Shown: one piece after another, positions 1-64,000 of the stretch
Layout of the letters: every line of letters starts with the position of its first letter
Position numbering within the stretch: position 1 is the stretch's first letter
NCBI GenBank assembly: GCA_038253825.1
Contig: JBBSGT010000003.1
Coordinates: forward strand, 463-64,462
Reading direction: 5' to 3'
Length of the DNA: 64,000 bases
Source: Candidatus Levyibacteriota bacterium
GTDB taxonomy: Bacteria > Patescibacteriota > Microgenomatia > Levybacterales > UBA12049
Made by a program: the position numbers and the translations under genes
The notes under the pieces: model-generated
Seen by the model: the letters and a program-made list of their open reading frames with translations, nothing else
What the model was told of the DNA's origin: nothing
Database searches by the model: none

Positions 1-177
1 GGAAATAAAACATTTCTGACGCCTCGTTATAAAGTTTTGAAATTATTAACTGATCCTCAAGTAAAAAAACACCTGACTATGAATGGGATCTTTCTTACTG
101 CGCATAAAGCACTCCTTGAAAAAGACTTTAAAGCAAAAAAAGTCAAAGTACAAATACAAAAGCAACTTTCAATCTAA
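1..177 (+). CDS. 3' end of an upstream gene (partial, unknown function)
   Basis: Open frame running into the window and ending at TAA 175-177 (...KAKKVKVQIQKQLSI*). No recognisable motif. Confidence 0.3.
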   Translation, partial: GNKTFLTPRYKVLKLLTDPQVKKHLTMNGIFLTAHKALLEKDFKAKKVKVQIQKQLSI

Positions 178-192
178 AATATTAGCTATTTG

Positions 193-218
193 TTGACGTT
201 GTGCATTTCTAGTATAAT
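193..218 (+). promoter_or_regulatory. Putative sigma70-type promoter for the 225.. operon
   Basis: TTGACG (193-198) and TATAAT (213-218) immediately upstream of the ATG at 225. The spacer is short (14 nt), so confidence is modest. Confidence 0.3.
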
Positions 219-224
219 CCAAGC

Positions 225-989
225 ATGCGGGAAATTTATTTATCGGTAATAATCCCATGCTATGATGAAATGGCAAATCTTCAGAAAGGTGTTCTTGATA
301 AAATAGAACATTTTCTTTCAAAGAAGAAATATAGCTATGAAGTCATTATTGCGGATGATGGGTCAAAAGATGGTAGCAGTGAATTCGTCGGGCGATTCTG
401 TAAAGAAAACCCACATTTTTCTCTTATAAAAAATCCTCATTATGGTAAAGCTGGAGCTGTTACCACTGGAATGCTAAAAGCAAAAGGTTCATATAGAGTA
501 TTTACTGATATGGATCAGGCAACTCCAATAGAAGAAATTAATAAATTATTGCCATTTTTAGAAAGTAAAAAATATGATATCGCCATAGGTTCTCGGAATA
601 ACACTCGAAAAGGAGCACCTTGGATTCGCTTATTTATTTCTCGAAGTGCAATTGTTTTAAGAAAAATATTAATAGGACTACCAGAAATTCTTGACACACA
701 GTGTGGCTTTAAGATGTTCACAGGTCAATCAGCACAGGATATATTCCAACAATATAAAAATCTTAATTATGGATTTACTAAAATTTCGGGAACCGCAATT
801 ACTTTTGGATCGGACATAGAACTATTATATTTAGCCAAACAAAAAGAGTATAAAATAAAAGAAGTGCCGGTTCAGTGGCTGCATGTTGAGACGCGACGAG
901 TAAATCCTGTGAAAGATTCTATGCAAGGGGTGATTGATCTTCTCAGAATGAAACGATATATCTTGGCAGGAAAGTATAGAAATTTATAA
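225..989 (+). CDS. GT2 family glycosyltransferase, DPM1/GtrB-like polyprenyl-phosphate sugar synthase
   Basis: N-terminal 'VIIPCYDE...IIADDGSKDGS', then 'DMD' and a Q..RF-like region typical of dolichol-phosphate mannose synthase-like GT2. Its stop overlaps the next start (TAATG). Confidence 0.75.
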   Translation: MREIYLSVIIPCYDEMANLQKGVLDKIEHFLSKKKYSYEVIIADDGSKDGSSEFVGRFCKENPHFSLIKNPHYGKAGAVTTGMLKAKGSYRVFTDMDQATPIEEINKLLPFLESKKYDIAIGSRNNTRKGAPWIRLFISRSAIVLRKILIGLPEILDTQCGFKMFTGQSAQDIFQQYKNLNYGFTKISGTAITFGSDIELLYLAKQKEYKIKEVPVQWLHVETRRVNPVKDSMQGVIDLLRMKRYILAGKYRNL

Positions 990-2203
990 TGGTTTTTAAA
1001 ACATTCTCTGTTAAAGAAAAAGTACTCTTTGCTATTCAAAGCTTAACGTTTCTTGGGCTTTTCCTTTATTCATTCTCACAAATTGATCTGGGATTAACTT
1101 TTTCAAAAGTTACTATTCTGCGCAATATTGTCACGTATTTTCAACATATTGGTTATTTTGAACGTCCGCTTTCATCCCTTATATATATATTTTTAGTTTC
1201 TTTATTGACACTGCTTTATTTTGTTACATTATATTTGGCCAATCATAAAAAAGTACACAAGAAATATGTATGGGCTATCATTATTTTGGGTGCTGTTCTT
1301 TTAACATTTTCCTATAACGCATTCTCCTATGATATTTTTAATTATATTTTTGACGCAAAGATTATAACACATTATCATGCTAATCCTTATGTCCATAAGG
1401 CTTTGGACTATCCAGGTGATCCTATGTTATCGTTTATGCATTGGACACATCGGCCATTTCCGTATGGACCAGTTTGGCTTGGTTTAACTGTTCCAATTTC
1501 TTTTATTGGCATGCAGATATTTTTGGTAACCTTCTTTTTCTTCAAAATGCTGATGACACTAAGCTTTTTAGGGACAGTCTATTTTATTGGGAAAATATTT
1601 CAAAAGTTGTTTCCGCAAAGAGAGATCTTTGGTCTTATCTTTTTTGGATTAAACCCACTTGTTCTAATTGAGAGTTTGGTATCGGCACATATCGATATCG
1701 TTATGATGTTTCTTGCTGTAGCTGCATTCTTTCTACTTATATCTAAAAACTATGGTAAGACATATATCCTGTTACTGTTCTCAATTGGTATAAAATTTCT
1801 GACCGGAATTTTAATTCCTGTCTTTATGTTTATCCATGTGATGCAGCACAGTGAAAAAACAATTAAGTGGGATAATATATTTGGGTTTATTCTCGTTTTA
1901 CTTATGGTGGGTGTAATTGCTGAATCAAGACAAAGCGGTAATTTTCAGCCTTGGTATTTGCTCGCACCTTTGAGCTTTTCTGCTTTTCTTGCCCATAAAC
2001 TGTATGTACTGATCCCAACTATTGTTATATCTTTTATTTCACTTTTTCTCTATCTACCATATCTCTATCTAGGAAATTGGGATCCACCAGTCCCACAACT
2101 TCTTTCTCAAATTATAATAATGAGTTACACTATCGCTTTTTGTTTTACTTCAATTTATTTTTTGTACAAACAAATAGTTTTGGTACGATCTAAAAAAGTC
2201 TAA
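989..2203 (+). CDS. Polytopic integral membrane protein, possible GT-C fold glycosyltransferase
   Basis: 404 aa, about 10 hydrophobic segments, a His/Pro-rich loop (HYHANPYVHKALDYPGDPM...HWTHRPFPYGPVW). Translationally coupled to the upstream DPM1-like GT2. Confidence 0.4.
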   Translation: MVFKTFSVKEKVLFAIQSLTFLGLFLYSFSQIDLGLTFSKVTILRNIVTYFQHIGYFERPLSSLIYIFLVSLLTLLYFVTLYLANHKKVHKKYVWAIIILGAVLLTFSYNAFSYDIFNYIFDAKIITHYHANPYVHKALDYPGDPMLSFMHWTHRPFPYGPVWLGLTVPISFIGMQIFLVTFFFFKMLMTLSFLGTVYFIGKIFQKLFPQREIFGLIFFGLNPLVLIESLVSAHIDIVMMFLAVAAFFLLISKNYGKTYILLLFSIGIKFLTGILIPVFMFIHVMQHSEKTIKWDNIFGFILVLLMVGVIAESRQSGNFQPWYLLAPLSFSAFLAHKLYVLIPTIVISFISLFLYLPYLYLGNWDPPVPQLLSQIIIMSYTIAFCFTSIYFLYKQIVLVRSKKV

Positions 2204-2240
2204 AAGTAATGATAATTTTTATGAAAAAAACGCTTTATTA

Positions 2241-2248
2241 TGTATAAT
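2241..2248 (+). promoter_or_regulatory. TG-extended -10 element (TGTATAAT) upstream of the GC-rich gene 2263..3744
   Basis: tgTATAAT seen directly in the sequence 15 nt upstream of the ATG at 2263, inside a 60-nt intergenic gap. Confidence 0.3.
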
Positions 2249-2262
2249 AAGCTTAACAATAT

Positions 2263-3744
2263 ATGTTTACGAGAGCTCATCTTCGCGTATTAGCTTCTAA
2301 GAACGTCCTGCCTATAACCGCAATTGTCCTAATTGCTGCTGTTATCCGACTATTCGATTTTCCGCATGGGTATGGGTTTGATCCTGACGCTACTCGTGAT
2401 GCTATCATTGCATTTGAGGGAGCGAGTCATCCTTATTTTCCACTTGCCGGCGCCTTCTCATCTACTGGGCCGTTTACCTTTGGGCCATGGTATTACTTGA
2501 GTTTGATAATGGTGGAGTTCTTATTCAAAACTCCTTTCGCGCCATGGTTGCTGATGACAGCCGCGACACTGATAACCGTCGTCGCAATGTACGATATAGG
2601 AAGGCTCGTTGAATCCAGAGCACTGGGCTATGTGCTTGCCGGTTTCGCAGCATTAGCCCCATCTGAGTTTGTCGCAAGCGGATCGCTTTCCAACTTATCT
2701 CCCGTCACACTATTTGCTGCCCTCACGTTGTGGTCGAGTACTCGCATCCTCACTACCATGAGACCAGGTGTGTGGTGGTATTTCGTTCTCGGTGCATCTC
2801 TTGGACTTGGCATTAATGCACACTACCAAATGGCTGGACTTTTGATAGTACCGGTTCTTGTGTGGTTCTTCTCTTCTTCTCGAAAAGTACAGACGGCTCT
2901 GGCGGTTATGTTGGGAGTATTCCTTACATTCATACCGTTACTCATTTTTAACATATCGCATGACTGGCATACGCTTCGGGGAGTTGTCGAAATGTATGCT
3001 TCACGCGATCGCATCTATGTACCAAATAGTTGGAAGATCTATTTGGGTACGTTTTGGCCGTCATTGATACAGTTCATCTTTGGAACGCCGATATTGGTGA
3101 GTGCTGCACTGCTTTTGATTGTGCCTGCGGTGTTGTGCTTTGAAGCTTTTCGTAAATTGTTGCCACGTACTGTGTGGATACTGGCAATTGTTGTTTTTTT
3201 GAACATAATTCAGCTGCGGTATTATTGGGGAGAGCGCTACTTTCCGTATCATTACTATCTCGAACCGTTTCTCCTGTTTCTTGTGGGTTATGTCGTGTAT
3301 CGACTTGCCTCGATCATGCGATATGGCGTTGTCTTTAGTCTCCTGATTGGCCTATCAATCGGGTTCAGTATGGTTGTATTTGATTACAACCGCGATCGCT
3401 CATTCATTCTGGCTCCGGACCAGACCTTGCATGTAGTTGCGGCTTTGCAGGCTAATTATCCAGATAATCCGATAGAAGTGTATAAGTGTGATGGAGACAG
3501 GGGGTGGATAGCTGAGGCGACTACATACGTGATGCAATTTGAGAAAAAACCTAAATCAGGTCGTCCGGTTAAGCTAGGTATGATAGATGCAATCTGTAGT
3601 TATCCTTTAGATCAGCATGGAAGAAAAGTAGTAGGCACGCCGTTTGTTGATCTTTCTCTTGCATCCGAGAATGCGCTTAAGCAAGCTTCTTGGAGTGCGG
3701 TTACGACTGAGGGAGTATTTAAAAAATCAGCAAAATGGTACTGA
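2263..3744 (+). CDS. ArnT/PMT-like (GT-C) polytopic membrane glycosyltransferase, compositionally atypical (GC-richer)
   Basis: 493 aa, many TM segments, acidic motif in the first loop (FDPDATRD), large hydrophilic C-terminal domain. Codon usage is visibly GC-richer than the neighbours. Confidence 0.45.
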   Translation: MFTRAHLRVLASKNVLPITAIVLIAAVIRLFDFPHGYGFDPDATRDAIIAFEGASHPYFPLAGAFSSTGPFTFGPWYYLSLIMVEFLFKTPFAPWLLMTAATLITVVAMYDIGRLVESRALGYVLAGFAALAPSEFVASGSLSNLSPVTLFAALTLWSSTRILTTMRPGVWWYFVLGASLGLGINAHYQMAGLLIVPVLVWFFSSSRKVQTALAVMLGVFLTFIPLLIFNISHDWHTLRGVVEMYASRDRIYVPNSWKIYLGTFWPSLIQFIFGTPILVSAALLLIVPAVLCFEAFRKLLPRTVWILAIVVFLNIIQLRYYWGERYFPYHYYLEPFLLFLVGYVVYRLASIMRYGVVFSLLIGLSIGFSMVVFDYNRDRSFILAPDQTLHVVAALQANYPDNPIEVYKCDGDRGWIAEATTYVMQFEKKPKSGRPVKLGMIDAICSYPLDQHGRKVVGTPFVDLSLASENALKQASWSAVTTEGVFKKSAKWY

Positions 3745-3854
3745 CGATCTGAGCTATCGTAATGCATTTTACATAGCATGAGCTTACATAAAAAGTATCA
3801 GTTACTTTCTTCACTCCATTGCTGAGAAAGCAAACTTTTGAGTATAATAGTATT

Positions 3855-5420
3855 ATGAATAAGTTTACAAAATACTTAGGGTTGTTTATTGTTTTGGCAA
3901 TATTTTATTTTGTTCTGCGGCTTTATCATCTCACGAACCTACCGATTTTTACTGACGAGTCAATCTATATCCGATGGGCACAAATTGGCCTGGGCGATCC
4001 CATGTATCGATTCCTTTCTCTTACTGATGGCAAGCAACCGCTTTTCATTTGGATTATGTATCCATTCCTCAAGATTTTTCACGATCCTCTTGTAGGTGGA
4101 AGAATGGTGTCTGTTTTTACAGGTTTTTTCACGATGCTCGGATTAGGTTTGGTGAGTTTTACTTTATTCAAAAAAAGATCATGGGCGCTTTTCACAATGG
4201 CGCTCTACATTGCATATCCGTTTGCTCAAGTCATGGACCGTATGGCTCTTTATGACAGTATGGTAGCGATGTTCTTTATCTGGTCAGTTTATGCCTCACT
4301 GATGCTCATTAAATCTATGCGTTTAACAGATGCATACAATTTGGGATTTATTTTAGGAGCAGAAAATCTCACTAAGCTTCCTGTTTTTTTCAGTATCCTG
4401 TTACTTCCTATAACCTTGATACTTTTTGATTTTCGTCAAAAACATTGGAGAAGGGAATTACTGAAATGGTTCGGTTTTACTGCTCTAAGCGTTGTTATTT
4501 CACAAGTAATGTATTTCGTTGTTAAGTTGTCACCGCTCCCAAACGTTACTAATGAAAAAAATAATACCTTTTATTACCCAATTTCAGAATGGATTCATCA
4601 TCCTTTTCAATTTTTCATTGGCAATTTCCAAGGTATGACGGCATCTCTTTTGGGATATCTAACAATTCCATATATTTTGTTGGTACTCGTGGCACTTTTT
4701 TATCTCAAGAAAAATTTTAAAGAGAAGGTAATGTTGCTCATATATTTTCTTCTTCCCTATATTGGTTTTGCTTTAATAGGGAAGGAGATTTTTGCTCGGT
4801 ATGTCTTTTTTATGAGTTTGCCCTTGATACTCTTGGCAGGGTGGGGCTTAGGATATCTCATTGATTTGATTATCAAATACTGGCATATAAAAGCTCAAAT
4901 GCGTTTTGTTACAGCGGGATTTATTGCAATTATCTTTTTACTTTATCCTTTATATGTTTGTTTAAGTTTTGCGGCAAACCCAATAGCTGCACCAATTCCA
5001 CAGTCCGATAAGACTCAATATGTTACAGCATGGACAAGTGGTTGGGGATTGAAAGATGCTGTTACCTATCTTCAAAATCAAGCGCAAAGTGGACCAATTT
5101 ATGTAGCAACTGAAGGAACCTTCGGACTTTATCCACAAGGGATAGAATTATATCTATCTAAAAATCCAAATGTTTCAATTAAAGGATATTATTGGGAAAT
5201 AACAAAAGATTTTCCTAAAGATTTAGTAGAAAAAGCAAAGACAATGCCCACATACTTTATCTTCTATCAACCATGCCCTGGAGGCTTTTGTGACCGACCC
5301 GGTGATGCGCCCGCAGGATGGCCTGTGAGAGTTGTGCAGACATATACTCATCCAAACACCCAAACACGAGTTGTCATCTATCAAGTGGAAGAAGGTACGC
5401 TGAATGAAAACATTAAATAG
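3855..5420 (+). CDS. PMT_2/ArnT-like (GT39/GT83-type) membrane glycosyltransferase
   Basis: Conserved DE motif in the first extracytoplasmic loop (LPIFTDESIYIRWAQ), then more than 10 TM segments and a soluble C-terminal domain. The probable ATG is at 3855; the ORF track starts at a TTG at 3819. A TATAAT lies at 3843-3848. Confidence 0.55.
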   Translation: MNKFTKYLGLFIVLAIFYFVLRLYHLTNLPIFTDESIYIRWAQIGLGDPMYRFLSLTDGKQPLFIWIMYPFLKIFHDPLVGGRMVSVFTGFFTMLGLGLVSFTLFKKRSWALFTMALYIAYPFAQVMDRMALYDSMVAMFFIWSVYASLMLIKSMRLTDAYNLGFILGAENLTKLPVFFSILLLPITLILFDFRQKHWRRELLKWFGFTALSVVISQVMYFVVKLSPLPNVTNEKNNTFYYPISEWIHHPFQFFIGNFQGMTASLLGYLTIPYILLVLVALFYLKKNFKEKVMLLIYFLLPYIGFALIGKEIFARYVFFMSLPLILLAGWGLGYLIDLIIKYWHIKAQMRFVTAGFIAIIFLLYPLYVCLSFAANPIAAPIPQSDKTQYVTAWTSGWGLKDAVTYLQNQAQSGPIYVATEGTFGLYPQGIELYLSKNPNVSIKGYYWEITKDFPKDLVEKAKTMPTYFIFYQPCPGGFCDRPGDAPAGWPVRVVQTYTHPNTQTRVVIYQVEEGTLNENIK

Positions 5421-7131
5421 GTTACTTCCCACATTGGTTGTTATTGCATTCTGTTATTGGTCGATAGCACCTCTCTTCCATCCTGGCTTTTTCCCCATCC
5501 ACGACGGTGAACAAGTAGGGAGATTACACGAATTACATCTTGATGTTGTTTCTGGACAATTGCCACCACGGCTTTCGCAGAATTTAGGCTATGGATATGA
5601 TTATCCATTATTTAATTTTTATCCTTCTTTTGTTTATTACATCGCAGAGGTCTATCATTTGCTCGGGTTTTCCTATATCTCTTCAATAAAAATCATGATA
5701 GCAACAGGTTTTCTTCTTGCAGCTATTGGTATGTACTGGCTTTCAAGATATTATTTCGGCAGATTAGCTGGGGTGATTTCTGCGGTTCTTTATACATATG
5801 CGTCATATCATAGTGTGGATGTTTATGTTCGCGGAGCACTGCCGGAATTTTGGTCATTTGTCTTTTTCCCTTTCATCTTTCTCGGTTTTACAAAAATAGC
5901 AGAAAAACCTCGAACATTATGGACGATAGTCACAGGTGTTTTGCTGGCATGTTTTGTTTTAACCCACAATCTTATCGCAATGATGAGTTCACCGTTCATC
6001 TTAGGATTTCTGATTTATCTTGTAATGATAACAAAGGAGAAAAAACAGTTTATTCATTCAGTACTTATTTCTGGCACACTTGGTGTTTTGTTATCTGCTT
6101 ATTTTTGGTTGCCTTCGCTGGCAGAGAAGCATAATACAATGGTAAATTTGTTGACAAAAGAATTAGCAGATTATTCACTGTATTTTGTCTATCCTATACA
6201 ATTTTGGCATTCCCCTTGGGGCTATGGCGGGTCAGTTCCGGGTATGGGGGATGGTATTTCATTCCAAATTGGGAAGGTATACTTTCTTAGCATCATTGCT
6301 GTTTTTGTTTATGCACTATTTTTATTTAAAAAGTATAGAAAGACCGCAGTTCTTCTATTTCTTCTCATCTTCCTTTTTGTCTTCTCATTATTTATGCAAA
6401 TCTCTGCATCAAAGTTTATTTGGGATACCCTGAGGTCTGTAATGGCATATATCCAATTTCCATGGCGATTCCTTGAAATTAGCTTCTTCCTCTCGTCATT
6501 TGCTATAGGAGCACTCTTCATTACCCCTTTTCCTTTTCTCAATAAAAAGTGGGTTCTTTATTTGCAGTATATATTGGGTATCGTGATGATCGCGTTCGTT
6601 TTGTATAAAGGTGTAACAATTTTTAATCCATCAAAATATCTTACCAATGTAACTGATCAAGATTATGTCAGTGAAAGTGTTATGCGATGGGACACAAGCA
6701 ATTTATCTTTTGAATATGTACCAAATGGGATATCGACAAGAAAATCACCTCATGGAAATACTATAGTAAATATCACTAAGGATCAAATAGCCAAAAGTCC
6801 ATTTTCTTCTATTACCGGAAATATGAATATTCAAGTGAAAAAAGATATCCCTCAGCAAAAAACTGCGTTTGTTTCAGTTAAATCAAATGGTATACTACAA
6901 ATCAATGTATACGATTTTCCCGGATGGCATGTCTCTATCGATAGTAAAGAAGTCTCTTATTCTTCAAAGAATGCATTGAAATTGTTGCGGGTTCCTATAG
7001 GCCGAGGAATGCATACAGTCACTGCAGTATTTAAAGACACAACAGTCCGAAGTATAGGAAATGCATTGTCGGGGATAACAATGTTTTGCATTGTTATCTT
7101 TCTTATTGTCCGTTTGCGTAAAGTGAAATGA
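5404..7131 (+). CDS. YfhO-like large GT-C-type membrane protein (member of a paralogous family in this window)
   Basis: 575 aa. N-terminal multi-TM region with a HDGE loop, a C-terminal extracytoplasmic segment 'DFPGWHVSIDSKEVSY...GRGMHTVTAVF' resembling the conserved YfhO-family C-terminus, and a final TM helix. Confidence 0.45.
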   Translation: MKTLNRLLPTLVVIAFCYWSIAPLFHPGFFPIHDGEQVGRLHELHLDVVSGQLPPRLSQNLGYGYDYPLFNFYPSFVYYIAEVYHLLGFSYISSIKIMIATGFLLAAIGMYWLSRYYFGRLAGVISAVLYTYASYHSVDVYVRGALPEFWSFVFFPFIFLGFTKIAEKPRTLWTIVTGVLLACFVLTHNLIAMMSSPFILGFLIYLVMITKEKKQFIHSVLISGTLGVLLSAYFWLPSLAEKHNTMVNLLTKELADYSLYFVYPIQFWHSPWGYGGSVPGMGDGISFQIGKVYFLSIIAVFVYALFLFKKYRKTAVLLFLLIFLFVFSLFMQISASKFIWDTLRSVMAYIQFPWRFLEISFFLSSFAIGALFITPFPFLNKKWVLYLQYILGIVMIAFVLYKGVTIFNPSKYLTNVTDQDYVSESVMRWDTSNLSFEYVPNGISTRKSPHGNTIVNITKDQIAKSPFSSITGNMNIQVKKDIPQQKTAFVSVKSNGILQINVYDFPGWHVSIDSKEVSYSSKNALKLLRVPIGRGMHTVTAVFKDTTVRSIGNALSGITMFCIVIFLIVRLRKVK

Positions 7132-7847
7132 ATAAAAAATTATCTGAATTATCTATTTTCTTTCCGTTTTGGAATGAAGAAAAAAATATAGAAAACGTTG
7201 TGCAAAACGCAAAAGAAGTAGCAGAAAAAGTTGCTTCTCGATGGGAGATCATTATGGTTGATGATGGGTCAGTTGATAAAACTTTGCAGATAGCACAGAA
7301 ATTAACAAAGCAAGATAAGAGACTTCGTGTCGTGACGCATACGCCAAATAGAGGTTACGGAGCTGCATTAGCAGCTGGATTTTCAGTTGCACAATATAAA
7401 TATATCGTTTTTACTGATGGCGACATGCAATTTGATTTTGGTGAAGTTACAAAATTAATTGAAAAGATAGCAAACGCAGATATTGTTATCGGTTATCGAA
7501 AAAAAAGAAGGGATAAGAATCTAGGGAAACGCTTGTTATTAATGTATCTCTTAAAAGTTTGGGATTTAATTCTTTTCAGGTTTTACGTTAGAGACATTGA
7601 TTGTGCTTTTAAGATGTTTCGCAAAGAAGCAATTGAGCAAATTATTCCTTTACGTTCAGAAGGAGCCTTGGTCTCAACTGAGTTATTGGCCAAGGCAAAA
7701 AGAAAAAAGCTGAAAATAATTGAGGTTGGGGTAACACATTACCCAAGAAAATTGGGATATCAAAGCGGTGCAAATTTCCTGGTTATTCTTCGAGCTATTT
7801 TTGAAAGTTTTATATTATGGTGGGATTTAAAAAATGGAAGATTTTGA
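7128..7847 (+). CDS. GT2 family glycosyltransferase, DPM1-like polyprenyl-phosphate sugar synthase
   Basis: 'LSIFFPFWNEEKNI...IIMVDDGSVDKT...FTDGDMQ' GT2 DxD architecture, 239 aa. ATGA overlap with the upstream gene. Confidence 0.75.
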   Translation: MNKKLSELSIFFPFWNEEKNIENVVQNAKEVAEKVASRWEIIMVDDGSVDKTLQIAQKLTKQDKRLRVVTHTPNRGYGAALAAGFSVAQYKYIVFTDGDMQFDFGEVTKLIEKIANADIVIGYRKKRRDKNLGKRLLLMYLLKVWDLILFRFYVRDIDCAFKMFRKEAIEQIIPLRSEGALVSTELLAKAKRKKLKIIEVGVTHYPRKLGYQSGANFLVILRAIFESFILWWDLKNGRF

Positions 7848-9294
7848 TTTACAAGTAGTTGCTAAAAAATCAGTAACAGGAATATTTGCCCTCGTTTCCC
7901 GTTCATTCCTCGTGCAAATTTTGGCAGTTGTCAGTAACTTTGTTCTGACAATATATCTCGAACCTGCAATGTTCGGTATCTTTTTTGTCGTCAGTGCGAT
8001 CAACGTCTTTTTGGCATATTTTCAGGATATTGGCTTGGCTGCTCTTATTGTACAAAAGAAAGAAGAACCTTCAGTTGAGGAATTACGGACAACCTTTACG
8101 ATTCAGCAAATTTTAGTTTTTAGTATTGTCATCATTGGTTTTCTCCTCACTCCATTTATCACGCATCAGTTTCATTTAACAACTGAAGGTTTATATGTCT
8201 ATTACGCATATTTAATTTCTTTTATATTTTCCTCACTTAAAACTATCCCCACAGTTTTACTTGAAAGAAGACTTGATTTCCAAAAGCTTGTTGTACCCCA
8301 GATTGCCGAAGGACTTGTTTACAGTATTGCTCTTATTACTTTTGCACTCTTAGGTTTTGGTGTGAATACATTTACTATCGCAATTTTATTAAGAAGTATT
8401 GTGGGATTGCCATTAATTTATTATATACAGCCATGGAGTATTGGGTTTGCGTTTAAAAAATCACTCATCAAGCAACTTATTTCTCACGGATCTCCTTATC
8501 AAGGAAATAGTATCCTTGCACTTTTAAAAGATGATTTGGTAGATCTATATGTAGCATCTGTATTGCCACTTACACAGGTTGGATATATTGGGTTTGGACA
8601 AAAGTGGGGTTCTCTTCCTTTACGGCTTGTTATGGATAATGTTATTAAAGTCACATTCCCTTCCTACAGCCGCTTACAGCACAATAAAGAAGCATTAAAG
8701 ATAGTAGTTGAAAAGTCTCTCTTTTTAATCTCGTTTTTCATTTTCCCTATCGTTGTAGGATTTATTGTCTTTTCTCCTGATCTTATCAAATTTATCCCGC
8801 GATACGGGAAATGGGAAAATGCATTAGTTTCCTTAATGTATTTTTCTTTGGATACACTCTTTGCTTCGATAAGTGTGCCTTTAACAAACTTACTGAATGC
8901 TATCGGAAAAGTAAAAATTACGCTGAAATATATGGTATTTTGGACAATCTTAACGTGGGTCTTGACGATTCTGTTTATACGCTGGTTTGGTTATAATGGT
9001 GTCGCATTAGCGTCCTTTATTGTCTCTGCAAGTGTTCTTCTTATTCTTATTCCGGTTAAAAAAGAATTGCAGTTTTCGTTTGTCGGTCCCATATGGAAAC
9101 AATTTTTAGCAGCACTCATTATGGGAATTCTAGTCTACGCAAGCCGTGGTATGATTCATTCTCTCTTAGAATTGGGAATGATGATGATTATAGCAGGAAT
9201 CTTCTATCTAGCAATTCTTTTTGCAATATCAAAAAATGAGCTTATGAAGATATATGCATTTATTTCAGATATAATTAAAAAGGATAAAAAATGA
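7834..9294 (+). CDS. Wzx-like polysaccharide/oligosaccharide flippase (MOP superfamily)
   Basis: 486 aa with about 12-14 TM helices and an N-terminal pattern typical of 'polysaccharide biosynthesis protein' exporters. Confidence 0.6.
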   Translation: MEDFDLQVVAKKSVTGIFALVSRSFLVQILAVVSNFVLTIYLEPAMFGIFFVVSAINVFLAYFQDIGLAALIVQKKEEPSVEELRTTFTIQQILVFSIVIIGFLLTPFITHQFHLTTEGLYVYYAYLISFIFSSLKTIPTVLLERRLDFQKLVVPQIAEGLVYSIALITFALLGFGVNTFTIAILLRSIVGLPLIYYIQPWSIGFAFKKSLIKQLISHGSPYQGNSILALLKDDLVDLYVASVLPLTQVGYIGFGQKWGSLPLRLVMDNVIKVTFPSYSRLQHNKEALKIVVEKSLFLISFFIFPIVVGFIVFSPDLIKFIPRYGKWENALVSLMYFSLDTLFASISVPLTNLLNAIGKVKITLKYMVFWTILTWVLTILFIRWFGYNGVALASFIVSASVLLILIPVKKELQFSFVGPIWKQFLAALIMGILVYASRGMIHSLLELGMMMIIAGIFYLAILFAISKNELMKIYAFISDIIKKDKK

Positions 9295-10199
9295 GGAATA
9301 TAGCAGTTGTAACAGTCAACTATAATACGGCTAAAGACACGCAGGCTTTTTTAGCATCTCTAGCAAAAATTGCCAGAGAAAATTTTACCATCCAAACTAT
9401 TGTTGTTGATAATGGTTCTATAGAGAAACTTCAATTGTCTCCTAAAGAACAATTAAATACTATACTTATCCATAATGCAGATAACAGTGGTTTCTCTGGG
9501 GGTTATAATATTGGCATCAAAACAGCCTTAAAAAATGGAGCTGATGCTATAATGATTGTTAATAATGACACGCTTCTAGATCCAGATCTTCTTATTAATT
9601 TAGAAAAAGTATTATATTCAGATGAGATCATTGGGTTAACTGTGCCTAAAATTTATTTTGCAAAAGGACACGAATTTCATAAGGACCGGTATACAAAAGA
9701 ACAATTAGGAAAGGTACTCTGGTATGCAGGAGGAAGTGTAGATTGGAAGAATATTCAAAGTATTCATAGAGGAGTCGATGAAGTCGATGAGGGGCAATAC
9801 AATAACACCGAAAAGGTAGATTTTGCGAGTGGTTGTTGTATGATGATCAAAAAAGAAGTCTTTGAGAAAATTGGAATGTTTGACGAGCGATATTTTCTCT
9901 ATTATGAAGATGCAGATCTGTGCGAACGCATGAAACGTGCAGGATATGCTCTTTACTATGCACCGGATGCTTTTCTTTATCATATAAATGCTTCTTCCTC
10001 GGGAGGTGCGGGAAATGTTATTCAGGATTATTATATTACTCGTAATCAAATGCTTTTTGGTATGTCATATGCGCCACTGCGTGCAAAGATTGCTTTATTA
10101 CGTCAAAGTTTTCGGTTGTTAAAAAACGGAAGACCGAATCAAAAAAAAGCAATTAAAGATTATTTTCTGAGGAGATTCGGCAAAGGAGAAAATTTATGA
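9291..10199 (+). CDS. GT2 family glycosyltransferase (rhamnosyltransferase-like)
   Basis: 'IAVVTVNYNTAKDT...VVDNGS', 'NNDT' and 'YYEDADLCERMKRAGY' motifs. Confidence 0.75.
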   Translation: MRNIAVVTVNYNTAKDTQAFLASLAKIARENFTIQTIVVDNGSIEKLQLSPKEQLNTILIHNADNSGFSGGYNIGIKTALKNGADAIMIVNNDTLLDPDLLINLEKVLYSDEIIGLTVPKIYFAKGHEFHKDRYTKEQLGKVLWYAGGSVDWKNIQSIHRGVDEVDEGQYNNTEKVDFASGCCMMIKKEVFEKIGMFDERYFLYYEDADLCERMKRAGYALYYAPDAFLYHINASSSGGAGNVIQDYYITRNQMLFGMSYAPLRAKIALLRQSFRLLKNGRPNQKKAIKDYFLRRFGKGENL

Positions 10200-10960
10200 T
10201 AAAAATTTCGGCAATTATTCTTACAAAAAATGCTGAAGAATTAATCGCAGATTGCATTGATTCTATTTCATTTTGTGATGAAATAATAGTTATTGATGAT
10301 AACTCGTCAGATAGAACTGTTGAGTTGGCGAAGCTGTTAGGAGTAACTGTTTATCAATATGAATCAGAGAGTTTTGCTAAGAAAAGAAATCTTGGGTTAA
10401 AAAAAGCAAAAGGAAAATGGTTACTCTATGTTGATGTGGATGAACGAGTGTCTCCTGATTTAGCAGATGCAATAAAAACGATACTTGAAAGAAAAAGTGA
10501 TATTTATAATGCATACAGAATACAAAGACAAAACTTTTATCTGGGTGATCATGAATGGCCAAAAATAGAAAAATTAGAACGCCTTTTTAAGAAAGCAAAA
10601 CTTGAAGAATGGTATGGAGATCTTCATGAAAGTGCACAAGTAAATGGAGATATTGGGGACATTGATATTGGAGTTATCAAACATTATACCCATCAGGATT
10701 TGACGAGTATGGTAAATAAAACTATCCATTGGTCAAAAATTGAAGCAGAATTGCGAATAAAAGCAAACCATCCGAAGATGTCTTGGTGGAGATTTTATCG
10801 AGTTATGTTTACTGCTTTTTATGATTCTTATATAAAACAAAAGGGTTATAAATCAGGGACGGCAGGCTTGGTTGAAAGTATATTTCAAGCATTTAGCATG
10901 TTTATTACCTATGCAAGGCTTTGGGAAATGCAACAAGAAAAATCATCAATTAAGAAATAA
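10196..10960 (+). CDS. GT2 family glycosyltransferase (LPS-core-type, WaaE/KdtX-like)
   Basis: 'ISAIILTKNAEELIADCIDSISFCDEIIVIDDNSSDRT...YVDVDERV' architecture. Confidence 0.7.
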   Translation: MIKISAIILTKNAEELIADCIDSISFCDEIIVIDDNSSDRTVELAKLLGVTVYQYESESFAKKRNLGLKKAKGKWLLYVDVDERVSPDLADAIKTILERKSDIYNAYRIQRQNFYLGDHEWPKIEKLERLFKKAKLEEWYGDLHESAQVNGDIGDIDIGVIKHYTHQDLTSMVNKTIHWSKIEAELRIKANHPKMSWWRFYRVMFTAFYDSYIKQKGYKSGTAGLVESIFQAFSMFITYARLWEMQQEKSSIKK

Positions 10961-10983
10961 TTACCTTAAATTAATTCTTAATA

Positions 10984-11247
10984 TTATTTCTTTTCTGATA
11001 CACCTTTAATAAAGACATTTTTCCACCCTTTCATCTCGGTATATGTCAATCGTTTTTTGGCAAAGTAAAATAAATAGGCAATTTCGAGTATCCCGAAGGT
11101 GTTGATGACTAAGATAAGAATTAGAATAATGATAAACCAATTCCTCTGATGCAATTGGGCTGCTCTCCAGAGCGCAATTCCTTTCCAAATGATTTCCCAA
11201 ATGAAGAGAACATAAACCAGGAAATTAGGCAAAAAGCTTGTGTCCAT
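10984..11247 (-). CDS. Small 2-TM membrane protein (hypothetical, tentatively PLDc_N-like)
   Basis: Only minus-strand ORF inside the 21-kb + array. 88 aa from the internal Met (MDTSFLPNF...), two hydrophobic helices with conserved Trp residues, Lys-rich tail. Confidence 0.35.
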   Translation of the reverse strand: MDTSFLPNFLVYVLFIWEIIWKGIALWRAAQLHQRNWFIIILILILVINTFGILEIAYLFYFAKKRLTYTEMKGWKNVFIKGVSEKK

Positions 11248-11312
11248 ATGCCTAATCCTACCATGTGATAGGGACGTATGCAAGAGGTGCAAAACTTGCT
11301 ACAATCAGAATA

Positions 11313-12386
11313 ATGAAGATAGGTATTTATGACCCATATTTGGACGATCTCGGTGGTGGAGAAAAATATATGATGACAGTAGCTTCTTGCCTCATGGATC
11401 GGCATGAAGTTAGTATATTTTGGGATAATAAAGACGATATAATTGCCATTGAAAAGCGCTTTTCTCTTCCATTAATGGCTACTAAGTTGGAACCGAACAT
11501 ATTCAATAATAAATTCAACTTTACTTCTCGAATGAGCATAACGAAGAATTATGATGTTCTCATTATCCTCAGTGACGGTAGTATCCCTTTTGTATTCTCT
11601 CGTAAGTTATTTCTTCATATTCAGCAGCCCTTACCCATAAAAAGATCTTCTTCTTTTAAAGATAAAATAAAAATTAAAATAATTTCTAAAATTTTTTATA
11701 ATTCAAAATTTACAAAACAATATAATGCGCCGATTTTCCCAAATGTAAGATCTACAGTGATTTATCCACCTGTTTTCTTCCGAAAAACGAACACAAAAAA
11801 AGAAAATTATATAATTCATGTGGGAAGATTCCGTGTGAAAGATGTTGGTACCAATGATTTTAAAAAACAATCAGTAATGGTAGAAACTTTTAAAAAGATG
11901 GTTGATCAAGGTCTTAAAAACTGGAAGTTCATCCTTGCTGCTAGTGTGAAGAAAGAAGATGAAGCTATGTTTGCTTTACTACAAAAAAATGCAAAAGAGT
12001 ATCCAATTGAGTTCCATATAAACAAAAGTAATGATGATCTGTTCAATTTATATAATAAGTCAAAAATTTATTGGCATGCATCAGGATATGGAGAGGATTT
12101 AGAAACCCATCCTGAATTAGCAGAACATTTTGGTATCTCTACTGTTGAAGCAATGGGGGCCGGCGTTGTTCCTGTGGTGATTAATGCAGGAGGACAGAAA
12201 GAAATTGTTACTGATGGTAAAAATGGGCTCTTATGGAATACAACTGAAGAATTAGCAAAACAGACAATGCAATTGGTTAATGATCAAAAATTATTGCGTA
12301 AACTTTCACAAGAAGCAGAGATACGATCAAAAGATTTCAGTTTAGAAAAATTTTCAGAGAACATATATCAGTTAATACAGTCATGA
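11313..12386 (+). CDS. GT4 family glycosyltransferase
   Basis: Start MKIGIYDPYLDDLGGGEKY, C-terminal 'STVEAMGAGVVPVVINAGGQKEIV' Glycos_transf_1 motif. ATG at 11313; the ORF track starts earlier at a non-ATG codon. Confidence 0.75.
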   Translation: MKIGIYDPYLDDLGGGEKYMMTVASCLMDRHEVSIFWDNKDDIIAIEKRFSLPLMATKLEPNIFNNKFNFTSRMSITKNYDVLIILSDGSIPFVFSRKLFLHIQQPLPIKRSSSFKDKIKIKIISKIFYNSKFTKQYNAPIFPNVRSTVIYPPVFFRKTNTKKENYIIHVGRFRVKDVGTNDFKKQSVMVETFKKMVDQGLKNWKFILAASVKKEDEAMFALLQKNAKEYPIEFHINKSNDDLFNLYNKSKIYWHASGYGEDLETHPELAEHFGISTVEAMGAGVVPVVINAGGQKEIVTDGKNGLLWNTTEELAKQTMQLVNDQKLLRKLSQEAEIRSKDFSLEKFSENIYQLIQS

Positions 12387-13336
12387 ATATAAGTATTGTT
12401 ATTCCAAATTATAATGGGGAAGATCTTTTGCAAAAAAACTTGCCGACAATCATAGAAGCGGTAAAGGACTACAAAGAGGGAAACGTTGAAATTATTATTG
12501 CCGATGATCCATCTACGGATAATTCCCAACATGTCATTGCTGAATTTATAAAAAGTATTTCTCACAAACATATCATCGCCAAAACCATCAGTAATAGAAA
12601 TAAGAAGGAGGCAGGATTCTCAAAAAATGTGAATCGAGGGGTAAGCTTGGCTACCGGAGATGTTCTTATTCTCCTCAATACAGATGTTGCACCACATAAG
12701 GATTTTTTGCAACCACTGTTGAAACATTTTAAAGATGAAAATACATTTGCAGTAGGTTGTATGGATGAAAGCCATGAAGGTAATGAAATAATATTGCGCG
12801 GAAGGGGGACTGCTCGCTGGCAACGGGGTTTTGTTATTCATGCAGCAGGGAGTCTGGATAAAGCCAATACCTTTTGGGTTAGCGGGGGGAGTGGAGCTTT
12901 CCGGAAAAGAATTTGGGATACATTAGGTGGTCTTGATGAATTGTATAATCCATTTTATTGGGAGGATATTGATCTCTCATACCGTGCGTTAAAATCCGGT
13001 TATAAAGTTATTTTTGAAAAAGAAAGTATTGTTGCACATGAGCATAGTAAAGGTTCTATCAAAACACAATTTGCAGAGAAAGGAATTAAGACAATTGCCT
13101 ATCGTAATCAATTTATTTTTACATGGAAAAATATTACTGACAAAAAGTTGATACAATCACATTATAAATGGCTGCCTTATCATTTTCTGAAAGCGTTACT
13201 GAATAGAGATGATGCTTTTTTCAACGGCTACTTTTCTGCACTTGCGGTAAGATCTAAGATTAATAAATCGAAATTAATTGCTCGCAAATTATTTGTAAAA
13301 CATGATGAAGATGTATTACAAGCCTTTCACGAATGA
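12383..13336 (+). CDS. GT2 family glycosyltransferase
   Basis: 'ISIVIPNYNGEDLL...IIIADDPSTDNS', 'NTDV' and 'WEDIDLSYR' motifs. Confidence 0.75.
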   Translation: MNISIVIPNYNGEDLLQKNLPTIIEAVKDYKEGNVEIIIADDPSTDNSQHVIAEFIKSISHKHIIAKTISNRNKKEAGFSKNVNRGVSLATGDVLILLNTDVAPHKDFLQPLLKHFKDENTFAVGCMDESHEGNEIILRGRGTARWQRGFVIHAAGSLDKANTFWVSGGSGAFRKRIWDTLGGLDELYNPFYWEDIDLSYRALKSGYKVIFEKESIVAHEHSKGSIKTQFAEKGIKTIAYRNQFIFTWKNITDKKLIQSHYKWLPYHFLKALLNRDDAFFNGYFSALAVRSKINKSKLIARKLFVKHDEDVLQAFHE

Positions 13337-14049
13337 AGAAGCTATCTGTTATTATTCCGGTTTATAATGAAGAAAAAACTGTTGCACATATCATCAAAAA
13401 AATTATTGCCGTTAAATTACCAATTCCAAAAACAGAGTATATAATTATTGATGACGGCTCCACTGATAAATCTGCGCAAATCATCAAAAGAATTAAGTTA
13501 CCTCATAACTGGAAATTTATCCAACATAAAGATAATAGCGGCAAAGGCGCAGCTGTTATTACAGGAATCAAGAAGGCAACTGGAGACTATATTATTATTC
13601 AAGATGCAGATTTAGAATATGATCCAAAAGATATACTAAAGATTTTACAACCGGTTTTGGATAAAAAGTCATGGGTAGTTTATGGCACGAGACTAAAGCG
13701 AAACCCTAACTTTGCAAGAGATGAAAGAACGATGCAGTTTTTTTTGCATTATATGGGGAACAAATTTTTAAGTCTGATAACAAGCATGTTATATTTTCAC
13801 TGGGTAACAGATATGGAATGTTGTTATAAACTTTTTCCAAAAAATGCATTGGATGGTACAGTCTTGCACGCACGCGGATTCGAATTTGAGCCTGAAATCA
13901 CCGCTAAGTTACTTAAAAAAAACTTTAAGATGGTAGAAGTTTCAATTTCCACCAATCCACGAGGTTATGGTGAAGGTAAAAAATTAAATACTGTTAAAGA
14001 CGGCACAAAAGCGCTTTGGACATTGTTAAAATATCGTTTTATTGATTAA
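13333..14049 (+). CDS. GT2 family glycosyltransferase, DPM1-like polyprenyl-phosphate sugar synthase
   Basis: 'LSVIIPVYNEEKTV...IIIDDGSTDKS...IQDADLEYDP', 238 aa. Confidence 0.75.
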   Translation: MKKLSVIIPVYNEEKTVAHIIKKIIAVKLPIPKTEYIIIDDGSTDKSAQIIKRIKLPHNWKFIQHKDNSGKGAAVITGIKKATGDYIIIQDADLEYDPKDILKILQPVLDKKSWVVYGTRLKRNPNFARDERTMQFFLHYMGNKFLSLITSMLYFHWVTDMECCYKLFPKNALDGTVLHARGFEFEPEITAKLLKKNFKMVEVSISTNPRGYGEGKKLNTVKDGTKALWTLLKYRFID

Positions 14050-14064
14050 ATAAAAAATGGGAGT

Positions 14065-15675
14065 ATGATTAAGAAATTATTTTTACCACTTTTTATTATT
14101 ATTCTTTTTACTGGAACTTTTTTGCGATTTTATCAGTTAGGTTCTATTCCCGCTGCAATGGACTGGGATGAGGTTTCTTGGGGTTATAATGCCTATTCTA
14201 TTCTTCAGACAGGAAAAGATGAATATGGAGCTACATACCCATTATCTTTTCGTGCATTTGGTGATTATAAGCAACCAGTGTATGTCTATGCATCGACGAT
14301 TCCGATTGCGTTTTTTGGGCTGACACCGTTTGCGACACGTTTTCCATCTGCATTTTTTGGCTCACTGAGCATAATTTTTGTGTTTTTATTGACCTATGAG
14401 TTATTTCGAAAGCAACGATATGCACAAACCACGGCATTGCTTACGATGCTATTCTATGCCATATCTCCATGGGCGATCCACTTTAGTAGAGTCGCTTATG
14501 AAGCCAACGTAGGACTATTTTTTATTTTACTTGGTAGTTGGTTATTTATTCGAGGCTTTCATAAAAAGAGACATTGGTATCTTTTTGCGGGAGTTGCCGC
14601 TATGTCTCTGAGTGCATATACCTATCATAGTGATAAATTATTCGCGCCATTACTATTTGTGGCCCTTCTTTTGTATGGATGGAAATATTTTGTGGAAAAG
14701 AAAGTTCTTACTGTAGGCCTTATCATTATTTTCGGATTATGCAATATTTTTTGGGTAGTTGATGGCAGGACTACCGAGCGGGGGAGAAGCGTCTTATTTA
14801 CCGCAGATCAGGCGAAATTACTACATACTTCTCTTCAGGAAATGCAATATGACCACGTACATGGTGATAAATTGGGCGAATTGCTTCATAACAGACGCAT
14901 TGTCTACGTAAACCAATATATAAAAAATTATTTACAGCATTTTAATCCTGAGTGGCTTTTTCTTGCCGGCGATAATCCTCGGCATCATACACCAGGCATG
15001 GGAATATTATACCTCATTGATTTACCGTTTATACTGCTCGGCATATTCTACTTGTTGAAATATCAATTCTCTACATCTTCAATTCTTTTCTTCTGGCTTC
15101 TCTTCGCTCCCGCGGCTTCAGCGCTCGCTGTTGATGCACCTAACGCATCACGGAGTCTTATCTTTCTCCCCACGTGGCAGATCTTTGCGGCCTTTGGATG
15201 GTGGTTTGCTATTTCTTCTGTAGAGAAAAGAAAGCTCAGATTACTTTTTGCAATGCCGATTCTTCTTTTTGTCTTTAATTTTATTTATTTCATTCATCAG
15301 TATTTTGTTCATACCAATATGGAAGTTCAAAAAGACTGGCAGTATGGTTACAAAGAAGCGGTCGACTATGCTTCTCAATATCAACATATAAATAAAAATG
15401 TATTTTTCGGTAAAAATTTTGAACAACCTTATATTTTTTATCTTTTTTACACAAAATATGACCCGGCAAAATATATTGCATCAGGAGGGTCTTCTCGTCT
15501 GTCACAAAGATGTTTTTCTATAGCAAACGCTTATTTCGGAGATTGTACTGATAAAATGAAGTTTGGAGATATATACATGGCAGCAGGAACAGATTCATCG
15601 GAGAAAGGAAAAATCCTAAAACAAATAACGTATACTTACGGAGATCCGGCAATCACTATTTATCAACATCAATGA
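14065..15675 (+). CDS. PMT_2/ArnT-like (GT-C) membrane glycosyltransferase
   Basis: DE motif in the first loop (AAMDWDEVSWGYNAY), more than 10 TM segments, C-terminal soluble domain. Immediately downstream of a DPM1-like GT2. Confidence 0.55.
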   Translation: MIKKLFLPLFIIILFTGTFLRFYQLGSIPAAMDWDEVSWGYNAYSILQTGKDEYGATYPLSFRAFGDYKQPVYVYASTIPIAFFGLTPFATRFPSAFFGSLSIIFVFLLTYELFRKQRYAQTTALLTMLFYAISPWAIHFSRVAYEANVGLFFILLGSWLFIRGFHKKRHWYLFAGVAAMSLSAYTYHSDKLFAPLLFVALLLYGWKYFVEKKVLTVGLIIIFGLCNIFWVVDGRTTERGRSVLFTADQAKLLHTSLQEMQYDHVHGDKLGELLHNRRIVYVNQYIKNYLQHFNPEWLFLAGDNPRHHTPGMGILYLIDLPFILLGIFYLLKYQFSTSSILFFWLLFAPAASALAVDAPNASRSLIFLPTWQIFAAFGWWFAISSVEKRKLRLLFAMPILLFVFNFIYFIHQYFVHTNMEVQKDWQYGYKEAVDYASQYQHINKNVFFGKNFEQPYIFYLFYTKYDPAKYIASGGSSRLSQRCFSIANAYFGDCTDKMKFGDIYMAAGTDSSEKGKILKQITYTYGDPAITIYQHQ

Positions 15676-16532
15676 AAAAATTATCCGTTGTGCTAGCTGT
15701 ATTTAATGAAGAAAAAATGTTGCCTGATTGCCTTGCATCAGTCAAGAATATTGCTGATGAAATCATCATTGTGGATGGATCTTCAACTGACAAAACTGTA
15801 GAAATTGCCAAAAAGTTTGGCGCAAAAGTACTTGTTACCGATAACCCTCCAATATTCCATATTAACAAACAAAAAGCTATCGATATGGCAAAAAATGAAT
15901 GGATTCTGCAACTTGATGCAGATGAACGTGTCAGTCCAGAATTAGCTAAAGAGATTGTAAAAGTTATTGCAATGAGTGATGATGAGATCGATTCATATCA
16001 ACAGAAACTTCCGAAACGAAAATTATTTTTAAAACATCAAGAACTATTGGAAAAGAGAGACGAAAATATTGGCACCCAAAATGGTTCCTATGCAGCGTTC
16101 TTTATCCCCAGGCTCAATTATTTCTTAGGAAAATATTTACATTTCGGCGGAGTTTATCCTGATGGCGTTATTCGATTAATTCGAAAAGGAAAGGCCTATC
16201 TGCCATGCAAAGATGTTCATGAGCAAATGGCAGTAGACGGAAGAGTCGGTTGGCTTGCGCATGATCTTTATCACTATGATTCTCCGACGTTCAAACGCTA
16301 TCTGCAAAGAAATAATCGTTATGTGGAGCTTCTAGCTGCAGATTTACAAAAAAGTAAAAAAAATAAAACTCTTGGAGCATCCATTCAACATATGTTGCTT
16401 TTGCCTTCCTGGTGGTTTTTTCTCACGTACATCCGGCATAAAGGATTCCGCGACGGTTGGCCAGGATTTGTTTTTTCTCTTTTTTCAGCGCTCCGCTTCC
16501 CACGATCCTATCTCAAGTCATTTGAGAAATAA
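15672..16532 (+). CDS. GT2 family glycosyltransferase (LPS-core-type)
   Basis: 'LSVVLAVFNEEKMLPDCLASVKNIADEIIIVDGSSTDKT...LDADERV'. Confidence 0.7.
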   Translation: MKKLSVVLAVFNEEKMLPDCLASVKNIADEIIIVDGSSTDKTVEIAKKFGAKVLVTDNPPIFHINKQKAIDMAKNEWILQLDADERVSPELAKEIVKVIAMSDDEIDSYQQKLPKRKLFLKHQELLEKRDENIGTQNGSYAAFFIPRLNYFLGKYLHFGGVYPDGVIRLIRKGKAYLPCKDVHEQMAVDGRVGWLAHDLYHYDSPTFKRYLQRNNRYVELLAADLQKSKKNKTLGASIQHMLLLPSWWFFLTYIRHKGFRDGWPGFVFSLFSALRFPRSYLKSFEK

Positions 16533-16575
16533 CGCAAACCTAGTTTATCAGCTCATATTTTGCTAAAATAGAGTT

Positions 16576-17556
16576 ATGAAGATATTAGTTACAGGAGGAG
16601 CAGGCTATATAGGTAGCCATATGACCAAAGTATTGCTTGATAAAGGGCATGAAGTGGTTGTGGCTGACAATCTCGAGCGAGGTTTTCAGGAAGCAATCGA
16701 TATGCGTGCTACCTTCAGCAATGGTGATCTTCGCGATAAAAAATTTGTTGAAGAGCTTTTTGCCGATAATCATTTTGATGGTGTTATTCACTTCGCAGCC
16801 TACATCGCAGTTGGTGAGTCCATGCAACATCCTGATATCTATTTCGAAAATAATTTTACCAGCGCATTAAATTTATTGCAGACAATGCACAAAAATAACT
16901 GCAATAACTTCATTTTCTCTTCCACAGCTGCTGTCTATGGTACTCCAACTAAATTACCTATAACAGAAGATCATCCCAAAAAACCTGAAAACCCTTACGG
17001 AGAAAGTAAATATATGGTCGAGAAACTTCTAATGTGGCTGCATCAGATTTATCATCTTAATTTCATTGCGCTTCGTTATTTTAACGCTTCTGGTGCTTCT
17101 ATGGATGCAAGTATAGGTGAAAGGCATGAACCCGAAACACATATCATTCCAAACGTTATAAAAGCAGTTCTAGAGAAGAAATCATTCAAACTTTTTGGCG
17201 ATACGTATAAAACACCAGACGGCTCCTGCATTCGAGACTACATTCATGTGTTAGACCTTTGTGGAGCACATATTTTGGCTTTAGAGAAATTAACAAAAGA
17301 GGGGGAAGGCAATTTCTATAATGTTGGAACAGGGAATGGTTATTCTAATAAAGAAATTGTAGCAATGGTTGAGAAGGTGAGTAGTACAAAAATTGGAATT
17401 GAAGTTATGGGTAAACGAGATGGAGATCCGGATCAACTTATTGCTGATTCGACAAAAATAAAACAAACTCTAGGTTTTTCTCCAAAATATTCTGATTTAG
17501 AAACAATTATTAAAACAGCTTGGGCATGGCACAATCGAAAAGGCCAACAAACATGA
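16576..17556 (+). CDS. galE: UDP-glucose 4-epimerase
   Basis: 'MKILVTGGAGYIGSH', YxxxK (YGESKYM), length and end-to-end pattern match the GalE subfamily of NAD-dependent epimerases. Confidence 0.85.
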   Translation: MKILVTGGAGYIGSHMTKVLLDKGHEVVVADNLERGFQEAIDMRATFSNGDLRDKKFVEELFADNHFDGVIHFAAYIAVGESMQHPDIYFENNFTSALNLLQTMHKNNCNNFIFSSTAAVYGTPTKLPITEDHPKKPENPYGESKYMVEKLLMWLHQIYHLNFIALRYFNASGASMDASIGERHEPETHIIPNVIKAVLEKKSFKLFGDTYKTPDGSCIRDYIHVLDLCGAHILALEKLTKEGEGNFYNVGTGNGYSNKEIVAMVEKVSSTKIGIEVMGKRDGDPDQLIADSTKIKQTLGFSPKYSDLETIIKTAWAWHNRKGQQT

Positions 17557-18605
17557 AAATTGCGCTTGATGTTTCTCCATTACAATCCGGTCATAAAGTT
17601 CGGGGTGTCGGTTCGTATGTTACCTATTTAAAAAAAGCCATCTTGGCTTATTTCCCTGAGAATGAATATATATTCTTTGAAAATAAAAAGGATATTCCCA
17701 ATAATGTTGACTTAGTTCATTATCCTTATTTTGATCCTTTTTTTCTATCTTTGCCACTCATTAAAAAACATAAAACAGTTGTTACCGTCCATGATCTTAT
17801 TCCTCTAGTATTTCCTGATCATTTTCCTGCTGGACTAAAAGGAATGTTGCGTTGGCAGATCCAAAAATACAATTTAAGACATGTCGATGCTCTTATAACG
17901 CAATCAGAAGCTTCAAAAAATGATATTATGCGTATTGTTGCTATCCCTGAAGAAAAAATATCGGTGGCGTATTTAGCTGCGGATGCTGTATTTAAAAAAA
18001 ACAATATAACAAGAGTACACAAGGCAGAAATGCGAAAAAAATATAAACTTCCAGAGGAGTTTTTATTATATGTCGGTGATGTAACATGGAATAAAAATAT
18101 ACCCTTACTTCTGAATGCAGTGAAAGATATCAATGTTTCGCTTGTTATGGTAGGAAAAGCATTAGTTTCTGAAAATGTCGATGAGACAAATGTGTGGAAT
18201 AATGATATCATAGAGGCTCAGAAATTAGCGAAAGAAAATTCCAAAGTGCAGCGCTTAGGCTTCCTTCCAGCCGATGATCTGATTGCTCTTTATAATTTAG
18301 CGACTGCATTCGTTTTTCCATCAATTTACGAAGGATTTGGCTTACCTGTTATTGAAGCCATGCAATCAGGTTGCCCTGTGATTACTACTAGGGAAGGGTC
18401 TTTGGAAGAAGTTGCGGGTGATGCAGCATATTATTTTGATGGGTTTAGTAAGGAGAGTTTATCTGAAGTGATTATGCATGTTATGCATTCTAAAGAACTA
18501 AGAAAAGAATTAAAGGAAAAAGGTTTCGCGCAAGCCAAGAAGTTTAATTGGAGAAAAACAGCTGAAGAAACGATGGCGGTCTATCAACGAGCTTTACAAA
18601 AATAA
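17553..18605 (+). CDS. GT4 family glycosyltransferase
   Basis: 'SIYEGFGLPVIEAMQSGCPVITTREGSLEEVAGDAA' motif. ATG at 17553, overlapping the galE stop (ATGA). Confidence 0.8.
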   Translation: MKIALDVSPLQSGHKVRGVGSYVTYLKKAILAYFPENEYIFFENKKDIPNNVDLVHYPYFDPFFLSLPLIKKHKTVVTVHDLIPLVFPDHFPAGLKGMLRWQIQKYNLRHVDALITQSEASKNDIMRIVAIPEEKISVAYLAADAVFKKNNITRVHKAEMRKKYKLPEEFLLYVGDVTWNKNIPLLLNAVKDINVSLVMVGKALVSENVDETNVWNNDIIEAQKLAKENSKVQRLGFLPADDLIALYNLATAFVFPSIYEGFGLPVIEAMQSGCPVITTREGSLEEVAGDAAYYFDGFSKESLSEVIMHVMHSKELRKELKEKGFAQAKKFNWRKTAEETMAVYQRALQK

Positions 18606-18609
18606 AAAT

Positions 18610-19863
18610 ATGAAACAAGCAGCAAAAAAAGCATTAGAACATCCTTTGATTTATGGGAGTAGCATTATGGTTTTGGGTGGTTTATTGGCAAATGTTTTTA
18701 ATTTACTCTTTAGTTTATTTATGTACAAAAAATTATCTGTTCCTGATATGGGTATATTACAAAGTATTATAACGCTCATAACATTTCCCTCATTATTAGC
18801 CAATGCTGTTAATCCAGTAGTCGTTCGATCAGCAGGGGGTCTTTTTGCAAAAGGTGATTTATCTGCAGTCAGGGGATTATATATTCAATTTTCTAAGTTC
18901 CTTTTAATACTAGGTATACTAGGTTTCATAATTTTTTACTACTATCTACCGTCAATTGGAGACTTCTTTAAAATTAAAGATCACTTTATTTTAATTTTAG
19001 CAGATATAATAATGTTGCTTACACTTATGAGCATTATTAATATTGCTTTTCTCCAGGCGAAATTATCGTTTGGGACAACAGTTATCATTAATTTTATAAG
19101 TGCTTTTGCAAAATTACTTTTAGGTATAGGTTTTGTTCTCCTTGGTTATTCTCTTCATGGTGCTACTGGTTCTTTAGTTATATCAGCGGCATTATTATAT
19201 TTGCTAGGGTTTTTCCCCCTACGATTCATTTTTTTAAAGAAATTAATTACACCTAAAATTAATACAAAGGAGCTAATCGCTTACGGGATTCCTTCTGCGC
19301 TTACAGTTATCGGTTTAACTTCATTTATTTCAGCAGATATTTTGTTAACAAAACACTTTTTTGATCCCGTGAATGCAGGATTATATGCAGGCCTTTCACA
19401 AATCGGGCGAATAATCTTTTATTTAACGGGGCCAATTTGCGGTGTTATGTTTCCAATTATTGTTCGAAAGCATGCTGTTAAGGAGGATTTTAGTAATACT
19501 TTCAAACTTGCTTTACTTTTTATATTGATTCCATCTGTATTTATTTCTACTTTTTATTTTATTTTTCCAAATTTCACAATTTTATTCATCAGCAAAGCGA
19601 GCTACCTTGCCATAGCCCCATATTTAGGTGTCTTCGGGTTATATATATCGGCCTACTGTCTTCTTTATTTATTGGCTACTTTTTATCTTTCAATCAAAAA
19701 AACTAATATCTATTTCCCCATTTTAATAGGCGCTGTTTTGCAAATTGCTTTAATTATTGCGTACCATCAAAATATTGCACAAATTATCATGATATCATTT
19801 AGTATAGTCCTTTTACTTGTGATCGGTTTTTTGCTATATTATCCGTATGCAACAAAAAAATAA
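18610..19863 (+). CDS. Wzx-like flippase / polysaccharide biosynthesis membrane protein (MOP superfamily)
   Basis: 417 aa, about 12 TM helices, second such exporter in the locus. Confidence 0.55.
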   Translation: MKQAAKKALEHPLIYGSSIMVLGGLLANVFNLLFSLFMYKKLSVPDMGILQSIITLITFPSLLANAVNPVVVRSAGGLFAKGDLSAVRGLYIQFSKFLLILGILGFIIFYYYLPSIGDFFKIKDHFILILADIIMLLTLMSIINIAFLQAKLSFGTTVIINFISAFAKLLLGIGFVLLGYSLHGATGSLVISAALLYLLGFFPLRFIFLKKLITPKINTKELIAYGIPSALTVIGLTSFISADILLTKHFFDPVNAGLYAGLSQIGRIIFYLTGPICGVMFPIIVRKHAVKEDFSNTFKLALLFILIPSVFISTFYFIFPNFTILFISKASYLAIAPYLGVFGLYISAYCLLYLLATFYLSIKKTNIYFPILIGAVLQIALIIAYHQNIAQIIMISFSIVLLLVIGFLLYYPYATKK

Positions 19864-20647
19864 TTTTGGAATAAAACTCCTCTCGGTTGTAGTCCCAGCT
19901 TATAAGCAGGAAGAAACTATTATTAATGATATCAAAAATATTTCGTCAACATTAGATACATTAGGATTGCGATATGAAATTATTGTTGTAGTTGACGGTA
20001 TGCATGATAATACTTTTAAGCATGCATCCTCTCTTAAATCAAGGAATGTAAAAATAATAGGTTATGAAAAGAATCAAGGAAAAGGGCATGCAATCAGATA
20101 CGGTATGCTTCATGCAAATGGAGATGTTATCGGATTTATGGATGCAGGAATGGATATTCATCCGATGGGCATGAATATGCTCCTTAATCATATGGAATGG
20201 TACAATGCCGATATTATCGTAGGATCAAAACTTCATCCGGTATCCAAAGTTGATTATCCTCTTTATCGGACGGTTCTTTCATGGGGTTATCGGTTATTAA
20301 CAAAAATCCTTTTCGGTTTTCAGGTAAGAGATACTCAAGTAGGATTAAAATTTTTTAAACGGGTAGTAGTACGTGACGTTCTTCCTCGACTTGTTGTCAA
20401 ACGTTATGCATTTGATATAGAAATATTGGCAGTTGCCTATGCTTTGGGATATAAACGAATCTATGAAGCACCTGTCGAGATTAATTTTAAGCAAAATAAT
20501 ATTACTACCGGAAAGTTGGTAAATGTGATTAGTCTTATGGTTTGGGATACGATTGCTGTATTTTATCGATTAAGAATTTTAGGTTATTACCAAGTTCATA
20601 GAAAACATCTTACTCCAGAAGATATGTCACTTTCGTTATCAAGATGA
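19847..20647 (+). CDS. GT2 family glycosyltransferase, DPM1-like
   Basis: 'LSVVVPAYKQEETI...IIVVVDGMHDNT...FMDAGMDIHP', 266 aa. Confidence 0.75.
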   Translation: MQQKNNFGIKLLSVVVPAYKQEETIINDIKNISSTLDTLGLRYEIIVVVDGMHDNTFKHASSLKSRNVKIIGYEKNQGKGHAIRYGMLHANGDVIGFMDAGMDIHPMGMNMLLNHMEWYNADIIVGSKLHPVSKVDYPLYRTVLSWGYRLLTKILFGFQVRDTQVGLKFFKRVVVRDVLPRLVVKRYAFDIEILAVAYALGYKRIYEAPVEINFKQNNITTGKLVNVISLMVWDTIAVFYRLRILGYYQVHRKHLTPEDMSLSLSR

Positions 20648-21750
20648 CTATACTGATTCTAAATTGGCGAGATATTAAAAACCCTGCCGGAGGAGGAGCG
20701 GAAATCTTAACCCATGAATTGGCAAAACGATGGGTCAAACATGGTCATAGTGTCATGCAAATTAGTTCATCGTTTAAAATGGCAAAAACAAACGAAACTA
20801 TTGATGGGGTGCAATTTATTCGGAAAGGCACTTGGTGGACAGTGCAGATCTATGCGTATTTTTATTACAAGAAATATTTGAAGGATAAAACAGATATTAT
20901 AATTGACGAAGTTCATTGGTTTCCATTTTTTAGTTATTTATATGCCCCTAAAAAAACAGTTGCATTAATTTGTGAAGTTGCGAATAAACTTTTATATCAA
21001 ATTTTCCCATATCCTGTTGCACTCATGTGGCGGTTCATTGAAAAAATCTATTTAATTGCTTATCGAAATGTCCCGGCTATGGCTATCTCTCAATCGACCT
21101 ATGATGATTTAGTAGAGGAGGGGCATATTAAAAAAAATCTTATTGTTTTGCCAATGGGTTTAACGTTACCTGTAAAGATAAAACATTTTGCTAAAGAGAA
21201 AACACCTACGCTTATCTATGTGGCGCGTCTAAACAAACAAAAAGGATTATTTGATACAATTCAGGCCTTTGCATTAATAAAAAGCGAAATAAAAGAAGCG
21301 AAACTTTGGCTTGTTGGTTCAGGTGATCCAACAATAATTAATCAGGTTAAAAAGCAAATTACTTTGCATAAATTAGATGGAGCGGTAAAATTATTTGGCT
21401 TCGTCTCTGAAGAAAAAAAATTTGAACTTCTTTCGCGGGCACATATTCTTATGAGTGCTTCAGCACAGGAAGGCTGGGGGTTAACTGTCCCTGAAGCTGG
21501 TCTTACAAGAACACCGGCTGTCGTATATAATATTCAAGGATTTCGAGATATTATCCAAGATGGAAAAGAAGGTATGTTAGTTGACAAAAATCCTGGGGCA
21601 TTAGCAAACGGAGTTGTAGCATTATTAAATAAAAAAGAGTTATACAAAAAAATGCAGGATGCAGTAGAGAAGAAAGCCAAAAGTTTTTCTTGGGATACTT
21701 CAGCAGAAAAAAGTTTACAATTTATCAATTATTTCTTAGATAAAAAATAG
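20644..21750 (+). CDS. GT4 family glycosyltransferase
   Basis: 'SAQEGWGLTVPEAGLTRTPAVVYNIQGFRDIIQDGKEGMLV'. Confidence 0.8.
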   Translation: MTILILNWRDIKNPAGGGAEILTHELAKRWVKHGHSVMQISSSFKMAKTNETIDGVQFIRKGTWWTVQIYAYFYYKKYLKDKTDIIIDEVHWFPFFSYLYAPKKTVALICEVANKLLYQIFPYPVALMWRFIEKIYLIAYRNVPAMAISQSTYDDLVEEGHIKKNLIVLPMGLTLPVKIKHFAKEKTPTLIYVARLNKQKGLFDTIQAFALIKSEIKEAKLWLVGSGDPTIINQVKKQITLHKLDGAVKLFGFVSEEKKFELLSRAHILMSASAQEGWGLTVPEAGLTRTPAVVYNIQGFRDIIQDGKEGMLVDKNPGALANGVVALLNKKELYKKMQDAVEKKAKSFSWDTSAEKSLQFINYFLDKK

Positions 21751-24363
21751 GACTTTCGGGCATAATAATATATTTCATAACAAACAAAGAGTAATATGAG
21801 CCCCCATAAAACTCCAGAAAAAATTAAAGATAATTTATACACTTTATTAGGAAAATAATTTATTTCTGTTATCTTACCGTCATTGGCTATGAATGTCATA
21901 CCATATAAATCACTCATAAATTTAGTAGATGGTGTATTGCTCTGCCAATAGTCTCCATAGCTAAAATGATAAGTAAGATATTTAGCCGGTTTCATTACTG
22001 TCACCTTATCTTCTCCTACTATCGTATACTGCGTTTTTGATGAAATTTCACTTGGAGTATGGTTAAGAACAGTCATATGAGATAAATTAGTTTTAACATT
22101 CTTCTCTTCAGTTAGAAAGATTTTATCCGGTACCAGTACTAGCTGATCTATAACAGTAAAATGAGTATCCGGTTTTGTCAACGTAAGATACGATAAGGAA
22201 CGGTTACTGGTAACCGTTCCACCATATATCCATTGTAAATGGTTTTTTGTATCAAGAGGAATACTTTTTGTGGTATCTCCCAATGTAATAGTGAGATTGG
22301 CGAGGCCTGGGGCAGATAGAGCTTTTAAAAGTATTATATATCTTCCTGCGGCGAGAGAATGCCTTATATGCATCAATCCGGTTGTTTGTGATACAACTGA
22401 TCTGCCACTGGTAAATAACTCACCACTATTCTGAATATACGGCATTTTCGATGGTTCAAAGTTAGAAAAAATTTTATCATAATCCCATCCAGCTTTTAGT
22501 ATGTCGACATTATAATTATGTGCCAATCTCTCTGATGTCAATACAAGGGAAGGGTTGTCTGTATCAATAACTAAATCTTCTTTTTTTAGGATAGATAAAT
22601 CCTTTATTTCACTATTGACCATTTGATTGAGTAGAATTATTGGGCGAGTAGAGCCATTTTTATTATTTTTAGCAATGGTATTAAGATTCCCGATAGCGAA
22701 AATGGGTTTTTGGGTTAAGACTAAAGGACTAGCATGTTTATTTTCAAAGAAACTAAGAGTACTGTTTTTATATAATAATTGATAATCATTTTTGCTGTCA
22801 CTGAGCAGATCCGCTGCTTGTGTAGCAACTTCTTTTGCTGTGTCAAATTTTGTGAGAGAATTATCAGTAATCAAATATCTCACACCTAATGGAGTAAGAT
22901 AATGAGCATTATATGATTCAGTATAATTTTTATAGAGAAAGGCTGTTATCTGATTTGAGTAACTATCAGGATATGCTTCAGTACTAACTAATGGCAGCTC
23001 AAAGGGGATAAGCATATCAAAGACAGTACCTGATGAGAGCGGTAACGGATTGTTATACCATGAGTAAGCATTTATCCCTTGGAAGTCTGGAAGAGGAAAT
23101 ACTCTTCCTTCTTTTTTATTGCTTATATTAGTGGTGATAAAATCCTGAAGTTTACTATATGAATCAGGGATCATCGTTCTCTGAAGCGTAAAAATTCTCG
23201 GCACAGAAATATTTTTATAATTGACAAGTAAAATTATTACTAAAGAGATAGTAATGAAAACAATTTTCCACCATTTATTTATAACGGTTTTTGGAGTAAA
23301 ATCCGCAATAATAAGTGACATACATAATACTACCCCACCTAAAAAACGCGAAGGGTCTCTAAAGTAATGCATGAAAAAAAGATTTTGATATATCAATTTA
23401 CTAATGTTCTCTCCAGGAGTATGTAATCCTTTCGCTAAAAACAAAAAAATAAGCAAACAACTAAAGTAGAGCCAAGTGCGCTTTTTGTTAAAAATAAAAA
23501 GAATGAGTGTGATAGCTATAGGAATAAGCTGTAAGTATTCAAATGCTGTCCATGTAAATGTTGTGAAAGGATACCAGACAGTTTCAAGTCTGAGTACATT
23601 GTAAAGTTGGGATTGTGCACCATTAGATGCTACTGCATTGAGTGAAAAATATTGATTGGGCGCAGTAAATGTACGTTCTGGATAAAGGACGCTCGGCGAA
23701 ATATTATATAAGTTGAGCAATAGAAAGATGATCGTGGCTATGCAATAGAAGCTAAGTAATTTAGAAATATGAAAAAAATCTTTTCTTAATAATAAAGTCA
23801 GTAAATGAAAAAACTCCTGCCATAATTAAAAAATGCGGTTGGGCAAGAACAATGATTGATCCGAATAAGGCATAGAGTACTGACCAAAATGAAAGATTTT
23901 GCCAGGTAAACTGCTTTTGATCTGCAACCTTTAAGGGAATAGTAATTAAAAATGGCAATAAAGCATACACGATATTTAATTGCCAGTAACCCGAATAAAG
24001 TCTATCGATAATCCAAAGATTTCCACAAAAAAAAATTGCCCCAAGAATAATAAATACATTTATTTTTTTGACAAGTTTAAGTGCTAAAATAAATGTTATA
24101 AAAGATAAAAGAATGGTTATAAAAAAGTAAATATAATCCCAATTGTTCGGGAATAGTCTCTGGAAAGCGTATAATGAAGATAAGATTGGCAGTGTTCTTA
24201 AGCCTGAATCAGATCCCCATACGAAATCAGCAATTGGCCGGATGGGAATACCTTGCTGATACGCTCCTAGTTCTATAAGGCTGTTTGGAAGATTCCAAAG
24301 TCGTGTTAAAAGTATGAAGAAGTTATTACTTACAATGAATTCTCCAAATGCTAAAATGTCCAT
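21729..24363 (-). pseudogene. YfhO-like large GT-C membrane protein, split into two frames (200-aa N-terminal ORF 23761..24363 plus a 663-aa ORF) at or near an A7 homopolymer
   Basis: The two adjacent minus-strand ORFs are in different frames, and the downstream frame stays open back across the stop of the upstream one. An A7 run lies at 23772-23778. Together they reproduce the N-terminal TM region (GGDF-like loop) and the C-terminal 'GVRYLI...FSYGDYWQS' motifs of the intact paralogs at 32460 and 35769. This is either a frameshift pseudogene or an indel error. Confidence 0.45.
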
Positions 24364-24510
24364 AAATAAGGTAAATTCCTACGCAATATTGCAAAAAATA
24401 TAGAATAATAGTATCATAATTGCAGGTTTTAAAGTAGAGTAAGACTATATGTCTGCAGAATCTTCTTTCGTATCAATAATAATTTCAGTTTAGCAATTTG
24501 TAATAAAAAT

Positions 24511-25344
24511 ATGAATCAAAAACAAGAAAAAAAACCACTTATTACCATTGCAATTGCTACATATGATTCTGGTAACACAATAGAAAAATGTCTCAAATCG
24601 ATACAAAAACAAACATACCCCAATCTTGATATTATTGTTGTTGATAGTAAATATTACGATAAGTACAAACAAGAAGCTTGTAAAAAAATAATCACGAAGT
24701 ATGCTCGATATTTTAAAGATGGTCCTGAGCGAAGTATTCAACGTAACAGAGGAATAAAAGAAGCAAAAGGGGAATATATATTAATTATTGATCAGGATAT
24801 GTATTTGTCACCTAACGTTGCAGAAGATTGCCTGAATACATTGTTGAAAAATAACTGTCACGCCATATTAATCCCTGAAATTTCAATAGGTGAAGGGTAC
24901 TGGACTAAATGCGTGGCACTGGATCGCTATGTAACTACTTATTTGGAAGATGGAAAAAATGAATGTTGCAGATTTTTTAGTAAAAAGGATGCATTAGTAA
25001 TTGGTGGATATGATCCTACAATTGTTGGTGCCGAGGATGCTGATTTTCACTACCGCATGTCAAAATTAGGATATATAAAGAAAATAAAAAGTATTATTTA
25101 TCATGATGAAGGGGTTACAAAATTTTCTGCCCGTGTGAAAAAGAAATATTATTATAGTAAAGCATTTCGGAGATTTGTCCAGAGATATCCCGATGCAGCT
25201 ACTGCGCAGTTTTTCCCATTAAAGAAAGCCTATTTTAAGCACTGGAAATTATTCATTAAAGACCCACTAGTTACTTTAGGTATTATTACGCTTAGAACTG
25301 CTGAGGTCAGTGCTGGTATACTAGGGGTAATGATAAAAAAATAA
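24511..25344 (+). CDS. GT2 family glycosyltransferase
   Basis: 'ITIAIATYDSGNTIEKCLKSIQKQTYPNLDIIVVDS', 'IDQDM' and 'GAEDADFHYR'. Confidence 0.7.
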   Translation: MNQKQEKKPLITIAIATYDSGNTIEKCLKSIQKQTYPNLDIIVVDSKYYDKYKQEACKKIITKYARYFKDGPERSIQRNRGIKEAKGEYILIIDQDMYLSPNVAEDCLNTLLKNNCHAILIPEISIGEGYWTKCVALDRYVTTYLEDGKNECCRFFSKKDALVIGGYDPTIVGAEDADFHYRMSKLGYIKKIKSIIYHDEGVTKFSARVKKKYYYSKAFRRFVQRYPDAATAQFFPLKKAYFKHWKLFIKDPLVTLGIITLRTAEVSAGILGVMIKK

Positions 25345-25345
25345 T

Positions 25346-26272
25346 ATGAGCACAATTTCACTAAAAAATAAAAGAGTTCTTATAACAGGAATCAGCGGTT
25401 TTGTTGGTATGCACTTAGCCCGAGCTGTAGAGAAAAAAGGTGCTAAAGTATTTGGAATATCAAGATCTAAAGAAAATTTAACAATTTTTAGATCTAACGT
25501 TATAGACTTTTCAAAAATAAATGAAATTATCAAAAAGAACAAGATAGAAATATGTTTTCATTTAGCGGCAGAATCTCTTGTGGAATCTGGACAAAGTGAT
25601 CCATATCAGACATTTAAGATTAATATAATAGGAACACTTAATCTGCTCGAAAGTGCGCGAATTAATAAACTAGAGAAAATAATTATTGCTTCAACATCTC
25701 ATGTTTATGGTAATAATCCTGTGCCGTATAAGGAGGATTACCCTCCGAAACCATCACGTCCCTATGAAACATCAAAGACATGTGTTGATCTCATTGCACA
25801 GTCATATGCAGATACATTTAATTTGCCTGTTCTTATTCCTAGGTTCAGCAATACGTATGGACCAGGTGATACGAATTTTAATCGTTTAATTCCGAAAACA
25901 ATACAAAGTGTTCTACATAATGAAGCACCCAAAATGTGGGGAGGAGATGCATTGAGAGATTACATTTATATTGATGACGTTGTCGATGCATACATAAAAC
26001 TTGCAGAGATACCTTCAGCCACAATTGAAAAAAATAGAATTTTCAACTTCGGTACAGGAACGACAATATCGGTAAAAGATGTTATTGCAAAAATCATTGA
26101 CGTTGCAAATGCAAATTTAAAAATAGAAACTAATAATGAAGTAAGATCCTTAGAAATTAGCGAACAATTTGTATCTTCCGAAAAAGCAAATCGTATAATC
26201 AAGTGGAAACCACAAGTAACTTTTGATGCAGGAATTGTAAACGCTATTGCTTGGTATAAGGCAAATAGTTAG
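25346..26272 (+). CDS. NAD-dependent sugar epimerase/dehydratase/reductase (extended SDR)
   Basis: 'VLITGISGFVGMHLA' Rossmann motif and the catalytic YETSK. 308 aa, so shorter than typical 4,6-dehydratases and more like an epimerase/reductase. Confidence 0.75.
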   Translation: MSTISLKNKRVLITGISGFVGMHLARAVEKKGAKVFGISRSKENLTIFRSNVIDFSKINEIIKKNKIEICFHLAAESLVESGQSDPYQTFKINIIGTLNLLESARINKLEKIIIASTSHVYGNNPVPYKEDYPPKPSRPYETSKTCVDLIAQSYADTFNLPVLIPRFSNTYGPGDTNFNRLIPKTIQSVLHNEAPKMWGGDALRDYIYIDDVVDAYIKLAEIPSATIEKNRIFNFGTGTTISVKDVIAKIIDVANANLKIETNNEVRSLEISEQFVSSEKANRIIKWKPQVTFDAGIVNAIAWYKANS

Positions 26273-26322
26273 AAATAGTTCTATGTTGCTTTTGGACTGC
26301 TGTCTCTATATAATTTAGTTAC

Positions 26323-27498
26323 ATGATTAAGCTTATTAAATCAACCTTTTATAATGAAAAAGATACAAAGAAGAAATTGGTCGACTTCATAAATACGACG
26401 GAAATGATGAGTTTTGGTCCTCAATGTAATACCTTTGAAGAAAAATTTGCAAAATGGCAAGGACGGAAACATTGTATATTTCTTAACAGTGGTAGTTCAG
26501 CAAATCTTGCTATCGTCCAAGCCTTAATTAATTTAGGCAAAATAAAACAAGGAAATAAAGTCGGATTTTCTCGCCTCACATGGTCAACCAACGTCATGCC
26601 ACTGATTGAATTAAGTTTGGAAGCTGTGCCAATTGATGTAGAAATCGATACACTTAATGTTTCAAGTGCCAAACTTCGTGAGATACTAAAACGCCACACC
26701 CTCGAGATGGTATTTCTTACTAATTTGCTGGGCTTTTGTGATGATATTGATGAGATTAAAAAAATTTGTGATGAAGAAAAAATAATCCTGATTGAAGATA
26801 ATTGCGAATCTCTCGGGACTGTTTATAAAAAGAAGAAACTTGGGAACTACGGCCTCGCAAGTACCTTCTCGTTTTATGTTGGCCATCATATGTCCACAAT
26901 TGAAGGTGGAGCAGTATGTACTGACAGTGAACAACTCGCCACTATGTTGCGAATTGTTCGAGCACATGGATGGGATAGAAATCTTAGTGAAAAGCGTCAA
27001 ACAAAATTGCGAAGCAAACATAAAGTTAATTCAACATTTTACTCTCGCTATACATTCTATGATCTAGGCTATAATTTAAGACCCACAGAAATTAATGGTT
27101 TCATCGGGAATACGCAGGTACAGTATCTTGATGAAATTGTCAAAAAAAGAGAGGAGAACTTTATGCAAATTGCAAAGGCAATTTATTCACAATCGGATAA
27201 ATTTTATCCTGTCCGATATGATCACATTGATGTCTTATCAAATTTTGCGTTTCCGGTTGTTTGTAAAACAAAAAAAATTCGGGATGAATTAGTAGACAAA
27301 TGTAACGGAAAAATTGAATTGCGGCCAATTGTGGGCGGTGATATGACTAAACAACCATTCTTCCAAAAGCATGTAAAACGCTTCAAGTTATCTAAATCAA
27401 ATGCGGCGCTGATTCATGAGCAAGGACTTTATTTTGGAAACAATCCAGATTTGACCGAAAAAGACAAAGAAGAAATTTTCGCAATTTTTGCAAAATAG
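26323..27498 (+). CDS. DegT/DnrJ/EryC1 family PLP/PMP enzyme with His replacing the Schiff-base Lys (sugar 3-dehydratase-like, ColD/E1 type)
   Basis: N-terminal 'FEEKFAKWQGRKHCIFLNSGSSANLAI' is typical of the family. The active-site segment 'SFYVGHHMSTIEGG' aligns with 'SFHAIKNITCAEGG' of the aminotransferases, with His at the Lys position, which is the hallmark of 3-dehydratases. Confidence 0.65.
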   Translation: MIKLIKSTFYNEKDTKKKLVDFINTTEMMSFGPQCNTFEEKFAKWQGRKHCIFLNSGSSANLAIVQALINLGKIKQGNKVGFSRLTWSTNVMPLIELSLEAVPIDVEIDTLNVSSAKLREILKRHTLEMVFLTNLLGFCDDIDEIKKICDEEKIILIEDNCESLGTVYKKKKLGNYGLASTFSFYVGHHMSTIEGGAVCTDSEQLATMLRIVRAHGWDRNLSEKRQTKLRSKHKVNSTFYSRYTFYDLGYNLRPTEINGFIGNTQVQYLDEIVKKREENFMQIAKAIYSQSDKFYPVRYDHIDVLSNFAFPVVCKTKKIRDELVDKCNGKIELRPIVGGDMTKQPFFQKHVKRFKLSKSNAALIHEQGLYFGNNPDLTEKDKEEIFAIFAK

Positions 27499-27502
27499 AT
27501 GT

Positions 27503-28669
27503 ATGAAAATTGGTGTACTGATCGACAGAATGAATGTCGGAGGGGTTGAAAAAATTGCGATAGAACAAGTCAGAGCCCTTCGTGAAATTGGTGAAGATGC
27601 CTATTTAGTTATCCTTCATGAAAGTGCCGTCGTTGAAAATGCTTTCCCAGATTTAGTAAAAACAATTCCTATTATTTATCTCGATCAAAGGGTTAGTAAA
27701 CCTCTCCGTCTTTCTTTTCAATTTCCCGTCTTTCATTTTTTTTCATCATTTCATTTGACCTATCCATTTATCATTCCTTTTGCTTTGAAGAAAAAAGAGT
27801 TTGATTACTTCATTGTTCATGGAACGTATACCGCCTTTTCTGCAATAATGATTAAAAAAATTGCTAAAATTCCATTTTCAGTTTTTATTTGGGATCCGAT
27901 TGATTATATTTTGGGAAGAATGTATGCAAATAACTTTTTAGCACCTGTTCTTGCCATCTTACATGCACTGGCACGCTTTTTGGATGCACTTATCTTAAAG
28001 AATACAGATGCGATTCTTGTCGGAGGAGATGCTCATGATAATTATCTCAAAAAAATTGCACCGCAAACACCAATAATTACTATTCCTCCTTCAGTCCATC
28101 CGTTGAAAAAACTTACTGCGAAAAAGAAAAATTATATTCTTATGGTTACAGCTTGGAAGGAAGGAAAGAATCCAGAATATATTTTCGGACTACTAAAAGC
28201 ATATCCAAAGTTCGCTGTTGTTATGGCAGGAAAATGGCTTGATCCAAATCTTCTTAAGGTATTCCAAAAAAATGTTAAAGTTAGCGGTTTTACTAAACAA
28301 ATAACAGTCACTGGTCAACTTTCCGAAGGACAATTGACCCAATACTATTCAGAAGCACTCTTTTTATTACAGACAAACGACGACCGGGGATTTGGCCTTC
28401 CTGCGTTGGAAGCTGCAGGACATGGAACTACTTTTCTTATTCCGAGAGGACAAGGGGTTTGTAATTTATTTACAAACGGTACTCATGGTTACTATGTTAA
28501 AGAACATGATACAAATACTATTGTAAAAAAGATTAGCGACTTATACGAAGATAAAGAAAAAGCAAAAAAAATGGGTAAGCTAGCTTGGGGAAAAGTTATT
28601 AAGAATTACAGTTGGCGGCAACATGCCGTAAAATTAGTTAATCTAGCAAAGCGATATGAAAAAAAATAG
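27503..28669 (+). CDS. GT4 family glycosyltransferase
   Basis: Start 'MKIGVLIDRMNVGGVEK', C-terminal 'GFGLPALEAAGHGT' region. Confidence 0.7.
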   Translation: MKIGVLIDRMNVGGVEKIAIEQVRALREIGEDAYLVILHESAVVENAFPDLVKTIPIIYLDQRVSKPLRLSFQFPVFHFFSSFHLTYPFIIPFALKKKEFDYFIVHGTYTAFSAIMIKKIAKIPFSVFIWDPIDYILGRMYANNFLAPVLAILHALARFLDALILKNTDAILVGGDAHDNYLKKIAPQTPIITIPPSVHPLKKLTAKKKNYILMVTAWKEGKNPEYIFGLLKAYPKFAVVMAGKWLDPNLLKVFQKNVKVSGFTKQITVTGQLSEGQLTQYYSEALFLLQTNDDRGFGLPALEAAGHGTTFLIPRGQGVCNLFTNGTHGYYVKEHDTNTIVKKISDLYEDKEKAKKMGKLAWGKVIKNYSWRQHAVKLVNLAKRYEKK

Positions 28670-29681
28670 TCCACTTATCTCAATAATAATTGTTAACTGG
28701 AACGGAAAAAAATGGTTAAAGACATGTCTTGATTCTTTAGCAAAACAAACATATAAAAATTTTGAGATATTGTTCGTCGATAATGCATCAAATGATGATA
28801 GTGTGGAATATGTGAAAAAAATGTATCCACATGTAGCCATTTTGCAAACAGGGAGTAATTCAGGATTTGCAGGCGGAAATAATTACGGTCTGAAAAGAGC
28901 AAAGGGAGAATATATTTTACTTCTTAATAACGATACAGCTGCCCCAAAAGATCTGCTAAAAAAATTACTTAAGGGATTTGAAGAATTTCCAAATGCTGGC
29001 TGTATTCAGCCAAAGATGGTGTTACTTGATGATCCATACAAAATTGATTCAGTTGGATCGTATTGGACTGATACATCGTTTCTTTATTATTATGGTTTGG
29101 GCAAGAATTCTGAATTAGCAAAATATAATAAATCAATGCAATTTTTTTCAAACAAAGGGGCATGTGTTATGATTCCGAAAGATATAACCGACAAGATAGG
29201 ACTTTTTGATGAGGATTTTTGGTGCTATTACGAAGAAACAGATTTTTGTCATCGTGTATGGCTTGTAGGCTATGAGTGTTGGTACTATCCCAAAACAATA
29301 ATTTATCACGCAGGCGGCGGAACAGCATTACGCTTTGATAACAGTTTTATCCAATTTCATAATTTCAAAAATAAATTGATGAGTTTTCTCAAAAACTTTG
29401 AAACCGGCAATTTATTTATGATCATTCCTATTTATATTTTTTTAAATATTGTTATTAGTTTTATTTGGTTATTCCAAGGAAAACTCAAACATTTCCTAGC
29501 TCTTTACCAAGCAATTGGTTGGAATATCATGCATTTTAGTAGCACACAAAAGAAACGAAAACAGATACAATCAATTCGGAAAAAAACTGATGCACAAATA
29601 TTTTCTATAACGAAGAAGAACCCAACATTCTCATATTACATCACACTTTTAAGAGGTAATACCGAAACTTATACAGATTAA
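28656..29681 (+). CDS. GT2 family glycosyltransferase with C-terminal TM helix
   Basis: 'ISIIIVNWNGKKWLKTCLDSLAKQTYKNFEILFVDNASNDDS', 'NNDT' and 'YYEETDFCHR'. Confidence 0.75.
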   Translation: MKKNSPLISIIIVNWNGKKWLKTCLDSLAKQTYKNFEILFVDNASNDDSVEYVKKMYPHVAILQTGSNSGFAGGNNYGLKRAKGEYILLLNNDTAAPKDLLKKLLKGFEEFPNAGCIQPKMVLLDDPYKIDSVGSYWTDTSFLYYYGLGKNSELAKYNKSMQFFSNKGACVMIPKDITDKIGLFDEDFWCYYEETDFCHRVWLVGYECWYYPKTIIYHAGGGTALRFDNSFIQFHNFKNKLMSFLKNFETGNLFMIIPIYIFLNIVISFIWLFQGKLKHFLALYQAIGWNIMHFSSTQKKRKQIQSIRKKTDAQIFSITKKNPTFSYYITLLRGNTETYTD

Positions 29682-29690
29682 TTTTTGATT

Positions 29691-30188
29691 ATGAGTAGAC
29701 AAATATTTTTTGATAAATTTTTTCATGGATGGCTCTATATTACGAGTGTATTTCCCAATGTCTATAGAGGATGGTTATTGAAATTGCGATCAGAAAAAGT
29801 AGGGAATGGATTACGTATTGATAAAGATTGCCTTTTTTATCATACGAGTAAATTAAAAATTGGTAATAACGTCTGGATAGGTCGACGTGCGTTTATTTCT
29901 GCAAGAGGAGGTCTAAGCATCGGTGATGATTCGTTGATTGCTTTTGATTCAGTCATATTAACAGAACATCATATTTATAAAAAGGGTGTCTTAATAAGAA
30001 CAACCGGTTTTTCTATAAAGCCTACTGTTATCGGAAATAATGTATTAATAGGTGCAAAAGCTGTGGTGATGCCGGGTGTAAAAATTGGAGACAACGTCGT
30101 AATTGGAATAAATAGTGTTGTAACAAAAAATATCCCATCAGGAAGTATTGCAGCAGGGGTTCCTGCGAAGATCATTAAAAAATGGTAA
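29691..30188 (+). CDS. Hexapeptide-repeat (LbH) sugar O-acetyltransferase
   Basis: Repeated [LIV]GxxxxI hexapeptides (IGNNVWIG...IGDDSLIA...IGNNVLIGAKAVVMPGVKIGDNVVIG). The ATG at 29691 is preferred over the TTG at 29685 used by the ORF track. Confidence 0.7.
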   Translation: MSRQIFFDKFFHGWLYITSVFPNVYRGWLLKLRSEKVGNGLRIDKDCLFYHTSKLKIGNNVWIGRRAFISARGGLSIGDDSLIAFDSVILTEHHIYKKGVLIRTTGFSIKPTVIGNNVLIGAKAVVMPGVKIGDNVVIGINSVVTKNIPSGSIAAGVPAKIIKKW

Positions 30189-31828
30189 ATAAGAGGTTAA
30201 GGAATTATACATATCTTTATCTCACTTCATTAGGAGTAACAATTCTTCTCTATTGGAGGCTTTTTCTCACGTTTTATCAACAAGATGAATGGCAAGCATT
30301 AGGACATTTCAGTGCTCTTGGTTGGAAAGCCATAGGTGAAAATTTAACCCCACTTGATTTACTTTTGGCAAAGGGTCGACTGCTAACTGTAGGTATTTAT
30401 GACTTAATTTTTACGTATGAGCCATATGGCGTCATAACTATTTCAATAATAACTATTCTTCTTCATGCATTAAACGGATTTTTAATTTTTCTTTTGATGC
30501 AAAAAATTTTCAAGAAGAAAATAATCAGTATATTCGCATCGCTCTTTTTTCTGACAAATGCTGTTGCAAATCAAGCTGTGATTTGGTCGGGAGCATCAAT
30601 TGCAATTATCGGCAGCACTACATGTGTCCTCTTATCTATGAGTTATTTTCTCTCATTTTTAGAAAATGAAAAGTATCGTGATTATATTCTTTCATTTCTC
30701 TTTCTTTTTATATCACTACAATTTAAAGAAAGTGCATTGGCAATTATTCCATTTTTTGTTGCCTTTGCTTTTTTTTTGAAATGGAAAATATTACCAAAGA
30801 AGTTTTATCTTATTTCACTTATTCCGCTCATTTACTTCATCCTTTTTCTTACTCTACGTGTTGGAGGATCTTTGGCATCAACACAAAAAGTTGGAGACTA
30901 TGTGAACCAATCACATAACGTAAAAGTAGTAATCGTCGCAAATGGGATAACTTATTTCGTGACCAGTGTTGCACAAATATTTTTCCCTGCTGATTTTATT
31001 TATCCCCTTGCTACCAAATTTTTAAAGGCAGAATATCAATCGTTGTCTGTTAATCCTCAGTTTGATCTTATTTCCCAAACAGTTATAACGGATATGATAA
31101 ATACTCTTGTTAGTCTTCTCTTTCTTGGTTTATTATTTATGTGCGCAATCTGCCGAAAGCAATTAACGCTGTTGTGGTTTTTTCTTGGAATTCTTGCAGT
31201 TACGTTACTTCCTTATATTATTATTCAACGAGGAAGTTCCTATCTCGAATCACGTTATTACTATTTACTATTGGTACCGATATGTGGTTTCTTGGGAATT
31301 ATCTTAACTGCATTTATAAAGTTCAAACAGAAACTTTATTTTATCGCTTTTTCTGTTTTTCTACTTCTATTAATTTCCTCATATGTATTACTAGACCAAA
31401 AAGAGTTGATAAAACAACAGAATTTAGCAGAAACCAGGATTGCGATTCTTCATACTATAAAACAAGAAGTACCATCACTTCAAAAAAAGACTGTTTTTTA
31501 TATTCAAAGTGATCAATCTTATATTCTTCCAACAAATCCACTACCCTTTCAAGAAGGCATAGGGTACACTTTTTTAGAATATCTTCATAATACAAATAGC
31601 AAAATGCTTGATGCACTTCTGATTAATAACTTCTTGTGGGATATAGGTACACAAGGATACAAAACTATTGATGGCTATGGTTATGGTCTCTTTACAGATA
31701 AGTATACTATAGAGAATGCATTAAAGGAAAAAAAGTTTACAAAAGATGCTATTATAGTATTCTACTGGGATAGTAAAAAACAGAAATTACGGAATATAAC
31801 AAAATCGTATCATATAAATAGCCACTAA
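30182..31828 (+). CDS. Polytopic membrane protein, GT-C-like (DE-motif loop)
   Basis: 548 aa, 'FYQQDEWQALGHF' acidic loop after TM1, then more than 10 TM helices and a C-terminal soluble domain. Confidence 0.4.
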   Translation: MVNKRLRNYTYLYLTSLGVTILLYWRLFLTFYQQDEWQALGHFSALGWKAIGENLTPLDLLLAKGRLLTVGIYDLIFTYEPYGVITISIITILLHALNGFLIFLLMQKIFKKKIISIFASLFFLTNAVANQAVIWSGASIAIIGSTTCVLLSMSYFLSFLENEKYRDYILSFLFLFISLQFKESALAIIPFFVAFAFFLKWKILPKKFYLISLIPLIYFILFLTLRVGGSLASTQKVGDYVNQSHNVKVVIVANGITYFVTSVAQIFFPADFIYPLATKFLKAEYQSLSVNPQFDLISQTVITDMINTLVSLLFLGLLFMCAICRKQLTLLWFFLGILAVTLLPYIIIQRGSSYLESRYYYLLLVPICGFLGIILTAFIKFKQKLYFIAFSVFLLLLISSYVLLDQKELIKQQNLAETRIAILHTIKQEVPSLQKKTVFYIQSDQSYILPTNPLPFQEGIGYTFLEYLHNTNSKMLDALLINNFLWDIGTQGYKTIDGYGYGLFTDKYTIENALKEKKFTKDAIIVFYWDSKKQKLRNITKSYHINSH

Positions 31829-31830
31829 TT

Positions 31831-32484
31831 ATGAAGAATACATATAACAATTACTTTAAAGATCACTATAAAAGTACCCATTCAGAGAAAGATATTCTAA
31901 ATTATCAAAAGTGGTTTTATGCGCAATGGCAATTTATTAACTCTAAAATAAATATAAAGGCGCAAAGTAATATTTTAGAAATTGGTTCCGCAATGGGGGG
32001 CTTTTATTCATATTTAGAGTCAAAAAACCCCAATTATTTAGGAGTAGAATTAGATAAGAGTATGGTTGATTTTACTACAAAGTATTTTCAAAAACAAATT
32101 TTTATGAAAAAAAGTATCGAAAGTTTGAAAATAGAAAAGCGATATGATTATGTTTTTGCTTTTGAAGTACTTGAACACTTAGAGAATCCGCTAACAACCG
32201 TTGGAAAAATACATAAATTACTTAATAAGGATAGTATTTTTTGCGGATCCACCCCATATCCTTTTTATAAGAATATTGTAAACGATCAAACTCATTTATA
32301 TGTTTTACATCCAAAAAGCTGGGAAAGAATATTTCTTTTAAACGGTTTTAAAGAAGTTAATTTATATCCAATGTCTTTCCCTCCCTATTTATGGAGAATC
32401 AATAAAAGGCTAAATATAACAATGCCTTTTTTTGTCCCATTTACTCATTTTGTTTCAACATGTTTAATAATAGCAAAAAAATAA
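31831..32484 (+). CDS. Class I SAM-dependent methyltransferase
   Basis: 'ILEIGSAMGGF' motif I and 'FAFEVLEHLENP' post-motif II acidic segment, 217 aa. Confidence 0.6.
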   Translation: MKNTYNNYFKDHYKSTHSEKDILNYQKWFYAQWQFINSKINIKAQSNILEIGSAMGGFYSYLESKNPNYLGVELDKSMVDFTTKYFQKQIFMKKSIESLKIEKRYDYVFAFEVLEHLENPLTTVGKIHKLLNKDSIFCGSTPYPFYKNIVNDQTHLYVLHPKSWERIFLLNGFKEVNLYPMSFPPYLWRINKRLNITMPFFVPFTHFVSTCLIIAKK

Positions 32485-34769
32485 TAATTCTTATCAATTT
32501 TTTTATAATACTTCTAATTATCGCTCTTCCTTATTATCTTTTTGGAGGCAAATTATATATTGGGGGAGACGATACTCGCTTACTCTATGTCTATCCCTGG
32601 GAATTTCTAAAAAATATTTCATTTTTTTCTTGGTATAATTTTTCTTCAGTTGGTTCTTTTAACCCAAACCAATTTACAGTACCATTCACAGTAATTTGGT
32701 CCCTATTGGAACAATTTATAAAATCTAAAATTATTGTAGATTATTTTTCCTTTTCATTACCTTTACTTTTAGGATATATTTATTTCCAAAAACTACTAAG
32801 TGAAATACTTATGACTAAGAGGTATAAGCCTGAAATAATCATCGGAGGTCTCATGTATATTTTTTCACCGATTCTTATTCTTAATCAGTTATCTGTGTTC
32901 CTCTATTCAGTATGGTTAATCGCCTTACTACCGATTATCAGTTATTATTTCCTTCGATATCTGCGATTTGAACAAAAGGCAGATATTCTCAAAGTGTCAT
33001 TGTATAGTGTATGGTTATCGCTTGCACTTTTTTCTATCCCATGGTTATTAGGGTTTGTTCTACCGGTTGGAGCAGGATTGCTTTTTTCTGTTAGATTATA
33101 TAAAAAAAGGGAAATAATTTATTTTATAAAAAAATCACTTGTCTTTTTCATTTTTGTTGTTTTTTTACAGCTATTCTGGTTATTACCTTTTAGTATGACA
33201 TTCCTTGGTGGTGGAAGTAATAGTTTTGGGGGAAATGTGTTGTCGCAACGTGCGGCAGATACATTCAGTGCGACTGTGCTTTCTACTGCAAGTGGAAATG
33301 TGCTATTTCCTTTTATAAATTTATTTCATCGACAAATTGCTTTTGATTACAATTGGGGACTAAAAAGTGTATATGAAGGTTTCTATGACAAAGTGCTTTT
33401 TATTAATGTTATTTATATTTTGCTTTTTTTTGGAGGAGTATTTTTTGCCAAAAATATATTGAATAAAACGGAAATCAGAAAATTTATCACCTTTCTTATA
33501 GCATTTATATTTTCTCTCTTCTTATTTACTGTAAATATCGGTCCTTTAAAACAAGTATTTCTCTGGCTTGGTTTTATACCAGGAATGGTGATGTTTAGAA
33601 ATTTCTATGATAAATTTGCATTGGGTTATACCTTGCTCTTTGCCTTAGTTATGACATATTCTCTTGTAATAATTGGAAAGCGTTTTCCTCAACACAGATA
33701 TCTTTTTGCGTGCATTACCAGCCTTATTATTTTCCTGAACTTTATACCTATTAAGGATACAATTGTTCGACCTTTATGGAAAACAGCAGATATTTATTCT
33801 AATATTAGCATCCCAACTGAATATACAAATTTCATGTATTCTGTTTCGACTTCAGTTCCTGCATCATCAAATATGCTTACTCTACCTTACAATATAGCAG
33901 CCTATTCAATCATCAAGGATACGAACTCCGATAATGTTTTTGCCGGGACGTCTCCTGTTAAAATATTTTCGGGTATAAATGATTTCTCCGGGTATTTATC
34001 TTTTCCTGCATATGAAGCAGGAGATGTTGATAAATATTTTAAAGATAGAGATTATAAAAATTTGCAAGTAATATTTAGAAAATATAATATTTCCTACTTA
34101 TTCGTAACAAAGAATGTCCCTCAAGAGGTGAAAGACTCTTATTTATTTAACAAAACAGCTCTACTTTCTCAGGATGACAATTTTATTCGTGCCATAACAG
34201 ATAAAAAATTACTCACCAGCGCTTCAAATAACTATGAATTGTATTCACTTAAGCAAAAACAAAGTACGTTGCAACCGCAAAATGTTACTTACATTAAAAT
34301 TAATCCTGCTACGTATCAACTACATATATCACATATGAAATTTAAGCAGAACCTTATCTTTCTTGATTCATATCATAAACAATGGAAACTCTACCCATCA
34401 GTCTACCAAAATCGTACTTGGTGTAAAGGCGTTTATCCAACCTCAAAAAATCATCAAGAATGTATTAGTAATCTTACGCTATTTAACAGTAATGTTTTAT
34501 CATTTTTCTTTCAAAACCCACTTTTTACTAACACACATATAATTTATAATCAGCGAAATAATCAGTGGACTATCGATGAGCAAACAATAAAAACATTAGG
34601 AAATGCTTATTATAAAAATAATTCGGATGGTACTATTGATGCGGAATTTATACTCTACTTTTTGCCCCAATCGTATTTTTATTTGGGTGCAATAATCAGT
34701 ATACTTACAATAATTATTTTATCCTTGATTGTGTCTAAACAGCAAAAATCCTATGAGAATATTTTATAG
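32460..34769 (+). CDS. YfhO-like large GT-C membrane protein (paralog family)
   Basis: 769 aa. N-terminal loop 'YIGGDDTRLLYVYPWEF', about 13 TM helices, a large extracytoplasmic domain, 'FLDSYHKQWKLYPSV' in the C-terminal region, and a final TM helix. Confidence 0.45.
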   Translation: MFNNSKKIIILINFFIILLIIALPYYLFGGKLYIGGDDTRLLYVYPWEFLKNISFFSWYNFSSVGSFNPNQFTVPFTVIWSLLEQFIKSKIIVDYFSFSLPLLLGYIYFQKLLSEILMTKRYKPEIIIGGLMYIFSPILILNQLSVFLYSVWLIALLPIISYYFLRYLRFEQKADILKVSLYSVWLSLALFSIPWLLGFVLPVGAGLLFSVRLYKKREIIYFIKKSLVFFIFVVFLQLFWLLPFSMTFLGGGSNSFGGNVLSQRAADTFSATVLSTASGNVLFPFINLFHRQIAFDYNWGLKSVYEGFYDKVLFINVIYILLFFGGVFFAKNILNKTEIRKFITFLIAFIFSLFLFTVNIGPLKQVFLWLGFIPGMVMFRNFYDKFALGYTLLFALVMTYSLVIIGKRFPQHRYLFACITSLIIFLNFIPIKDTIVRPLWKTADIYSNISIPTEYTNFMYSVSTSVPASSNMLTLPYNIAAYSIIKDTNSDNVFAGTSPVKIFSGINDFSGYLSFPAYEAGDVDKYFKDRDYKNLQVIFRKYNISYLFVTKNVPQEVKDSYLFNKTALLSQDDNFIRAITDKKLLTSASNNYELYSLKQKQSTLQPQNVTYIKINPATYQLHISHMKFKQNLIFLDSYHKQWKLYPSVYQNRTWCKGVYPTSKNHQECISNLTLFNSNVLSFFFQNPLFTNTHIIYNQRNNQWTIDEQTIKTLGNAYYKNNSDGTIDAEFILYFLPQSYFYLGAIISILTIIILSLIVSKQQKSYENIL

Positions 34770-35772
34770 AAAATTAGTTATTAATAACTGGACTATTTAT
34801 TTTATTATTCCTATTATTCTATTCCTTTTTGGGGCAGTGAATACATTATTATTAGTATCACCTTTAAGTTTTTCACTTCTTACATATACACAAAAGCCGG
34901 AAATTATTCATATATCTACAAATAATCTATTACTGGAAGGAGAGAATTTTACAGAGCGAATCACAGCGAAGGAAAATAATTTAGGAATTATTGCTATCAG
35001 CTTTTTTAATCCAAACACTATAGCATATTCAGATGAAGATCAACTGGCATTTACTATAAAAGATGTTGCTGTAAATAAAATAGTATACAAAAATTCCTAT
35101 CGTTCGGGACTTTTAACAAGTCTAAAATATTTTCCATTCGGTTTTCCTAAAATAGCTGATTCCAAGAATAAACAATACCAAATCAGTATTGTTTCGCTCA
35201 AGGGAAATACGAATAACGCTTTGCGTATAGATAACAATGCTTTCATAAATCAAGTAAGTTATGATTATTCCAAAAGCGAGATAATAGGAAGTCCTACGAA
35301 ATTTCTATCATTCATAGCCAAAAAGGTCGCTCTTATCTTTAATGATAACCAAATAATGTTTATTACTCTTGAATACTTCATACCTTTATTATTTTATTGT
35401 AGTTTTCTCATTCTCAATAGGAGAGGAAAGACGAATCCGTATATCGCAGAGGTAGTTCTTCTTAGTATCATTCTATACGATATATTTTTAATTGTCCCAC
35501 TTTATACTCTTGTGCTATTTATAATACTTATTATATGGATAGTTCTTGCTATTTGGGATCGGCTCGATAGTTCCGTTAGCTATCTTTTTGCATGTATTCT
35601 CTTTATAATAGCATTGGTTATCCAAAGTGTTCAGTTCATCTCCATAGCAAATAAAGCGTCGGTGTGGGCATTCTTTTTTCTTGTCATTGGAACGGTACAA
35701 TTTCTGAAAGAACTCTCCGGTAAAGAAAAGAAGCGTATAAATATGATTGAATTTATTCAGCATTTGCGATGA
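34753..35772 (+). CDS. Membrane protein (N-terminal TM, extracytoplasmic domain, C-terminal TM bundle), unknown function
   Basis: About 340 aa, translationally coupled between two YfhO-like genes. No recognisable motif. Confidence 0.35.
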   Translation: MRIFYRKLVINNWTIYFIIPIILFLFGAVNTLLLVSPLSFSLLTYTQKPEIIHISTNNLLLEGENFTERITAKENNLGIIAISFFNPNTIAYSDEDQLAFTIKDVAVNKIVYKNSYRSGLLTSLKYFPFGFPKIADSKNKQYQISIVSLKGNTNNALRIDNNAFINQVSYDYSKSEIIGSPTKFLSFIAKKVALIFNDNQIMFITLEYFIPLLFYCSFLILNRRGKTNPYIAEVVLLSIILYDIFLIVPLYTLVLFIILIIWIVLAIWDRLDSSVSYLFACILFIIALVIQSVQFISIANKASVWAFFFLVIGTVQFLKELSGKEKKRINMIEFIQHLR

Positions 35773-37793
35773 AGTTTTTCAAAAATAATTGGTATTATTT
35801 TTTTACAGCAATTATTATTTTTGTTGTTTTTAAGAATTGGTTTGTTCTAGGAACTATCTCAGGAGGGGATTTTATTTATGAGTATCCATCTATGTTTGGA
35901 AATCGTACGCTTTTTCCGTATGCATGGGATTGGAATGCAACAAATGGCTTAGGAGGTTTTGCAGCTCCACTGCAATGGGTGAATACTGTTTATGCAATTC
36001 CTATTTTGTTATTTGGCGTCGGTTTACATCTTTCATGGAATATTATAGAACGCGTTGGATTTTTTTATCCCTATTTACTGATTGGCTTATTATCTTCATG
36101 GTATCTTGCTAGGTCACTTTTTGGTAAATCTTCTTTTTGGATTTTAACACCCTCCTTATTTCTTATAAATACATATGCGTTGATGATGTCGGGGGGAGGT
36201 CAAATCGTGGGAGTTGGACTTGCTTATGCTATTGCACCCTTTGTGCTTGCCCGTTTTATTAATTTATTAGACCAAACTGCTGAAAAGAAAAACAACCTAC
36301 GAAATGCAGTACAGTTTGGCTTAGCTTTTTCATTACTGACTCTTTTTGATATCCGTTTTGCGTATGTTCTTTTTGTCGCGATAATCATTTACCTTTTATT
36401 ACATTATAAAAAAAGTTTTGCAGATAAAGGAAAAAATTTATTGTATTTAATTCTAATTCCTTTTGGATTAACAATTCTTATTCATGCATATTGGCTTTTA
36501 CCACTATTATTAGTCCATCAAGCACCTACGCAGGCACTTGACGTTTCGTATAATTCTACGAATGCTGTTTCATTTTTTAGCTTTGCGAGATTTGAAAATA
36601 CTATTTCGTTACTTCACCCTAATTGGCCAGAAAATATTTTTGGTAAAGTTAGCTTTATGAAACCTGAGTTTCTGATCATCCCACTTTTGGCATTTACTTC
36701 ACTATTATTTATCTCTAAAAAGAAAAAAGACGAATCAAATTTTGTTATTTATTTTGCGTTAATTGGTTTACTAGGAGCATTTTTAGCGAAAGGAAGTACT
36801 GATCCTTTTGGCTTTATTTATCTTTGGTTATTTAATCATTTTCCTGGATTTTCTATGTTTCGTGATCCGACAAAATGGTACACGTTAGTTGCAATTTCCT
36901 ATTCAATTCTTATTCCATATACGATTTGGAAAATATATGAATGCATGAAAGAACTTAAGAAGCTTTCAGTTGTGCATTTTCAGAAACTTTTTTTACTCAT
37001 AACAATTGGTTATTTATTGTTTCTTATTCGTGCTGCATTATTGGGGCAGCTTACCGGTACGTTAGCACACCATAGTGTCCCTACAAATTATCAAATCCTA
37101 GCTCGGAGTGAACAAGGTTCAAATATGTTTTACAGAACTTTGTGGTTTCCAACGACGCAGCGATATGGTTATTCATCTCTAATCCATCCATCAGTTTCTG
37201 CTCAGGATCTTTTTAAAATTTATGATCATGAGAAATTATTATCAATGTTTCAACAAAATAAAACAGAAGAGACAGTGGAGGATTTAGGTGTGCGTTATAT
37301 AATTGTTCCAGATGATTCAGAGAAAGAGATTTTTCTACAGAGCCGTTACTATTCTGAAGAACTTTATCAAAATACATATGCAACTCTTCGCAAAATAAAA
37401 TGGTTGCATGAGGTCAAAGGATTTGGAAGAATTAAAGTATTTGCGTTAGTTAGTTACAAGAACCACTTTTGGTCTCCTGATAAAACTATGCAAGTAACAA
37501 ATACTATGGTAACGCCTGTGGATTTCAAAGTATCAGTTAAGAATGCAAAGAAGGATGATACGTTAATTTTTGCGGAGAGTTACGATCAGCATTGGGTAGC
37601 AACAATCAATGATGAGATCATTCAATCTACGAAGTATAAAAATATTATAAATAGTTTTAATATACCAAAAGACGGTAATTATAATCTTGAGGTAACCTAT
37701 CAGTCACAGAGATGGATACTTTCTGGTGTGATTGTCACAGTAGTTTCTTTAGTTATATCGTTCTATCTATTGTTTTATTTAAAACGAAAATGA
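35769..37793 (+). CDS. YfhO-like large GT-C membrane protein (paralog family)
   Basis: 674 aa. 'SGGDFIYEYPSMFG' loop, TM bundle, 'GVRYIIVPDD' and 'ESYDQHWVATINDEIIQ...NYNLEVTYQS' C-terminal motifs, final TM. Confidence 0.45.
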   Translation: MKFFKNNWYYFFTAIIIFVVFKNWFVLGTISGGDFIYEYPSMFGNRTLFPYAWDWNATNGLGGFAAPLQWVNTVYAIPILLFGVGLHLSWNIIERVGFFYPYLLIGLLSSWYLARSLFGKSSFWILTPSLFLINTYALMMSGGGQIVGVGLAYAIAPFVLARFINLLDQTAEKKNNLRNAVQFGLAFSLLTLFDIRFAYVLFVAIIIYLLLHYKKSFADKGKNLLYLILIPFGLTILIHAYWLLPLLLVHQAPTQALDVSYNSTNAVSFFSFARFENTISLLHPNWPENIFGKVSFMKPEFLIIPLLAFTSLLFISKKKKDESNFVIYFALIGLLGAFLAKGSTDPFGFIYLWLFNHFPGFSMFRDPTKWYTLVAISYSILIPYTIWKIYECMKELKKLSVVHFQKLFLLITIGYLLFLIRAALLGQLTGTLAHHSVPTNYQILARSEQGSNMFYRTLWFPTTQRYGYSSLIHPSVSAQDLFKIYDHEKLLSMFQQNKTEETVEDLGVRYIIVPDDSEKEIFLQSRYYSEELYQNTYATLRKIKWLHEVKGFGRIKVFALVSYKNHFWSPDKTMQVTNTMVTPVDFKVSVKNAKKDDTLIFAESYDQHWVATINDEIIQSTKYKNIINSFNIPKDGNYNLEVTYQSQRWILSGVIVTVVSLVISFYLLFYLKRK

Positions 37794-38002
37794 AACCACA
37801 AGACATAGCATTTATTATAATATTATTACTTTTTCTTTGGAGAAGAAATCCAAAGTATTTACTCATGACAGCGCTTGCCTGTTTTGTTCTGGCAATTCCG
37901 TTATTTCATTTTCTCGTTTTTTTCACTGCAGAACGGCTTGTTATGTATGCCGCGGGATTTTTGATAGTAGCAATATTCTTGTTACTATATAAGCAAAAAT
38001 AA
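37790..38002 (+). CDS. Small 2-TM membrane protein (hypothetical)
   Basis: About 70 aa from the ATG at 37790, which overlaps the upstream stop (ATGA). Hydrophobic. Confidence 0.3.
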   Translation: MKPQDIAFIIILLLFLWRRNPKYLLMTALACFVLAIPLFHFLVFFTAERLVMYAAGFLIVAIFLLLYKQK

Positions 38003-38193
38003 TTAAAAATTTGAGTTTGTTCAATTCTTGCTGGAAAATGAGTACAGATTTAATTTTCGCGATGCAATTGAGAAAAATATAACCTATTTACTCATATCAT
38101 ATCGAAAAGATAGCATGTTGTATCTACATACGTAGTCAATATCCCAGATTTAAAAAACACTTTTTTCGATAAGATGCGATATAATAATTGATA

Positions 38194-39741
38194 ATGTATA
38201 AAAGAATACCGGCATTATTTTACAAGAAGAGCAGGATCATTGCTCTTGTACTCATTGGGATAAATATTATCCTCAACGCTTGGACAGTCTTTCATAAAGA
38301 TATCATCTATAACTCTGACATTGCAAGAGATTTCTTACTTTTTAATGAGATAACACAAAAGAAAATTATTTTAATTGGGCCACGAGCAGATGGCATACAA
38401 GGCTTATTTCATGGTCCTTTATGGCTTTACTTGAATTATCCAGCATATATAATTGGTCATGGAAATCCATTAGTAGTTGGCTGGTTTTGGTTCTTTCTTA
38501 CACTAATTTTTTTACTAGTAAGTTTTATCATTGCAACTAAACTATTTAATAAATCTGTAGGAATCCTCTATGTAACGTTGTTATCTTCAGTAATGATATA
38601 TCATTCCAATGGCCTTTTTAATCCTGATGGAGCAATGTTCTTATTGCCGCTATTTTTGTTTTTCTTTTCATCTTATTATAAATTCAAGAGATTATCATAT
38701 TTAGCAATCAGTTTATTGTTGGTGGGTTTGATGATCCAATTCCAAATGGCAATTGGCATACCCTTTCTTATACTTTCAACGCTACTAACGCTTTATTTGA
38801 TTATTAGAAATAGAAAATACTTCCATACCCTTGCTTTTCTTATAGTACTATTGCCTTTATCTACTTTTATACTCTTTGATTTAAGGCATAACTTTGAACA
38901 ACTACATTCGATAATAAATAGTTTTTCTGGTCATACAAGTGCTCCTCAATTTAGTTTTTATAACAGACTTTCCAATAGAATTGAACTTATGACTTTCCAA
39001 TTATTCTTTTTCCAAGGACAACTGTCTGCATTAAATTTATTACTTTCATACATCATTGCCTTCTTCTTAGGGAAAAGAATTAGCGCAAAAGCTGACCAAT
39101 ATCGTTACTTGTACTTGTTATTTATATATTTTTATCTGGGCTTTTATACTATTTCTCTACTTCAAAATGGTAATCTGCTCTCATTTTTTATATATCCATT
39201 ACTCACATTATTATTTTTATTATTCTCATCAAATTTACTTTATCATGAGAAAAAGTTTTTTATTGCATTGATAATAATAATTCCAATATTGCAATTGATA
39301 AGCAGTATATCCTATATCTCAGAAACAACGAATAATATTAATCGAGTAGATACCTCTTGGCAGTTTCAGCATAACATTGCTTTGAAGATTTTTACTTCAA
39401 ACGATACTAGTTTTGGTTATCTTATCTATGCTCCTGATGTATTTGGTTATAAACAAAAATATGCTTATGAATATACAAAAAGTGAATATCCTAATAAAAA
39501 TGCTACTTTATTCCAAAAACAAAGAATTACCTATGTTGTCGTAGAACCTATACCGTCTAGCCGTACTGATTTGGCTCACGACTATGATAATTGGAAAAAA
39601 GATAAGGTAACCTTCGAGGGAAAACTATTAAGTTCGTATACGTATCCAAACAGTTATAAAATTGAAAAATATCTTCTTACTGGAAAAGAGATTGCTGCAC
39701 CTATAGATCCAGCTTTATTGGATATAATACACTTTAGATAA
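38194..39741 (+). CDS. Polytopic membrane protein, probable GT-C-like glycosyltransferase
   Basis: About 515 aa, 12 or more TM helices plus a C-terminal soluble domain. Followed by a GtrB/ArnC-type GT2. Confidence 0.4.
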   Translation: MYKRIPALFYKKSRIIALVLIGINIILNAWTVFHKDIIYNSDIARDFLLFNEITQKKIILIGPRADGIQGLFHGPLWLYLNYPAYIIGHGNPLVVGWFWFFLTLIFLLVSFIIATKLFNKSVGILYVTLLSSVMIYHSNGLFNPDGAMFLLPLFLFFFSSYYKFKRLSYLAISLLLVGLMIQFQMAIGIPFLILSTLLTLYLIIRNRKYFHTLAFLIVLLPLSTFILFDLRHNFEQLHSIINSFSGHTSAPQFSFYNRLSNRIELMTFQLFFFQGQLSALNLLLSYIIAFFLGKRISAKADQYRYLYLLFIYFYLGFYTISLLQNGNLLSFFIYPLLTLLFLLFSSNLLYHEKKFFIALIIIIPILQLISSISYISETTNNINRVDTSWQFQHNIALKIFTSNDTSFGYLIYAPDVFGYKQKYAYEYTKSEYPNKNATLFQKQRITYVVVEPIPSSRTDLAHDYDNWKKDKVTFEGKLLSSYTYPNSYKIEKYLLTGKEIAAPIDPALLDIIHFR

Positions 39742-39849
39742 AGAGAAAGAGGTTAATAATCTTTTCTTTTGAACCGTTTGCTCCTTTTCCCACTATTTTT
39801 CGATAAATAGATTTGTTGTTTTCGGAGACAACATGGTACAATTATCGGT

Positions 39850-40803
39850 ATGATTAGTGTTATTGTCCCTGCGTGCAATGAAGGTGAAGGAATTCAGGCA
39901 TTTTATGATGAAATGATGAAAGTCATGCCTGGGGTAGATAAAGACTACGAAATAATCTTCATTGACGATGGTTCTACTGATAATACTTTGGAAATTCTCA
40001 AATCTTTTGTTCACCAGAATCACCATATCCGAGTCTTTTCTTTCAAAAGAAATCGTGGCAAAGCGGATGCGCTCGCCTATGGCTTTTCGTGTGTGAAAGG
40101 TGATATTGTCATTACCATGGATGCAGATCTCCAAGATAAACCTACACAGATCGAAAAATTCATCGCCAAACATAATGAAGGTGCAGATGTCGTATGCGGA
40201 TGGAGAAAAAATCGAAAAGATAAATCAAAGATGGTTGTCATTTCCAAATTATTTAACTGGATTATCTGGAAATTGTTTGGTCTCCATCTCCATGACATTG
40301 ATTGTGGTTTTAAACTCTTTACCACAGAAGCTGCGAGGAGTCTCCACATTTATGGGGGACTTTACCGATTTATTCCGTTGCTACTTTATGAAAATGGTTA
40401 TGTCGTTGATGAGGTAGTTGTCGAACATGATGTACGAAAATTTGGACACTCCAAATATGGTTTTTCCAAAGTCTGGAAAAATTTGCCTGATCTTTTTACA
40501 ATGATATTTTTAGTAAAGTATAGTAAAAGACCTTTGCATTTTTTCGGTATTGTGGGAGGTTTATTAGTGCTCATTGGTTTGATCATCCTTCTGGACTTAT
40601 CCTATTTACATTTTACCGGACATACAATTTCTCGAAGACCAGCTTTGGTTTTGAGTATGTTATGTATAATTGCTGGTTTACAAACATTCTTTACCGGTTT
40701 TCTTGCAGATCTTATGATTAATATTTCCCATACCACTGGTTCTTCAAAGAATGAAGAGGCTCATTTTCCTCTCAAATATGCAAGCGATATGGTAAAAGCT
40801 TGA
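39850..40803 (+). CDS. GtrB/ArnC-type GT2 polyprenyl-phosphate glycosyltransferase with two C-terminal TM helices
   Basis: 'ISVIVPACNEGEGI...IIFIDDGSTDNT...TMDADLQDKP' plus C-terminal TM hairpins (FFGIVGGLLVLIGLIILL..., LVLSMLCIIAGLQTFFTGFLADL). Confidence 0.75.
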   Translation: MISVIVPACNEGEGIQAFYDEMMKVMPGVDKDYEIIFIDDGSTDNTLEILKSFVHQNHHIRVFSFKRNRGKADALAYGFSCVKGDIVITMDADLQDKPTQIEKFIAKHNEGADVVCGWRKNRKDKSKMVVISKLFNWIIWKLFGLHLHDIDCGFKLFTTEAARSLHIYGGLYRFIPLLLYENGYVVDEVVVEHDVRKFGHSKYGFSKVWKNLPDLFTMIFLVKYSKRPLHFFGIVGGLLVLIGLIILLDLSYLHFTGHTISRRPALVLSMLCIIAGLQTFFTGFLADLMINISHTTGSSKNEEAHFPLKYASDMVKA

Positions 40804-40839
40804 TGAGCATTATGCTACAATAAAATGTGAAATTGCATT

Positions 40840-41373
40840 ATGAAAATCGGTATCGACATATCCCAACTTGCCTATGAAAGAACTGGTGTTGCGAACTATC
40901 TAAGGTGCCTTGTTGAGCATTTATTGGAAGTTGATACTGAAAATGAGTATATTCTCTTTTTCTCATCTATGAGAAATAATTTTCAATTTCCCAATGTCAA
41001 TTTTCAATCAAAGCCCAATGTTTCGATTAAACGATTTAAATTCCCTCCTACATTGCTGAATATCCTCTGGAATAAATTGCATGTTATGCCGATTGAAATA
41101 CTTATTGGTGATGTTGATGTCTTTATAACTTCAGATTGGACAGAACCACCAGTGAAGAAAGCGAAAAAGATGACTATTCTTTATGATCTGATTATCTATA
41201 AATGTCCACAAGAGACGGCAGCGCAGATTATTGCAACTCAAAAGAAAAAATTGGAATGGGTAAAGAAAGAATCTGCTATGATTTTATGTGTCTCAGAAGC
41301 GACGAAGCGAGATGCGGAAGATATTTTGGGAATTGAAAAAGATCGGCTAGCGGTTGTTTATCCGGGAGTGTAG
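40840..41373 (+). pseudogene. Truncated GT4 N-terminal-domain fragment (177 aa), paralogous to the full-length GT4 just downstream
   Basis: Begins like a GT4 (MKIGIDISQLAYERTGVANY), ends '...RLAVVYPGV*' at the inter-domain junction and lacks the whole Glycos_transf_1 domain. The next gene repeats the same architecture in full. Confidence 0.5.
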
Positions 41374-41426
41374 AAGTTGTTTGAAATCCTACCGCTTTGC
41401 TCCAGGATGAGAGAGAATAGAAAAAT

Positions 41427-42563
41427 ATGATAATTGGAATTGATGGGAATGAAGCAAATGTGAGAAAACGAGTGGGCATTAGTGAATATGCTTATCAATT
41501 GTTGGTGCAGTTTGTGAGCGAAAAATATCGTGACCGCGGCCTCAAATTTGTTGTCTACTTAAAAGATGAACCGCTTGATCACATGCCGAAAACAAGTAAG
41601 AACTTTGCATATCGCATTGTTAAACCAGGCAAACTATGGACACAATGGCGTTTACCTCTTGATCTGTACTTTCATCGGCCTCGGCCTGATATCTTCTTTA
41701 GCATGACACACTATGCGCCTCGTTTTTCACCTGTGCCTACAGTAGTTTCAATAATGGACGTTGCATACGAGCATTTTCCGGAGCTTTTTAACCAAGCAGA
41801 TTTGTATCAGCTCAAAAATTGGACAAAATACTCAGTACATAATGCTAAACGAGTTTTGACAATTAGTGACTCAAGCAGAGATGATATAATAAAAATATAT
41901 GGTTCATCTCCGGAAAAGGTGAAGACGATTTATCCGGGAATAAAAGAGATTGCATCTCTTGAACCACATGTTTTTGGTATGAATCAGTTACAAGCAAAAT
42001 ACGATATCTCTGATAACTACGTCCTCTTTGTCGGCACGTTACAACCACGCAAAAATATTGCTCGTTTAATCGAAGCATTCGCGAAAGTTAGCCAAGAAAA
42101 ACTGCAAGATAAGCCATTAGACTTAGTAATCATTGGTCGAAAAGGATGGCTTTATGAAGAAATTTTGGCGGCACCGGAGAAGTTTGGTATTTCAGACCGT
42201 GTTAAATTTCTTGAGGGAATCCAAGATGATGAGCTTAATATTTTTTATAAACATGCGCTTTGCTATGTCCTTCCTAGTCTCTATGAAGGATTTGGTTTGC
42301 CCGTTATCGAAGCAATGCAACGTGGTTGTCCGGTTATTACAAGTAACGTTTCCAGTATGCCTGAGGCTGGTGGGGATGCTGCACTCTATGTAGATCCTAA
42401 AAATGTTGATGATATCGTGGAAAAGATTACGTTGCTCGTAACGGATAAGAAGATGAGAGAGGATTTGATTGAAAAAGGGAAAAAACAGGTGAAGAAATTT
42501 AGTTGGAAAAAAGCAGCCAAAGAAACGCTAGAGGTTTTACAAGAAGTCGGAGCTAAAAAATAA
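41427..42563 (+). CDS. GT4 family glycosyltransferase
   Basis: 'SLYEGFGLPVIEAMQRGCPVITSNVSSMPEAGGDAA'. Confidence 0.8.
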   Translation: MIIGIDGNEANVRKRVGISEYAYQLLVQFVSEKYRDRGLKFVVYLKDEPLDHMPKTSKNFAYRIVKPGKLWTQWRLPLDLYFHRPRPDIFFSMTHYAPRFSPVPTVVSIMDVAYEHFPELFNQADLYQLKNWTKYSVHNAKRVLTISDSSRDDIIKIYGSSPEKVKTIYPGIKEIASLEPHVFGMNQLQAKYDISDNYVLFVGTLQPRKNIARLIEAFAKVSQEKLQDKPLDLVIIGRKGWLYEEILAAPEKFGISDRVKFLEGIQDDELNIFYKHALCYVLPSLYEGFGLPVIEAMQRGCPVITSNVSSMPEAGGDAALYVDPKNVDDIVEKITLLVTDKKMREDLIEKGKKQVKKFSWKKAAKETLEVLQEVGAKK

Positions 42564-42576
42564 AAAGGTTAATGTT

Positions 42577-43170
42577 ATGAGAAATTTATTGAATGAGAAA
42601 ATGTCCAAAGAACAATTTATATCCAAAGGGAAAAATAGGGCAGGCACGGTGGGGCTGGAGTTGACTGTATTTCTTTTACATGTCATTGGTTGGTTTCCCT
42701 CGCATCATGTGAGACGCTTTTTTTATCGATTGACCGGAATGCATATTGGTGACGGATCAACTATTCATACCGGTGCAAGATTTTATAACCCTGGACAAAT
42801 TCGAATCGGCAATGATTCAATAATTGGTGAAGGTGTTGTATTGGATGGGCGCGCCTATCTGCGTATCGGTAATCATATAGATATAGCGTCAGAAGTGATG
42901 ATTTACAATTGCCAGCATGATATCCAGAGTGCAGATTTTCATGCAGTTTGTGAAGAAGTTGTGATTGACGATTATGTTTTTATTGGACCACGTGCAATTA
43001 TTTTGCCCGGAGTCACCTTAGGAAGAGGAGCAGTCGTAGCTGCAGGAGCAGTTGTGACAAAAAGTGTCGAACCGTTTGCAATTGTGGGTGGTGTTCCAGC
43101 CAAAGTAATCGGTGAACGGAAAAAAGAAGAACTGCATTATCAATTGGGAAGGGCTGCCTGGTTCAGATAA
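42577..43170 (+). CDS. Hexapeptide-repeat acetyltransferase (WcaF/CysE-like LbH)
   Basis: Hexapeptide repeats 'IGNDSIIGEGVVLDGRAYLRIGNHIDIAS...IGPRAIILPGVTLGRGAVVAAGAVV'. Confidence 0.7.
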   Translation: MRNLLNEKMSKEQFISKGKNRAGTVGLELTVFLLHVIGWFPSHHVRRFFYRLTGMHIGDGSTIHTGARFYNPGQIRIGNDSIIGEGVVLDGRAYLRIGNHIDIASEVMIYNCQHDIQSADFHAVCEEVVIDDYVFIGPRAIILPGVTLGRGAVVAAGAVVTKSVEPFAIVGGVPAKVIGERKKEELHYQLGRAAWFR

Positions 43171-43235
43171 AGCTAAAAGTATAAAACGGAAAACAGGTAT
43201 TTTTTTAGCTTTTAGTTTATCTTCTAGCTTTTATT

Positions 43236-44117
43236 ATGTTGCTTTCTATTATTCTCTTAAATTTTAATAAATCTCATTTAACAATTGCGTGTATGCAATC
43301 ATTGTATGAACACTTTAGGAATGAATTTAGCGATAATCTATTAGAAATTATTTTGGTAGATAATGCTTCAGGTGATGGATCGGTTCAGGAGTTAAAGAGT
43401 GCGATAAAACAGAACGACTACAAAAATTGTCTGTTAATCGAAAATAAGACCAATGATGGATTTAGTAAAGGTGTTAATAAAGGAGCTGAGGAGGCAAAAG
43501 GGGAATACTATCTCTTTTTAAACAACGACACGATTGTAAAAGATCGGGGAATTTGGGATATGATGCAGTATATGCAGTCTCACAGTGAAGTGTCGATTCT
43601 TGGAGGCAAACTGAGTAATGTAGATGGTTCGGACCAACCATCGGTTGGAAAGTTTTATATGCCGACACAAGTGACACTTCTTATGTTAGGTTTGCAAAAA
43701 TATGACATCATTGATAAAAATCCCGAAAAAATTGCAGAAGTGGATTGGGTTAAAGGGGGGTTACTAATGATCAGAAATGCCGTATTCAAAAAGCTGCATG
43801 GATTTGATGAAAAAATCTTTATGTATACAGAGGATATGGAATTATGTTATCGCGCCAAGCTAAACGGCTACAAAACCTTCTTTTATCCTTCTGTGCATGT
43901 TCTCCATGAAGAAACAGGAAGCTCAAATCGCGCTTTTGCCATTGTAAATATCTATGCAAATCTATTATACTTCTATAAGAAGCACCGCACGCACGGTGAG
44001 TATCTTTATTTACAATCGCTTCTGCGTATAAAAGCAGTTGCATTAATAGGAATTGGACGACTGCTCCGCAATTCCTACTTAGTCCAAACTTATGAAAAAG
44101 CTTTTAAAGTTACTTGA
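43236..44117 (+). CDS. GT2 family glycosyltransferase
   Basis: 'LSIILLNFNKSHLTIACMQSL...ILVDNASGDGS', 'NNDT', 'TEDMELCYRAKLNGY'. Confidence 0.75.
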   Translation: MLLSIILLNFNKSHLTIACMQSLYEHFRNEFSDNLLEIILVDNASGDGSVQELKSAIKQNDYKNCLLIENKTNDGFSKGVNKGAEEAKGEYYLFLNNDTIVKDRGIWDMMQYMQSHSEVSILGGKLSNVDGSDQPSVGKFYMPTQVTLLMLGLQKYDIIDKNPEKIAEVDWVKGGLLMIRNAVFKKLHGFDEKIFMYTEDMELCYRAKLNGYKTFFYPSVHVLHEETGSSNRAFAIVNIYANLLYFYKKHRTHGEYLYLQSLLRIKAVALIGIGRLLRNSYLVQTYEKAFKVT

Positions 44118-47100
44118 TGATAACTTGCTGCGATTTGGAGTAGCATTTGCTATTTTATTTACCGCGCTCTACCCAAAACTCCCAAGCGTCCATGTCCCAC
44201 ACACATGGGTGTATGTCAGATTGGAAGATTTTCTTATTTTATTCTTAGTATTTATTTGCTTAATCCAATTACTCAGAAGAAAAATCGCCTTGCCGAGACC
44301 CGAAGGATACGCGCTTGTGATCTATTGGATTGTCGGGGCGATTTCTCTTGTCTATTGTATAGCTTTCGTCATCCCTGGTTTACCTATTGAATTTTTCCCA
44401 AGTATAGCCTGGCTCGAGTTCTTGCGGAGAATAGAGTATATGATTTTGTTCTTCGTGGCATTTTCTACTGTCCGTAATCAAAGAGATGTGAGGTTTTATC
44501 TCACAACGCTTGCTATTACACTCTCTTTGATTATCTGTTACGGATTCGGACAGAAGTTCTATCCGCTAATTTGGAATTTCTTTCCAGAGTTTTTTAAACA
44601 TCACCAATTTTGTTTCCCGGCTTTCCTAACAGGAAATGAAGAGTTTGCAAAGGGGACGCCTTTATGTCTTGATTCGTTGTCACGTATTAGTTCTACCTTT
44701 GGGGGACATTATGATTTGGCAGCATATTTAGTTCTTGTTATACCTATTTTTATTGCGCTTTTTATTGTTGTCAGACGTTGGTATATCAAGATTCCATTTG
44801 CCATTCTTGTCGTTTTGGGACTAGAATTGCTTAATTTCACATCATCACGAACTTCTTTTGCAGCATATGTTTTGGGTGCTATCAGTATGTTGATTCTTTG
44901 GAAAAAGAAACTATGGATTATTCCTGTTTTGCTTGCTAGTATCGGTATTCTCTTTTTCCTAAGTAATGCTACCTTGCAGCGTTTCGCGAAGACGATTCAA
45001 CCGGTACAGGTTGTTCAAATACAACCGGGTTCTACCACTTCTGATCAGGATATTCAAAAGATTATAAGTACGACACAACAGAAAAATGCCAATAAAAAGC
45101 CTCAGACACCCGCCCCTGGTACTGTGACGATTGGAAATGACAGTAGTTTAGCAAGCGGCAGTAGTCAAGTTCTTACTGCTGAAGATTTAGCGTCATTACA
45201 GGCAAATGGCAGCATCTCAACTGTGTCCGGTTCATTCTTGTTGAAAAAAGCATATGCGCTTGATATTTCTTCTACTACGCGTTTTCAAGCAGAATGGCCA
45301 CGAGACTGGAATGCCTTCTTGTACAGTCCAGTTTTCGGAACAGGCTATTCTTCTTTAACGCTTGCATCCGATAATGATTATCTCCGCGCCTTGGGAGAAA
45401 CAGGGCTTGCAGGATTCCTAGCATTCCTTTTTATATTCGTAATATTTGGCATCTTTCTCAAAGAGGTTGCACATTCTGTTGAAGATCGAGTTACGCAAGC
45501 CTTCTTGTTTGGACTGGCTGGAGGCGTTATCGGTCTTTTAATTAATGCAGTATTGATTGATGTCTTTGAAGCCTCAAAAGTTGCGGAACCACTGTGGATT
45601 CTTTTGGGTATTGCTTTGGGAGCAGCGAAACTTTATCACAAAAAAGCAATTAATTATAAAAAAGAGCTTCTCATATTTTTAACCTCCAATACCTTGATTA
45701 TCATATATTTATTTGTTCTTGTATTTACCATTTTTGGTTCGTCAATCAATAACTTCTTCGTAGCTGATGACTATAGTTGGCTAAAATGGGCTGCAACGGC
45801 GGTACCGTCGGATCTTATGAAATACTTTGTATATTTGCCGGACTTTTTCTATCGACCTCTGGATAAAATCATTGTTTATTTCCTCTATACGATTTTCTCC
45901 TTCCTTCCACAGGGATACCACATTTTCATTTTGTTGCTTCACTTTGTGACAAGTGTTGGTGTCTTTTTCTTAGCTAAAAAAATATCGCGAAGTAAATTAA
46001 TCGGTACTCTGACAGCTGTCTTATTTGTACTCCTTCCTGCACATACGGAAAATGTATTTTGGTTCTCAACAATTTCTGTTGAGCTGGGGGCATTATTTAT
46101 TATCTTTATGATGCTTACTTACATTAAATTCAGAGAAAATAATTCAATAGTCGGCTATATCCTGGCAATTCTTTTTGCGGCACTTGCATTCGTCACTTAT
46201 GAAATTGCCGTAATCACCCCATTAATACTCATGACACTCGATATCTTTATTCTCAAACCAAAAAGAAATATTCGCATTGTATACTCCTACATTCCTTTTG
46301 TGATTTTACTCGTTTTATATTTCGTTATGCGATTTGTTTCGCATGCTTTTTCAGGTGGTGGCGACTACAGTTATCATCTCAGTCGATTTATCCCAAACAT
46401 GATCGGAAACTTCTTGGGCTATACAGGTATGTATCTTGGTGGACCATCCTTTTTGTCTTTCTATAATACAGTTCGTGATAGTTTACGCTCAGACTGGATT
46501 TTCGTTTCCTTTGTTATTCTTGTCATTATTGGATTACTCATGTGGGCTATCTATACATACCGAAGGTCAGCAAAGGCAATGATCCATAATAAGGATATAC
46601 ACATTATTTTATTTTGCATAGTCTTTGCATTTATTTCCTTATTGCCGTTCTTACCACTGGGTAATATTGCACCGAGGTATTTGTATTTAGCTTCTGCTGG
46701 ATACACATTGGCGTTGGTTTCTATTTTAAAATTACTCTTCATACATTGGTTAAAACAACCAAAATATGTGACGAGTTTGTTGATTGTTGTTACCATTGGT
46801 TTGTCGTTTATCTCTATTGTGAATTTGCGTCAAGAACAAAACAAGTGGGAAAATGCCGGTTACATAACGCAAAACACCCTCCTCTTTTTTAGAAAAAATT
46901 ACGCAGGTTTAGGACAAGAGACTAATCTCTATTTTGTTAATACACCTGTGCAGGAAAACGGTGTGTGGGTATTTCCTGTTGGGCTTAATGACGGGTTGTG
47001 GATTATTTATCGAGATAAATTACCCCATGTTGTACAAGTGAATTCTCTTGAGGATGCGATGACGGCTGCAAATAGTGGTAATACAGATAATAACTATATC

Positions 47101-47142
47101 TTTGATTTTGATAAAAATGGGAGTATTCAGCAGGTTAGGTAA
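44092..47142 (+). CDS. 1016-aa fusion membrane protein: N-terminal O-antigen ligase/polymerase-like (Wzy_C) domain plus C-terminal GT-C-like polytopic domain
   Basis: The N-terminal half has a TM bundle with 'LNFTSSRTSFAAYVLG' and 'YSPVFGTGYSSLTLASDNDYLRALGETGLAGFLAF', the characteristic O-antigen-ligase block. A low-complexity Thr/Ser/Gln linker follows at about aa 300-370. The C-terminal half (from about aa 540) is a second TM bundle with an 'ADDYSW' acidic loop. Confidence 0.55.
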   Translation: MKKLLKLLDDNLLRFGVAFAILFTALYPKLPSVHVPHTWVYVRLEDFLILFLVFICLIQLLRRKIALPRPEGYALVIYWIVGAISLVYCIAFVIPGLPIEFFPSIAWLEFLRRIEYMILFFVAFSTVRNQRDVRFYLTTLAITLSLIICYGFGQKFYPLIWNFFPEFFKHHQFCFPAFLTGNEEFAKGTPLCLDSLSRISSTFGGHYDLAAYLVLVIPIFIALFIVVRRWYIKIPFAILVVLGLELLNFTSSRTSFAAYVLGAISMLILWKKKLWIIPVLLASIGILFFLSNATLQRFAKTIQPVQVVQIQPGSTTSDQDIQKIISTTQQKNANKKPQTPAPGTVTIGNDSSLASGSSQVLTAEDLASLQANGSISTVSGSFLLKKAYALDISSTTRFQAEWPRDWNAFLYSPVFGTGYSSLTLASDNDYLRALGETGLAGFLAFLFIFVIFGIFLKEVAHSVEDRVTQAFLFGLAGGVIGLLINAVLIDVFEASKVAEPLWILLGIALGAAKLYHKKAINYKKELLIFLTSNTLIIIYLFVLVFTIFGSSINNFFVADDYSWLKWAATAVPSDLMKYFVYLPDFFYRPLDKIIVYFLYTIFSFLPQGYHIFILLLHFVTSVGVFFLAKKISRSKLIGTLTAVLFVLLPAHTENVFWFSTISVELGALFIIFMMLTYIKFRENNSIVGYILAILFAALAFVTYEIAVITPLILMTLDIFILKPKRNIRIVYSYIPFVILLVLYFVMRFVSHAFSGGGDYSYHLSRFIPNMIGNFLGYTGMYLGGPSFLSFYNTVRDSLRSDWIFVSFVILVIIGLLMWAIYTYRRSAKAMIHNKDIHIILFCIVFAFISLLPFLPLGNIAPRYLYLASAGYTLALVSILKLLFIHWLKQPKYVTSLLIVVTIGLSFISIVNLRQEQNKWENAGYITQNTLLFFRKNYAGLGQETNLYFVNTPVQENGVWVFPVGLNDGLWIIYRDKLPHVVQVNSLEDAMTAANSGNTDNNYIFDFDKNGSIQQVR

Positions 47143-47166
47143 CTTATTTGCTATAATAGTAAAATC

Positions 47167-48660
47167 ATGCATGAGTTTATAAAAAAAGTAGCGAAATACA
47201 AACTACTCTTTCAAATCGCAATTATAGCTTTGTTTTTTGTTGGTGGTGCTGCACTTCGCTTTCATGCCTTCAATAATCCGATTGCTGATTGGCATAGTTG
47301 GCGGCAAGCAGATACAGCAGCAGTTACCCGTAATTTCGTGAAAGACGGGTTTAATCCACTTTTTCCCCAGTTTGATTCATTCCATGCCCTCAACGATGCG
47401 CAACTTCCTGATCCAAACCGATATTTCTTTGCAGAATTCCCAATATATAACATCATTACCTATTATGGCTATACGATTTTTGGTCATTTTACTATTGAAG
47501 AGTGGGGAAGACTCGTCAGCATTTTCTTTTCTTCTCTTGGAATAGTTTTTCTTTATCTTTTGGTCAAACAGTACTCTTCCGAAAAAGTTGCATTGGTTGC
47601 AGCATTTGTCTTTGCGTTTCTTCCATATAACGTCTATTACGGGAGAGTTACCATGCCTGATCCGATGCATATTACATTTTCAATTCTTTCTCTTTATCTC
47701 ATAACGCTTTGGATAAGGACAAGTAAATGGTGGTGGGCAATTCTTGCAGGCGCTGCTTATGCCATTACGATTTTGACAAAACCATATGGCTTAGTCCTTC
47801 TTTTGCCCATTGCTTATCTTATGCTACGAAAATGGAAACATCGGCTTTTCCTTCGTCCAGAATTGTATCTTTTTGCAATTATTGGTTTCGTACCTTATCT
47901 CTTATGGAAACATCATATAGATATGTATCCGCAAGGTCAGTTTGGTACAGCATGGCTTTTTAATCAAGGCAATATTCGTTTCACCGGTGCCTACTTCCAC
48001 TGGCTCATTTACGATCGTATGAATCGGCTCATCTTTGCCACGGGAGGCTTTGTACTTTTTTGGCTGGGTATTATCAAAGGCAATAATGAACGCGAGGGAT
48101 TATTCTATTATAGTTGGTTGGCTGCTGTCCTTATCTTTTTTGTCGTGATCGCCAAAGGGAATGTGACACATGATTATTATCAGATGCCAATCGTTCCTAT
48201 TGGTGCAATCCTCATCGGTAAAGGAATTGAATTTCTCCTCGAGTACGGACTGCGTTGGTATCATCGCGTGATCAATGTTGGTGTGGCGCTTGCCTTGCTT
48301 TTATTGATGTTGGCGTTTGGGTGGTTTGAAGTGCGTGGTTATTACAACATCAATCATCCCGAGATAGTAGAGGCAGGTCAAGCAGTAGATAAAATGTTGC
48401 CAAAAGATGCGAAAGTCATTGCACCATATGATAATGATTCGTCATTTTTATATCTGACTAACCGCCACGGATGGCCGATCGGTGGGACAGATATCCCGAA
48501 ATGGATTCATGATGGTGCACAATACCTCGTTTCAGTTAACTACGATGATACGACTAACTATTGGCTAAAAAAATGCTCAGTTGTCACAAAAAATCCAAAA
48601 TTTGTTATTATTAATTTAACAAAATGCAAAGGTCCAATTGAAAATCCACCACAAAAATGA
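47167..48660 (+). CDS. PMT_2/ArnT-like (GT-C) membrane glycosyltransferase
   Basis: 497 aa. First-loop 'DWHSWRQADTAAVTRNF', more than 10 TM helices, C-terminal soluble domain. Confidence 0.5.
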   Translation: MHEFIKKVAKYKLLFQIAIIALFFVGGAALRFHAFNNPIADWHSWRQADTAAVTRNFVKDGFNPLFPQFDSFHALNDAQLPDPNRYFFAEFPIYNIITYYGYTIFGHFTIEEWGRLVSIFFSSLGIVFLYLLVKQYSSEKVALVAAFVFAFLPYNVYYGRVTMPDPMHITFSILSLYLITLWIRTSKWWWAILAGAAYAITILTKPYGLVLLLPIAYLMLRKWKHRLFLRPELYLFAIIGFVPYLLWKHHIDMYPQGQFGTAWLFNQGNIRFTGAYFHWLIYDRMNRLIFATGGFVLFWLGIIKGNNEREGLFYYSWLAAVLIFFVVIAKGNVTHDYYQMPIVPIGAILIGKGIEFLLEYGLRWYHRVINVGVALALLLLMLAFGWFEVRGYYNINHPEIVEAGQAVDKMLPKDAKVIAPYDNDSSFLYLTNRHGWPIGGTDIPKWIHDGAQYLVSVNYDDTTNYWLKKCSVVTKNPKFVIINLTKCKGPIENPPQK

Positions 48661-49598
48661 AAAAGCTTATTACGATTGGTAACATTTATCTAGATAATAA
48701 TATCTTCAAGGTTGATACCGGAGGACAAAAAGCTCTTACTGTAGGCAAAGAATATTTTGCAGAAAAAAGTGAAAAAGTGCTAGGAGGATCAGCGGTAAAT
48801 TTTGCGATGCAAGCTCAAAACCTAGGATTATCGACAGCTTTTTTAGGAAGAGTTGGCGATGATGAGGAAGGGCAGGAAATAAAAAATTTGTTACAAGAAA
48901 AGCATATCAGTGCTGATTTAGTCACAACAGCTCCCGAAGATCAAACAAGTATTGCCTTTAATGTCGTACTTACCGATGGAGAGTTTGTAAGTTTTCATTG
49001 GGGCAATGCAAGTCGCCATTTAGATGCAGACCAGATAGACCTAGCCCATCCTCTTTTTAATCAAACAGATGCAGTCTATTTCGGTGGAACTGCAAAACAA
49101 GAAAAAGTGTTAGACAAATTTCCTATACTTTTCCATGAACTCCATAAAAAAGGGATAAAAATCATTATTGACCCCAATCGTTTTCCTGTCAATGAACAGA
49201 ATATAAAAAGAGAAATGCTGTTAGAGTCATTTCAATATGTTGATTGTTATTTGCCCAATGAGGAGGAAATAAAACAAGTTGCGCAAGAGGAAAACTTGGA
49301 CACAGCACTAGAGAAAGTAATCAATAAAGGCACGAAATTAATTGTCGTAAAGATGGGTGCGAAAGGCTGTCGAATAAAATCAAGCACTGAAGATATAATC
49401 ATCCCAGGGTTTACTGTTATACCCATAACAACAGTAGGGGCTGGAGACACGTTCAATGCTGGATTCGTTTCCCAATATTTAGTTAGTAAATCGCTTGAGG
49501 AATGTGCTCGATTTGCCAATGCATGTGCTGCAATCAAAGTAAGTGAAAATAAATTTGCTGAGTTACCTGAAGTAGAAAAGTTTTTAGTAACTCATTAA
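48657..49598 (+). CDS. PfkB-family carbohydrate kinase (ribokinase-like)
   Basis: 'GGSAVNFAMQAQNLG' and C-terminal 'TVGAGDTFNAGFV' anion-hole motif. Confidence 0.75.
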   Translation: MKKLITIGNIYLDNNIFKVDTGGQKALTVGKEYFAEKSEKVLGGSAVNFAMQAQNLGLSTAFLGRVGDDEEGQEIKNLLQEKHISADLVTTAPEDQTSIAFNVVLTDGEFVSFHWGNASRHLDADQIDLAHPLFNQTDAVYFGGTAKQEKVLDKFPILFHELHKKGIKIIIDPNRFPVNEQNIKREMLLESFQYVDCYLPNEEEIKQVAQEENLDTALEKVINKGTKLIVVKMGAKGCRIKSSTEDIIIPGFTVIPITTVGAGDTFNAGFVSQYLVSKSLEECARFANACAAIKVSENKFAELPEVEKFLVTH

Positions 49599-49619
49599 AT
49601 ACCAAACCTGGACAGGTAT

Positions 49620-50897
49620 GTGAGAAAGCTATATACTTTAGATGTGAAAATATTAGTCGTTTCATCTTATCTTCCTTACCCCCTTTTTTCTGGTGGTCAA
49701 GTCAGACTCTATAATCTGCTGAAAGAATTGTCGGCTCGGCATGAAATAACACTGGTTTGTGAAATGCGTTCGCACCAATCAAAGGAAGATATCAAAGAGC
49801 TTGAAAAGATATGCAAACATGTAATTACTGTTCCAAGAAAGAAGCAATGGAGTATGAGTAACGTCGTAAAATCCGCATCTTCCCATAATTCCTTTCTTTC
49901 AACCGGTCACACGCTTTCGGAAATGAAAAAGAAATTGGCAGAGATTATGGCACAGGAAAAATTTGATGTCATTCATGTTGAAACATTTTATGTAATGCAA
50001 AATCTGCCCCAAACGTCTCTCCCCATAGTCTTGGTGGAACACAATATCGAATATACAGTTTACGAAAAATTTAGAAATCGCGCTCCGGCTCCATTCCGTT
50101 CACTTTTGGCGATGGATATTAGAAAGATAAAAGCTGAAGAAGAAATGTTTTGGCATGAAGCAAGCGCTTTGGTGGCGGTCTCAAATGAAGACAAACGGGT
50201 AATGGAAAAAGAGGGAAGACATCCATTTCTGGTTTCCAATGGTGTCAATACCGATCAGTTTTTTTACAAAAATATAAAGAAGAGTTTTGCGCAAAAAGAA
50301 AAAAGGATTCTTTTTATAGGAGATTTTACGTGGATTCAAAATCAGGATACGGTGAAGTTTATTATTAATGAGGTTTGGCCGCAGATTAAGAAACAACTTC
50401 AAAATGTCATTCCAAACGAAGTGAAGAATCCCACAGGAGCTAAGAGATCCTTGGCTAATGCTCAGGATGACATTAAATTGTGGATTGTCGGGCGGAATAT
50501 TCCTGATTCGATTAGAGGTTTGAGTAATGATCACGATGTACTGTTTGATCAAGAAAGCTCTGCCAAACCAACGGAGAAGATTTTTCAGGAGGCAGCGGTT
50601 TTGCTCGCACCGATTCGGGTTGGTGGAGGAACTAGTTATAAAATTCTTGAATCAATGTCTTGTGGTACACCTGTGGTGACTATGAATCTCAGTGCAAATG
50701 CTCTGGAAGCTAACGATCAACAGGATATTATGGTTGGTGGTACTCCTGAAGAATTGGCCAGTAAAACACTGGATTTACTCATAAACGAAAGTATTTATAA
50801 AAAAATTAGTAAAAACGGACGAACACTCATCGAAAACAATTATACATGGAAAGAAATTGCTAAAAAATTAGAAGCAGTATATGAAAGTGTCAAATAA
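49620..50897 (+). CDS. GT4 family glycosyltransferase (GTG start)
   Basis: 'VGGGTSYKILESMSCGTPVVTMNLSANALE' C-terminal motif. The only in-frame start is a GTG at 49620. Confidence 0.75.
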   Translation: MRKLYTLDVKILVVSSYLPYPLFSGGQVRLYNLLKELSARHEITLVCEMRSHQSKEDIKELEKICKHVITVPRKKQWSMSNVVKSASSHNSFLSTGHTLSEMKKKLAEIMAQEKFDVIHVETFYVMQNLPQTSLPIVLVEHNIEYTVYEKFRNRAPAPFRSLLAMDIRKIKAEEEMFWHEASALVAVSNEDKRVMEKEGRHPFLVSNGVNTDQFFYKNIKKSFAQKEKRILFIGDFTWIQNQDTVKFIINEVWPQIKKQLQNVIPNEVKNPTGAKRSLANAQDDIKLWIVGRNIPDSIRGLSNDHDVLFDQESSAKPTEKIFQEAAVLLAPIRVGGGTSYKILESMSCGTPVVTMNLSANALEANDQQDIMVGGTPEELASKTLDLLINESIYKKISKNGRTLIENNYTWKEIAKKLEAVYESVK

Positions 50898-50955
50898 GTT
50901 ATCATTCGAAAGGAATTTGAGATCATATCACTTCGCTTCAGGATGACAACTCTTT

Positions 50956-51876
50956 ATGAACCAAGCAACTTTATCAATCGTTATTGTTAATTACAATACA
51001 AAAAAACTTACCCTGGAATCGATCGAGTCGATTGAAAAAAACTATCCGGCGGAAGTTGGTTCTGGAGAGTATGAAGTTATCGTTACGGATAATGCATCTC
51101 CTGACGGCTCGTATGAAGCCTTCAAAGCATATGCCACGAAAACCAAAATCAAGTCGTTTCACGCAATTGATAACGGTGGCAATATTGGCTTTGCGGCCGG
51201 GAACAATAAAGGAATTTCCTATACAACTGGCAGGTATATTCTTTTTCTTAATCCTGATACAGTTGTGTATCCAAAAACACTGACTCGTTTGGTAGATTTT
51301 ATGGGAGATCATCCGAGAGCTGGTGCTGTCACTTGTAAAGTTGCAATTCCGAGTGGAGGAATTGATGAAGCTTCACATCGCGGTTTTCCGACGCCTTGGA
51401 ATGGGTTTACACATTTTTCTCGTTTGGAACGCGTTTTTCCGAAAAGTCATGTGTTTGCAGGCTATACACAAGGATGGAAAGATCTTGACACGGTACATAC
51501 AGTTGATGCTATCGTGGGGGCTTTTATGATGGTCAGGCGCGAAGTAGGAGAGCTGGTCGGTTGGTGGGATGAAGATTACTTTTTTTACGGTGAGGATTTG
51601 CAGTTTTGTTACAACATAAAGAAAAAAGGATATGAAATTTATTATATTCCTGATGTGAGCATTTTGCATTATGGCGGGGTTTCAAGCGGTCTCAAGAAGC
51701 AATCGCATACGATTACGACTGCGGATATTGAACGAAAGAATATTATGCAGGGGCATCGATTTGATGCCATGCGGATTTTCTTCAAAAAGAATTATCAAGA
51801 CACTTATCCCAAAACAGTCCATTGGCTTGTTCACAAAGGCATCAATTTCCTCCACAAAAGAAATATAAAACAGTAA
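50956..51876 (+). CDS. GT2 family glycosyltransferase
   Basis: 'LSIVIVNYNTKKLTLESIESI...IVTDNASPDGS', 'NPDT', 'YGEDLQFCYNIKKKGY'. Confidence 0.75.
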   Translation: MNQATLSIVIVNYNTKKLTLESIESIEKNYPAEVGSGEYEVIVTDNASPDGSYEAFKAYATKTKIKSFHAIDNGGNIGFAAGNNKGISYTTGRYILFLNPDTVVYPKTLTRLVDFMGDHPRAGAVTCKVAIPSGGIDEASHRGFPTPWNGFTHFSRLERVFPKSHVFAGYTQGWKDLDTVHTVDAIVGAFMMVRREVGELVGWWDEDYFFYGEDLQFCYNIKKKGYEIYYIPDVSILHYGGVSSGLKKQSHTITTADIERKNIMQGHRFDAMRIFFKKNYQDTYPKTVHWLVHKGINFLHKRNIKQ

Positions 51877-51950
51877 ATACACACAATATCTCATAATAAG
51901 AAATATTCTATGTAGAATTCTTCTAAATATTGACCCATAGTATTGAAAAA

Positions 51951-51971
51951 GTTGACATTTTATGGTATAAT
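51951..51971 (+). promoter_or_regulatory. Promoter: TG-extended -10 (TGGTATAAT, 51963-51971) with an upstream TTGACA (51951-51956)
   Basis: Seen directly in the sequence. The TTGACA is too close (9-nt spacer) to be the cognate -35, so the extended -10 is the main signal. It sits at the start of the longest non-coding stretch in the window (51877-52379). Confidence 0.4.
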
Positions 51972-52107
51972 TACGCCAGTTTTATAGCTACATTGCGATA
52001 AATATAGCTTCGCAGCTTTAGTCGCTAATAAAACGTTTTTGTCGCACATTACCAAAACTTATAGTGACATTGCAGACTGAGCAAAGTCTAACCTTATGGA
52101 AGTCTTC

Positions 52108-52323
52108 ATGACTCTCCTAGAGGAATGTCTACTATTAGCAGAAAGGAGGAGAAATTGTCCATTAGAAGTTTAATTTGTTGGATAATAATATTCGCTGGAT
52201 CGGTTTTTATATGGGTATTTACTTACGTCAAGTGGTTCTAAAACCACCCATCTTCCTTTAGGGATCATCAAGATCTCTCTAGGAGAATATGTCTGCCTAG
52301 CAGAAAGGAGAAGAATTTTGGTT
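52108..52323 (+). repeat. Two imperfect direct copies (about 50 nt, about 80% identical) of an SD-containing leader element, at 52108-52160 and 52272-52323
   Basis: Copy 1 'actctcctagaggaatgtctactattagcagaaaggaggagaaatt' and copy 2 'atctctctaggagaatatgtctgcctagcagaaaggagaagaatttt'. Copy 1 carries AGGAGG 5 nt before a 28-codon hydrophobic ORF (TTG 52155..TAA 52241). Confidence 0.4.
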
Positions 52324-52379
52324 TGAAGGCCGAAGTCAAGTTTTGATCTGTCAGATTTTCAAATCATCTGGAGGTAGAA

Positions 52380-52877
52380 GTGTCTTTTCAGAAAGTTCTT
52401 GTCCGAGCGGGAATTGCACTAGGTGTAGTTCTCTCAGCAGTCTTACTGTTGTTTTTCATCGCCCCTCAAGGTGAGGCTGTAACTGTGAGCAATCAGCAAT
52501 ACAGTATTAATGTCTCAGCAACGAGTGGATGGCAAGGAGCAATACTCATTCCTGCGGGGTTCCGTTATTCAATTTCTGCACCACAAAGTGGTCAGTATTG
52601 GACGGTCGATTACAGATCCCTCGGGAAGACAGCAGCATTCGGGTATCCTGAAGGACAGGTTTGGGGAGGTAATCCTTCATGCAAGTACGCACAGGGGGAT
52701 CCCTATGCGATGTTGTTGGTCAAGTTCAACGGTGATGTACAACGCTACGATGATTTCGATGGTTTGTCCTCATCGTTTGACCGAGTCGTGTCGTTCCGCA
52801 TCAACGATGCCAACAACTGTCTGGAAGACAACGCAGGAGCACTTCCTGTCACCGTTACGGTAACCCCAGCTGGTTAA
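52380..52877 (+). CDS. Secreted small protein (Sec signal peptide), possible PA-IL/LecA-like lectin fold (tentative)
   Basis: GTG start preceded by GGAGGT. Signal peptide 'MSFQKVLVRAGIALGVVLSAVLLLFFIAPQGEA'. 165 aa, GC-richer. The mature part shows loose similarity in pattern to the LecA galactophilic lectin (SGW..G, C..A.G...LLVKFNG, FRINDANN...GALPVTVTV). Confidence 0.45.
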   Translation: MSFQKVLVRAGIALGVVLSAVLLLFFIAPQGEAVTVSNQQYSINVSATSGWQGAILIPAGFRYSISAPQSGQYWTVDYRSLGKTAAFGYPEGQVWGGNPSCKYAQGDPYAMLLVKFNGDVQRYDDFDGLSSSFDRVVSFRINDANNCLEDNAGALPVTVTVTPAG

Positions 52878-52956
52878 AATACCAGACGCATGCGCAACAG
52901 TTAGGAGGTTTCTGACCTTACCAATTTCTCTCACCTTTGGGGGTGATGTGTAAAAA

Positions 52957-53011
52957 GCGGGTAGGTTATCTACTATTGTCTCACAAAGACAAAAATTTAT
53001 AACCTACCCGC
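52957..53011. terminator. Bidirectional rho-independent terminator between convergent genes
   Basis: Perfect 13-bp inverted repeat GCGGGTAGGTTAT...ATAACCTACCCGC (52957-52969 and 52999-53011) with a 29-nt loop that itself contains a TGTCT/AGACA inverted pair. On the minus strand a T-run (revcomp of aaaa 52953-52956) follows the stem. Confidence 0.55.
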
Positions 53012-53030
53012 CCACACACTTTAAAAAAAT

Positions 53031-53669
53031 TTAATGGAATCCGAACATGCCGATTAAGGCTTTGAGGAAAAGAAGAAGAAGCGTTAAGATACTTGTCGCA
53101 TTACTAGTGGATCCACTACTAGGAGTAAGCGAGAGATTTGGAATTATAGGGGAAGGTGATGCTGCAATTGACGCCCCAGGTGAAATACATGAAGCCCCCA
53201 GACATTGTGGACTCGGCACAACAGTCACGGTAGGAGATGGTGATGGTACTTTTGTGGCAATTGGAGCAGGTGAAGTAGCAGGCGCAGGACTTGTCGTCGT
53301 ATTTGTCGTATTGGTAGTCGTGTTTGTCGCAGTTGCTGAACAAATATCACCGACATAGTTTGGATCTAAATAGGTTGTTGCGCCACTTGTATGAGAAGAC
53401 GGTACGACAGACGTAACATCACTTCCACATGGATGCCCCTGATGAGGTGAGCCTCGACTTCCTTTTTCGTAGATTTTATTACTTAGAATATAGAGACAAC
53501 GGGTGTCAGATGAGACTTGCGCCTTTGAAAGGCAGGTTTGTCCGTTGGCATGATATTGCACCACATAGAAGATGACAATATTAACTAAAAAGAGTAAAAC
53601 CCAAATATGAAGACCGTATTCAAATAATACTTTTTTCAATGATACTTTTTTTGCTTTTATTTTTGTCAT
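53031..53669 (-). CDS. Membrane-anchored surface protein, paralog A: N-terminal TM, conserved Cys/His module, C-terminal Thr/Ser/Pro-rich tail
   Basis: 212 aa. The first 130 aa are nearly collinear with the N-terminus of 55144..57015 (FEYGLH.W...CLYIL..K.YEKG.R..PHQGHPCG.DVTSV.P.SHT...YL.PNY.GD.CS). The tail is low-complexity TTTNTTNTTTSPAPATSPAP. Confidence 0.6.
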   Translation of the reverse strand: MTKIKAKKVSLKKVLFEYGLHIWVLLFLVNIVIFYVVQYHANGQTCLSKAQVSSDTRCLYILSNKIYEKGSRGSPHQGHPCGSDVTSVVPSSHTSGATTYLDPNYVGDICSATATNTTTNTTNTTTSPAPATSPAPIATKVPSPSPTVTVVPSPQCLGASCISPGASIAASPSPIIPNLSLTPSSGSTSNATSILTLLLLFLKALIGMFGFH

Positions 53670-53748
53670 TTATGCGTTAACCCCACAATTATAATTAAAG
53701 TAACTATTACAGCAAAAAGCAAGAGCGTAATGGCAACTATTTTATTTA

Positions 53749-55047
53749 TCATATCGAAAATTCCTCAGAATGTATACTGCGATCCTTTACTTTTAATTTT
53801 TTCAACTGGTTTTTCATACTTTTCATCATTGGTGGCGGGCCACAAAGAAAGAAATCATACTTTGTCATATCCCCGACAGTCTGAGCTATTGTATCTGCTG
53901 AAAGCCGTCCCTGGGTTTTGGTGTAAAAAGGAATTATTTGTAAGTTCGGATTAACCTGATTAAATTGTACCAAATTTTCCAGATATGCTGCATCATCTTG
54001 GGTTCTGACTGAATAATAAAGGAAGATATGATATTGTGGATCAGTAAGATTTTGCGCCATGCTCAAAAATGGCACGATGCCAATACCTCCTGCTATCCAA
54101 ACCTGGTTAAGATTTTTGTATAACGCATAGTTAAATCTTCCAAACCCTCCTTCAATGACAGCGATATCTCCCACCTGAATATTTGCGAGTGTTTTAGTGT
54201 AATCACCTTCAGCTTTTGCGGAGATCGTTATACTTCCATCAGGAGCGACCGAGCTAACAGAAAAAGGGTGCGTTTCATTGGATACGGATTGGGATTTGAA
54301 GAAAAGATAAATAAATTGTCCTGAAATAACTTTTATGGCTTTATTAAGAGGCGTCATTGCTATTTCTGTGACATTTGATTTCACCAGCGTAACATTACTC
54401 ACGCTATATTTGGTTCTCCGGACTAAAAATCTTCCACCAATGGTTCTATAGAGATAGGCAACAGTGCCAATGCCGACAATGAACAACATATAGTCTTGAA
54501 GTGGTTTAAATCGAGCAATATCACTGGATACATAAAATCCATGGATCGAACCGATGAGAAATACTGCACCCAAAAATTTATGGGTAAAGCGCCAAATGTG
54601 ATAAGGAATCTTGATAAAAAAAGTCAAAACCAATAGTGAAATCATTAACAGTAATCCCGTTAAGCCAAAATTTATTGACCAATCCGGCCCAGGTAACAAA
54701 AATAACGCGGCAGTATTCCATGAAATAGTAATGCGGCTAAAAGCTAAGAGGAGAGGATGGATAAGCAGGAAAATAAATGAGATACCACCAAGCAGGTGAT
54801 GGGCAATATACACTTTGTTCATACCACCGAAAAAATCTTCAAAAACTTCCATGCGAGAACTCAGGACAAGCGAGAGAGAAAACATTGTTATTCCAACAAG
54901 TCCTGCCATTTCCCCAAAACTGATAAATGTGCCATACGCACTATAAAAACGATCTGATAAAGGAAGCAAGGCAAAATACCAGAACAGGAGAGGAGAAAAA
55001 GCTATCAATAGAAGAATTGGCCAGCCCAGTTTTCGTTTTAGTAACAT
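53749..55047 (-). CDS. NOX/FRE-type transmembrane flavocytochrome (ferric-reductase-like heme domain fused to FAD/NAD(P)H-binding FNR domain)
   Basis: Two bis-His pairs in TM helices (HHLLGGISFIFLLIHP and HKFLGAVFLIGSIHG), FAD motif HPFSVSS, NAD(P)H motif WIAGGIGIVPF and C-terminal CGPPPM. 432 aa, similar in size to compact bacterial NOX proteins. Confidence 0.75.
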   Translation of the reverse strand: MLLKRKLGWPILLLIAFSPLLFWYFALLPLSDRFYSAYGTFISFGEMAGLVGITMFSLSLVLSSRMEVFEDFFGGMNKVYIAHHLLGGISFIFLLIHPLLLAFSRITISWNTAALFLLPGPDWSINFGLTGLLLMISLLVLTFFIKIPYHIWRFTHKFLGAVFLIGSIHGFYVSSDIARFKPLQDYMLFIVGIGTVAYLYRTIGGRFLVRRTKYSVSNVTLVKSNVTEIAMTPLNKAIKVISGQFIYLFFKSQSVSNETHPFSVSSVAPDGSITISAKAEGDYTKTLANIQVGDIAVIEGGFGRFNYALYKNLNQVWIAGGIGIVPFLSMAQNLTDPQYHIFLYYSVRTQDDAAYLENLVQFNQVNPNLQIIPFYTKTQGRLSADTIAQTVGDMTKYDFFLCGPPPMMKSMKNQLKKLKVKDRSIHSEEFSI

Positions 55048-55143
55048 ACCTTTATTGTATGCAATTTATCGGTTCTCAGCAATTTCTTCATTTGTATATT
55101 CGACTTTCTTAATTCTTAGGCTATACTATAATTACGGGCTGTT

Positions 55144-57015
55144 ATGGCTAAAATAAGCAAACATCACAAAAAAAAGCTTACTAAAATCTTTTTTGAGTAT
55201 GGACTACATTTATGGATCGTAGTATTTATCATGAATGTGGCACTGTTTTATGCTGTAAATTTTTACAGTCTAGGAAAAACTTGTATTACTCCGCAACAAG
55301 TCCAATCCGATAATCGATGCCTTTACATCTTAAATGGAAAAGTCTATGAAAAAGGTACGCGTAATGATCCACATCAAGGTCATCCCTGCGGAACTGATGT
55401 CACGTCTGTGCTTCCTCCTTCACATACTAATAATCCGGCTATGTATCTCTTACCCAACTACATTGGAGATGTTTGTTCTGTTCAGCCAACGACTCCGCCA
55501 CCACCCCAACCGACTGCCAAACCAACCAACACTCCCCCCCCTCCTCCGACCCAAGTCCCGGCTCCAACTCGTCAGGCCCCGACGATTGCTATCCCGACTC
55601 CCACTTTTACTCCTACGCCTACGCCACGGCCCCAAGTTGTAGGAGTCACACCAGTATCGACTATAAAGGTTCCTACGCCCACAGTTGCTATTGTCGTAAC
55701 CCGGGCAATTACGCAACCATATACAGCTATTCCAACGAATGCACCATCTCCAACGGTCGCACCATTACTGGGGCCAGGAATCACATTTTCGTTTTCTTTG
55801 CCTGCTATCGGAATCGGCCCAGGTAAGACAACTCCTCTCCATACGACAAGAGCTGTTAATCTTAGTATCTATGATGCTGCAGTTAAGCTCTCGAATTTAA
55901 AATTTTTGCCAACATATACTGCAAGTGCCAGTGCGAACTATGATGCCAATTCCACAAGCGCTACCTATACGCAGTTTGTGGTACAAAGTGCTGATTTGGG
56001 AGCCAATGTTCCGGCTGGTTCCTACCATGTAGCATTTAAAACAAATCAGACGCCGCTTACCCTTATCAAACAAAATAAAACAGATGTACAAGGGACGCTC
56101 TTTCACGTAACTCCTGGTACCATTGCCGCCGAAAAACCCCAAGCAGCAGATATTTTGGTGGGGGATTTAAATGGGGATGATTCTATTACTATTCAGGATT
56201 ATAGTATATTTGTTGATTGCTTCGGTGATAAGTCTTCATCCTCCTCATGCCATGCGCCTAGTGCTGCAGACCTGAATGATGACGGATCAGTGGATGGAGT
56301 AGATTACAATCTTTTGCTCAAAAGTATCAGTATGGCATCTGGTGCCGTCGCGCAAGTACCAACACCAACTGTTCGGACACCGACACCACAGTTAAAGAGC
56401 CAACTCATCAGTACGCCCTCAGCGTCTTCAAGTGGGCTTTCTAAGACGTTACCATCGCCTGCTCCAATGAAGCAATTTGTGACACATCGGTCAGCACCGC
56501 CATCACTTTCTCCGACGACAACTCCAAATAAATCGCTTGTTGCTGATGCAACTATGCTTACATTGAGTAAAGTGCTTTCATACATAGCATTTGTAGTCTT
56601 GTTCGGTGTTGCGGTATTAGGAGCTTACAAAAGTCGGTTATTGAACTCATTCTTCCACCGGGGAGGAGATGCAAAACCTGCTGCACCCCAACCTCAGATG
56701 ACCGCACCAGCAGCACCTACGCAACAACCGCAGCCAGTTCCCGTTGAACAATCACCCGTAGTTCAGGCTCCGCCAGCAGAGAAAAAACAAATTTCAAAAG
56801 TATATTATATTACGAGTGGCACGACAACTCCGGTAAATGGACGCACGATACTGACACTTACTGATGATCAAGGAGCACATGTTGGTTACACGTTACAAAC
56901 TTCCCCGCAAGATGGTTATTATTCGGTAAGTGGTTTTGAGGAAGAAATAGATGGAGTTCCCAGTATTACTATTTTGACACTTACACCGGCTCTAAAACCT
57001 GGTACAAATTTATAA
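55144..57015 (+). CDS. Multidomain surface protein, paralog B: N-terminal TM plus Cys/His module, Pro-rich linkers, dockerin-like double Ca-binding loop, second TM, C-terminal domain
   Basis: The N-terminal 130 aa are paralogous to 53031..53669. 'TPPPPQPTAKPTNTPPPPPTQVPAPT' linkers. 'DLNGDDSITIQDY' and 'DLNDDGSVDGVDYNLLLKSI' fit the dockerin DxNxDGxxxxxD loop-helix repeat. TM 'YIAFVVLFGVAVLGAY'. A Pro/Gln-rich spacer, then a 100-aa C-terminal domain. Confidence 0.6.
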   Translation: MAKISKHHKKKLTKIFFEYGLHLWIVVFIMNVALFYAVNFYSLGKTCITPQQVQSDNRCLYILNGKVYEKGTRNDPHQGHPCGTDVTSVLPPSHTNNPAMYLLPNYIGDVCSVQPTTPPPPQPTAKPTNTPPPPPTQVPAPTRQAPTIAIPTPTFTPTPTPRPQVVGVTPVSTIKVPTPTVAIVVTRAITQPYTAIPTNAPSPTVAPLLGPGITFSFSLPAIGIGPGKTTPLHTTRAVNLSIYDAAVKLSNLKFLPTYTASASANYDANSTSATYTQFVVQSADLGANVPAGSYHVAFKTNQTPLTLIKQNKTDVQGTLFHVTPGTIAAEKPQAADILVGDLNGDDSITIQDYSIFVDCFGDKSSSSSCHAPSAADLNDDGSVDGVDYNLLLKSISMASGAVAQVPTPTVRTPTPQLKSQLISTPSASSSGLSKTLPSPAPMKQFVTHRSAPPSLSPTTTPNKSLVADATMLTLSKVLSYIAFVVLFGVAVLGAYKSRLLNSFFHRGGDAKPAAPQPQMTAPAAPTQQPQPVPVEQSPVVQAPPAEKKQISKVYYITSGTTTPVNGRTILTLTDDQGAHVGYTLQTSPQDGYYSVSGFEEEIDGVPSITILTLTPALKPGTNL

Positions 57016-57043
57016 TTGCGTACTTGCTAACGCTACAAATATT

Positions 57044-57682
57044 TTGTACGATATTTATATGACTAGCTTAGCGCTCCTTTTTGGCCTCATTTGTCTTGTC
57101 CAATTAGTAATGATAATTTTATGGCGCAAACCTAAGAGACTTTTCAAAAACCAAAAGGCCAAGAAATCCGAAATAAGCCATGCCCACATCTTTTTATTTA
57201 TTGGCATGATTTTGTTATACATTCTCTTTTTTATTCAACTCTTTGATTATCACAAGCCACATCCGTTAGTCGACGCGCCTTATGTTCCTACCACCAACTA
57301 TCCTCCGCCTGCTCATAATGTTTTTTCACAACTTGGTGAAAGACAAACAGGTCCGATTGATGATCTGTATTTCCTTTATCTTTCTTCTGATAAATCTCAA
57401 GGGACAGTCACTCAGGTTGCGTGGGGATTGCGACAGGAATATTGTAAAAAACTCTGCATTATTAATCTTTATGATAATAAAACTGCCTTTGAGCGAGATT
57501 TAGAACGAGTGACGATAACAGATCAAGCAAAGATGAAAGAATGGAATAAACAAAACTATGTTTTTGTTGCTGATCATTATCTTGGTTATCTTGATGCGGT
57601 TCAAGATGCGTCTTTTAGCTATTATCCTTTCCATGACAGTTACTACAAACACGCCAAAGCAGGCACACTTACTGATTACTAA
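57044..57682 (+). CDS. Membrane-anchored hypothetical protein (2 TM plus extracytoplasmic domain)
   Basis: 212 aa, two N-terminal hydrophobic helices. No recognisable motif. Confidence 0.4.
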   Translation: MYDIYMTSLALLFGLICLVQLVMIILWRKPKRLFKNQKAKKSEISHAHIFLFIGMILLYILFFIQLFDYHKPHPLVDAPYVPTTNYPPPAHNVFSQLGERQTGPIDDLYFLYLSSDKSQGTVTQVAWGLRQEYCKKLCIINLYDNKTAFERDLERVTITDQAKMKEWNKQNYVFVADHYLGYLDAVQDASFSYYPFHDSYYKHAKAGTLTDY

Positions 57683-57715
57683 AAATTCTTCTCTTATTAC
57701 TGCTATACTTTATGC

Positions 57716-58846
57716 ATGAGAATTGGGATTGATGCAAGGCTGTGGCATGAAACCGGTGTCGGTAGATATATCCGTAATTTAGTATGGCAATTAGAACAGT
57801 TTGACAAAAAAAACGATTATGTTTTATTTGTGCAAAAAGGTTTTACCAAACAAGATTTAGGTATTACCAACGAAAGATTTAAACTCATCGAGACTGACAT
57901 CCGCTGGCATACGGTTGATGAACAATTCCTTTTTCATAAAGTGTTAGAAAACGAACTTTTGGATCTTGTTCATTTTCCCTACTTTTCTGTACCAATTCTT
58001 TACAACAAGCCGTTTGTTATCACAATTCATGATTTGATCATAAATCATTTTCCCACCGGCAAAGCTTCCACATTACCCCTGCCGGTATATTATGCAAAAC
58101 GTTTTGCATACCAATATATTCTCAAACAAGCTGCTAAAAAATCCCGAAAAGTGATCGCAGTTTCAGAAGAAACCAAAAAAGAAATTGTGAAGCATCTGAA
58201 CGTTTTACCGAACAAAGTTGCTGTAACCTATGAGGGTGTTGACGATGAATTAAGTAAAAAGCTAAAAGTGAAAAGTGAAAAGTTACCGTTTGTTTTCAAA
58301 AACCAAAAATATTTTCTCTATGTTGGCAACGCTTATCCACACAAAAATATAGAACGTTTAGTGGAAGCGTTTCGATTGGTCGCAAAAGAATATATTGACG
58401 TGAAGCTTTTGCTCGTGGGGAAAAGCAATTATTTTTATGATCGATTGAAAGAAAAAGTAACGCAAATGGGATTAGAAAAAAGCGTACTTTTCTTGGGTAG
58501 GGTGACTGATGAGGAATTAATTGGATTGTATCACCACGCCGAAGCATTAGTTTTCCCATCCCTCATGGAAGGGTTTGGACTGCCGGGTCTGGAGGCGATG
58601 CAAAATGACTGTTTGGTACTTGCTTCAGACATACCGGTTTTTAAAGAAATTTATCAAGATGCTGCTCTTTACTTTAACCCTCGTGAAATTACCTCAATTC
58701 ATGCTACAATACGGCTAGTTCTTACAGAGAAAAAGAGTTTTTCTCATTACATCGAAAAAGGGGAAAAACAAACTGAACCTTTTTCATGGGAGAAAATGGC
58801 ACAAGAAACTTTACATATTTATGAAAGTAGCGTTGGTTTACGATAG
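57716..58846 (+). CDS. GT4 family glycosyltransferase
   Basis: 'SLMEGFGLPGLEAMQNDCLVLASDIPVFKEIYQDAALYF'. Confidence 0.8.
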   Translation: MRIGIDARLWHETGVGRYIRNLVWQLEQFDKKNDYVLFVQKGFTKQDLGITNERFKLIETDIRWHTVDEQFLFHKVLENELLDLVHFPYFSVPILYNKPFVITIHDLIINHFPTGKASTLPLPVYYAKRFAYQYILKQAAKKSRKVIAVSEETKKEIVKHLNVLPNKVAVTYEGVDDELSKKLKVKSEKLPFVFKNQKYFLYVGNAYPHKNIERLVEAFRLVAKEYIDVKLLLVGKSNYFYDRLKEKVTQMGLEKSVLFLGRVTDEELIGLYHHAEALVFPSLMEGFGLPGLEAMQNDCLVLASDIPVFKEIYQDAALYFNPREITSIHATIRLVLTEKKSFSHYIEKGEKQTEPFSWEKMAQETLHIYESSVGLR

Positions 58847-59903
58847 AATTAATAAATGGGGAGGCGCGGAACGTGTCCTTCTCGCTCTTCACAAGTTATT
58901 TCCAAAGGCACCGGTATTCACCTCTGTTTATTACCCGCAGCATGCTGCGTGGGCAAAGGATATTACCATAAAGCCTTCTTTTTTGCAGCGATTTCCTCAT
59001 GTTGTCGGCAATCATGAATTATATCCGTTTCTGATGCCGTTAGCATTTGAACGGTTTTCCTTCGCAGATTACGATTTGGTGATTTCGCTAACCAGTGAAG
59101 CAGCAAAAGGTATCGTTACCACACCCGGTACCAAACACATTTGTTATTGTCTTACACCCACTCGCTATTTATGGAGTGGATATGAGGAGTATTTTCAAGA
59201 TCAATCGTTTCGAACTTTTACTTCGCCCATAGTTTCTTACTTACGAAAGTGGGATAAAATTGCAGCAAGCAGGCCAGATGTTTATCTCGCAATTTCTCAG
59301 GAAGTGAAAAAGCGTATCAAAGACTACTATAGAAGAGAATCAATGATTGTCTATCCGCCGGTGGATCTTATTAAGAATAAAGAATTAAGAATAAAGAATA
59401 AAGAGGATTATTTCCTGATTGTTTCCCGGTTATCTAAGTTTACCAAATACAAGAGAATCGATTTAGCAGTTCAAGCATGTAATGAATTGAAGTTGCCGTT
59501 AAAGATTATTGGCGAAGGAAGTTGGAAGAAAGAATTACAAAAAATGGCGGGTCCCACCATCACATTCCTCGATAATGTGGATGATAAACAACTAAAAAAA
59601 TATTATTCTCAGTGTCGTGCCTTGATTTTTCCGGCAATGGAAGATTTCGGTCTCACTGTCGTTGAGGCACAAGGATTTGGTAAGCCTGTTATTGCCTATC
59701 GCGGTGGTGGTGCACTAGAAACGATCAAAGAAGGCAAAACAGGTTTATTTTTTGATAGGCAAACCAAAGATTCTCTCAAAGCTGCGCTTGTTCAGTTCAA
59801 TAAAATGAAATTTGATCCAGCGTTAGCGATCAAAAATGCACAACAATTTGATCGGGCACATTTTGAGAAAAACTTTTTAAAACTTGTGCATAAGGTCATT
59901 TAA
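58821..59903 (+). CDS. GT4 family glycosyltransferase
   Basis: 'MKVALVYDRINKWGGAERV' start and 'AMEDFGLTVVEAQGFGKPVIAYRGGGALETIKEGKTGLFF'. 26-nt overlap with the upstream gene. Confidence 0.75.
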   Translation: MKVALVYDRINKWGGAERVLLALHKLFPKAPVFTSVYYPQHAAWAKDITIKPSFLQRFPHVVGNHELYPFLMPLAFERFSFADYDLVISLTSEAAKGIVTTPGTKHICYCLTPTRYLWSGYEEYFQDQSFRTFTSPIVSYLRKWDKIAASRPDVYLAISQEVKKRIKDYYRRESMIVYPPVDLIKNKELRIKNKEDYFLIVSRLSKFTKYKRIDLAVQACNELKLPLKIIGEGSWKKELQKMAGPTITFLDNVDDKQLKKYYSQCRALIFPAMEDFGLTVVEAQGFGKPVIAYRGGGALETIKEGKTGLFFDRQTKDSLKAALVQFNKMKFDPALAIKNAQQFDRAHFEKNFLKLVHKVI

Positions 59904-59923
59904 TATTATAATAGTAGAGAAGT

Positions 59924-61009
59924 ATGAATATTGTTTTATTTGCAGGTGGTGTTGGCAGCAGGTTGTGGCCACTTTCCCGAAAGAATGCTCCAAAACAGTT
60001 TGGCAAAATCATCGCTGACCGCTCGATGCTCCAAATTGCTGTCCATAAATTATTCCCGGAATTTAAATGGGAAGATGTTTTTATCTCAACCGGAAATCAG
60101 TACGCCACACATATCACCGATCAATTGCCATTACTTCCTGAAAAAAATATTATCGTTGAGCCTGAAATGAGGGATGTCGGTCCTGCAGTAGGTTTGGTAA
60201 TCGCGCAATTTGTCAAAACAAATCCTGACGAACCAATTGTACTTTTGTGGGGAAGTGATCATCTGGTTAAAAAAGAAGCAATTTTTCGAAAGATGCTCCG
60301 AGCAGCTGAAAAGCTGATTCTAGAAAATCCAAATAAAATTGTTTTTATTGGTCAGAAACCACGGTTTGCAAATCAGAATTTAGGTTATATTGCCTACGGC
60401 AAGGAAGTCGCAAACGTTGGCGGTTTTTCCGTTAATGAATTTACTCATTTTAAATATCGGCCAGATATGGAGACAGCAAAAGAGTATGCGCAAGATGGCA
60501 AACATGCCTGGAATTTAGGATACTTCGCAACCACACCACGTTTCTTATGGAAATTGTTTGAAGAATTTTCTCCTGAAATGTACAAAAAATTAAAGAAAAT
60601 TCATGATGCATATGGAACTGCTGAATATGAAGCTGTTCTTGGGGAAGTATATCCTACGCTCGAAAAAATTTCTTTTGACGATGCAATTCTTGAGAAGATG
60701 GATCCTAATGATGGTCAAGTTATTTCAGCTGATATTGGTTGGAGTGATATTGGAGCATGGGAAGCTTTGAAGGAAGCCTTGAGTGACAAAGTTGAAGAAA
60801 ACGTAACAAAAGGAAAAATTTTACTAGAAGGCTGCAGTGATTCAATTTTACACAACGAAACAAAACAATTAATTGTGGGTATTGACCTGCATGAAATGGT
60901 TATTGTCAGTATGGAGGATGTTATCTTAGTATGTCCAAAGGATTCGGTACCAAAAATCAAAACATTAGTAAAAAGTCTCGATGGTACTTCTTACGAACAT
61001 TTAGTGTAA
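59924..61009 (+). CDS. manC: Mannose-1-phosphate guanylyltransferase (GDP-mannose pyrophosphorylase), nucleotidyltransferase domain only
   Basis: 'MNIVLFAGGVGSRLWPLSRKNAPKQF' is the characteristic ManC/CpsB N-terminus. 361 aa without a PMI domain. Confidence 0.8.
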   Translation: MNIVLFAGGVGSRLWPLSRKNAPKQFGKIIADRSMLQIAVHKLFPEFKWEDVFISTGNQYATHITDQLPLLPEKNIIVEPEMRDVGPAVGLVIAQFVKTNPDEPIVLLWGSDHLVKKEAIFRKMLRAAEKLILENPNKIVFIGQKPRFANQNLGYIAYGKEVANVGGFSVNEFTHFKYRPDMETAKEYAQDGKHAWNLGYFATTPRFLWKLFEEFSPEMYKKLKKIHDAYGTAEYEAVLGEVYPTLEKISFDDAILEKMDPNDGQVISADIGWSDIGAWEALKEALSDKVEENVTKGKILLEGCSDSILHNETKQLIVGIDLHEMVIVSMEDVILVCPKDSVPKIKTLVKSLDGTSYEHLV

Positions 61010-61011
61010 AC

Positions 61012-61680
61012 ATGGCTTACACACAGATCCATAAAAGTTTAACTTTTTCCGTAACAAAGCGATTAATCGATATTGTATCTTCTTCAGTTCTTCTTATTCT
61101 GTTTTCACCAATTATCTTTGTTGTTGTTATGGCAATCAAACTTGATTCAGTCGGGCCTATTTTAGCTGATACCCCAAAGCGAGTAGGGGAAAAAAATAAA
61201 TACTTTTATCCGTATAAATTCCGTTCAATGATTGTTAATGCGTATTATCTATTAAAAACAGATCCCAAATTTAAAGCGGCATATGAAGAACAGCAAAAAG
61301 GCGGTAATTATAAAGTCAAGAATGATCCGCGAATTACACGCGTCGGAAAGTTTATTCGGAAGTATTCACTTGATGAAATCCCTCAGCTTGTAAATGTCTT
61401 CAAAGGAGAAATGAGTCTCGTGGGACCTCGACCGTATTATCCAGAAGAACTAGAAAAACAACAACAACACTACCCCCAAACGAAAGATCTTGTGCAGGAA
61501 GTGCTTTCCGTAAAGCCAGGGATTACTGGGTATTGGCAGGTCAGTGGAAGAAGTGAAGTGAAGTTCGATAAACGAATTCAAATGGATGCTGATTACGCTA
61601 TGAAAAATTCAATCACGCTGGATATCTTAATCATTTTAAGGACTCCTTGGGCTATGATATCAGGAAAAGGAGCATTGTAA
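61012..61680 (+). CDS. Monotopic initiating phosphoglycosyltransferase (bacterial sugar transferase, PglC/WbaP C-terminal-domain type)
   Basis: Single N-terminal re-entrant helix 'LIDIVSSSVLLILFSPIIFVVVMAIKLDS' with 'PYKFRSM' and 'DEIPQLVNVFKGEMSLVGPRP' motifs. ATG at 61012, directly after the manC stop. Confidence 0.8.
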   Translation: MAYTQIHKSLTFSVTKRLIDIVSSSVLLILFSPIIFVVVMAIKLDSVGPILADTPKRVGEKNKYFYPYKFRSMIVNAYYLLKTDPKFKAAYEEQQKGGNYKVKNDPRITRVGKFIRKYSLDEIPQLVNVFKGEMSLVGPRPYYPEELEKQQQHYPQTKDLVQEVLSVKPGITGYWQVSGRSEVKFDKRIQMDADYAMKNSITLDILIILRTPWAMISGKGAL

Positions 61681-61752
61681 TATTAAGTGTATCTCGAGTT
61701 TTTTGTCAAGTTGACAAGTGATAAATGGCTTGGGTATGATATATGATGTACA

Positions 61753-63759
61753 ATGTCAGGATTTAACAAGATTGAGTTTAAAAATCAAAATCAGGTATCT
61801 CAGAATAATGATGTATCCAGGACAAGAATCAGGGCAAAGAGTACACCTGACTTTGCAAGAAGTAAAAATTCATCAACAGTCCTTATGTCACAACGCAAGA
61901 AAAAAAATACAGTCAAAGTTCCACGGAAGCTTTATATCGCTTTGGGAATTGTCGTACTGCTTGCCATCTTGATAGCAATTCCAGCATACGCGACGTATAA
62001 ATCAGGACTGAAAACATATCGTGAAGCCCAGCTCATTGGTAAAGCGCTTAAGAAACAAAATGTCGCCTTGGTTTCCAGTGAAATTACCAAAACACAAAAA
62101 GACCTCGCCGATACACAAAGGAATTTCCACTTCTTACTGCCACTAAAAATTGTCCCAATTGTTGCATGGTATTACAACGATGCCGATCATTTGTTAAATG
62201 CATCAGCAGACGGACTTGCTAGTGCTCAAACCGTTGCGAAATCGCTGACTCCATATGCGGATATCTTAGGCCTCAAGGGAGTAAATAATGGTGCTACAGG
62301 ATCGACCGCGGATCGTATTAAAACAGTGGTTTTAAGTATGGGCAAGATTACGCCCCAGATTGATACCATTGAAGCTTCTCTCAACAAAATGAAAACGGAA
62401 GTTGATAAAATTGATCCAAATCGATATCCATCTTTTATTTTTGGGAAGAAAATCAAAACTGAACTAACGAGTTTACATACGCTTACCGATCAAAGTGCCA
62501 TTGCCGTTACTAATGCAAAACCGCTTATTAAAACACTTCCTTCCTTACTCGGTGCAACAGAAAAAAAGAAATATCTGATGATTTTCCAAAATGATAAAGA
62601 ACTTCGTCCAACTGGAGGATTTATCACAGCTTATGCTATCTTTACGATTGATCAAGGGCATATCGCATTTGAAAAATCCGATGATATTTATAAGCTAGAT
62701 AATTCTATTCCTAACAAAGAAGCTGCTCCTGCGCCGATTAGGAAATACTTCCCGACGGTTCCAGAATTTAACTTGCGTGACAGTAATATATCTCCTGACT
62801 TTATGGTCTCAATGAAAACATTTCGGTCAATGTACGATCAAGCAGGTTTAAGAGAAGATGATATTTCTGGCATAATCGGAATTGATACCAATGTACTTGT
62901 ATCTACAATTAAAATTCTTGATGATCAGGTACAAGCAGGTGGTGAAACGTTTACAACGAAAAATGATCCACGATGTGATTGTCCTCAAGTTATCTATGCT
63001 CTTGAAAACTCGATTTCACGCCCAGTTAATTATGTCAAATCAGCACGGAAGAGCTTGATTGGTGATTTGATCTCGGCAATTATGGTGAAAGCACTTTCTT
63101 CTTCACCAAAGCTTTATTGGGGACCGCTTTTCCAATCGATCATTGCTCAGACAAACCAAAAGCATGTTATGTTTGATCTGTATGATGATCAAGCACAGCA
63201 AGGTATTGAAGCACTCAATGCCGCCGGGCAAATACAACCCTTTAAGGGTGACTATCTTCACATCAATGAAGCAAATTTCTCAGGAGCAAAAGTAAATATC
63301 TTTATGCAAGAGTCTGTTGATAATAGTTACAATATTGCAAGTGATGGTACGATTACCAAGACTGTAACTATTCATTACAAAAATCCATATCCACCATCTG
63401 ATTGTAGTTTGGCAGATGGAGGATTATGTTTGAACGCGTTGTATCGTGATTGGGTTCGTCTCTATGTACCACAGGGAAGTGTCTTAACCAGCAATCATGG
63501 ATCTCAAGTGAAGATGACAACCTATGACGAACTTGGGAAAACAGTATTTGACGGTTTCATCACAGTCAGAACACGTGGTGTAGCTACACTCACAGTAAAT
63601 TACACCTTACCATTTAAGTTGAAATCAGGTTCACCTCTTCCAGTTATGATCCAGAAGCAACCTGGTGCGACAAACAACGATTATCAAATGATGACCAACG
63701 GAAAGTCTGTTGACGACTTCAAACTCACCGCTGATAAGCAAACAGAAGTTAAATTCTAA
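61753..63759 (+). CDS. Large extracytoplasmic protein with single N-terminal TM anchor, DUF4012-like (tentative)
   Basis: 668 aa. TM 'LYIALGIVVLLAILIAI'. 'ELRPTGGFITAYAI' motif recalls the RGTGGF block of DUF4012 proteins. Confidence 0.4.
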   Translation: MSGFNKIEFKNQNQVSQNNDVSRTRIRAKSTPDFARSKNSSTVLMSQRKKKNTVKVPRKLYIALGIVVLLAILIAIPAYATYKSGLKTYREAQLIGKALKKQNVALVSSEITKTQKDLADTQRNFHFLLPLKIVPIVAWYYNDADHLLNASADGLASAQTVAKSLTPYADILGLKGVNNGATGSTADRIKTVVLSMGKITPQIDTIEASLNKMKTEVDKIDPNRYPSFIFGKKIKTELTSLHTLTDQSAIAVTNAKPLIKTLPSLLGATEKKKYLMIFQNDKELRPTGGFITAYAIFTIDQGHIAFEKSDDIYKLDNSIPNKEAAPAPIRKYFPTVPEFNLRDSNISPDFMVSMKTFRSMYDQAGLREDDISGIIGIDTNVLVSTIKILDDQVQAGGETFTTKNDPRCDCPQVIYALENSISRPVNYVKSARKSLIGDLISAIMVKALSSSPKLYWGPLFQSIIAQTNQKHVMFDLYDDQAQQGIEALNAAGQIQPFKGDYLHINEANFSGAKVNIFMQESVDNSYNIASDGTITKTVTIHYKNPYPPSDCSLADGGLCLNALYRDWVRLYVPQGSVLTSNHGSQVKMTTYDELGKTVFDGFITVRTRGVATLTVNYTLPFKLKSGSPLPVMIQKQPGATNNDYQMMTNGKSVDDFKLTADKQTEVKF

Positions 63760-63880
63760 TTCTTCCCGTCATTGAGAAGGAGAACTATAAAGCAAAGTGC
63801 CCACAAGGTGCGAAGTGCCCGAAGGGTGCAATCCCCAATTTATGAGATTGCCGCGCTTTGCTCGCAATGACGATAATTGT

Positions 63881-64000
63881 ATGAGAAACTTCAGAACTGA
63901 GGGTATCATCATCAAACGGAGAAACTATGGTGAAGCAGATAGAATATTGACCGTTCTCACACGTGACTATGGGAAAATTTCGATCAAAGCTACTGGTGTG
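63881..64000 (+). CDS. recO: DNA repair protein RecO, N-terminal fragment (runs off window)
   Basis: 'MRNFRTEGIIIKRRNYGEADRILTVLTRDYGKISIKATGV' matches the RecO N-terminal OB-fold signature (EGI.LK...YGE.D.I...T...GK). Confidence 0.55.
   Translation, partial: MRNFRTEGIIIKRRNYGEADRILTVLTRDYGKISIKATGV

What the first reader, a model, noticed from the sequence alone, without database searches (positions are those of the whole stretch)
52380..57015. Candidate novel extracytoplasmic redox module: NOX/FRE-type flavocytochrome flanked by two inverted paralogous surface proteins sharing an undescribed Cys/His domain
The minus-strand gene 53749..55047 has every hallmark of a NOX/ferric-reductase flavocytochrome, meaning it moves electrons from cytoplasmic NAD(P)H to the outside. 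It is bracketed by two genes (53031..53669 on the minus strand, 55144..57015 on the plus strand) whose first ~130 residues are collinear. That shared region has one TM anchor and then an extracytoplasmic segment with four conserved Cys and a strictly conserved 'PHQGHPCG(S/T)DVTSV' His/Cys cluster. I do not recognise this module as any described family. Its metal- or redox-cofactor-like residue pattern, and its position on both sides of a transmembrane electron donor, suggest it could be the extracellular acceptor or partner of the reductase. The larger paralog adds a dockerin-like module and Pro-rich stalks, consistent with display away from the membrane. A secreted lectin-like protein lies just upstream. 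The whole block is GC-richer than the glycosyltransferase genes on both sides.
Basis: partly seen in the sequence, partly recalled or inferred. Interest (0 to 1): 0.8.

Follow-up and report, generated by a model that had tools for sequence, protein, structure and literature searches.

The report
NOX reductase with cytochrome-b5-like surface partners
The "unknown Cys/His domain" on both sides of this bacterial NOX-type membrane reductase is a highly diverged, membrane-anchored cytochrome b5 (heme) domain that almost always sits next to, and once is fused to, such reductases, so it is probably the reductase's outside electron acceptor; a 2021 preprint already noted this kind of gene cluster in these ultra-small bacteria, without a function.

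Summary
A 432-aa NOX/FRE flavocytochrome (53749-55047, minus strand) has all the hallmark motifs. It is flanked by two genes whose first ~112 residues are 57% identical (E 8e-50).

The shared module is not a new fold. It is a TM helix followed by a divergent cytochrome b5 domain:
- AF2 model pLDDT 92.5.
- Pfam Cyt-b5 is the only hit, below threshold.

The two near-invariant His (H77, H94) align with the axial heme ligands of solved b5 and cytb5M proteins. The four invariant Cys probably form disulfides.

The partnership with NOX is strongly supported:
- NOX is adjacent in 17 of 21 module loci.
- 8 of 9 sampled NOX homologues have a confirmed b5-type gene adjacent or fused; the ninth is presumptive.
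- One contig encodes a single 754-aa module-linker-TM-NOX fusion.

A 2021 bioRxiv preprint already described CPR "pFre + atypical cytb5-like" clusters of unknown function. This is therefore a new 4-Cys variant of a known kind. New here are the ligand mapping, the fusion, and pairs in MAGs labelled Dehalococcoidia and Micrarchaeota.

The GC excess reflects Pro/Ala/Thr-rich linkers, not foreign origin. "Lectin-like" is untested.

The parts
53749..55047 (-). NOX/FRE-type flavocytochrome, 432 aa (SpNOX-like): 6-TM bis-heme ferric-reductase domain (aa 48-166, nt 54550-54906), FAD-binding domain (aa 214-289, nt 54181-54408), NAD(P)H-binding domain (aa 318-412, nt 53812-54096)
   Evidence: Pfam PF01794, PF08022 and PF00175 above cutoffs. 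His pairs H83/84-H97 and H156-H169, HPFS260, GGIGIVP320, CGP402. Full-length match to SpNOX 8qq7/8qt6, E ~1e-32.
53031..53669 (-). Small b5-module protein, 212 aa, 79 bp downstream of NOX on the same strand (probable NOX-b5 operon): K-rich cytoplasmic N-terminus, TM1, b5-like ectodomain, Thr/Pro/Ser-rich linker, C-terminal TM2
   Evidence: ORF. 57% identity to the large paralogue over 112 aa. Module HMM 121.7 bits. TM segments aa 19-37 and 193-211. The canonical NOX-adjacent b5 of L028 hits it directly, E 6.4e-4.
53334..53546 (-). Cytochrome b5-like ectodomain of the small paralogue (aa 42-112): C46, C58, H76, H79, C81, H93, C110
   Evidence: Alignments A1 and A2. Family conservation.
55144..57015 (+). 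Large b5-module protein, 623 aa, divergently transcribed from NOX: K-rich N-terminus, TM1, b5-like ectodomain, Pro-rich linker, beta-rich region, dockerin, Pro/Ser linker, TM2, ~128-aa cytoplasmic tail
   Evidence: ORF. Module HMM 123.2 bits. Dockerin. TM segments aa 15-33 and 477-495. Full-length homologue beside NOX in L014 (28% over 614 aa).
55267..55479 (+). Cytochrome b5-like ectodomain of the large paralogue (aa 42-112): predicted axial heme ligands H77 (nt 55372-55374) and H94 (nt 55423-55425), heme-contact H80, invariant C47, C59, C82, C111
55192..55266 (+). TM1 signal-anchor of the large paralogue (about aa 17-41), N-in/C-out by the positive-inside rule
   Evidence: AF2 helix 6-44. 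Hydropathy. Six Lys in aa 3-14 (sequence).
56161..56328 (+). Type I dockerin module (aa 340-395)
   Evidence: PF00404 E 1.2e-7 / 3.7e-8, above the gathering score. Dockerin tails recur on module proteins in L016-L018, L021-L023 and L030.
56572..56628 (+). TM2 of the large paralogue (aa 477-495), which returns the chain to the cytoplasm; followed by the cytoplasmic tail 56629-57012
   Evidence: Hydropathy 2.30. K/R directly after the helix (sequence). The same TM1-b5-linker-TM2 layout precedes NOX in the L032 fusion.
55048..55143 (.). 96-bp divergent intergenic region between the NOX and large-paralogue start codons (presumed shared promoter region)
   Evidence: Gene coordinates. Two sigma-70-like matches at 55073-55127, but the scan as a whole is at chance level. 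Inference only.
57044..57682 (+). 212-aa two-TM protein of unknown function, 28 bp downstream of the large paralogue; possibly an accessory of that paralogue, not of the core cassette
   Evidence: Homologue (37% identity) directly after the large-paralogue homologue in L014. A 205-aa no-Pfam gene holds the same position beside the 69%-identical NOX P0159. No Pfam family above threshold.

Best explanation
This is a minimal trans-membrane electron-export module of a CPR (Microgenomates-type) bacterium.

Proposed path:
1. The SpNOX-like flavocytochrome oxidises cytoplasmic NAD(P)H.
2. It passes electrons through FAD and two stacked b-hemes across the membrane.
3. The solvent-exposed outer heme reduces a membrane-anchored, extracytoplasmic cytochrome b5-like domain carried by the two flanking proteins. 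That domain is predicted to bind heme through H77 and H94, with H80 as a second-shell contact and two disulfides from the four invariant Cys.
4. The b5 domains sit about 5 residues above TM1, at the membrane surface, and would relay single electrons to an unidentified outside acceptor such as O2, Fe(III) or another metal, or a surface or host-borne redox protein.

The large paralogue also carries a dockerin, which could tether that acceptor or a partner surface.

Shown here: domain identities, the b5 fold, conservation of the ligand-equivalent His and the Cys, topology by the positive-inside rule, gene linkage in both directions, and a natural fusion.

Inferred: heme binding, direction of electron flow, disulfide pairing and the terminal acceptor.
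For: NOX identity and motifs.

Module is a b5 fold:
- Foldseek top 50 PDB hits are all cytochrome b5.
- Pfam Cyt-b5 is the sole hit (E 0.011, near full-length). 36 of 75 family members hit Cyt-b5 at E<=1, best 7.8e-5.

Ligands:
- The family profile aligns PH77QG-H80 with DH42QGmH46 of 6vz6. In that structure H42 and H61 are the axial ligands and H46 is a further heme contact (10.1101/2021.11.30.470528).
- Canonical NOX-adjacent b5s align co-linearly, with the HPGG His on H77, the second His on H94 and two Cys on C59/C82.
- Conservation fits: H77 96%, H94 96%, H80 69%, four Cys ~100%.

Linkage:
- NOX is adjacent in 17 of 21 module loci, about 10 non-redundant arrangements, at 41-84% NOX identity.
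- Usually there are two module genes per NOX.
- Other neighbours are unrelated housekeeping genes.
- Of 9 NOX homologues sampled on long contigs, 8 have a confirmed module or Pfam Cyt-b5 gene adjacent or fused, and the ninth (P0159, no DNA retrieved) is presumptive.
- L032 encodes one 754-aa ORF: TM, module, Pro/Thr linker, TM, full NOX.

Against: - Heme binding is not demonstrated. The window's modules score below Pfam's Cyt-b5 gathering threshold (16.2 vs 23.7 bits). HMM-only searches against PDB sequences fail.
- The segment between the first His and the G-x-D-x-T strand is shorter than in classical b5, though similar to cytb5M, so the pocket may differ.
- H80 is replaced by Asn in ~17% of members.
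- CPR bacteria are generally held to lack heme biosynthesis (general knowledge, not tested here), so three or more hemes per unit would have to be scavenged and a b-heme inserted outside the cell.
- L001 and L008 have module genes but no NOX within ~5 kb. A close relative (P0159 context) appears to have only one module gene.
- No terminal acceptor is identified.
- No complex model was computed, and coordinates of the AF2 models could not be inspected for His or Cys geometry.
Confidence: 0.6

Rival explanations
1. Heme or iron acquisition system. The surface b5-like domains capture or relay host-derived heme (hemophore or receptor-like, as MAPR/Dap1-type b5 relatives bind heme). The NOX/FRE acts as a ferric or ferric-heme reductase to release or import iron, as yeast FRE does in reductive iron uptake.
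For: The FRE family includes true ferric reductases (PMC3591440). The b5 fold binds heme. CPR organisms depend on scavenged cofactors (general knowledge). A dockerin could attach the protein to a host or partner surface. The preprint's authors also leave Fe3+, Cu and siderophores open as substrates.
Against: No transporter, NEAT or siderophore gene is conserved beside the cassette; the neighbours are unrelated housekeeping genes. Conserved hexacoordinate bis-His-equivalent ligands favour a fixed electron-transfer heme over a transferable one. SpNOX ferric reductase activity is very poor, kcat 0.05 s-1 (PMC11564096).
Confidence: 0.17
2. The NOX is a genuine O2 reductase (superoxide or H2O2 generation, or O2 scavenging in an anaerobe). 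The b5-like TM proteins are structural, maturation or regulatory subunits (p22phox-like) rather than electron acceptors.
For: SpNOX reduces O2 and is constitutively active (PMC5676040; PMC11564096). Both paralogues have two TM helices that could pack against the NOX TM domain. Two copies per NOX are typical.
Against: A purely structural subunit would not need the near-invariant heme-ligand-equivalent His pair and a conserved b5 fold. In non-CPR lineages the partner is a canonical Pfam Cyt-b5 with HPGG. SpNOX lacks the eukaryotic O2-binding site.
Confidence: 0.12
3. One reading: the module is a non-heme metal or redox-Cys domain (Cu, Zn, Fe or thiol-disulfide) that merely retains a b5-like scaffold.
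For: Four invariant Cys plus three His in ~65 residues. Sequence similarity to b5 is below Pfam's threshold. Some b5-fold proteins have lost heme binding (for example the HERC2 b5-like domain).
Against: The two best-conserved His fall on the axial-ligand positions of solved b5 and cytb5M structures. Two of the Cys (C59/C82 equivalents) are also present in canonical heme-binding bacterial b5s next to NOX and in 1cxy. H80 of the putative 'HxxH' is the least conserved His.
Confidence: 0.08
4. No functional link: the adjacency of NOX and the module genes is a lineage-specific accident of gene order.
For: L001 and L008 carry modules without NOX nearby.
Against: Linkage holds in both directions across 41-84% NOX identity, in different gene orders and strands, with non-conserved flanks, in three lineage labels, and as a fusion ORF.
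Confidence: 0.02

Closest known systems
CPR 'pFre / cytb5MY / cytb5-like type A and B (CBLA, CBLB)' gene cluster (bioRxiv 10.1101/2021.11.17.468889, section 3.5)
   Same: CPR genomes. A ferric-reductase-domain membrane protein sits next to (usually two) atypical, TM-anchored cytochrome b5-like proteins with 'barely detectable homology' to b5 and Pro-rich tails. A membrane complex of unknown function is proposed. Their CBLB2 (EKD84735) aligns co-linearly with this module, including CGTDMT against CGTDVT (11.5 bits).
   Different: - The window's 4-Cys 'RCLYI...PHxGHPCGxDVT' subfamily is absent from their sequence files.
- No cytb5MY-type gene and no response regulator were detected anywhere in the 64-kb window.
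- Dockerin and second-TM architectures, ligand mapping and the fusion are not described there.
- They report no pFre-b5 co-localisation outside CPR. Here, pairs appear on contigs labelled Dehalococcoidia and Micrarchaeota.
Streptococcus pneumoniae NOX (SpNOX; PDB 8qq7, 8qt6)
   Same: Same architecture (6-TM bis-heme FRD + FAD + NAD(P)H domains, ~400-430 aa, no regulatory domains). Full-length homology, E ~1e-32. An exposed outer heme able to reduce a protein acceptor directly.
   Different: SpNOX has no described b5 partner, and O2 is its assumed acceptor. The window's enzyme is only distantly related to SpNOX in sequence (116.8 bits over ~375 aligned residues) and is always sampled with a b5-type neighbour.
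Cytochrome b5 family: classical b5, prokaryotic b558 of Ectothiorhodospira vacuolata (1cxy), archaeal cytb5M (6vz6, 6nzx)
   Different: Below Pfam's threshold. Two extra invariant Cys at the domain termini. Always TM-anchored with the domain outside. Fused to Pro/Thr linkers, a dockerin and a second TM. Heme binding is untested.
MsrQ-MsrP (YedZ-YedY)
   Same: An FRD-superfamily bis-heme membrane protein hands electrons from its exposed outer heme to a dedicated extracytoplasmic redox protein encoded next to it. The analogy is drawn by the SpNOX authors.
   Different: MsrQ lacks the fused FAD/NAD(P)H dehydrogenase domain and draws on quinol or Fre. MsrP is a molybdoenzyme with a known substrate. 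Here the partner is a small heme carrier and the final substrate is unknown.
NADH-cytochrome b5 reductase / cytochrome b5 (and the fused Ncb5or)
   Same: An FNR-type FAD/NAD(P)H reductase delivers single electrons to a cytochrome b5. The NAD-binding domain also shows weak homology to b5 reductases (2eix, 7rom).
   Different: In eukaryotes both partners are on the same (cytosolic) side of the membrane. Here two transmembrane hemes are interposed and the b5 is on the opposite side.

Membership tests
[quoted passage not shown] | Characteristic alpha/beta b5 fold | tested here: met
[quoted passage not shown] | Sequence match at Pfam's gathering score (23.7 bits) | tested here: not met
   Large paralogue 16.2 bits, E 0.011, but covering positions 7-73 of 74. 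The small paralogue has no hit. 36 of 75 family members hit at E<=1, best 7.8e-5. It is a remote homologue, not a Pfam-annotatable member.
[quoted passage not shown] | Two axial His ligands at the HPGG-type and second-helix positions | tested here: met
   H77 and H94 (96% conserved each) align with H42/H61 of 6vz6 and with the HPGG and NHSS His of canonical NOX-adjacent b5s. This rests on alignment only; the geometry in the model could not be inspected.
[quoted passage not shown] | Binds b-type heme | not testable with these tools
   Needs spectroscopy of the purified ectodomain.
NOX/FRE flavocytochromes (FRD superfamily with fused FNR-like dehydrogenase; SpNOX-type) | Six-TM ferric-reductase domain with two His pairs (TM3 and TM5) for two b-hemes | tested here: met
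   PF01794 43 bits. H83/84-H97 (13/12 intervening residues) and H156-x12-H169.
NOX/FRE flavocytochromes (FRD superfamily with fused FNR-like dehydrogenase; SpNOX-type) | C-terminal FAD-binding (HPF[ST]) and NAD(P)H-binding (GxGxxP, CGP) domains | tested here: met
   PF08022 and PF00175 above cutoffs. HPFS260, GGIGIVP320, CGP402. Full-length alignment to SpNOX.
NOX/FRE flavocytochromes (FRD superfamily with fused FNR-like dehydrogenase; SpNOX-type) | Catalytic outcome: O2 reduced to superoxide (NOX) or Fe(III) reduced (FRE) | not testable with these tools
   Sequence cannot distinguish the two. The SpNOX literature itself questions O2 as the physiological acceptor.
CPR pFre-cytb5-like cluster (bioRxiv 10.1101/2021.11.17.468889) | Ferric-reductase-domain gene co-localised with TM-anchored atypical cytb5-like genes in a CPR genome | tested here: met
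   Window arrangement. Module relatives come from MAGs labelled Gottesmanbacteria, Shapirobacteria and Parcubacteria. Synteny.
CPR pFre-cytb5-like cluster (bioRxiv 10.1101/2021.11.17.468889) | Presence of a cytb5MY (MAPR-like Tyr-ligand) gene in the cluster | tested here: not met
   Only the two module genes match any b5-type query in the six-frame translation of the 64-kb window. These were single-sequence queries, so a very divergent copy could be missed.
CPR pFre-cytb5-like cluster (bioRxiv 10.1101/2021.11.17.468889) | Adjacent two-component signal-transduction system | tested here: not met
   No CheY-like receiver domain at E<=1 anywhere in the window. The neighbours are glycosyltransferases and a sugar kinase. 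A Trans_reg_C gene lies ~2.3 kb from NOX in the closest long relative.
CPR pFre-cytb5-like cluster (bioRxiv 10.1101/2021.11.17.468889) | b5-like proteins belong to their CBLA or CBLB classes | tested here: inconclusive
   Weak co-linear similarity to CBLB2 (11.5 bits) and CBLA (8.1 bits). The signature motifs GHPCG and RCLYI are absent from their supplementary sequences. Probably a separate 4-Cys subfamily nearest to CBLB.
Type I dockerin (PF00404) | Duplicated Ca-binding loop-helix motif scoring above the Pfam threshold | tested here: met
   32.3-33.9 bits against a cutoff of 22.9, aa 340-395, covering positions 2-56 of 57. A cohesin partner was not sought.

The most novel reading that the evidence does not exclude
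NOX plus an outward-facing, membrane-tethered cytochrome b5 is a widespread, so far unrecognised two-component 'electron export' chain of non-respiring, ultra-small prokaryotes (CPR bacteria, DPANN archaea) and some Chloroflexota. It would dump NAD(P)H-derived electrons onto external acceptors, possibly onto the host cell surface or minerals via the dockerin-bearing paralogue. That would give these fermentative symbionts a redox sink, and it would identify b5 as the long-sought physiological acceptor of prokaryotic NOX homologues.
Probability: 0.22. Interest if true: 0.8.

Novelty: new variant of a known kind. Interest (0 to 1): 0.5.

Why it matters
[quoted passage not shown] The SpNOX structure papers state that O2 may not be it.

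The results here make a specific hypothesis testable with simple biochemistry: NOX reduces an ecto-cytochrome b5. The supporting results are:
- A b5-type gene is adjacent or fused in 8 of 9 sampled homologues of this NOX clade, with the ninth presumptive.
- One organism fuses the two.
- The divergent CPR module keeps the b5 heme ligands.

For CPR and DPANN biology, the system would be one of very few membrane redox systems in organisms thought to lack electron-transport chains.

For annotation, about 176 clusters (at 50% identity) of 'hypothetical proteins' can be assigned a cytochrome b5-like fold.

The finding is not categorically new. The gene cluster type was noted in a 2021 preprint, and both domains belong to known superfamilies.

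Tried and rejected
- Single-sequence and profile HMM searches of the module against PDB sequences gave only chance hits: designed Kelch repeats and antibody light chains.
- hhalign of the family profiles against one bovine b5 sequence was uninformative, probability <1%. Homology became clear only from structure and from bridging sequences.
- The word-indexed protein search finds very few relatives, 1 and 6 hits, all unnamed. The exhaustive search was needed.
- The search for related loci with the 75-sequence alignment failed for lack of a conserved stretch. It was repeated with 12 close sequences.
- Horizontal transfer of the block was rejected, because GC3 matches the flanks.
- The promoter and terminator scan is at or near chance and was not used.
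- No Rfam families or tRNAs in the window.
- The 'lectin-like' ORF and the cytoplasmic tail of the large paralogue have no Pfam, NCBIfam or PDB match.
- A conserved third gene in the cassette was sought and not found. Neighbours in other loci are unrelated, for example AlaRS-like and DnaX-like.
- Ancient A/B paralogue subtypes were considered. A crude NJ tree shows a mix of recent and older duplications, so no firm two-subtype model follows.
- A disulfide in E. vacuolata b558 equivalent to C59-C82 is recalled from memory only. The library search did not retrieve the paper.

Full report
**1. What is in the sequence**

The 432-aa minus-strand protein (53749-55047) is a complete NOX/FRE-type flavocytochrome:
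- Pfam Ferric_reduct (5.5e-11), FAD_binding_8 (8e-11) and NAD_binding_1 (7.7e-12) are all above their curated cutoffs.
- It has the two His pairs that ligate the two transmembrane hemes (H83/84...H97 and H156-x12-H169), plus HPFS260, GGIGIVP320 and CGP402.
- Its nearest solved relative is the full-length Streptococcus pneumoniae NOX (8qq7/8qt6, E ~1e-32, residues 51-426).

The two flanking proteins are 212 aa (53031-53669, minus strand, 79 bp downstream of NOX on the same strand) and 623 aa (55144-57015, plus strand, divergent from NOX). They are 57% identical over their first 112 residues (E 8e-50). The large one carries a bona fide type I dockerin (aa 340-395) and long Pro-rich linkers.

**2. 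The shared module is a divergent cytochrome b5 domain**

An exhaustive HMMER search with a three-sequence profile found 176 representatives (clusters at 50% identity), 143 of them with E <= 1e-10. This is a real, moderately sized family. Public sources call its members 'hypothetical protein' with no Pfam domain.

Conservation across 152 aligned sequences (150 listed representatives plus the two window paralogues):

| Residue | Conservation |
|---|---|
| Four Cys | 146/147, 150/150, 149/149, 137/137 |
| H77 | 143/149 |
| H94 | 140/146 |
| H80 (the His of 'HPCG') | 103/149, Asn in 25 |

Evidence that the module is a b5 fold:
- Pfam's only match to the ectodomain is Cyt-b5 (PF00173). It is below threshold (E 0.011, 16.2 vs 23.7 bits) but spans positions 7-73 of the 74-position model.
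- 36 of 75 family members hit Cyt-b5 at E <= 1, best 7.8e-5.
- An AF2 model of TM plus domain (pLDDT 80.5) gave cytochrome b5 structures as all 50 top Foldseek PDB hits.

**3. The His/Cys cluster explained**

The solved archaeal cytb5M proteins use H42 and H61 as axial heme ligands, with H46 as an additional heme contact in 6NZX (10.1101/2021.11.30.470528). The family profile aligns 'PH77-Q-G-H80-P-C-G-T-D-V-T' with 'D-H42-Q-G-M-H46-E-G-G-I-D-L-T' of 6vz6.

Canonical, Pfam-positive b5 proteins encoded next to NOX homologues in other lineages have the pattern '...DCWIIISNKVYDVT..THPGG..YCGKDAT..NHSS..YVGDL'. They align co-linearly with the profile: the HPGG His falls on H77, the second His on H94, and their two Cys on C59 and C82. 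One of them hits the window's small paralogue directly (E 6.4e-4). The same Cys pair is seen in the alignment of the preprint's BLB2 protein to E. vacuolata b558 (1cxy).

H77 and H94 are therefore the predicted axial ligands and H80 a second-shell residue. This matches their conservation (96%, 96% and 69%).

The four Cys are most simply explained as two disulfides in an extracytoplasmic domain: C59-C82, and C47-C111 stapling the termini. This pairing is inference, because I could not inspect coordinates.

**4. Topology**

Both paralogues have a Lys-rich N-terminus, a TM helix, and then the b5 domain beginning about 5 residues later. A second TM helix lies near the C-terminus (aa 193-211 in the small paralogue, aa 477-495 in the large one). 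By the positive-inside rule the b5 domain is outside and held at the membrane surface. Only the linker and dockerin parts can project away from the cell.

**5. Linkage to NOX**

Starting from the module, genome and metagenome scans gave 21 true loci:
- A NOX homologue (41-84% identical) is adjacent in 17 of them, which collapse to about 10 non-redundant arrangements.
- Two contigs are too short to tell.
- Two loci (L001, L008) lack NOX within ~5 kb.

The usual unit is one NOX plus two module genes, in various orders: mod-NOX-mod in L003, L005, L006 and L030; NOX-mod-mod in L013 and L018; mod-mod-X-NOX in L019. All other neighbours are unrelated housekeeping genes.

Starting from NOX, the clade has at least 777 members. 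I sampled nine homologues on long contigs:

| NOX homologue (locus) | b5-type neighbour |
|---|---|
| P0184 (L025), P0189 (L026) | 4-Cys module gene directly after NOX |
| P0244 (L030) | 4-Cys module genes on both sides |
| P0249 (L031, Paceibacterota) | Pfam Cyt-b5 gene directly after NOX |
| P0243 (L028, 2.3-Mb contig), P0215 (L029, 'Dehalococcoidia bacterium') | Pfam Cyt-b5 gene after NOX, with the same RimM-NOX-Cytb5-HlyIII order |
| P0227 (L027, 'Micrarchaeota archaeon') | Pfam Cyt-b5 gene directly before NOX |
| P0159 (no DNA retrieved) | Presumptive: a 604-aa no-Pfam gene in the position of the large paralogue |
| P0236 (L032) | Fusion, see below |

In L032 a single uninterrupted 754-aa ORF (3461-5725) encodes a K-rich N-terminus, TM, 4-Cys module, ~200-aa Pro/Thr linker, an extra TM and then the complete NOX. 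The gene caller had started it at an internal ATG. This is exactly 'module protein (TM1-b5-linker-TM2)' joined to NOX, and it is strong independent evidence of functional coupling.

**6. Mechanism proposed**

The proposed path is cytoplasmic NAD(P)H, then FAD, inner heme, outer heme, ecto-b5 heme, and finally an unknown outside acceptor. The SpNOX cryo-EM paper supports the plausibility. The outer heme is strikingly solvent-exposed, cytochrome c is reduced directly under anaerobic conditions, no eukaryote-like O2 site exists, and the authors cannot exclude that O2 is not the physiological acceptor. They point to MsrQ-MsrP as an analogue (PMC11564096).

Rivals are listed separately with their evidence: heme or iron acquisition, a p22phox-like accessory role, and a non-heme metal or thiol domain. 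Heme binding, direction of electron flow and the terminal acceptor are not shown.

**7. What is already known**

bioRxiv 10.1101/2021.11.17.468889 (section 3.5) reports the following:
- In CPR genomes, putative ferric reductase (pFre) genes co-localise with cytb5MY genes, with two 'atypical cytb5-like' TM protein types (CBLA, CBLB; 'barely detectable homology') and with two-component systems.
- 185 of 1427 pFre-containing CPR genomes have a PF00173 gene within 10 kb.
- No such co-localisation was seen outside CPR.
- The function is unknown.

Their supplementary sequences lack this module's signature (GHPCG, RCLYI). Their CBLB2 does align weakly and co-linearly with it (11.5 bits). The window has no cytb5MY-type gene and no receiver domain. 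No later paper on the cluster was found, and the bacterial NOX and FRD-superfamily papers do not mention b5 partners.

The finding is therefore a new sequence variant (a 4-Cys, Pfam-invisible subfamily, often with a dockerin and a second TM) of a known kind of cluster. What appears to be new here:
- the ligand mapping;
- the bidirectional linkage statistics;
- the fusion;
- the occurrence of NOX-b5 pairs on contigs labelled Dehalococcoidia and Micrarchaeota. MAG labels were not independently verified, although one pair lies on a 2.3-Mb contig, too large for a CPR genome.

**8. Peripheral claims**

- The block's GC (0.425 vs 0.38) is raised by GC1/GC2 of Pro/Ala/Thr-rich linkers (linker GC 0.56). 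NOX (0.383), the b5 modules (0.36-0.38) and GC3 (0.30-0.35) match the flanks, so nothing suggests foreign origin. Only the 165-aa ORF has raised GC3 (0.446).
- That 165-aa ORF has a signal-anchor-like N-terminus but no family match, and a homologue only in the closest relative L012. 'Lectin-like' is untested, and the ORF is not part of the conserved cassette.
- The 212-aa ORF at 57044-57682 follows the large paralogue's homologue in L014, and probably also in the P0159 context.

**9. Verdict**

It is a new variant of a known kind, of moderate interest (0.5), because it turns the open question of the bacterial NOX acceptor into a directly testable hypothesis.

Noticed in passing
L032:3461-5725 (+) (contig Ga0438288_0000024, 174 kb): A single 754-aa ORF fuses TM + 4-Cys b5 module + ~200-aa Pro/Thr linker + an extra TM to a complete NOX. 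Public gene calling starts at an internal ATG (574 aa, P0236; 4 member sequences on 5 contigs).
   Followed up: yes
L028:4001-6454, L029:3544-6017, L027:3648-5308, L031:4001-5685: NOX homologues outside the 4-Cys lineage are paired with canonical Pfam Cyt-b5 genes. The order RimM-NOX-Cytb5(TM-anchored)-HlyIII occurs on a 2.3-Mb contig and on a contig labelled 'Dehalococcoidia bacterium'. Cytb5-NOX occurs on a contig labelled 'Micrarchaeota archaeon'. This contradicts the preprint's statement that pFre-b5 co-localisation is CPR-only. The taxon labels were not verified.
   Followed up: partly
window 57044-57682 (+): A 212-aa two-TM protein of unknown function lies 28 bp after the large paralogue. 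A 37%-identical homologue holds the same position in L014, and a 205-aa no-Pfam gene does so beside the 69%-identical NOX P0159. It may be an accessory of the large paralogue.
   Followed up: partly
window 52380-52877 (+): A 165-aa secreted or anchored protein with the highest GC3 in the neighbourhood (0.446 vs 0.27-0.37). It has no Pfam, NCBIfam or PDB match and a homologue only in L012. Any resemblance to PA-IL/LecA-type lectins is from memory only.
   Followed up: partly
L001:5234-6579 compared with L006:3855-6513: L001 is syntenic with L006 (same flanking 189-, 325-, 125- and 221-aa genes) and keeps both module genes back to back, but the NOX gene between them is missing. This is either NOX loss or relocation.
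   Followed up: partly
L008:5398-7188 (+): A 596-aa protein in a Shapirobacteria MAG carries two tandem b5 modules (aa 197-263 and 323-388) and has no NOX within ~5 kb. P0026 (596 aa) in the representative search shows the same double-domain layout.
   Followed up: no
L030:3387-3995; L016-L018 and L021-L023 (module genes); window 56161-56328: Dockerin modules are repeatedly attached to b5-module proteins in different lineages. No cohesin partner was looked for.
   Followed up: no
L001, L004, L005, L006, L007 (record titles): Several MAG records titled 'uncultured Gammaproteobacteria bacterium' carry this CPR-type cassette with low-GC, CPR-like neighbours. The taxonomic labels are probably wrong.
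   Followed up: no
L032:7204-8001 (-): A DsbA/thioredoxin-like gene lies ~1.5 kb from the module-NOX fusion. It could be relevant to disulfide formation in the 4-Cys ectodomain.
   Followed up: no
L019:6531-7205 (+): In the Gottesmanbacteria locus, a 224-aa protein sits between the two module genes and NOX. It has a signal or TM segment, a Cys-rich FN3-like segment, a Pro-rich linker and a C-terminal TM.
   Followed up: no
window 1-64000: No tRNA or Rfam family anywhere in 64 kb. GC is uneven: 0.28-0.32 at 31-40 kb and 0.42 at 2-4 kb, against a window mean of 0.357. The finding lies in a glycosyltransferase-rich region.
   Followed up: no

Follow-up and report, generated by a model that had tools for sequence, protein, structure and literature searches.

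The gene at 55144..57015 (forward strand) encodes a 623-residue two-pass membrane protein, in which a predicted extracellular dockerin is combined with a membrane-proximal ectodomain of predicted cytochrome b5 fold, and lies beside a gene for an SpNOX-type reductase. In the reading that we favor with moderate confidence, the protein forms the surface part of a CPR-specific module for electron transfer across the membrane, and the dockerin serves as an optional tether. The original prediction, made on the same 64-kb window (the whole stretch of DNA that was analyzed), centered on the dockerin and is partly supported. It missed the conserved core, which is the b5-like ectodomain genetically tied to the SpNOX-type reductase.

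The open reading frame is confirmed as real, and an identical protein from a Candidatus Levyibacteriota MAG is already annotated at NCBI as "dockerin type I domain-containing protein". The dockerin itself is already known, and its setting is new.

Domain order and membrane topology

From the N-terminus, the protein consists of a cytoplasmic tail, TM1, the b5-like domain, a Pro/Thr-rich stalk, a β domain, the dockerin, a second stalk, TM2, and a cytoplasmic OB-fold. This architecture is kept in 14 homologues. The basic tail (residues 1–16) and TM1 (residues ~16–41) are encoded at 55144..55266 (forward strand, as are all other features of this gene) and were assigned by hydropathy and charge. 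The tail contains six K or R residues and no D or E; by the positive-inside rule, the N-terminus is probably cytoplasmic (N-in). The AlphaFold model has a helix over residues 5–44 in the TM1 region. TM2 (residues ~474–497; 56563..56634) has a mean Kyte-Doolittle hydropathy of 2.3, coincides with an AlphaFold helix over residues 469–504, and is followed directly by basic residues (KSRLL..HR). The two TM helices make this a two-pass protein, so the term "bitopic", first used for it, is incorrect.

Stalk 1 (residues 113–230; 55480..55833) was assigned by composition (27% P and 21% T), and its sequence and length are variable among the 14 aligned homologues. Stalk 2 (residues 396–472; 56329..56559) is rich in Ser, Pro, and Thr and has pLDDT values below 50. 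The proposed placement of the dockerin, with a Pro-rich stalk before it and another TM helix after it, is thus borne out by the composition of stalk 1 and the hydropathy of TM2.

The β-rich domain (residues 231–335; 55834..56148) is positioned directly N-terminal to the dockerin. Its strands are modeled by AlphaFold with pLDDT of ~80–90, a Pfam scan gives no match to it, and it also accompanies the dockerin in other proteins. On the other side of TM2, a Pro/Ala/Gln linker precedes a five-stranded, OB-fold-like barrel (residues 548–623; 56785..57012; pLDDT ~90), which is predicted to be cytoplasmic. The best Foldseek matches of the barrel in the PDB are OB folds only (RPA32/14, SSB, and aaRS N-domains; E from 3e-3), and the barrel occurs too in family members that have no dockerin. 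When the model of residues 225–623 is used as the query, all 50 matches listed are OB folds, and none is to the dockerin or the β domain.

At the level of the DNA, Rfam gives no match, and promoter-like sites are not more frequent than chance. Terminator-like sites number nine, compared with a shuffle mean of 3.8 (s.d. 1.9), and none of them lies at the ends of the gene.

The calcium-loop pair is predicted to form a type I-like dockerin

The dockerin type I-like module comprises residues 340–395 (56161..56328) and was assigned by Pfam, PDB matches, loop pattern, conservation, and model. The peptides quoted in the original prediction correspond to residues 340–361 and 375–395. The regular expression D-x-[ND]-x-[DN]-[GDN]-x5-D has exactly two matches in the 623 residues, namely Ca loop 1 (residues 341–352, DLNGDDSITIQD; 56164-56199) and Ca loop 2 (residues 376–387, DLNDDGSVDGVD; 56269-56304). 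At least two such loops are present in 0 of 20000 shuffles of the protein.

The HMM search that had been proposed as a check gives a match to Pfam Dockerin_1 (PF00404) over residues 340–395 (profile positions 2–56 of 57); the score of 32.3 bits (E = 1.2e-7) exceeds the gathering score, which is 22.9 bits. In phmmer searches against the PDB, the best matches are 2yik (6e-5), 2y3n_B (5e-4), 6kg9 (2e-3), and 5nrk_B (3e-3), all of which are type I dockerins, and the alignments span both repeats. In accordance with the predicted pair of 12-residue calcium loops, each with a helix after it, the AlphaFold model places helices at residues 350–357 and 385–398, with pLDDT of 85–93 across the module. Residues G340, D341, D352, Y353, D376, D384, D387, and Y388 are invariant among 14 homologues with identity down to 33%, as are L392 on the helix surface and the Cys pair C359/C369. 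An EF-hand signalling protein was considered and rejected; the sole sub-threshold alternative for this region is FG-GAP_3 (E = 0.084). Taken together, sequence and model indicate that the calcium-loop pair is a genuine dockerin, type I-like and predicted to be extracellular, in the tandem arrangement originally proposed.

The best-conserved domain is predicted to adopt a cytochrome b5 fold

The best-conserved part of the protein is not the dockerin. It is residues 44–112 (55273..55479), directly past TM1, which were assigned as an extracellular b5-like domain by AlphaFold, Foldseek, sub-threshold Pfam, and hhalign. The model has pLDDT of ~90 across residues 50–110. Its best 50 Foldseek matches in the PDB all belong to the b5 family (cytochrome b5, flavocytochrome b2, and sulfite-oxidase heme domains), with probabilities of 0.84–1.0 (0.51 for one chain), E values from 4e-3, and target TM-scores of 0.44–0.61 for stand-alone b5 chains. 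The model therefore indicates that residues 44–112 adopt a cytochrome b5 fold.

The sequence signal is fainter. Pfam Cyt-b5 (PF00173) matches with E = 0.013 and 15.9 bits, below the gathering score of 23.7; it is matched in seven of 21 members (best E = 0.0064), and no second family recurs. Aligned by hhalign to a mini-alignment of four b5 sequences, the domain gives P = 0.004 over 70 columns, with H77 on b5 His39 and H94 at most one residue from His63. The profile gives no hhalign alignment to one bovine b5 sequence and nothing at E ≤ 10 against all PDB sequences. Plain pairwise alignment with b5 is weak, with 40 of 1000 shuffles equally good.

Little or no variation is seen at C47, C59, C82, C111, H77, and H94. 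In particular, all 26 sequences compared have both H77 and H94, and H80 (in HPCG) is ~90% conserved. These positions suggest bis-His heme ligation by H77 or H80 together with H94. Heme binding is not assured, because the domain is without ~6–9 residues of the b5 heme-pocket helix region. Heme synthesis is usually absent in CPR bacteria.

The b5-like genes adjoin a gene for an SpNOX-type flavocytochrome

The gene at 53749..55047 (reverse strand) encodes an SpNOX-type flavocytochrome, in which Pfam identifies a ferric-reductase TM domain (Ferric_reduct), an FAD domain (FAD_binding_8), and an NAD(P)H domain (NAD_binding_1). The product matches the SpNOX structures 8qq7/8qt6 over its full length (E ~1e-32). 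It has the bis-His pairs H84..H97 and H156..H169 and the motifs HPFS, GIGIVP, and CGP, so that all the hallmarks of SpNOX are present: a six-TM ferric-reductase domain, two His pairs, HPF[ST], G-x-G-x-x-P, and CGP.

The NOX-like and dockerin genes are divergently transcribed here and therefore do not form one operon. An SpNOX-type gene adjoins b5-like genes in all eight loci with readable flanks (the window, L002, L003, L004, L005, L006, L007, and L009). L006, L007, and L009 were retrieved through the b5-like domain alone; a contig scan with a single peptide pattern led to six loci. Since the remaining surroundings of the eight loci are unrelated, chance adjacency is rejected. Adjacency of the two genes is, on its own, no proof of physical electron transfer.

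Two further genes belong to this neighborhood. A short paralogue of 212 residues (53031..53669, reverse strand) consists of a TM helix, a b5-like domain (N-domain HMM, E = 2.8e-38), a Pro/Thr/Ser linker, and a C-terminal TM helix, and has no dockerin. A conserved gene at 57044..57682 (forward strand) encodes a protein of ~206 residues with two TM helices and an ectodomain of ~135 residues, which contains invariant C129, C133, and H173 and a YYPF.D.YY motif and has no match in a Pfam scan. Its homologues are located directly downstream of the long, dockerin-bearing form in five of five loci and not beside short forms.

The dockerin is an optional accessory, and its partner is hypothetical

Among 168 representatives of the b5-like family, a dockerin is present in 46 (~27%) and absent from 73%; the commonest architecture is TM-b5-TM (50 of 168 members). 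The dockerin is thus an optional accessory of the family, found in about a quarter of its members.

The original prediction suggested docking to a cohesin-like partner. Pfam Cohesin (PF00963) has no match in any open reading frame of at least 150 residues in the 64-kb window. A cohesin was seen together with this two-Cys dockerin subtype in a single protein, P0031, which is TM-anchored and bears both modules. Seeded with this cohesin, jackhmmer finds no match in the window and none in 10 related loci, and a homologue search with it retrieves two short unnamed proteins only. A separate protein, P0133 (14 partial matches), was dismissed as a spurious translation of repetitive DNA. Since neither the window nor the flanks of the 10 related loci yielded a cohesin, the docking partner is hypothetical.

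One reading dispenses with a cohesin altogether. The dockerin would act as a Ca2+-stabilised structural knot, associate with itself, or bind glycans, and would in this way stiffen the two-legged stalk or position it in the envelope; the b5/NOX redox role would be retained. This reading, which we regard as doubtful, agrees with the outcome of the cohesin search, and the invariant Cys pair and the tightly coupled β domain suggest a rigid structural unit. A survey of dockerins outside cellulosomal organisms reportedly found dockerins without cohesins in many genomes. In addition, a Saccharibacterium, Southlakia epibionticum, has an essential dockerin protein (SEML1_0315), for which glycans have been speculated to be the target (Wang et al. 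2023, PMC10633639). However, conservation extends past the Ca ligands to the surfaces of the helices (with Y353, Y388, and L392 invariant), a cohesin does co-occur with the same dockerin subtype in P0031, and the cohesin search in the source genome covered 64 kb. The Saccharibacterium protein and the NCBI annotation also bear on the claim that the layout is unusual outside cellulosomal organisms: dockerins as such are not unusual there, but the internal position between two membrane anchors is.

A cellulosome-style reading, in essence that of the original prediction, takes the protein chiefly as an anchor in the membrane. Its dockerin would attach to a cohesin carried by a scaffoldin or an enzyme and so help to assemble a multi-protein complex at the surface, with the remainder acting only as stalk and anchor. 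The Pfam and PDB matches of the dockerin are in line with it, and the same dockerin subtype is C-terminal on many secreted proteins (CAP, VWA, CBM4_9, subtilase, and GH5) and occurs also on the cohesin-bearing P0031. We nevertheless consider it improbable. It is the b5-like domain and not the dockerin that is most conserved, most of the family has no dockerin, and the linkage to the NOX-like gene is left unexplained. Moreover, the window contains no glycoside hydrolases and no cohesin and is instead a glycan-synthesis cluster. The carrier protein itself has no CAZyme domain by Pfam and Foldseek. With neither a CAZyme nor a cohesin found, a cellulosome component was rejected.

Proposed function in trans-membrane electron transfer

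In the electron-transfer module that we favor, the SpNOX-type enzyme would draw electrons from NAD(P)H in the cytoplasm and pass them, by way of FAD and two b hemes, to the membrane's outer face, as expected from knowledge of the family and from the intact motifs. The b5-like domain, which begins ~3 residues past TM1 and is thus close to the membrane, would accept these electrons via a bis-His heme, with H77/H80 and H94 as the putative ligands. The protein would then extend along the Pro/Thr stalk, with the β domain and the predicted Ca2+-dependent dockerin at the apex, return via the second stalk, re-enter the membrane at TM2, and finish as the cytoplasmic OB-fold. Because the dockerin is an add-on to a b5-like, NOX-linked protein, it probably tethers a partner to the electron-transfer module; most likely, it would either hold a second protein at the redox module or keep that module in place in the envelope. 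The protein held in this way could be a redox enzyme, a component of the host cell, or a surface scaffold with a cohesin-type module.

A bolder version, to which we give little credence, is that the dockerin couples the parts of a modular redox assembly outside the cell by recruiting a cohesin-bearing electron acceptor (such as a surface oxidoreductase or host envelope component) onto the NOX-driven b5 conduit. If so, a fermentative CPR episymbiont could dispose of the electrons of NAD(P)H extracellularly. The protein that accepts electrons from bacterial NOX homologues under physiological conditions, for which a search has long been under way, would be identified, and this would be the first cohesin–dockerin docking for electron transfer rather than polysaccharide degradation. 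The locus provides a clonable candidate NOX acceptor, a 70-residue b5-like ectodomain encoded beside the reductase. With a dockerin on a quarter of the family, docking at the surface would also be tied to redox chemistry, in organisms for which physical host contact is a necessity. If the dockerin is merely structural, the result is a modest annotation refinement.

A further reading, which we consider highly improbable, is heme scavenging. Here, a CPR cell auxotrophic for heme would obtain it from outside through the b5-like ectodomain, the NOX-like enzyme would reduce the heme iron for release or import, and the dockerin would hold the receptor on a host or substrate surface. This would suit the b5-like fold with its conserved His, the adjoining ferric-reductase-type gene, the presence of heme proteins in CPR bacteria even though these usually lack heme synthesis, and the tight heme binding by MAPR/cytb5M relatives. 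Against it, the module has no conserved transporter, be it an ABC system or another heme permease, bis-His b5 folds are typically electron carriers, and SpNOX-type enzymes reduce cytochromes directly (Dubach et al. 2024, PMC11564096).

Comparison with known systems

The dockerin shares with the type I dockerins of cellulosomal enzymes (PF00404; PDB 2yik, 2y3n_B, 5nrk_B, and 1ohz_B) a duplicated segment of ~22 residues, with the same D-x-N-x-D-G-x5-D calcium loop and helix in each copy, and both are extracellular, by prediction in our case. Unlike those modules, it is internal between two membrane anchors rather than C-terminal, has no carbohydrate-active enzyme attached, contains the invariant C359/C369 pair, and is asymmetrical between the two repeats at the putative recognition positions. 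It occurs in a CPR bacterium with no known cellulosome, and the 64-kb window and the 10 related loci yielded no cohesin. X-module–dockerin dyads are known for type II/III dockerins, such as the XDoc of CipA. As in those dyads, a β-sandwich-like domain lies just before the dockerin and moves together with it as a cassette; in contrast to them, no X-module sequence or fold match was obtained, and the dockerin here best matches type I.

The b5-like domain has its fold in common with classical cytochrome b5 and the flavocytochrome b2 heme domain (PF00173) according to Foldseek, together with the GKVY..(P)H..G.DVT....H pattern and two His at or near the axial-ligand positions. It differs in a His-to-His spacing ~7–10 residues shorter, a sub-threshold PF00173 score, and four conserved Cys that probably form disulfides. 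Classical b5 is cytosolic and C-terminally tail-anchored, whereas the domain here is N-terminally anchored and predicted to be extracytoplasmic.

Operons found only in CPR bacteria combine pFre with cytb5-like TM proteins, and their function is open (Tamarit et al. 2021, 10.1101/2021.11.17.468889). Those operons (pFre / cytb5MY / CBLA, CBLB) share with our loci the CPR setting and a PF01794 ferric-reductase-like gene, beside which at least one gene encodes a TM-anchored b5-like protein that is barely detectable as such (eight of eight loci). The ancestral state proposed there differs from the window, which has no PF00173-positive cytb5MY gene and no two-component system within 10 kb (neither sensor kinase nor response regulator); at L002, one Trans_reg_C gene is nearby. 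The word "dockerin" is absent from the text of Tamarit et al., the supplements have no match for CBLA, CBLB, or dockerin, and the β domain, dockerin, second TM helix, and OB-fold of the protein described here are not mentioned there. The b5-like domain may correspond to CBLA or CBLB. Since the b5-like family escapes Pfam, Pfam-based counts of the pFre/b5 association are probably too low.

SpNOX of Streptococcus pneumoniae (8qq7 and 8qt6) has no known protein acceptor, and a b5-like neighbor is not reported outside CPR bacteria. Its outer heme is exposed and cytochrome c is reduced directly, and a protein acceptor may exist (Dubach et al. 2024, PMC11564096). In the MsrQ–MsrP system, MsrQ passes electrons to a periplasmic protein partner, which is a molybdoenzyme; unlike the flavocytochrome at 53749..55047, MsrQ has no FAD/NAD(P)H domain. 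The behavior of SpNOX and MsrQ together provides a working analogy for the proposed transfer of electrons from the NOX-like enzyme to the b5-like domain.

Architecture and topology of the dockerin protein

A genuine ORF spans 55144-57015 (+), and its product has 623 residues. The peptides underlying the original prediction of a paired calcium-loop dockerin are residues 340-361 and 375-395, and each contains a 12-residue loop of the form D-x-N-x-D-[DG]-x5-D (341-352 and 376-387); a pair of such loops arose in none of 20000 shuffled versions of the protein sequence. Residues 340-395 match Pfam Dockerin_1 across almost the entire profile (32.3 bits, where the gathering score is 22.9 bits; E=1.2e-7), and the best-matching solved structures (2yik, 2y3n_B, 6kg9, and 5nrk_B) are type I dockerins with both repeats aligned. 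In an AlphaFold model with 19 homologues as input, a helix follows each loop and the pLDDT of the module is 85-93. The Ca ligands, the aromatic residue after each loop, and the Cys pair C359/C369 are invariant in 14 homologues with identity down to 33%. Judged by its sequence, the module belongs to PF00404, and the predicted pair of Ca loops with their helices is borne out. In some homologues (P0009, P0011, and P0015), a four-residue insertion in the first loop (GDIAPSPNGDG.ID..DY) likely moves the position-1 ligand to Ser. The annotation itself is already known: an identical protein from a MAG of Candidatus Levyibacteriota, a phylum within the Microgenomates group of Patescibacteria/CPR, is named 'dockerin type I domain-containing protein' in NCBI.

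The order of features was drawn from the family alignment, hydropathy, and two AlphaFold models. A Lys-rich tail (residues 1-16; six K/R and no acidic residues) is followed by TM1 (~16-41), a very conserved Cys/His domain (44-112), a Pro/Thr stalk (113-230), a beta domain (231-335), the dockerin (340-395), a Ser/Pro/Thr stalk (396-472), TM2 (~474-497) with basic residues after it, a Pro/Ala/Gln linker (498-547), and a five-stranded barrel (about residues 548-615; 56785-57012 (+)). According to the positive-inside rule, both termini would be cytoplasmic and everything between TM1 and TM2 outside, which suits a segment that has six conserved Cys and a Ca-dependent module. With two TM helices and both termini inside, the protein is therefore two-pass, and its original description as bitopic is wrong. 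The two stalks would form a pair of legs with the dockerin at their apex.

For the C-terminal barrel, every one of the top Foldseek matches is an OB fold (RPA32/14, SSB, and aaRS N-domains). This OB-fold-like barrel is located at the cytoplasmic C-terminus of a surface protein, and dockerin-less family members have one too. Nucleic acid, oligosaccharide, or the cytoplasmic domain of the neighboring reductase are candidate ligands.

A cytochrome b5-like ectodomain

Conservation in the protein peaks at residues 44-112, with C47, C59, H77, C82, G83, H94, and C111 invariant or almost so. Alone, this segment gives a sub-threshold match to Pfam Cyt-b5 (profile positions 7-73 of 74, E=0.013); 7 of the 21 members compared hit the same Pfam family, the only one to recur. 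The domain is modeled with a pLDDT of ~90 (AlphaFold, residues 1-119), and all of the top 50 Foldseek matches in the PDB are cytochrome b5, flavocytochrome b2, sulfite oxidase, or archaeal cytb5 domains, with a probability of about 1.0 and a target TM-score of 0.5-0.6. With a small set of b5 sequences, hhalign yields a 70-column alignment (P=0.004), in which H77 occupies the position of b5 His39 and H94 is one residue off His63, with a six-residue deletion between them. The family profile finds no match among PDB sequences, and hhalign of the family to a single b5 sequence returns no alignment. We conclude with good confidence that residues 44-112 have a b5-like fold, and bis-His heme binding is likely. 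Membership in PF00173 is rejected at the Pfam threshold while the fold agrees, and the domain is called b5-like only.

Searched against 1.84 billion representative proteins, the profile of the b5-like family yields only 177 clusters at E<=1e-3, with the domain nearly always at residues 35-120. Of 168 members surveyed, 50 are TM-b5-TM and 36 TM-b5, 46 (27%) carry a dockerin in any architecture, and 12 have precisely the architecture seen in the window protein. The b5-like domain and OB-fold also occur together in some members that have no dockerin. Therefore, the dockerin is a recurrent accessory cassette rather than the family core. It usually comes with its preceding beta domain, and the same two-Cys subtype is C-terminal on many secreted proteins (CAP, VWA, CBM4_9, subtilase, and GH5).

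Pairing with a NOX-type reductase

Directly upstream, on the opposite strand, 53749-55047 (-) encodes Ferric_reduct, FAD_binding_8, and NAD_binding_1 domains. Its product matches the SpNOX structures 8qq7/8qt6 over the full length (E about 1e-32), with both His pairs as well as the HPFS, GIGIVP, and CGP motifs intact. Beyond it lies a short paralogue of the dockerin protein (53031-53669 (-), 212 residues) with a TM helix, a b5-like domain, a Pro/Thr/Ser linker, and a C-terminal TM helix. On contigs of four other organisms, one labeled Saccharimonadales, the reductase gene adjoins homologues with 30-50% identity to the window protein, and the wider surroundings differ. Three more loci, found through the b5-like domain alone, have b5-NOX or b5-NOX-b5 order. 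In total, a b5-like gene stands beside a NOX-like gene in all eight loci with readable flanks.

In the window, as in loci L007 and L009, b5-like genes lie on either side of the NOX-like gene. Two or three surround it in L003 (3685-4713 (-) and 4713-5411 (-)) and L004 (6608-7975 (+)), some of them TM-b5-beta-dockerin forms without a second TM helix; L003 1749-3191 encodes a CAP-domain protein bearing the same dockerin subtype. Contigs with this CPR-type module in L006-L009 are labeled 'uncultured Gammaproteobacteria', and the short homologue P0068 is labeled Mycobacteriales; these labels are probably binning or labeling errors.

The downstream gene (57044-57682 (+)) encodes a protein of ~206 residues, in which two TM helices accompany a conserved ectodomain of ~135 residues. 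It immediately follows the long dockerin-bearing form in five of five loci and is absent beside short b5-like forms. Its invariant features are C129, C133, H173, and the motif FSYYPF.D.YY; a Pfam search finds no match. The protein could be the partner of the dockerin, of TM2, or of the OB-fold part. Just past the short paralogue, 52380-52877 (+) encodes 165 residues that include a signal anchor at the N-terminus and a small beta-rich domain containing Cys; it has no Pfam match.

Candidate partners and proposed mechanism

Pfam Cohesin has no match among window ORFs of at least 150 residues. The same two-Cys dockerin subtype occurs together with a cohesin and a beta domain in the membrane-anchored protein P0031; jackhmmer from the P0031 cohesin finds nothing in the 64-kb window or 10 related loci. 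The cohesin-like partner originally proposed is thus not found in these sequences, a weak negative because the search covers 64 kb of the genome.

Apart from the four-gene module, almost all of the window belongs to one very large glycan-assembly cluster (GT2, GT4, PMT_2, flippase, Wzy_C, Bac_transf, and DUF4012), spanning 225-52000 and 57716-63759. It contains at least 12 GT2 and 8 GT4 glycosyltransferases, four PMT/PMT_2-type membrane mannosyltransferase-like genes, a Wzx-like flippase (7834-9294), a Wzy_C protein of 1016 residues (44092-47142), Bac_transf (60931-61680), DUF4012 (61753-63759), epimerases, a DegT aminotransferase, and hexapeptide acyltransferases. Speculatively, the Pro/Thr stalks of the dockerin protein could be substrates for O-glycosylation by the PMT-like enzymes. 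Eight large ORFs of 347-769 residues inside the cluster (989-2203, 18610-19863, 21729-23720 (-), 30182-31828, 32460-34769, 34729-35772, 35769-37793, and 38188-39741) have no Pfam match at E<=1e-4 and are probably uncharacterized membrane glycosyltransferases or polymerases.

The locus combines a genuine dockerin, a b5-like ectodomain directly on the membrane, and a complete adjoining SpNOX-type reductase, in a conserved pairing. The outer heme of SpNOX is highly exposed, cytochrome c is reduced directly under anaerobic conditions, and a protein acceptor was suggested by the authors (PMC11564096). Electrons may pass from NAD(P)H through FAD and two hemes to a b5-like heme on the external side of the membrane and on to a further acceptor, and the dockerin would tether a partner to the redox module or anchor the module in the envelope. 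Alternatively, the dockerin could have a purely scaffold-type role with a cohesin, or a structural role independent of cohesin, and the b5-like protein could scavenge heme. A cellulosome component is rejected because the protein lacks a CAZyme domain and no cohesin is found in the window or the 10 related loci.

Comparison with known systems

That a ferric reductase is linked to b5-like proteins in CPR bacteria was reported earlier (Tamarit et al. 2021, 10.1101/2021.11.17.468889). The two 'atypical cytb5-like' TM proteins of that study, CBLA and CBLB, were barely recognizable by homology and were reported to have a CPR-specific function of unknown nature, and no such colocalization was found outside CPR bacteria. 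Dockerins are nowhere mentioned there. In a cultivated Saccharibacterium, a dockerin-domain protein is essential (PMC10633639). The original observation was correct; its interpretation was partly right and missed the main point, the b5-like/NOX setting. It is this setting that is new: the dockerin lies within the chain, at the tip of a stalk with two anchors, and its carrier is an extracellular b5-like cytochrome paired with a bacterial homologue of NOX.
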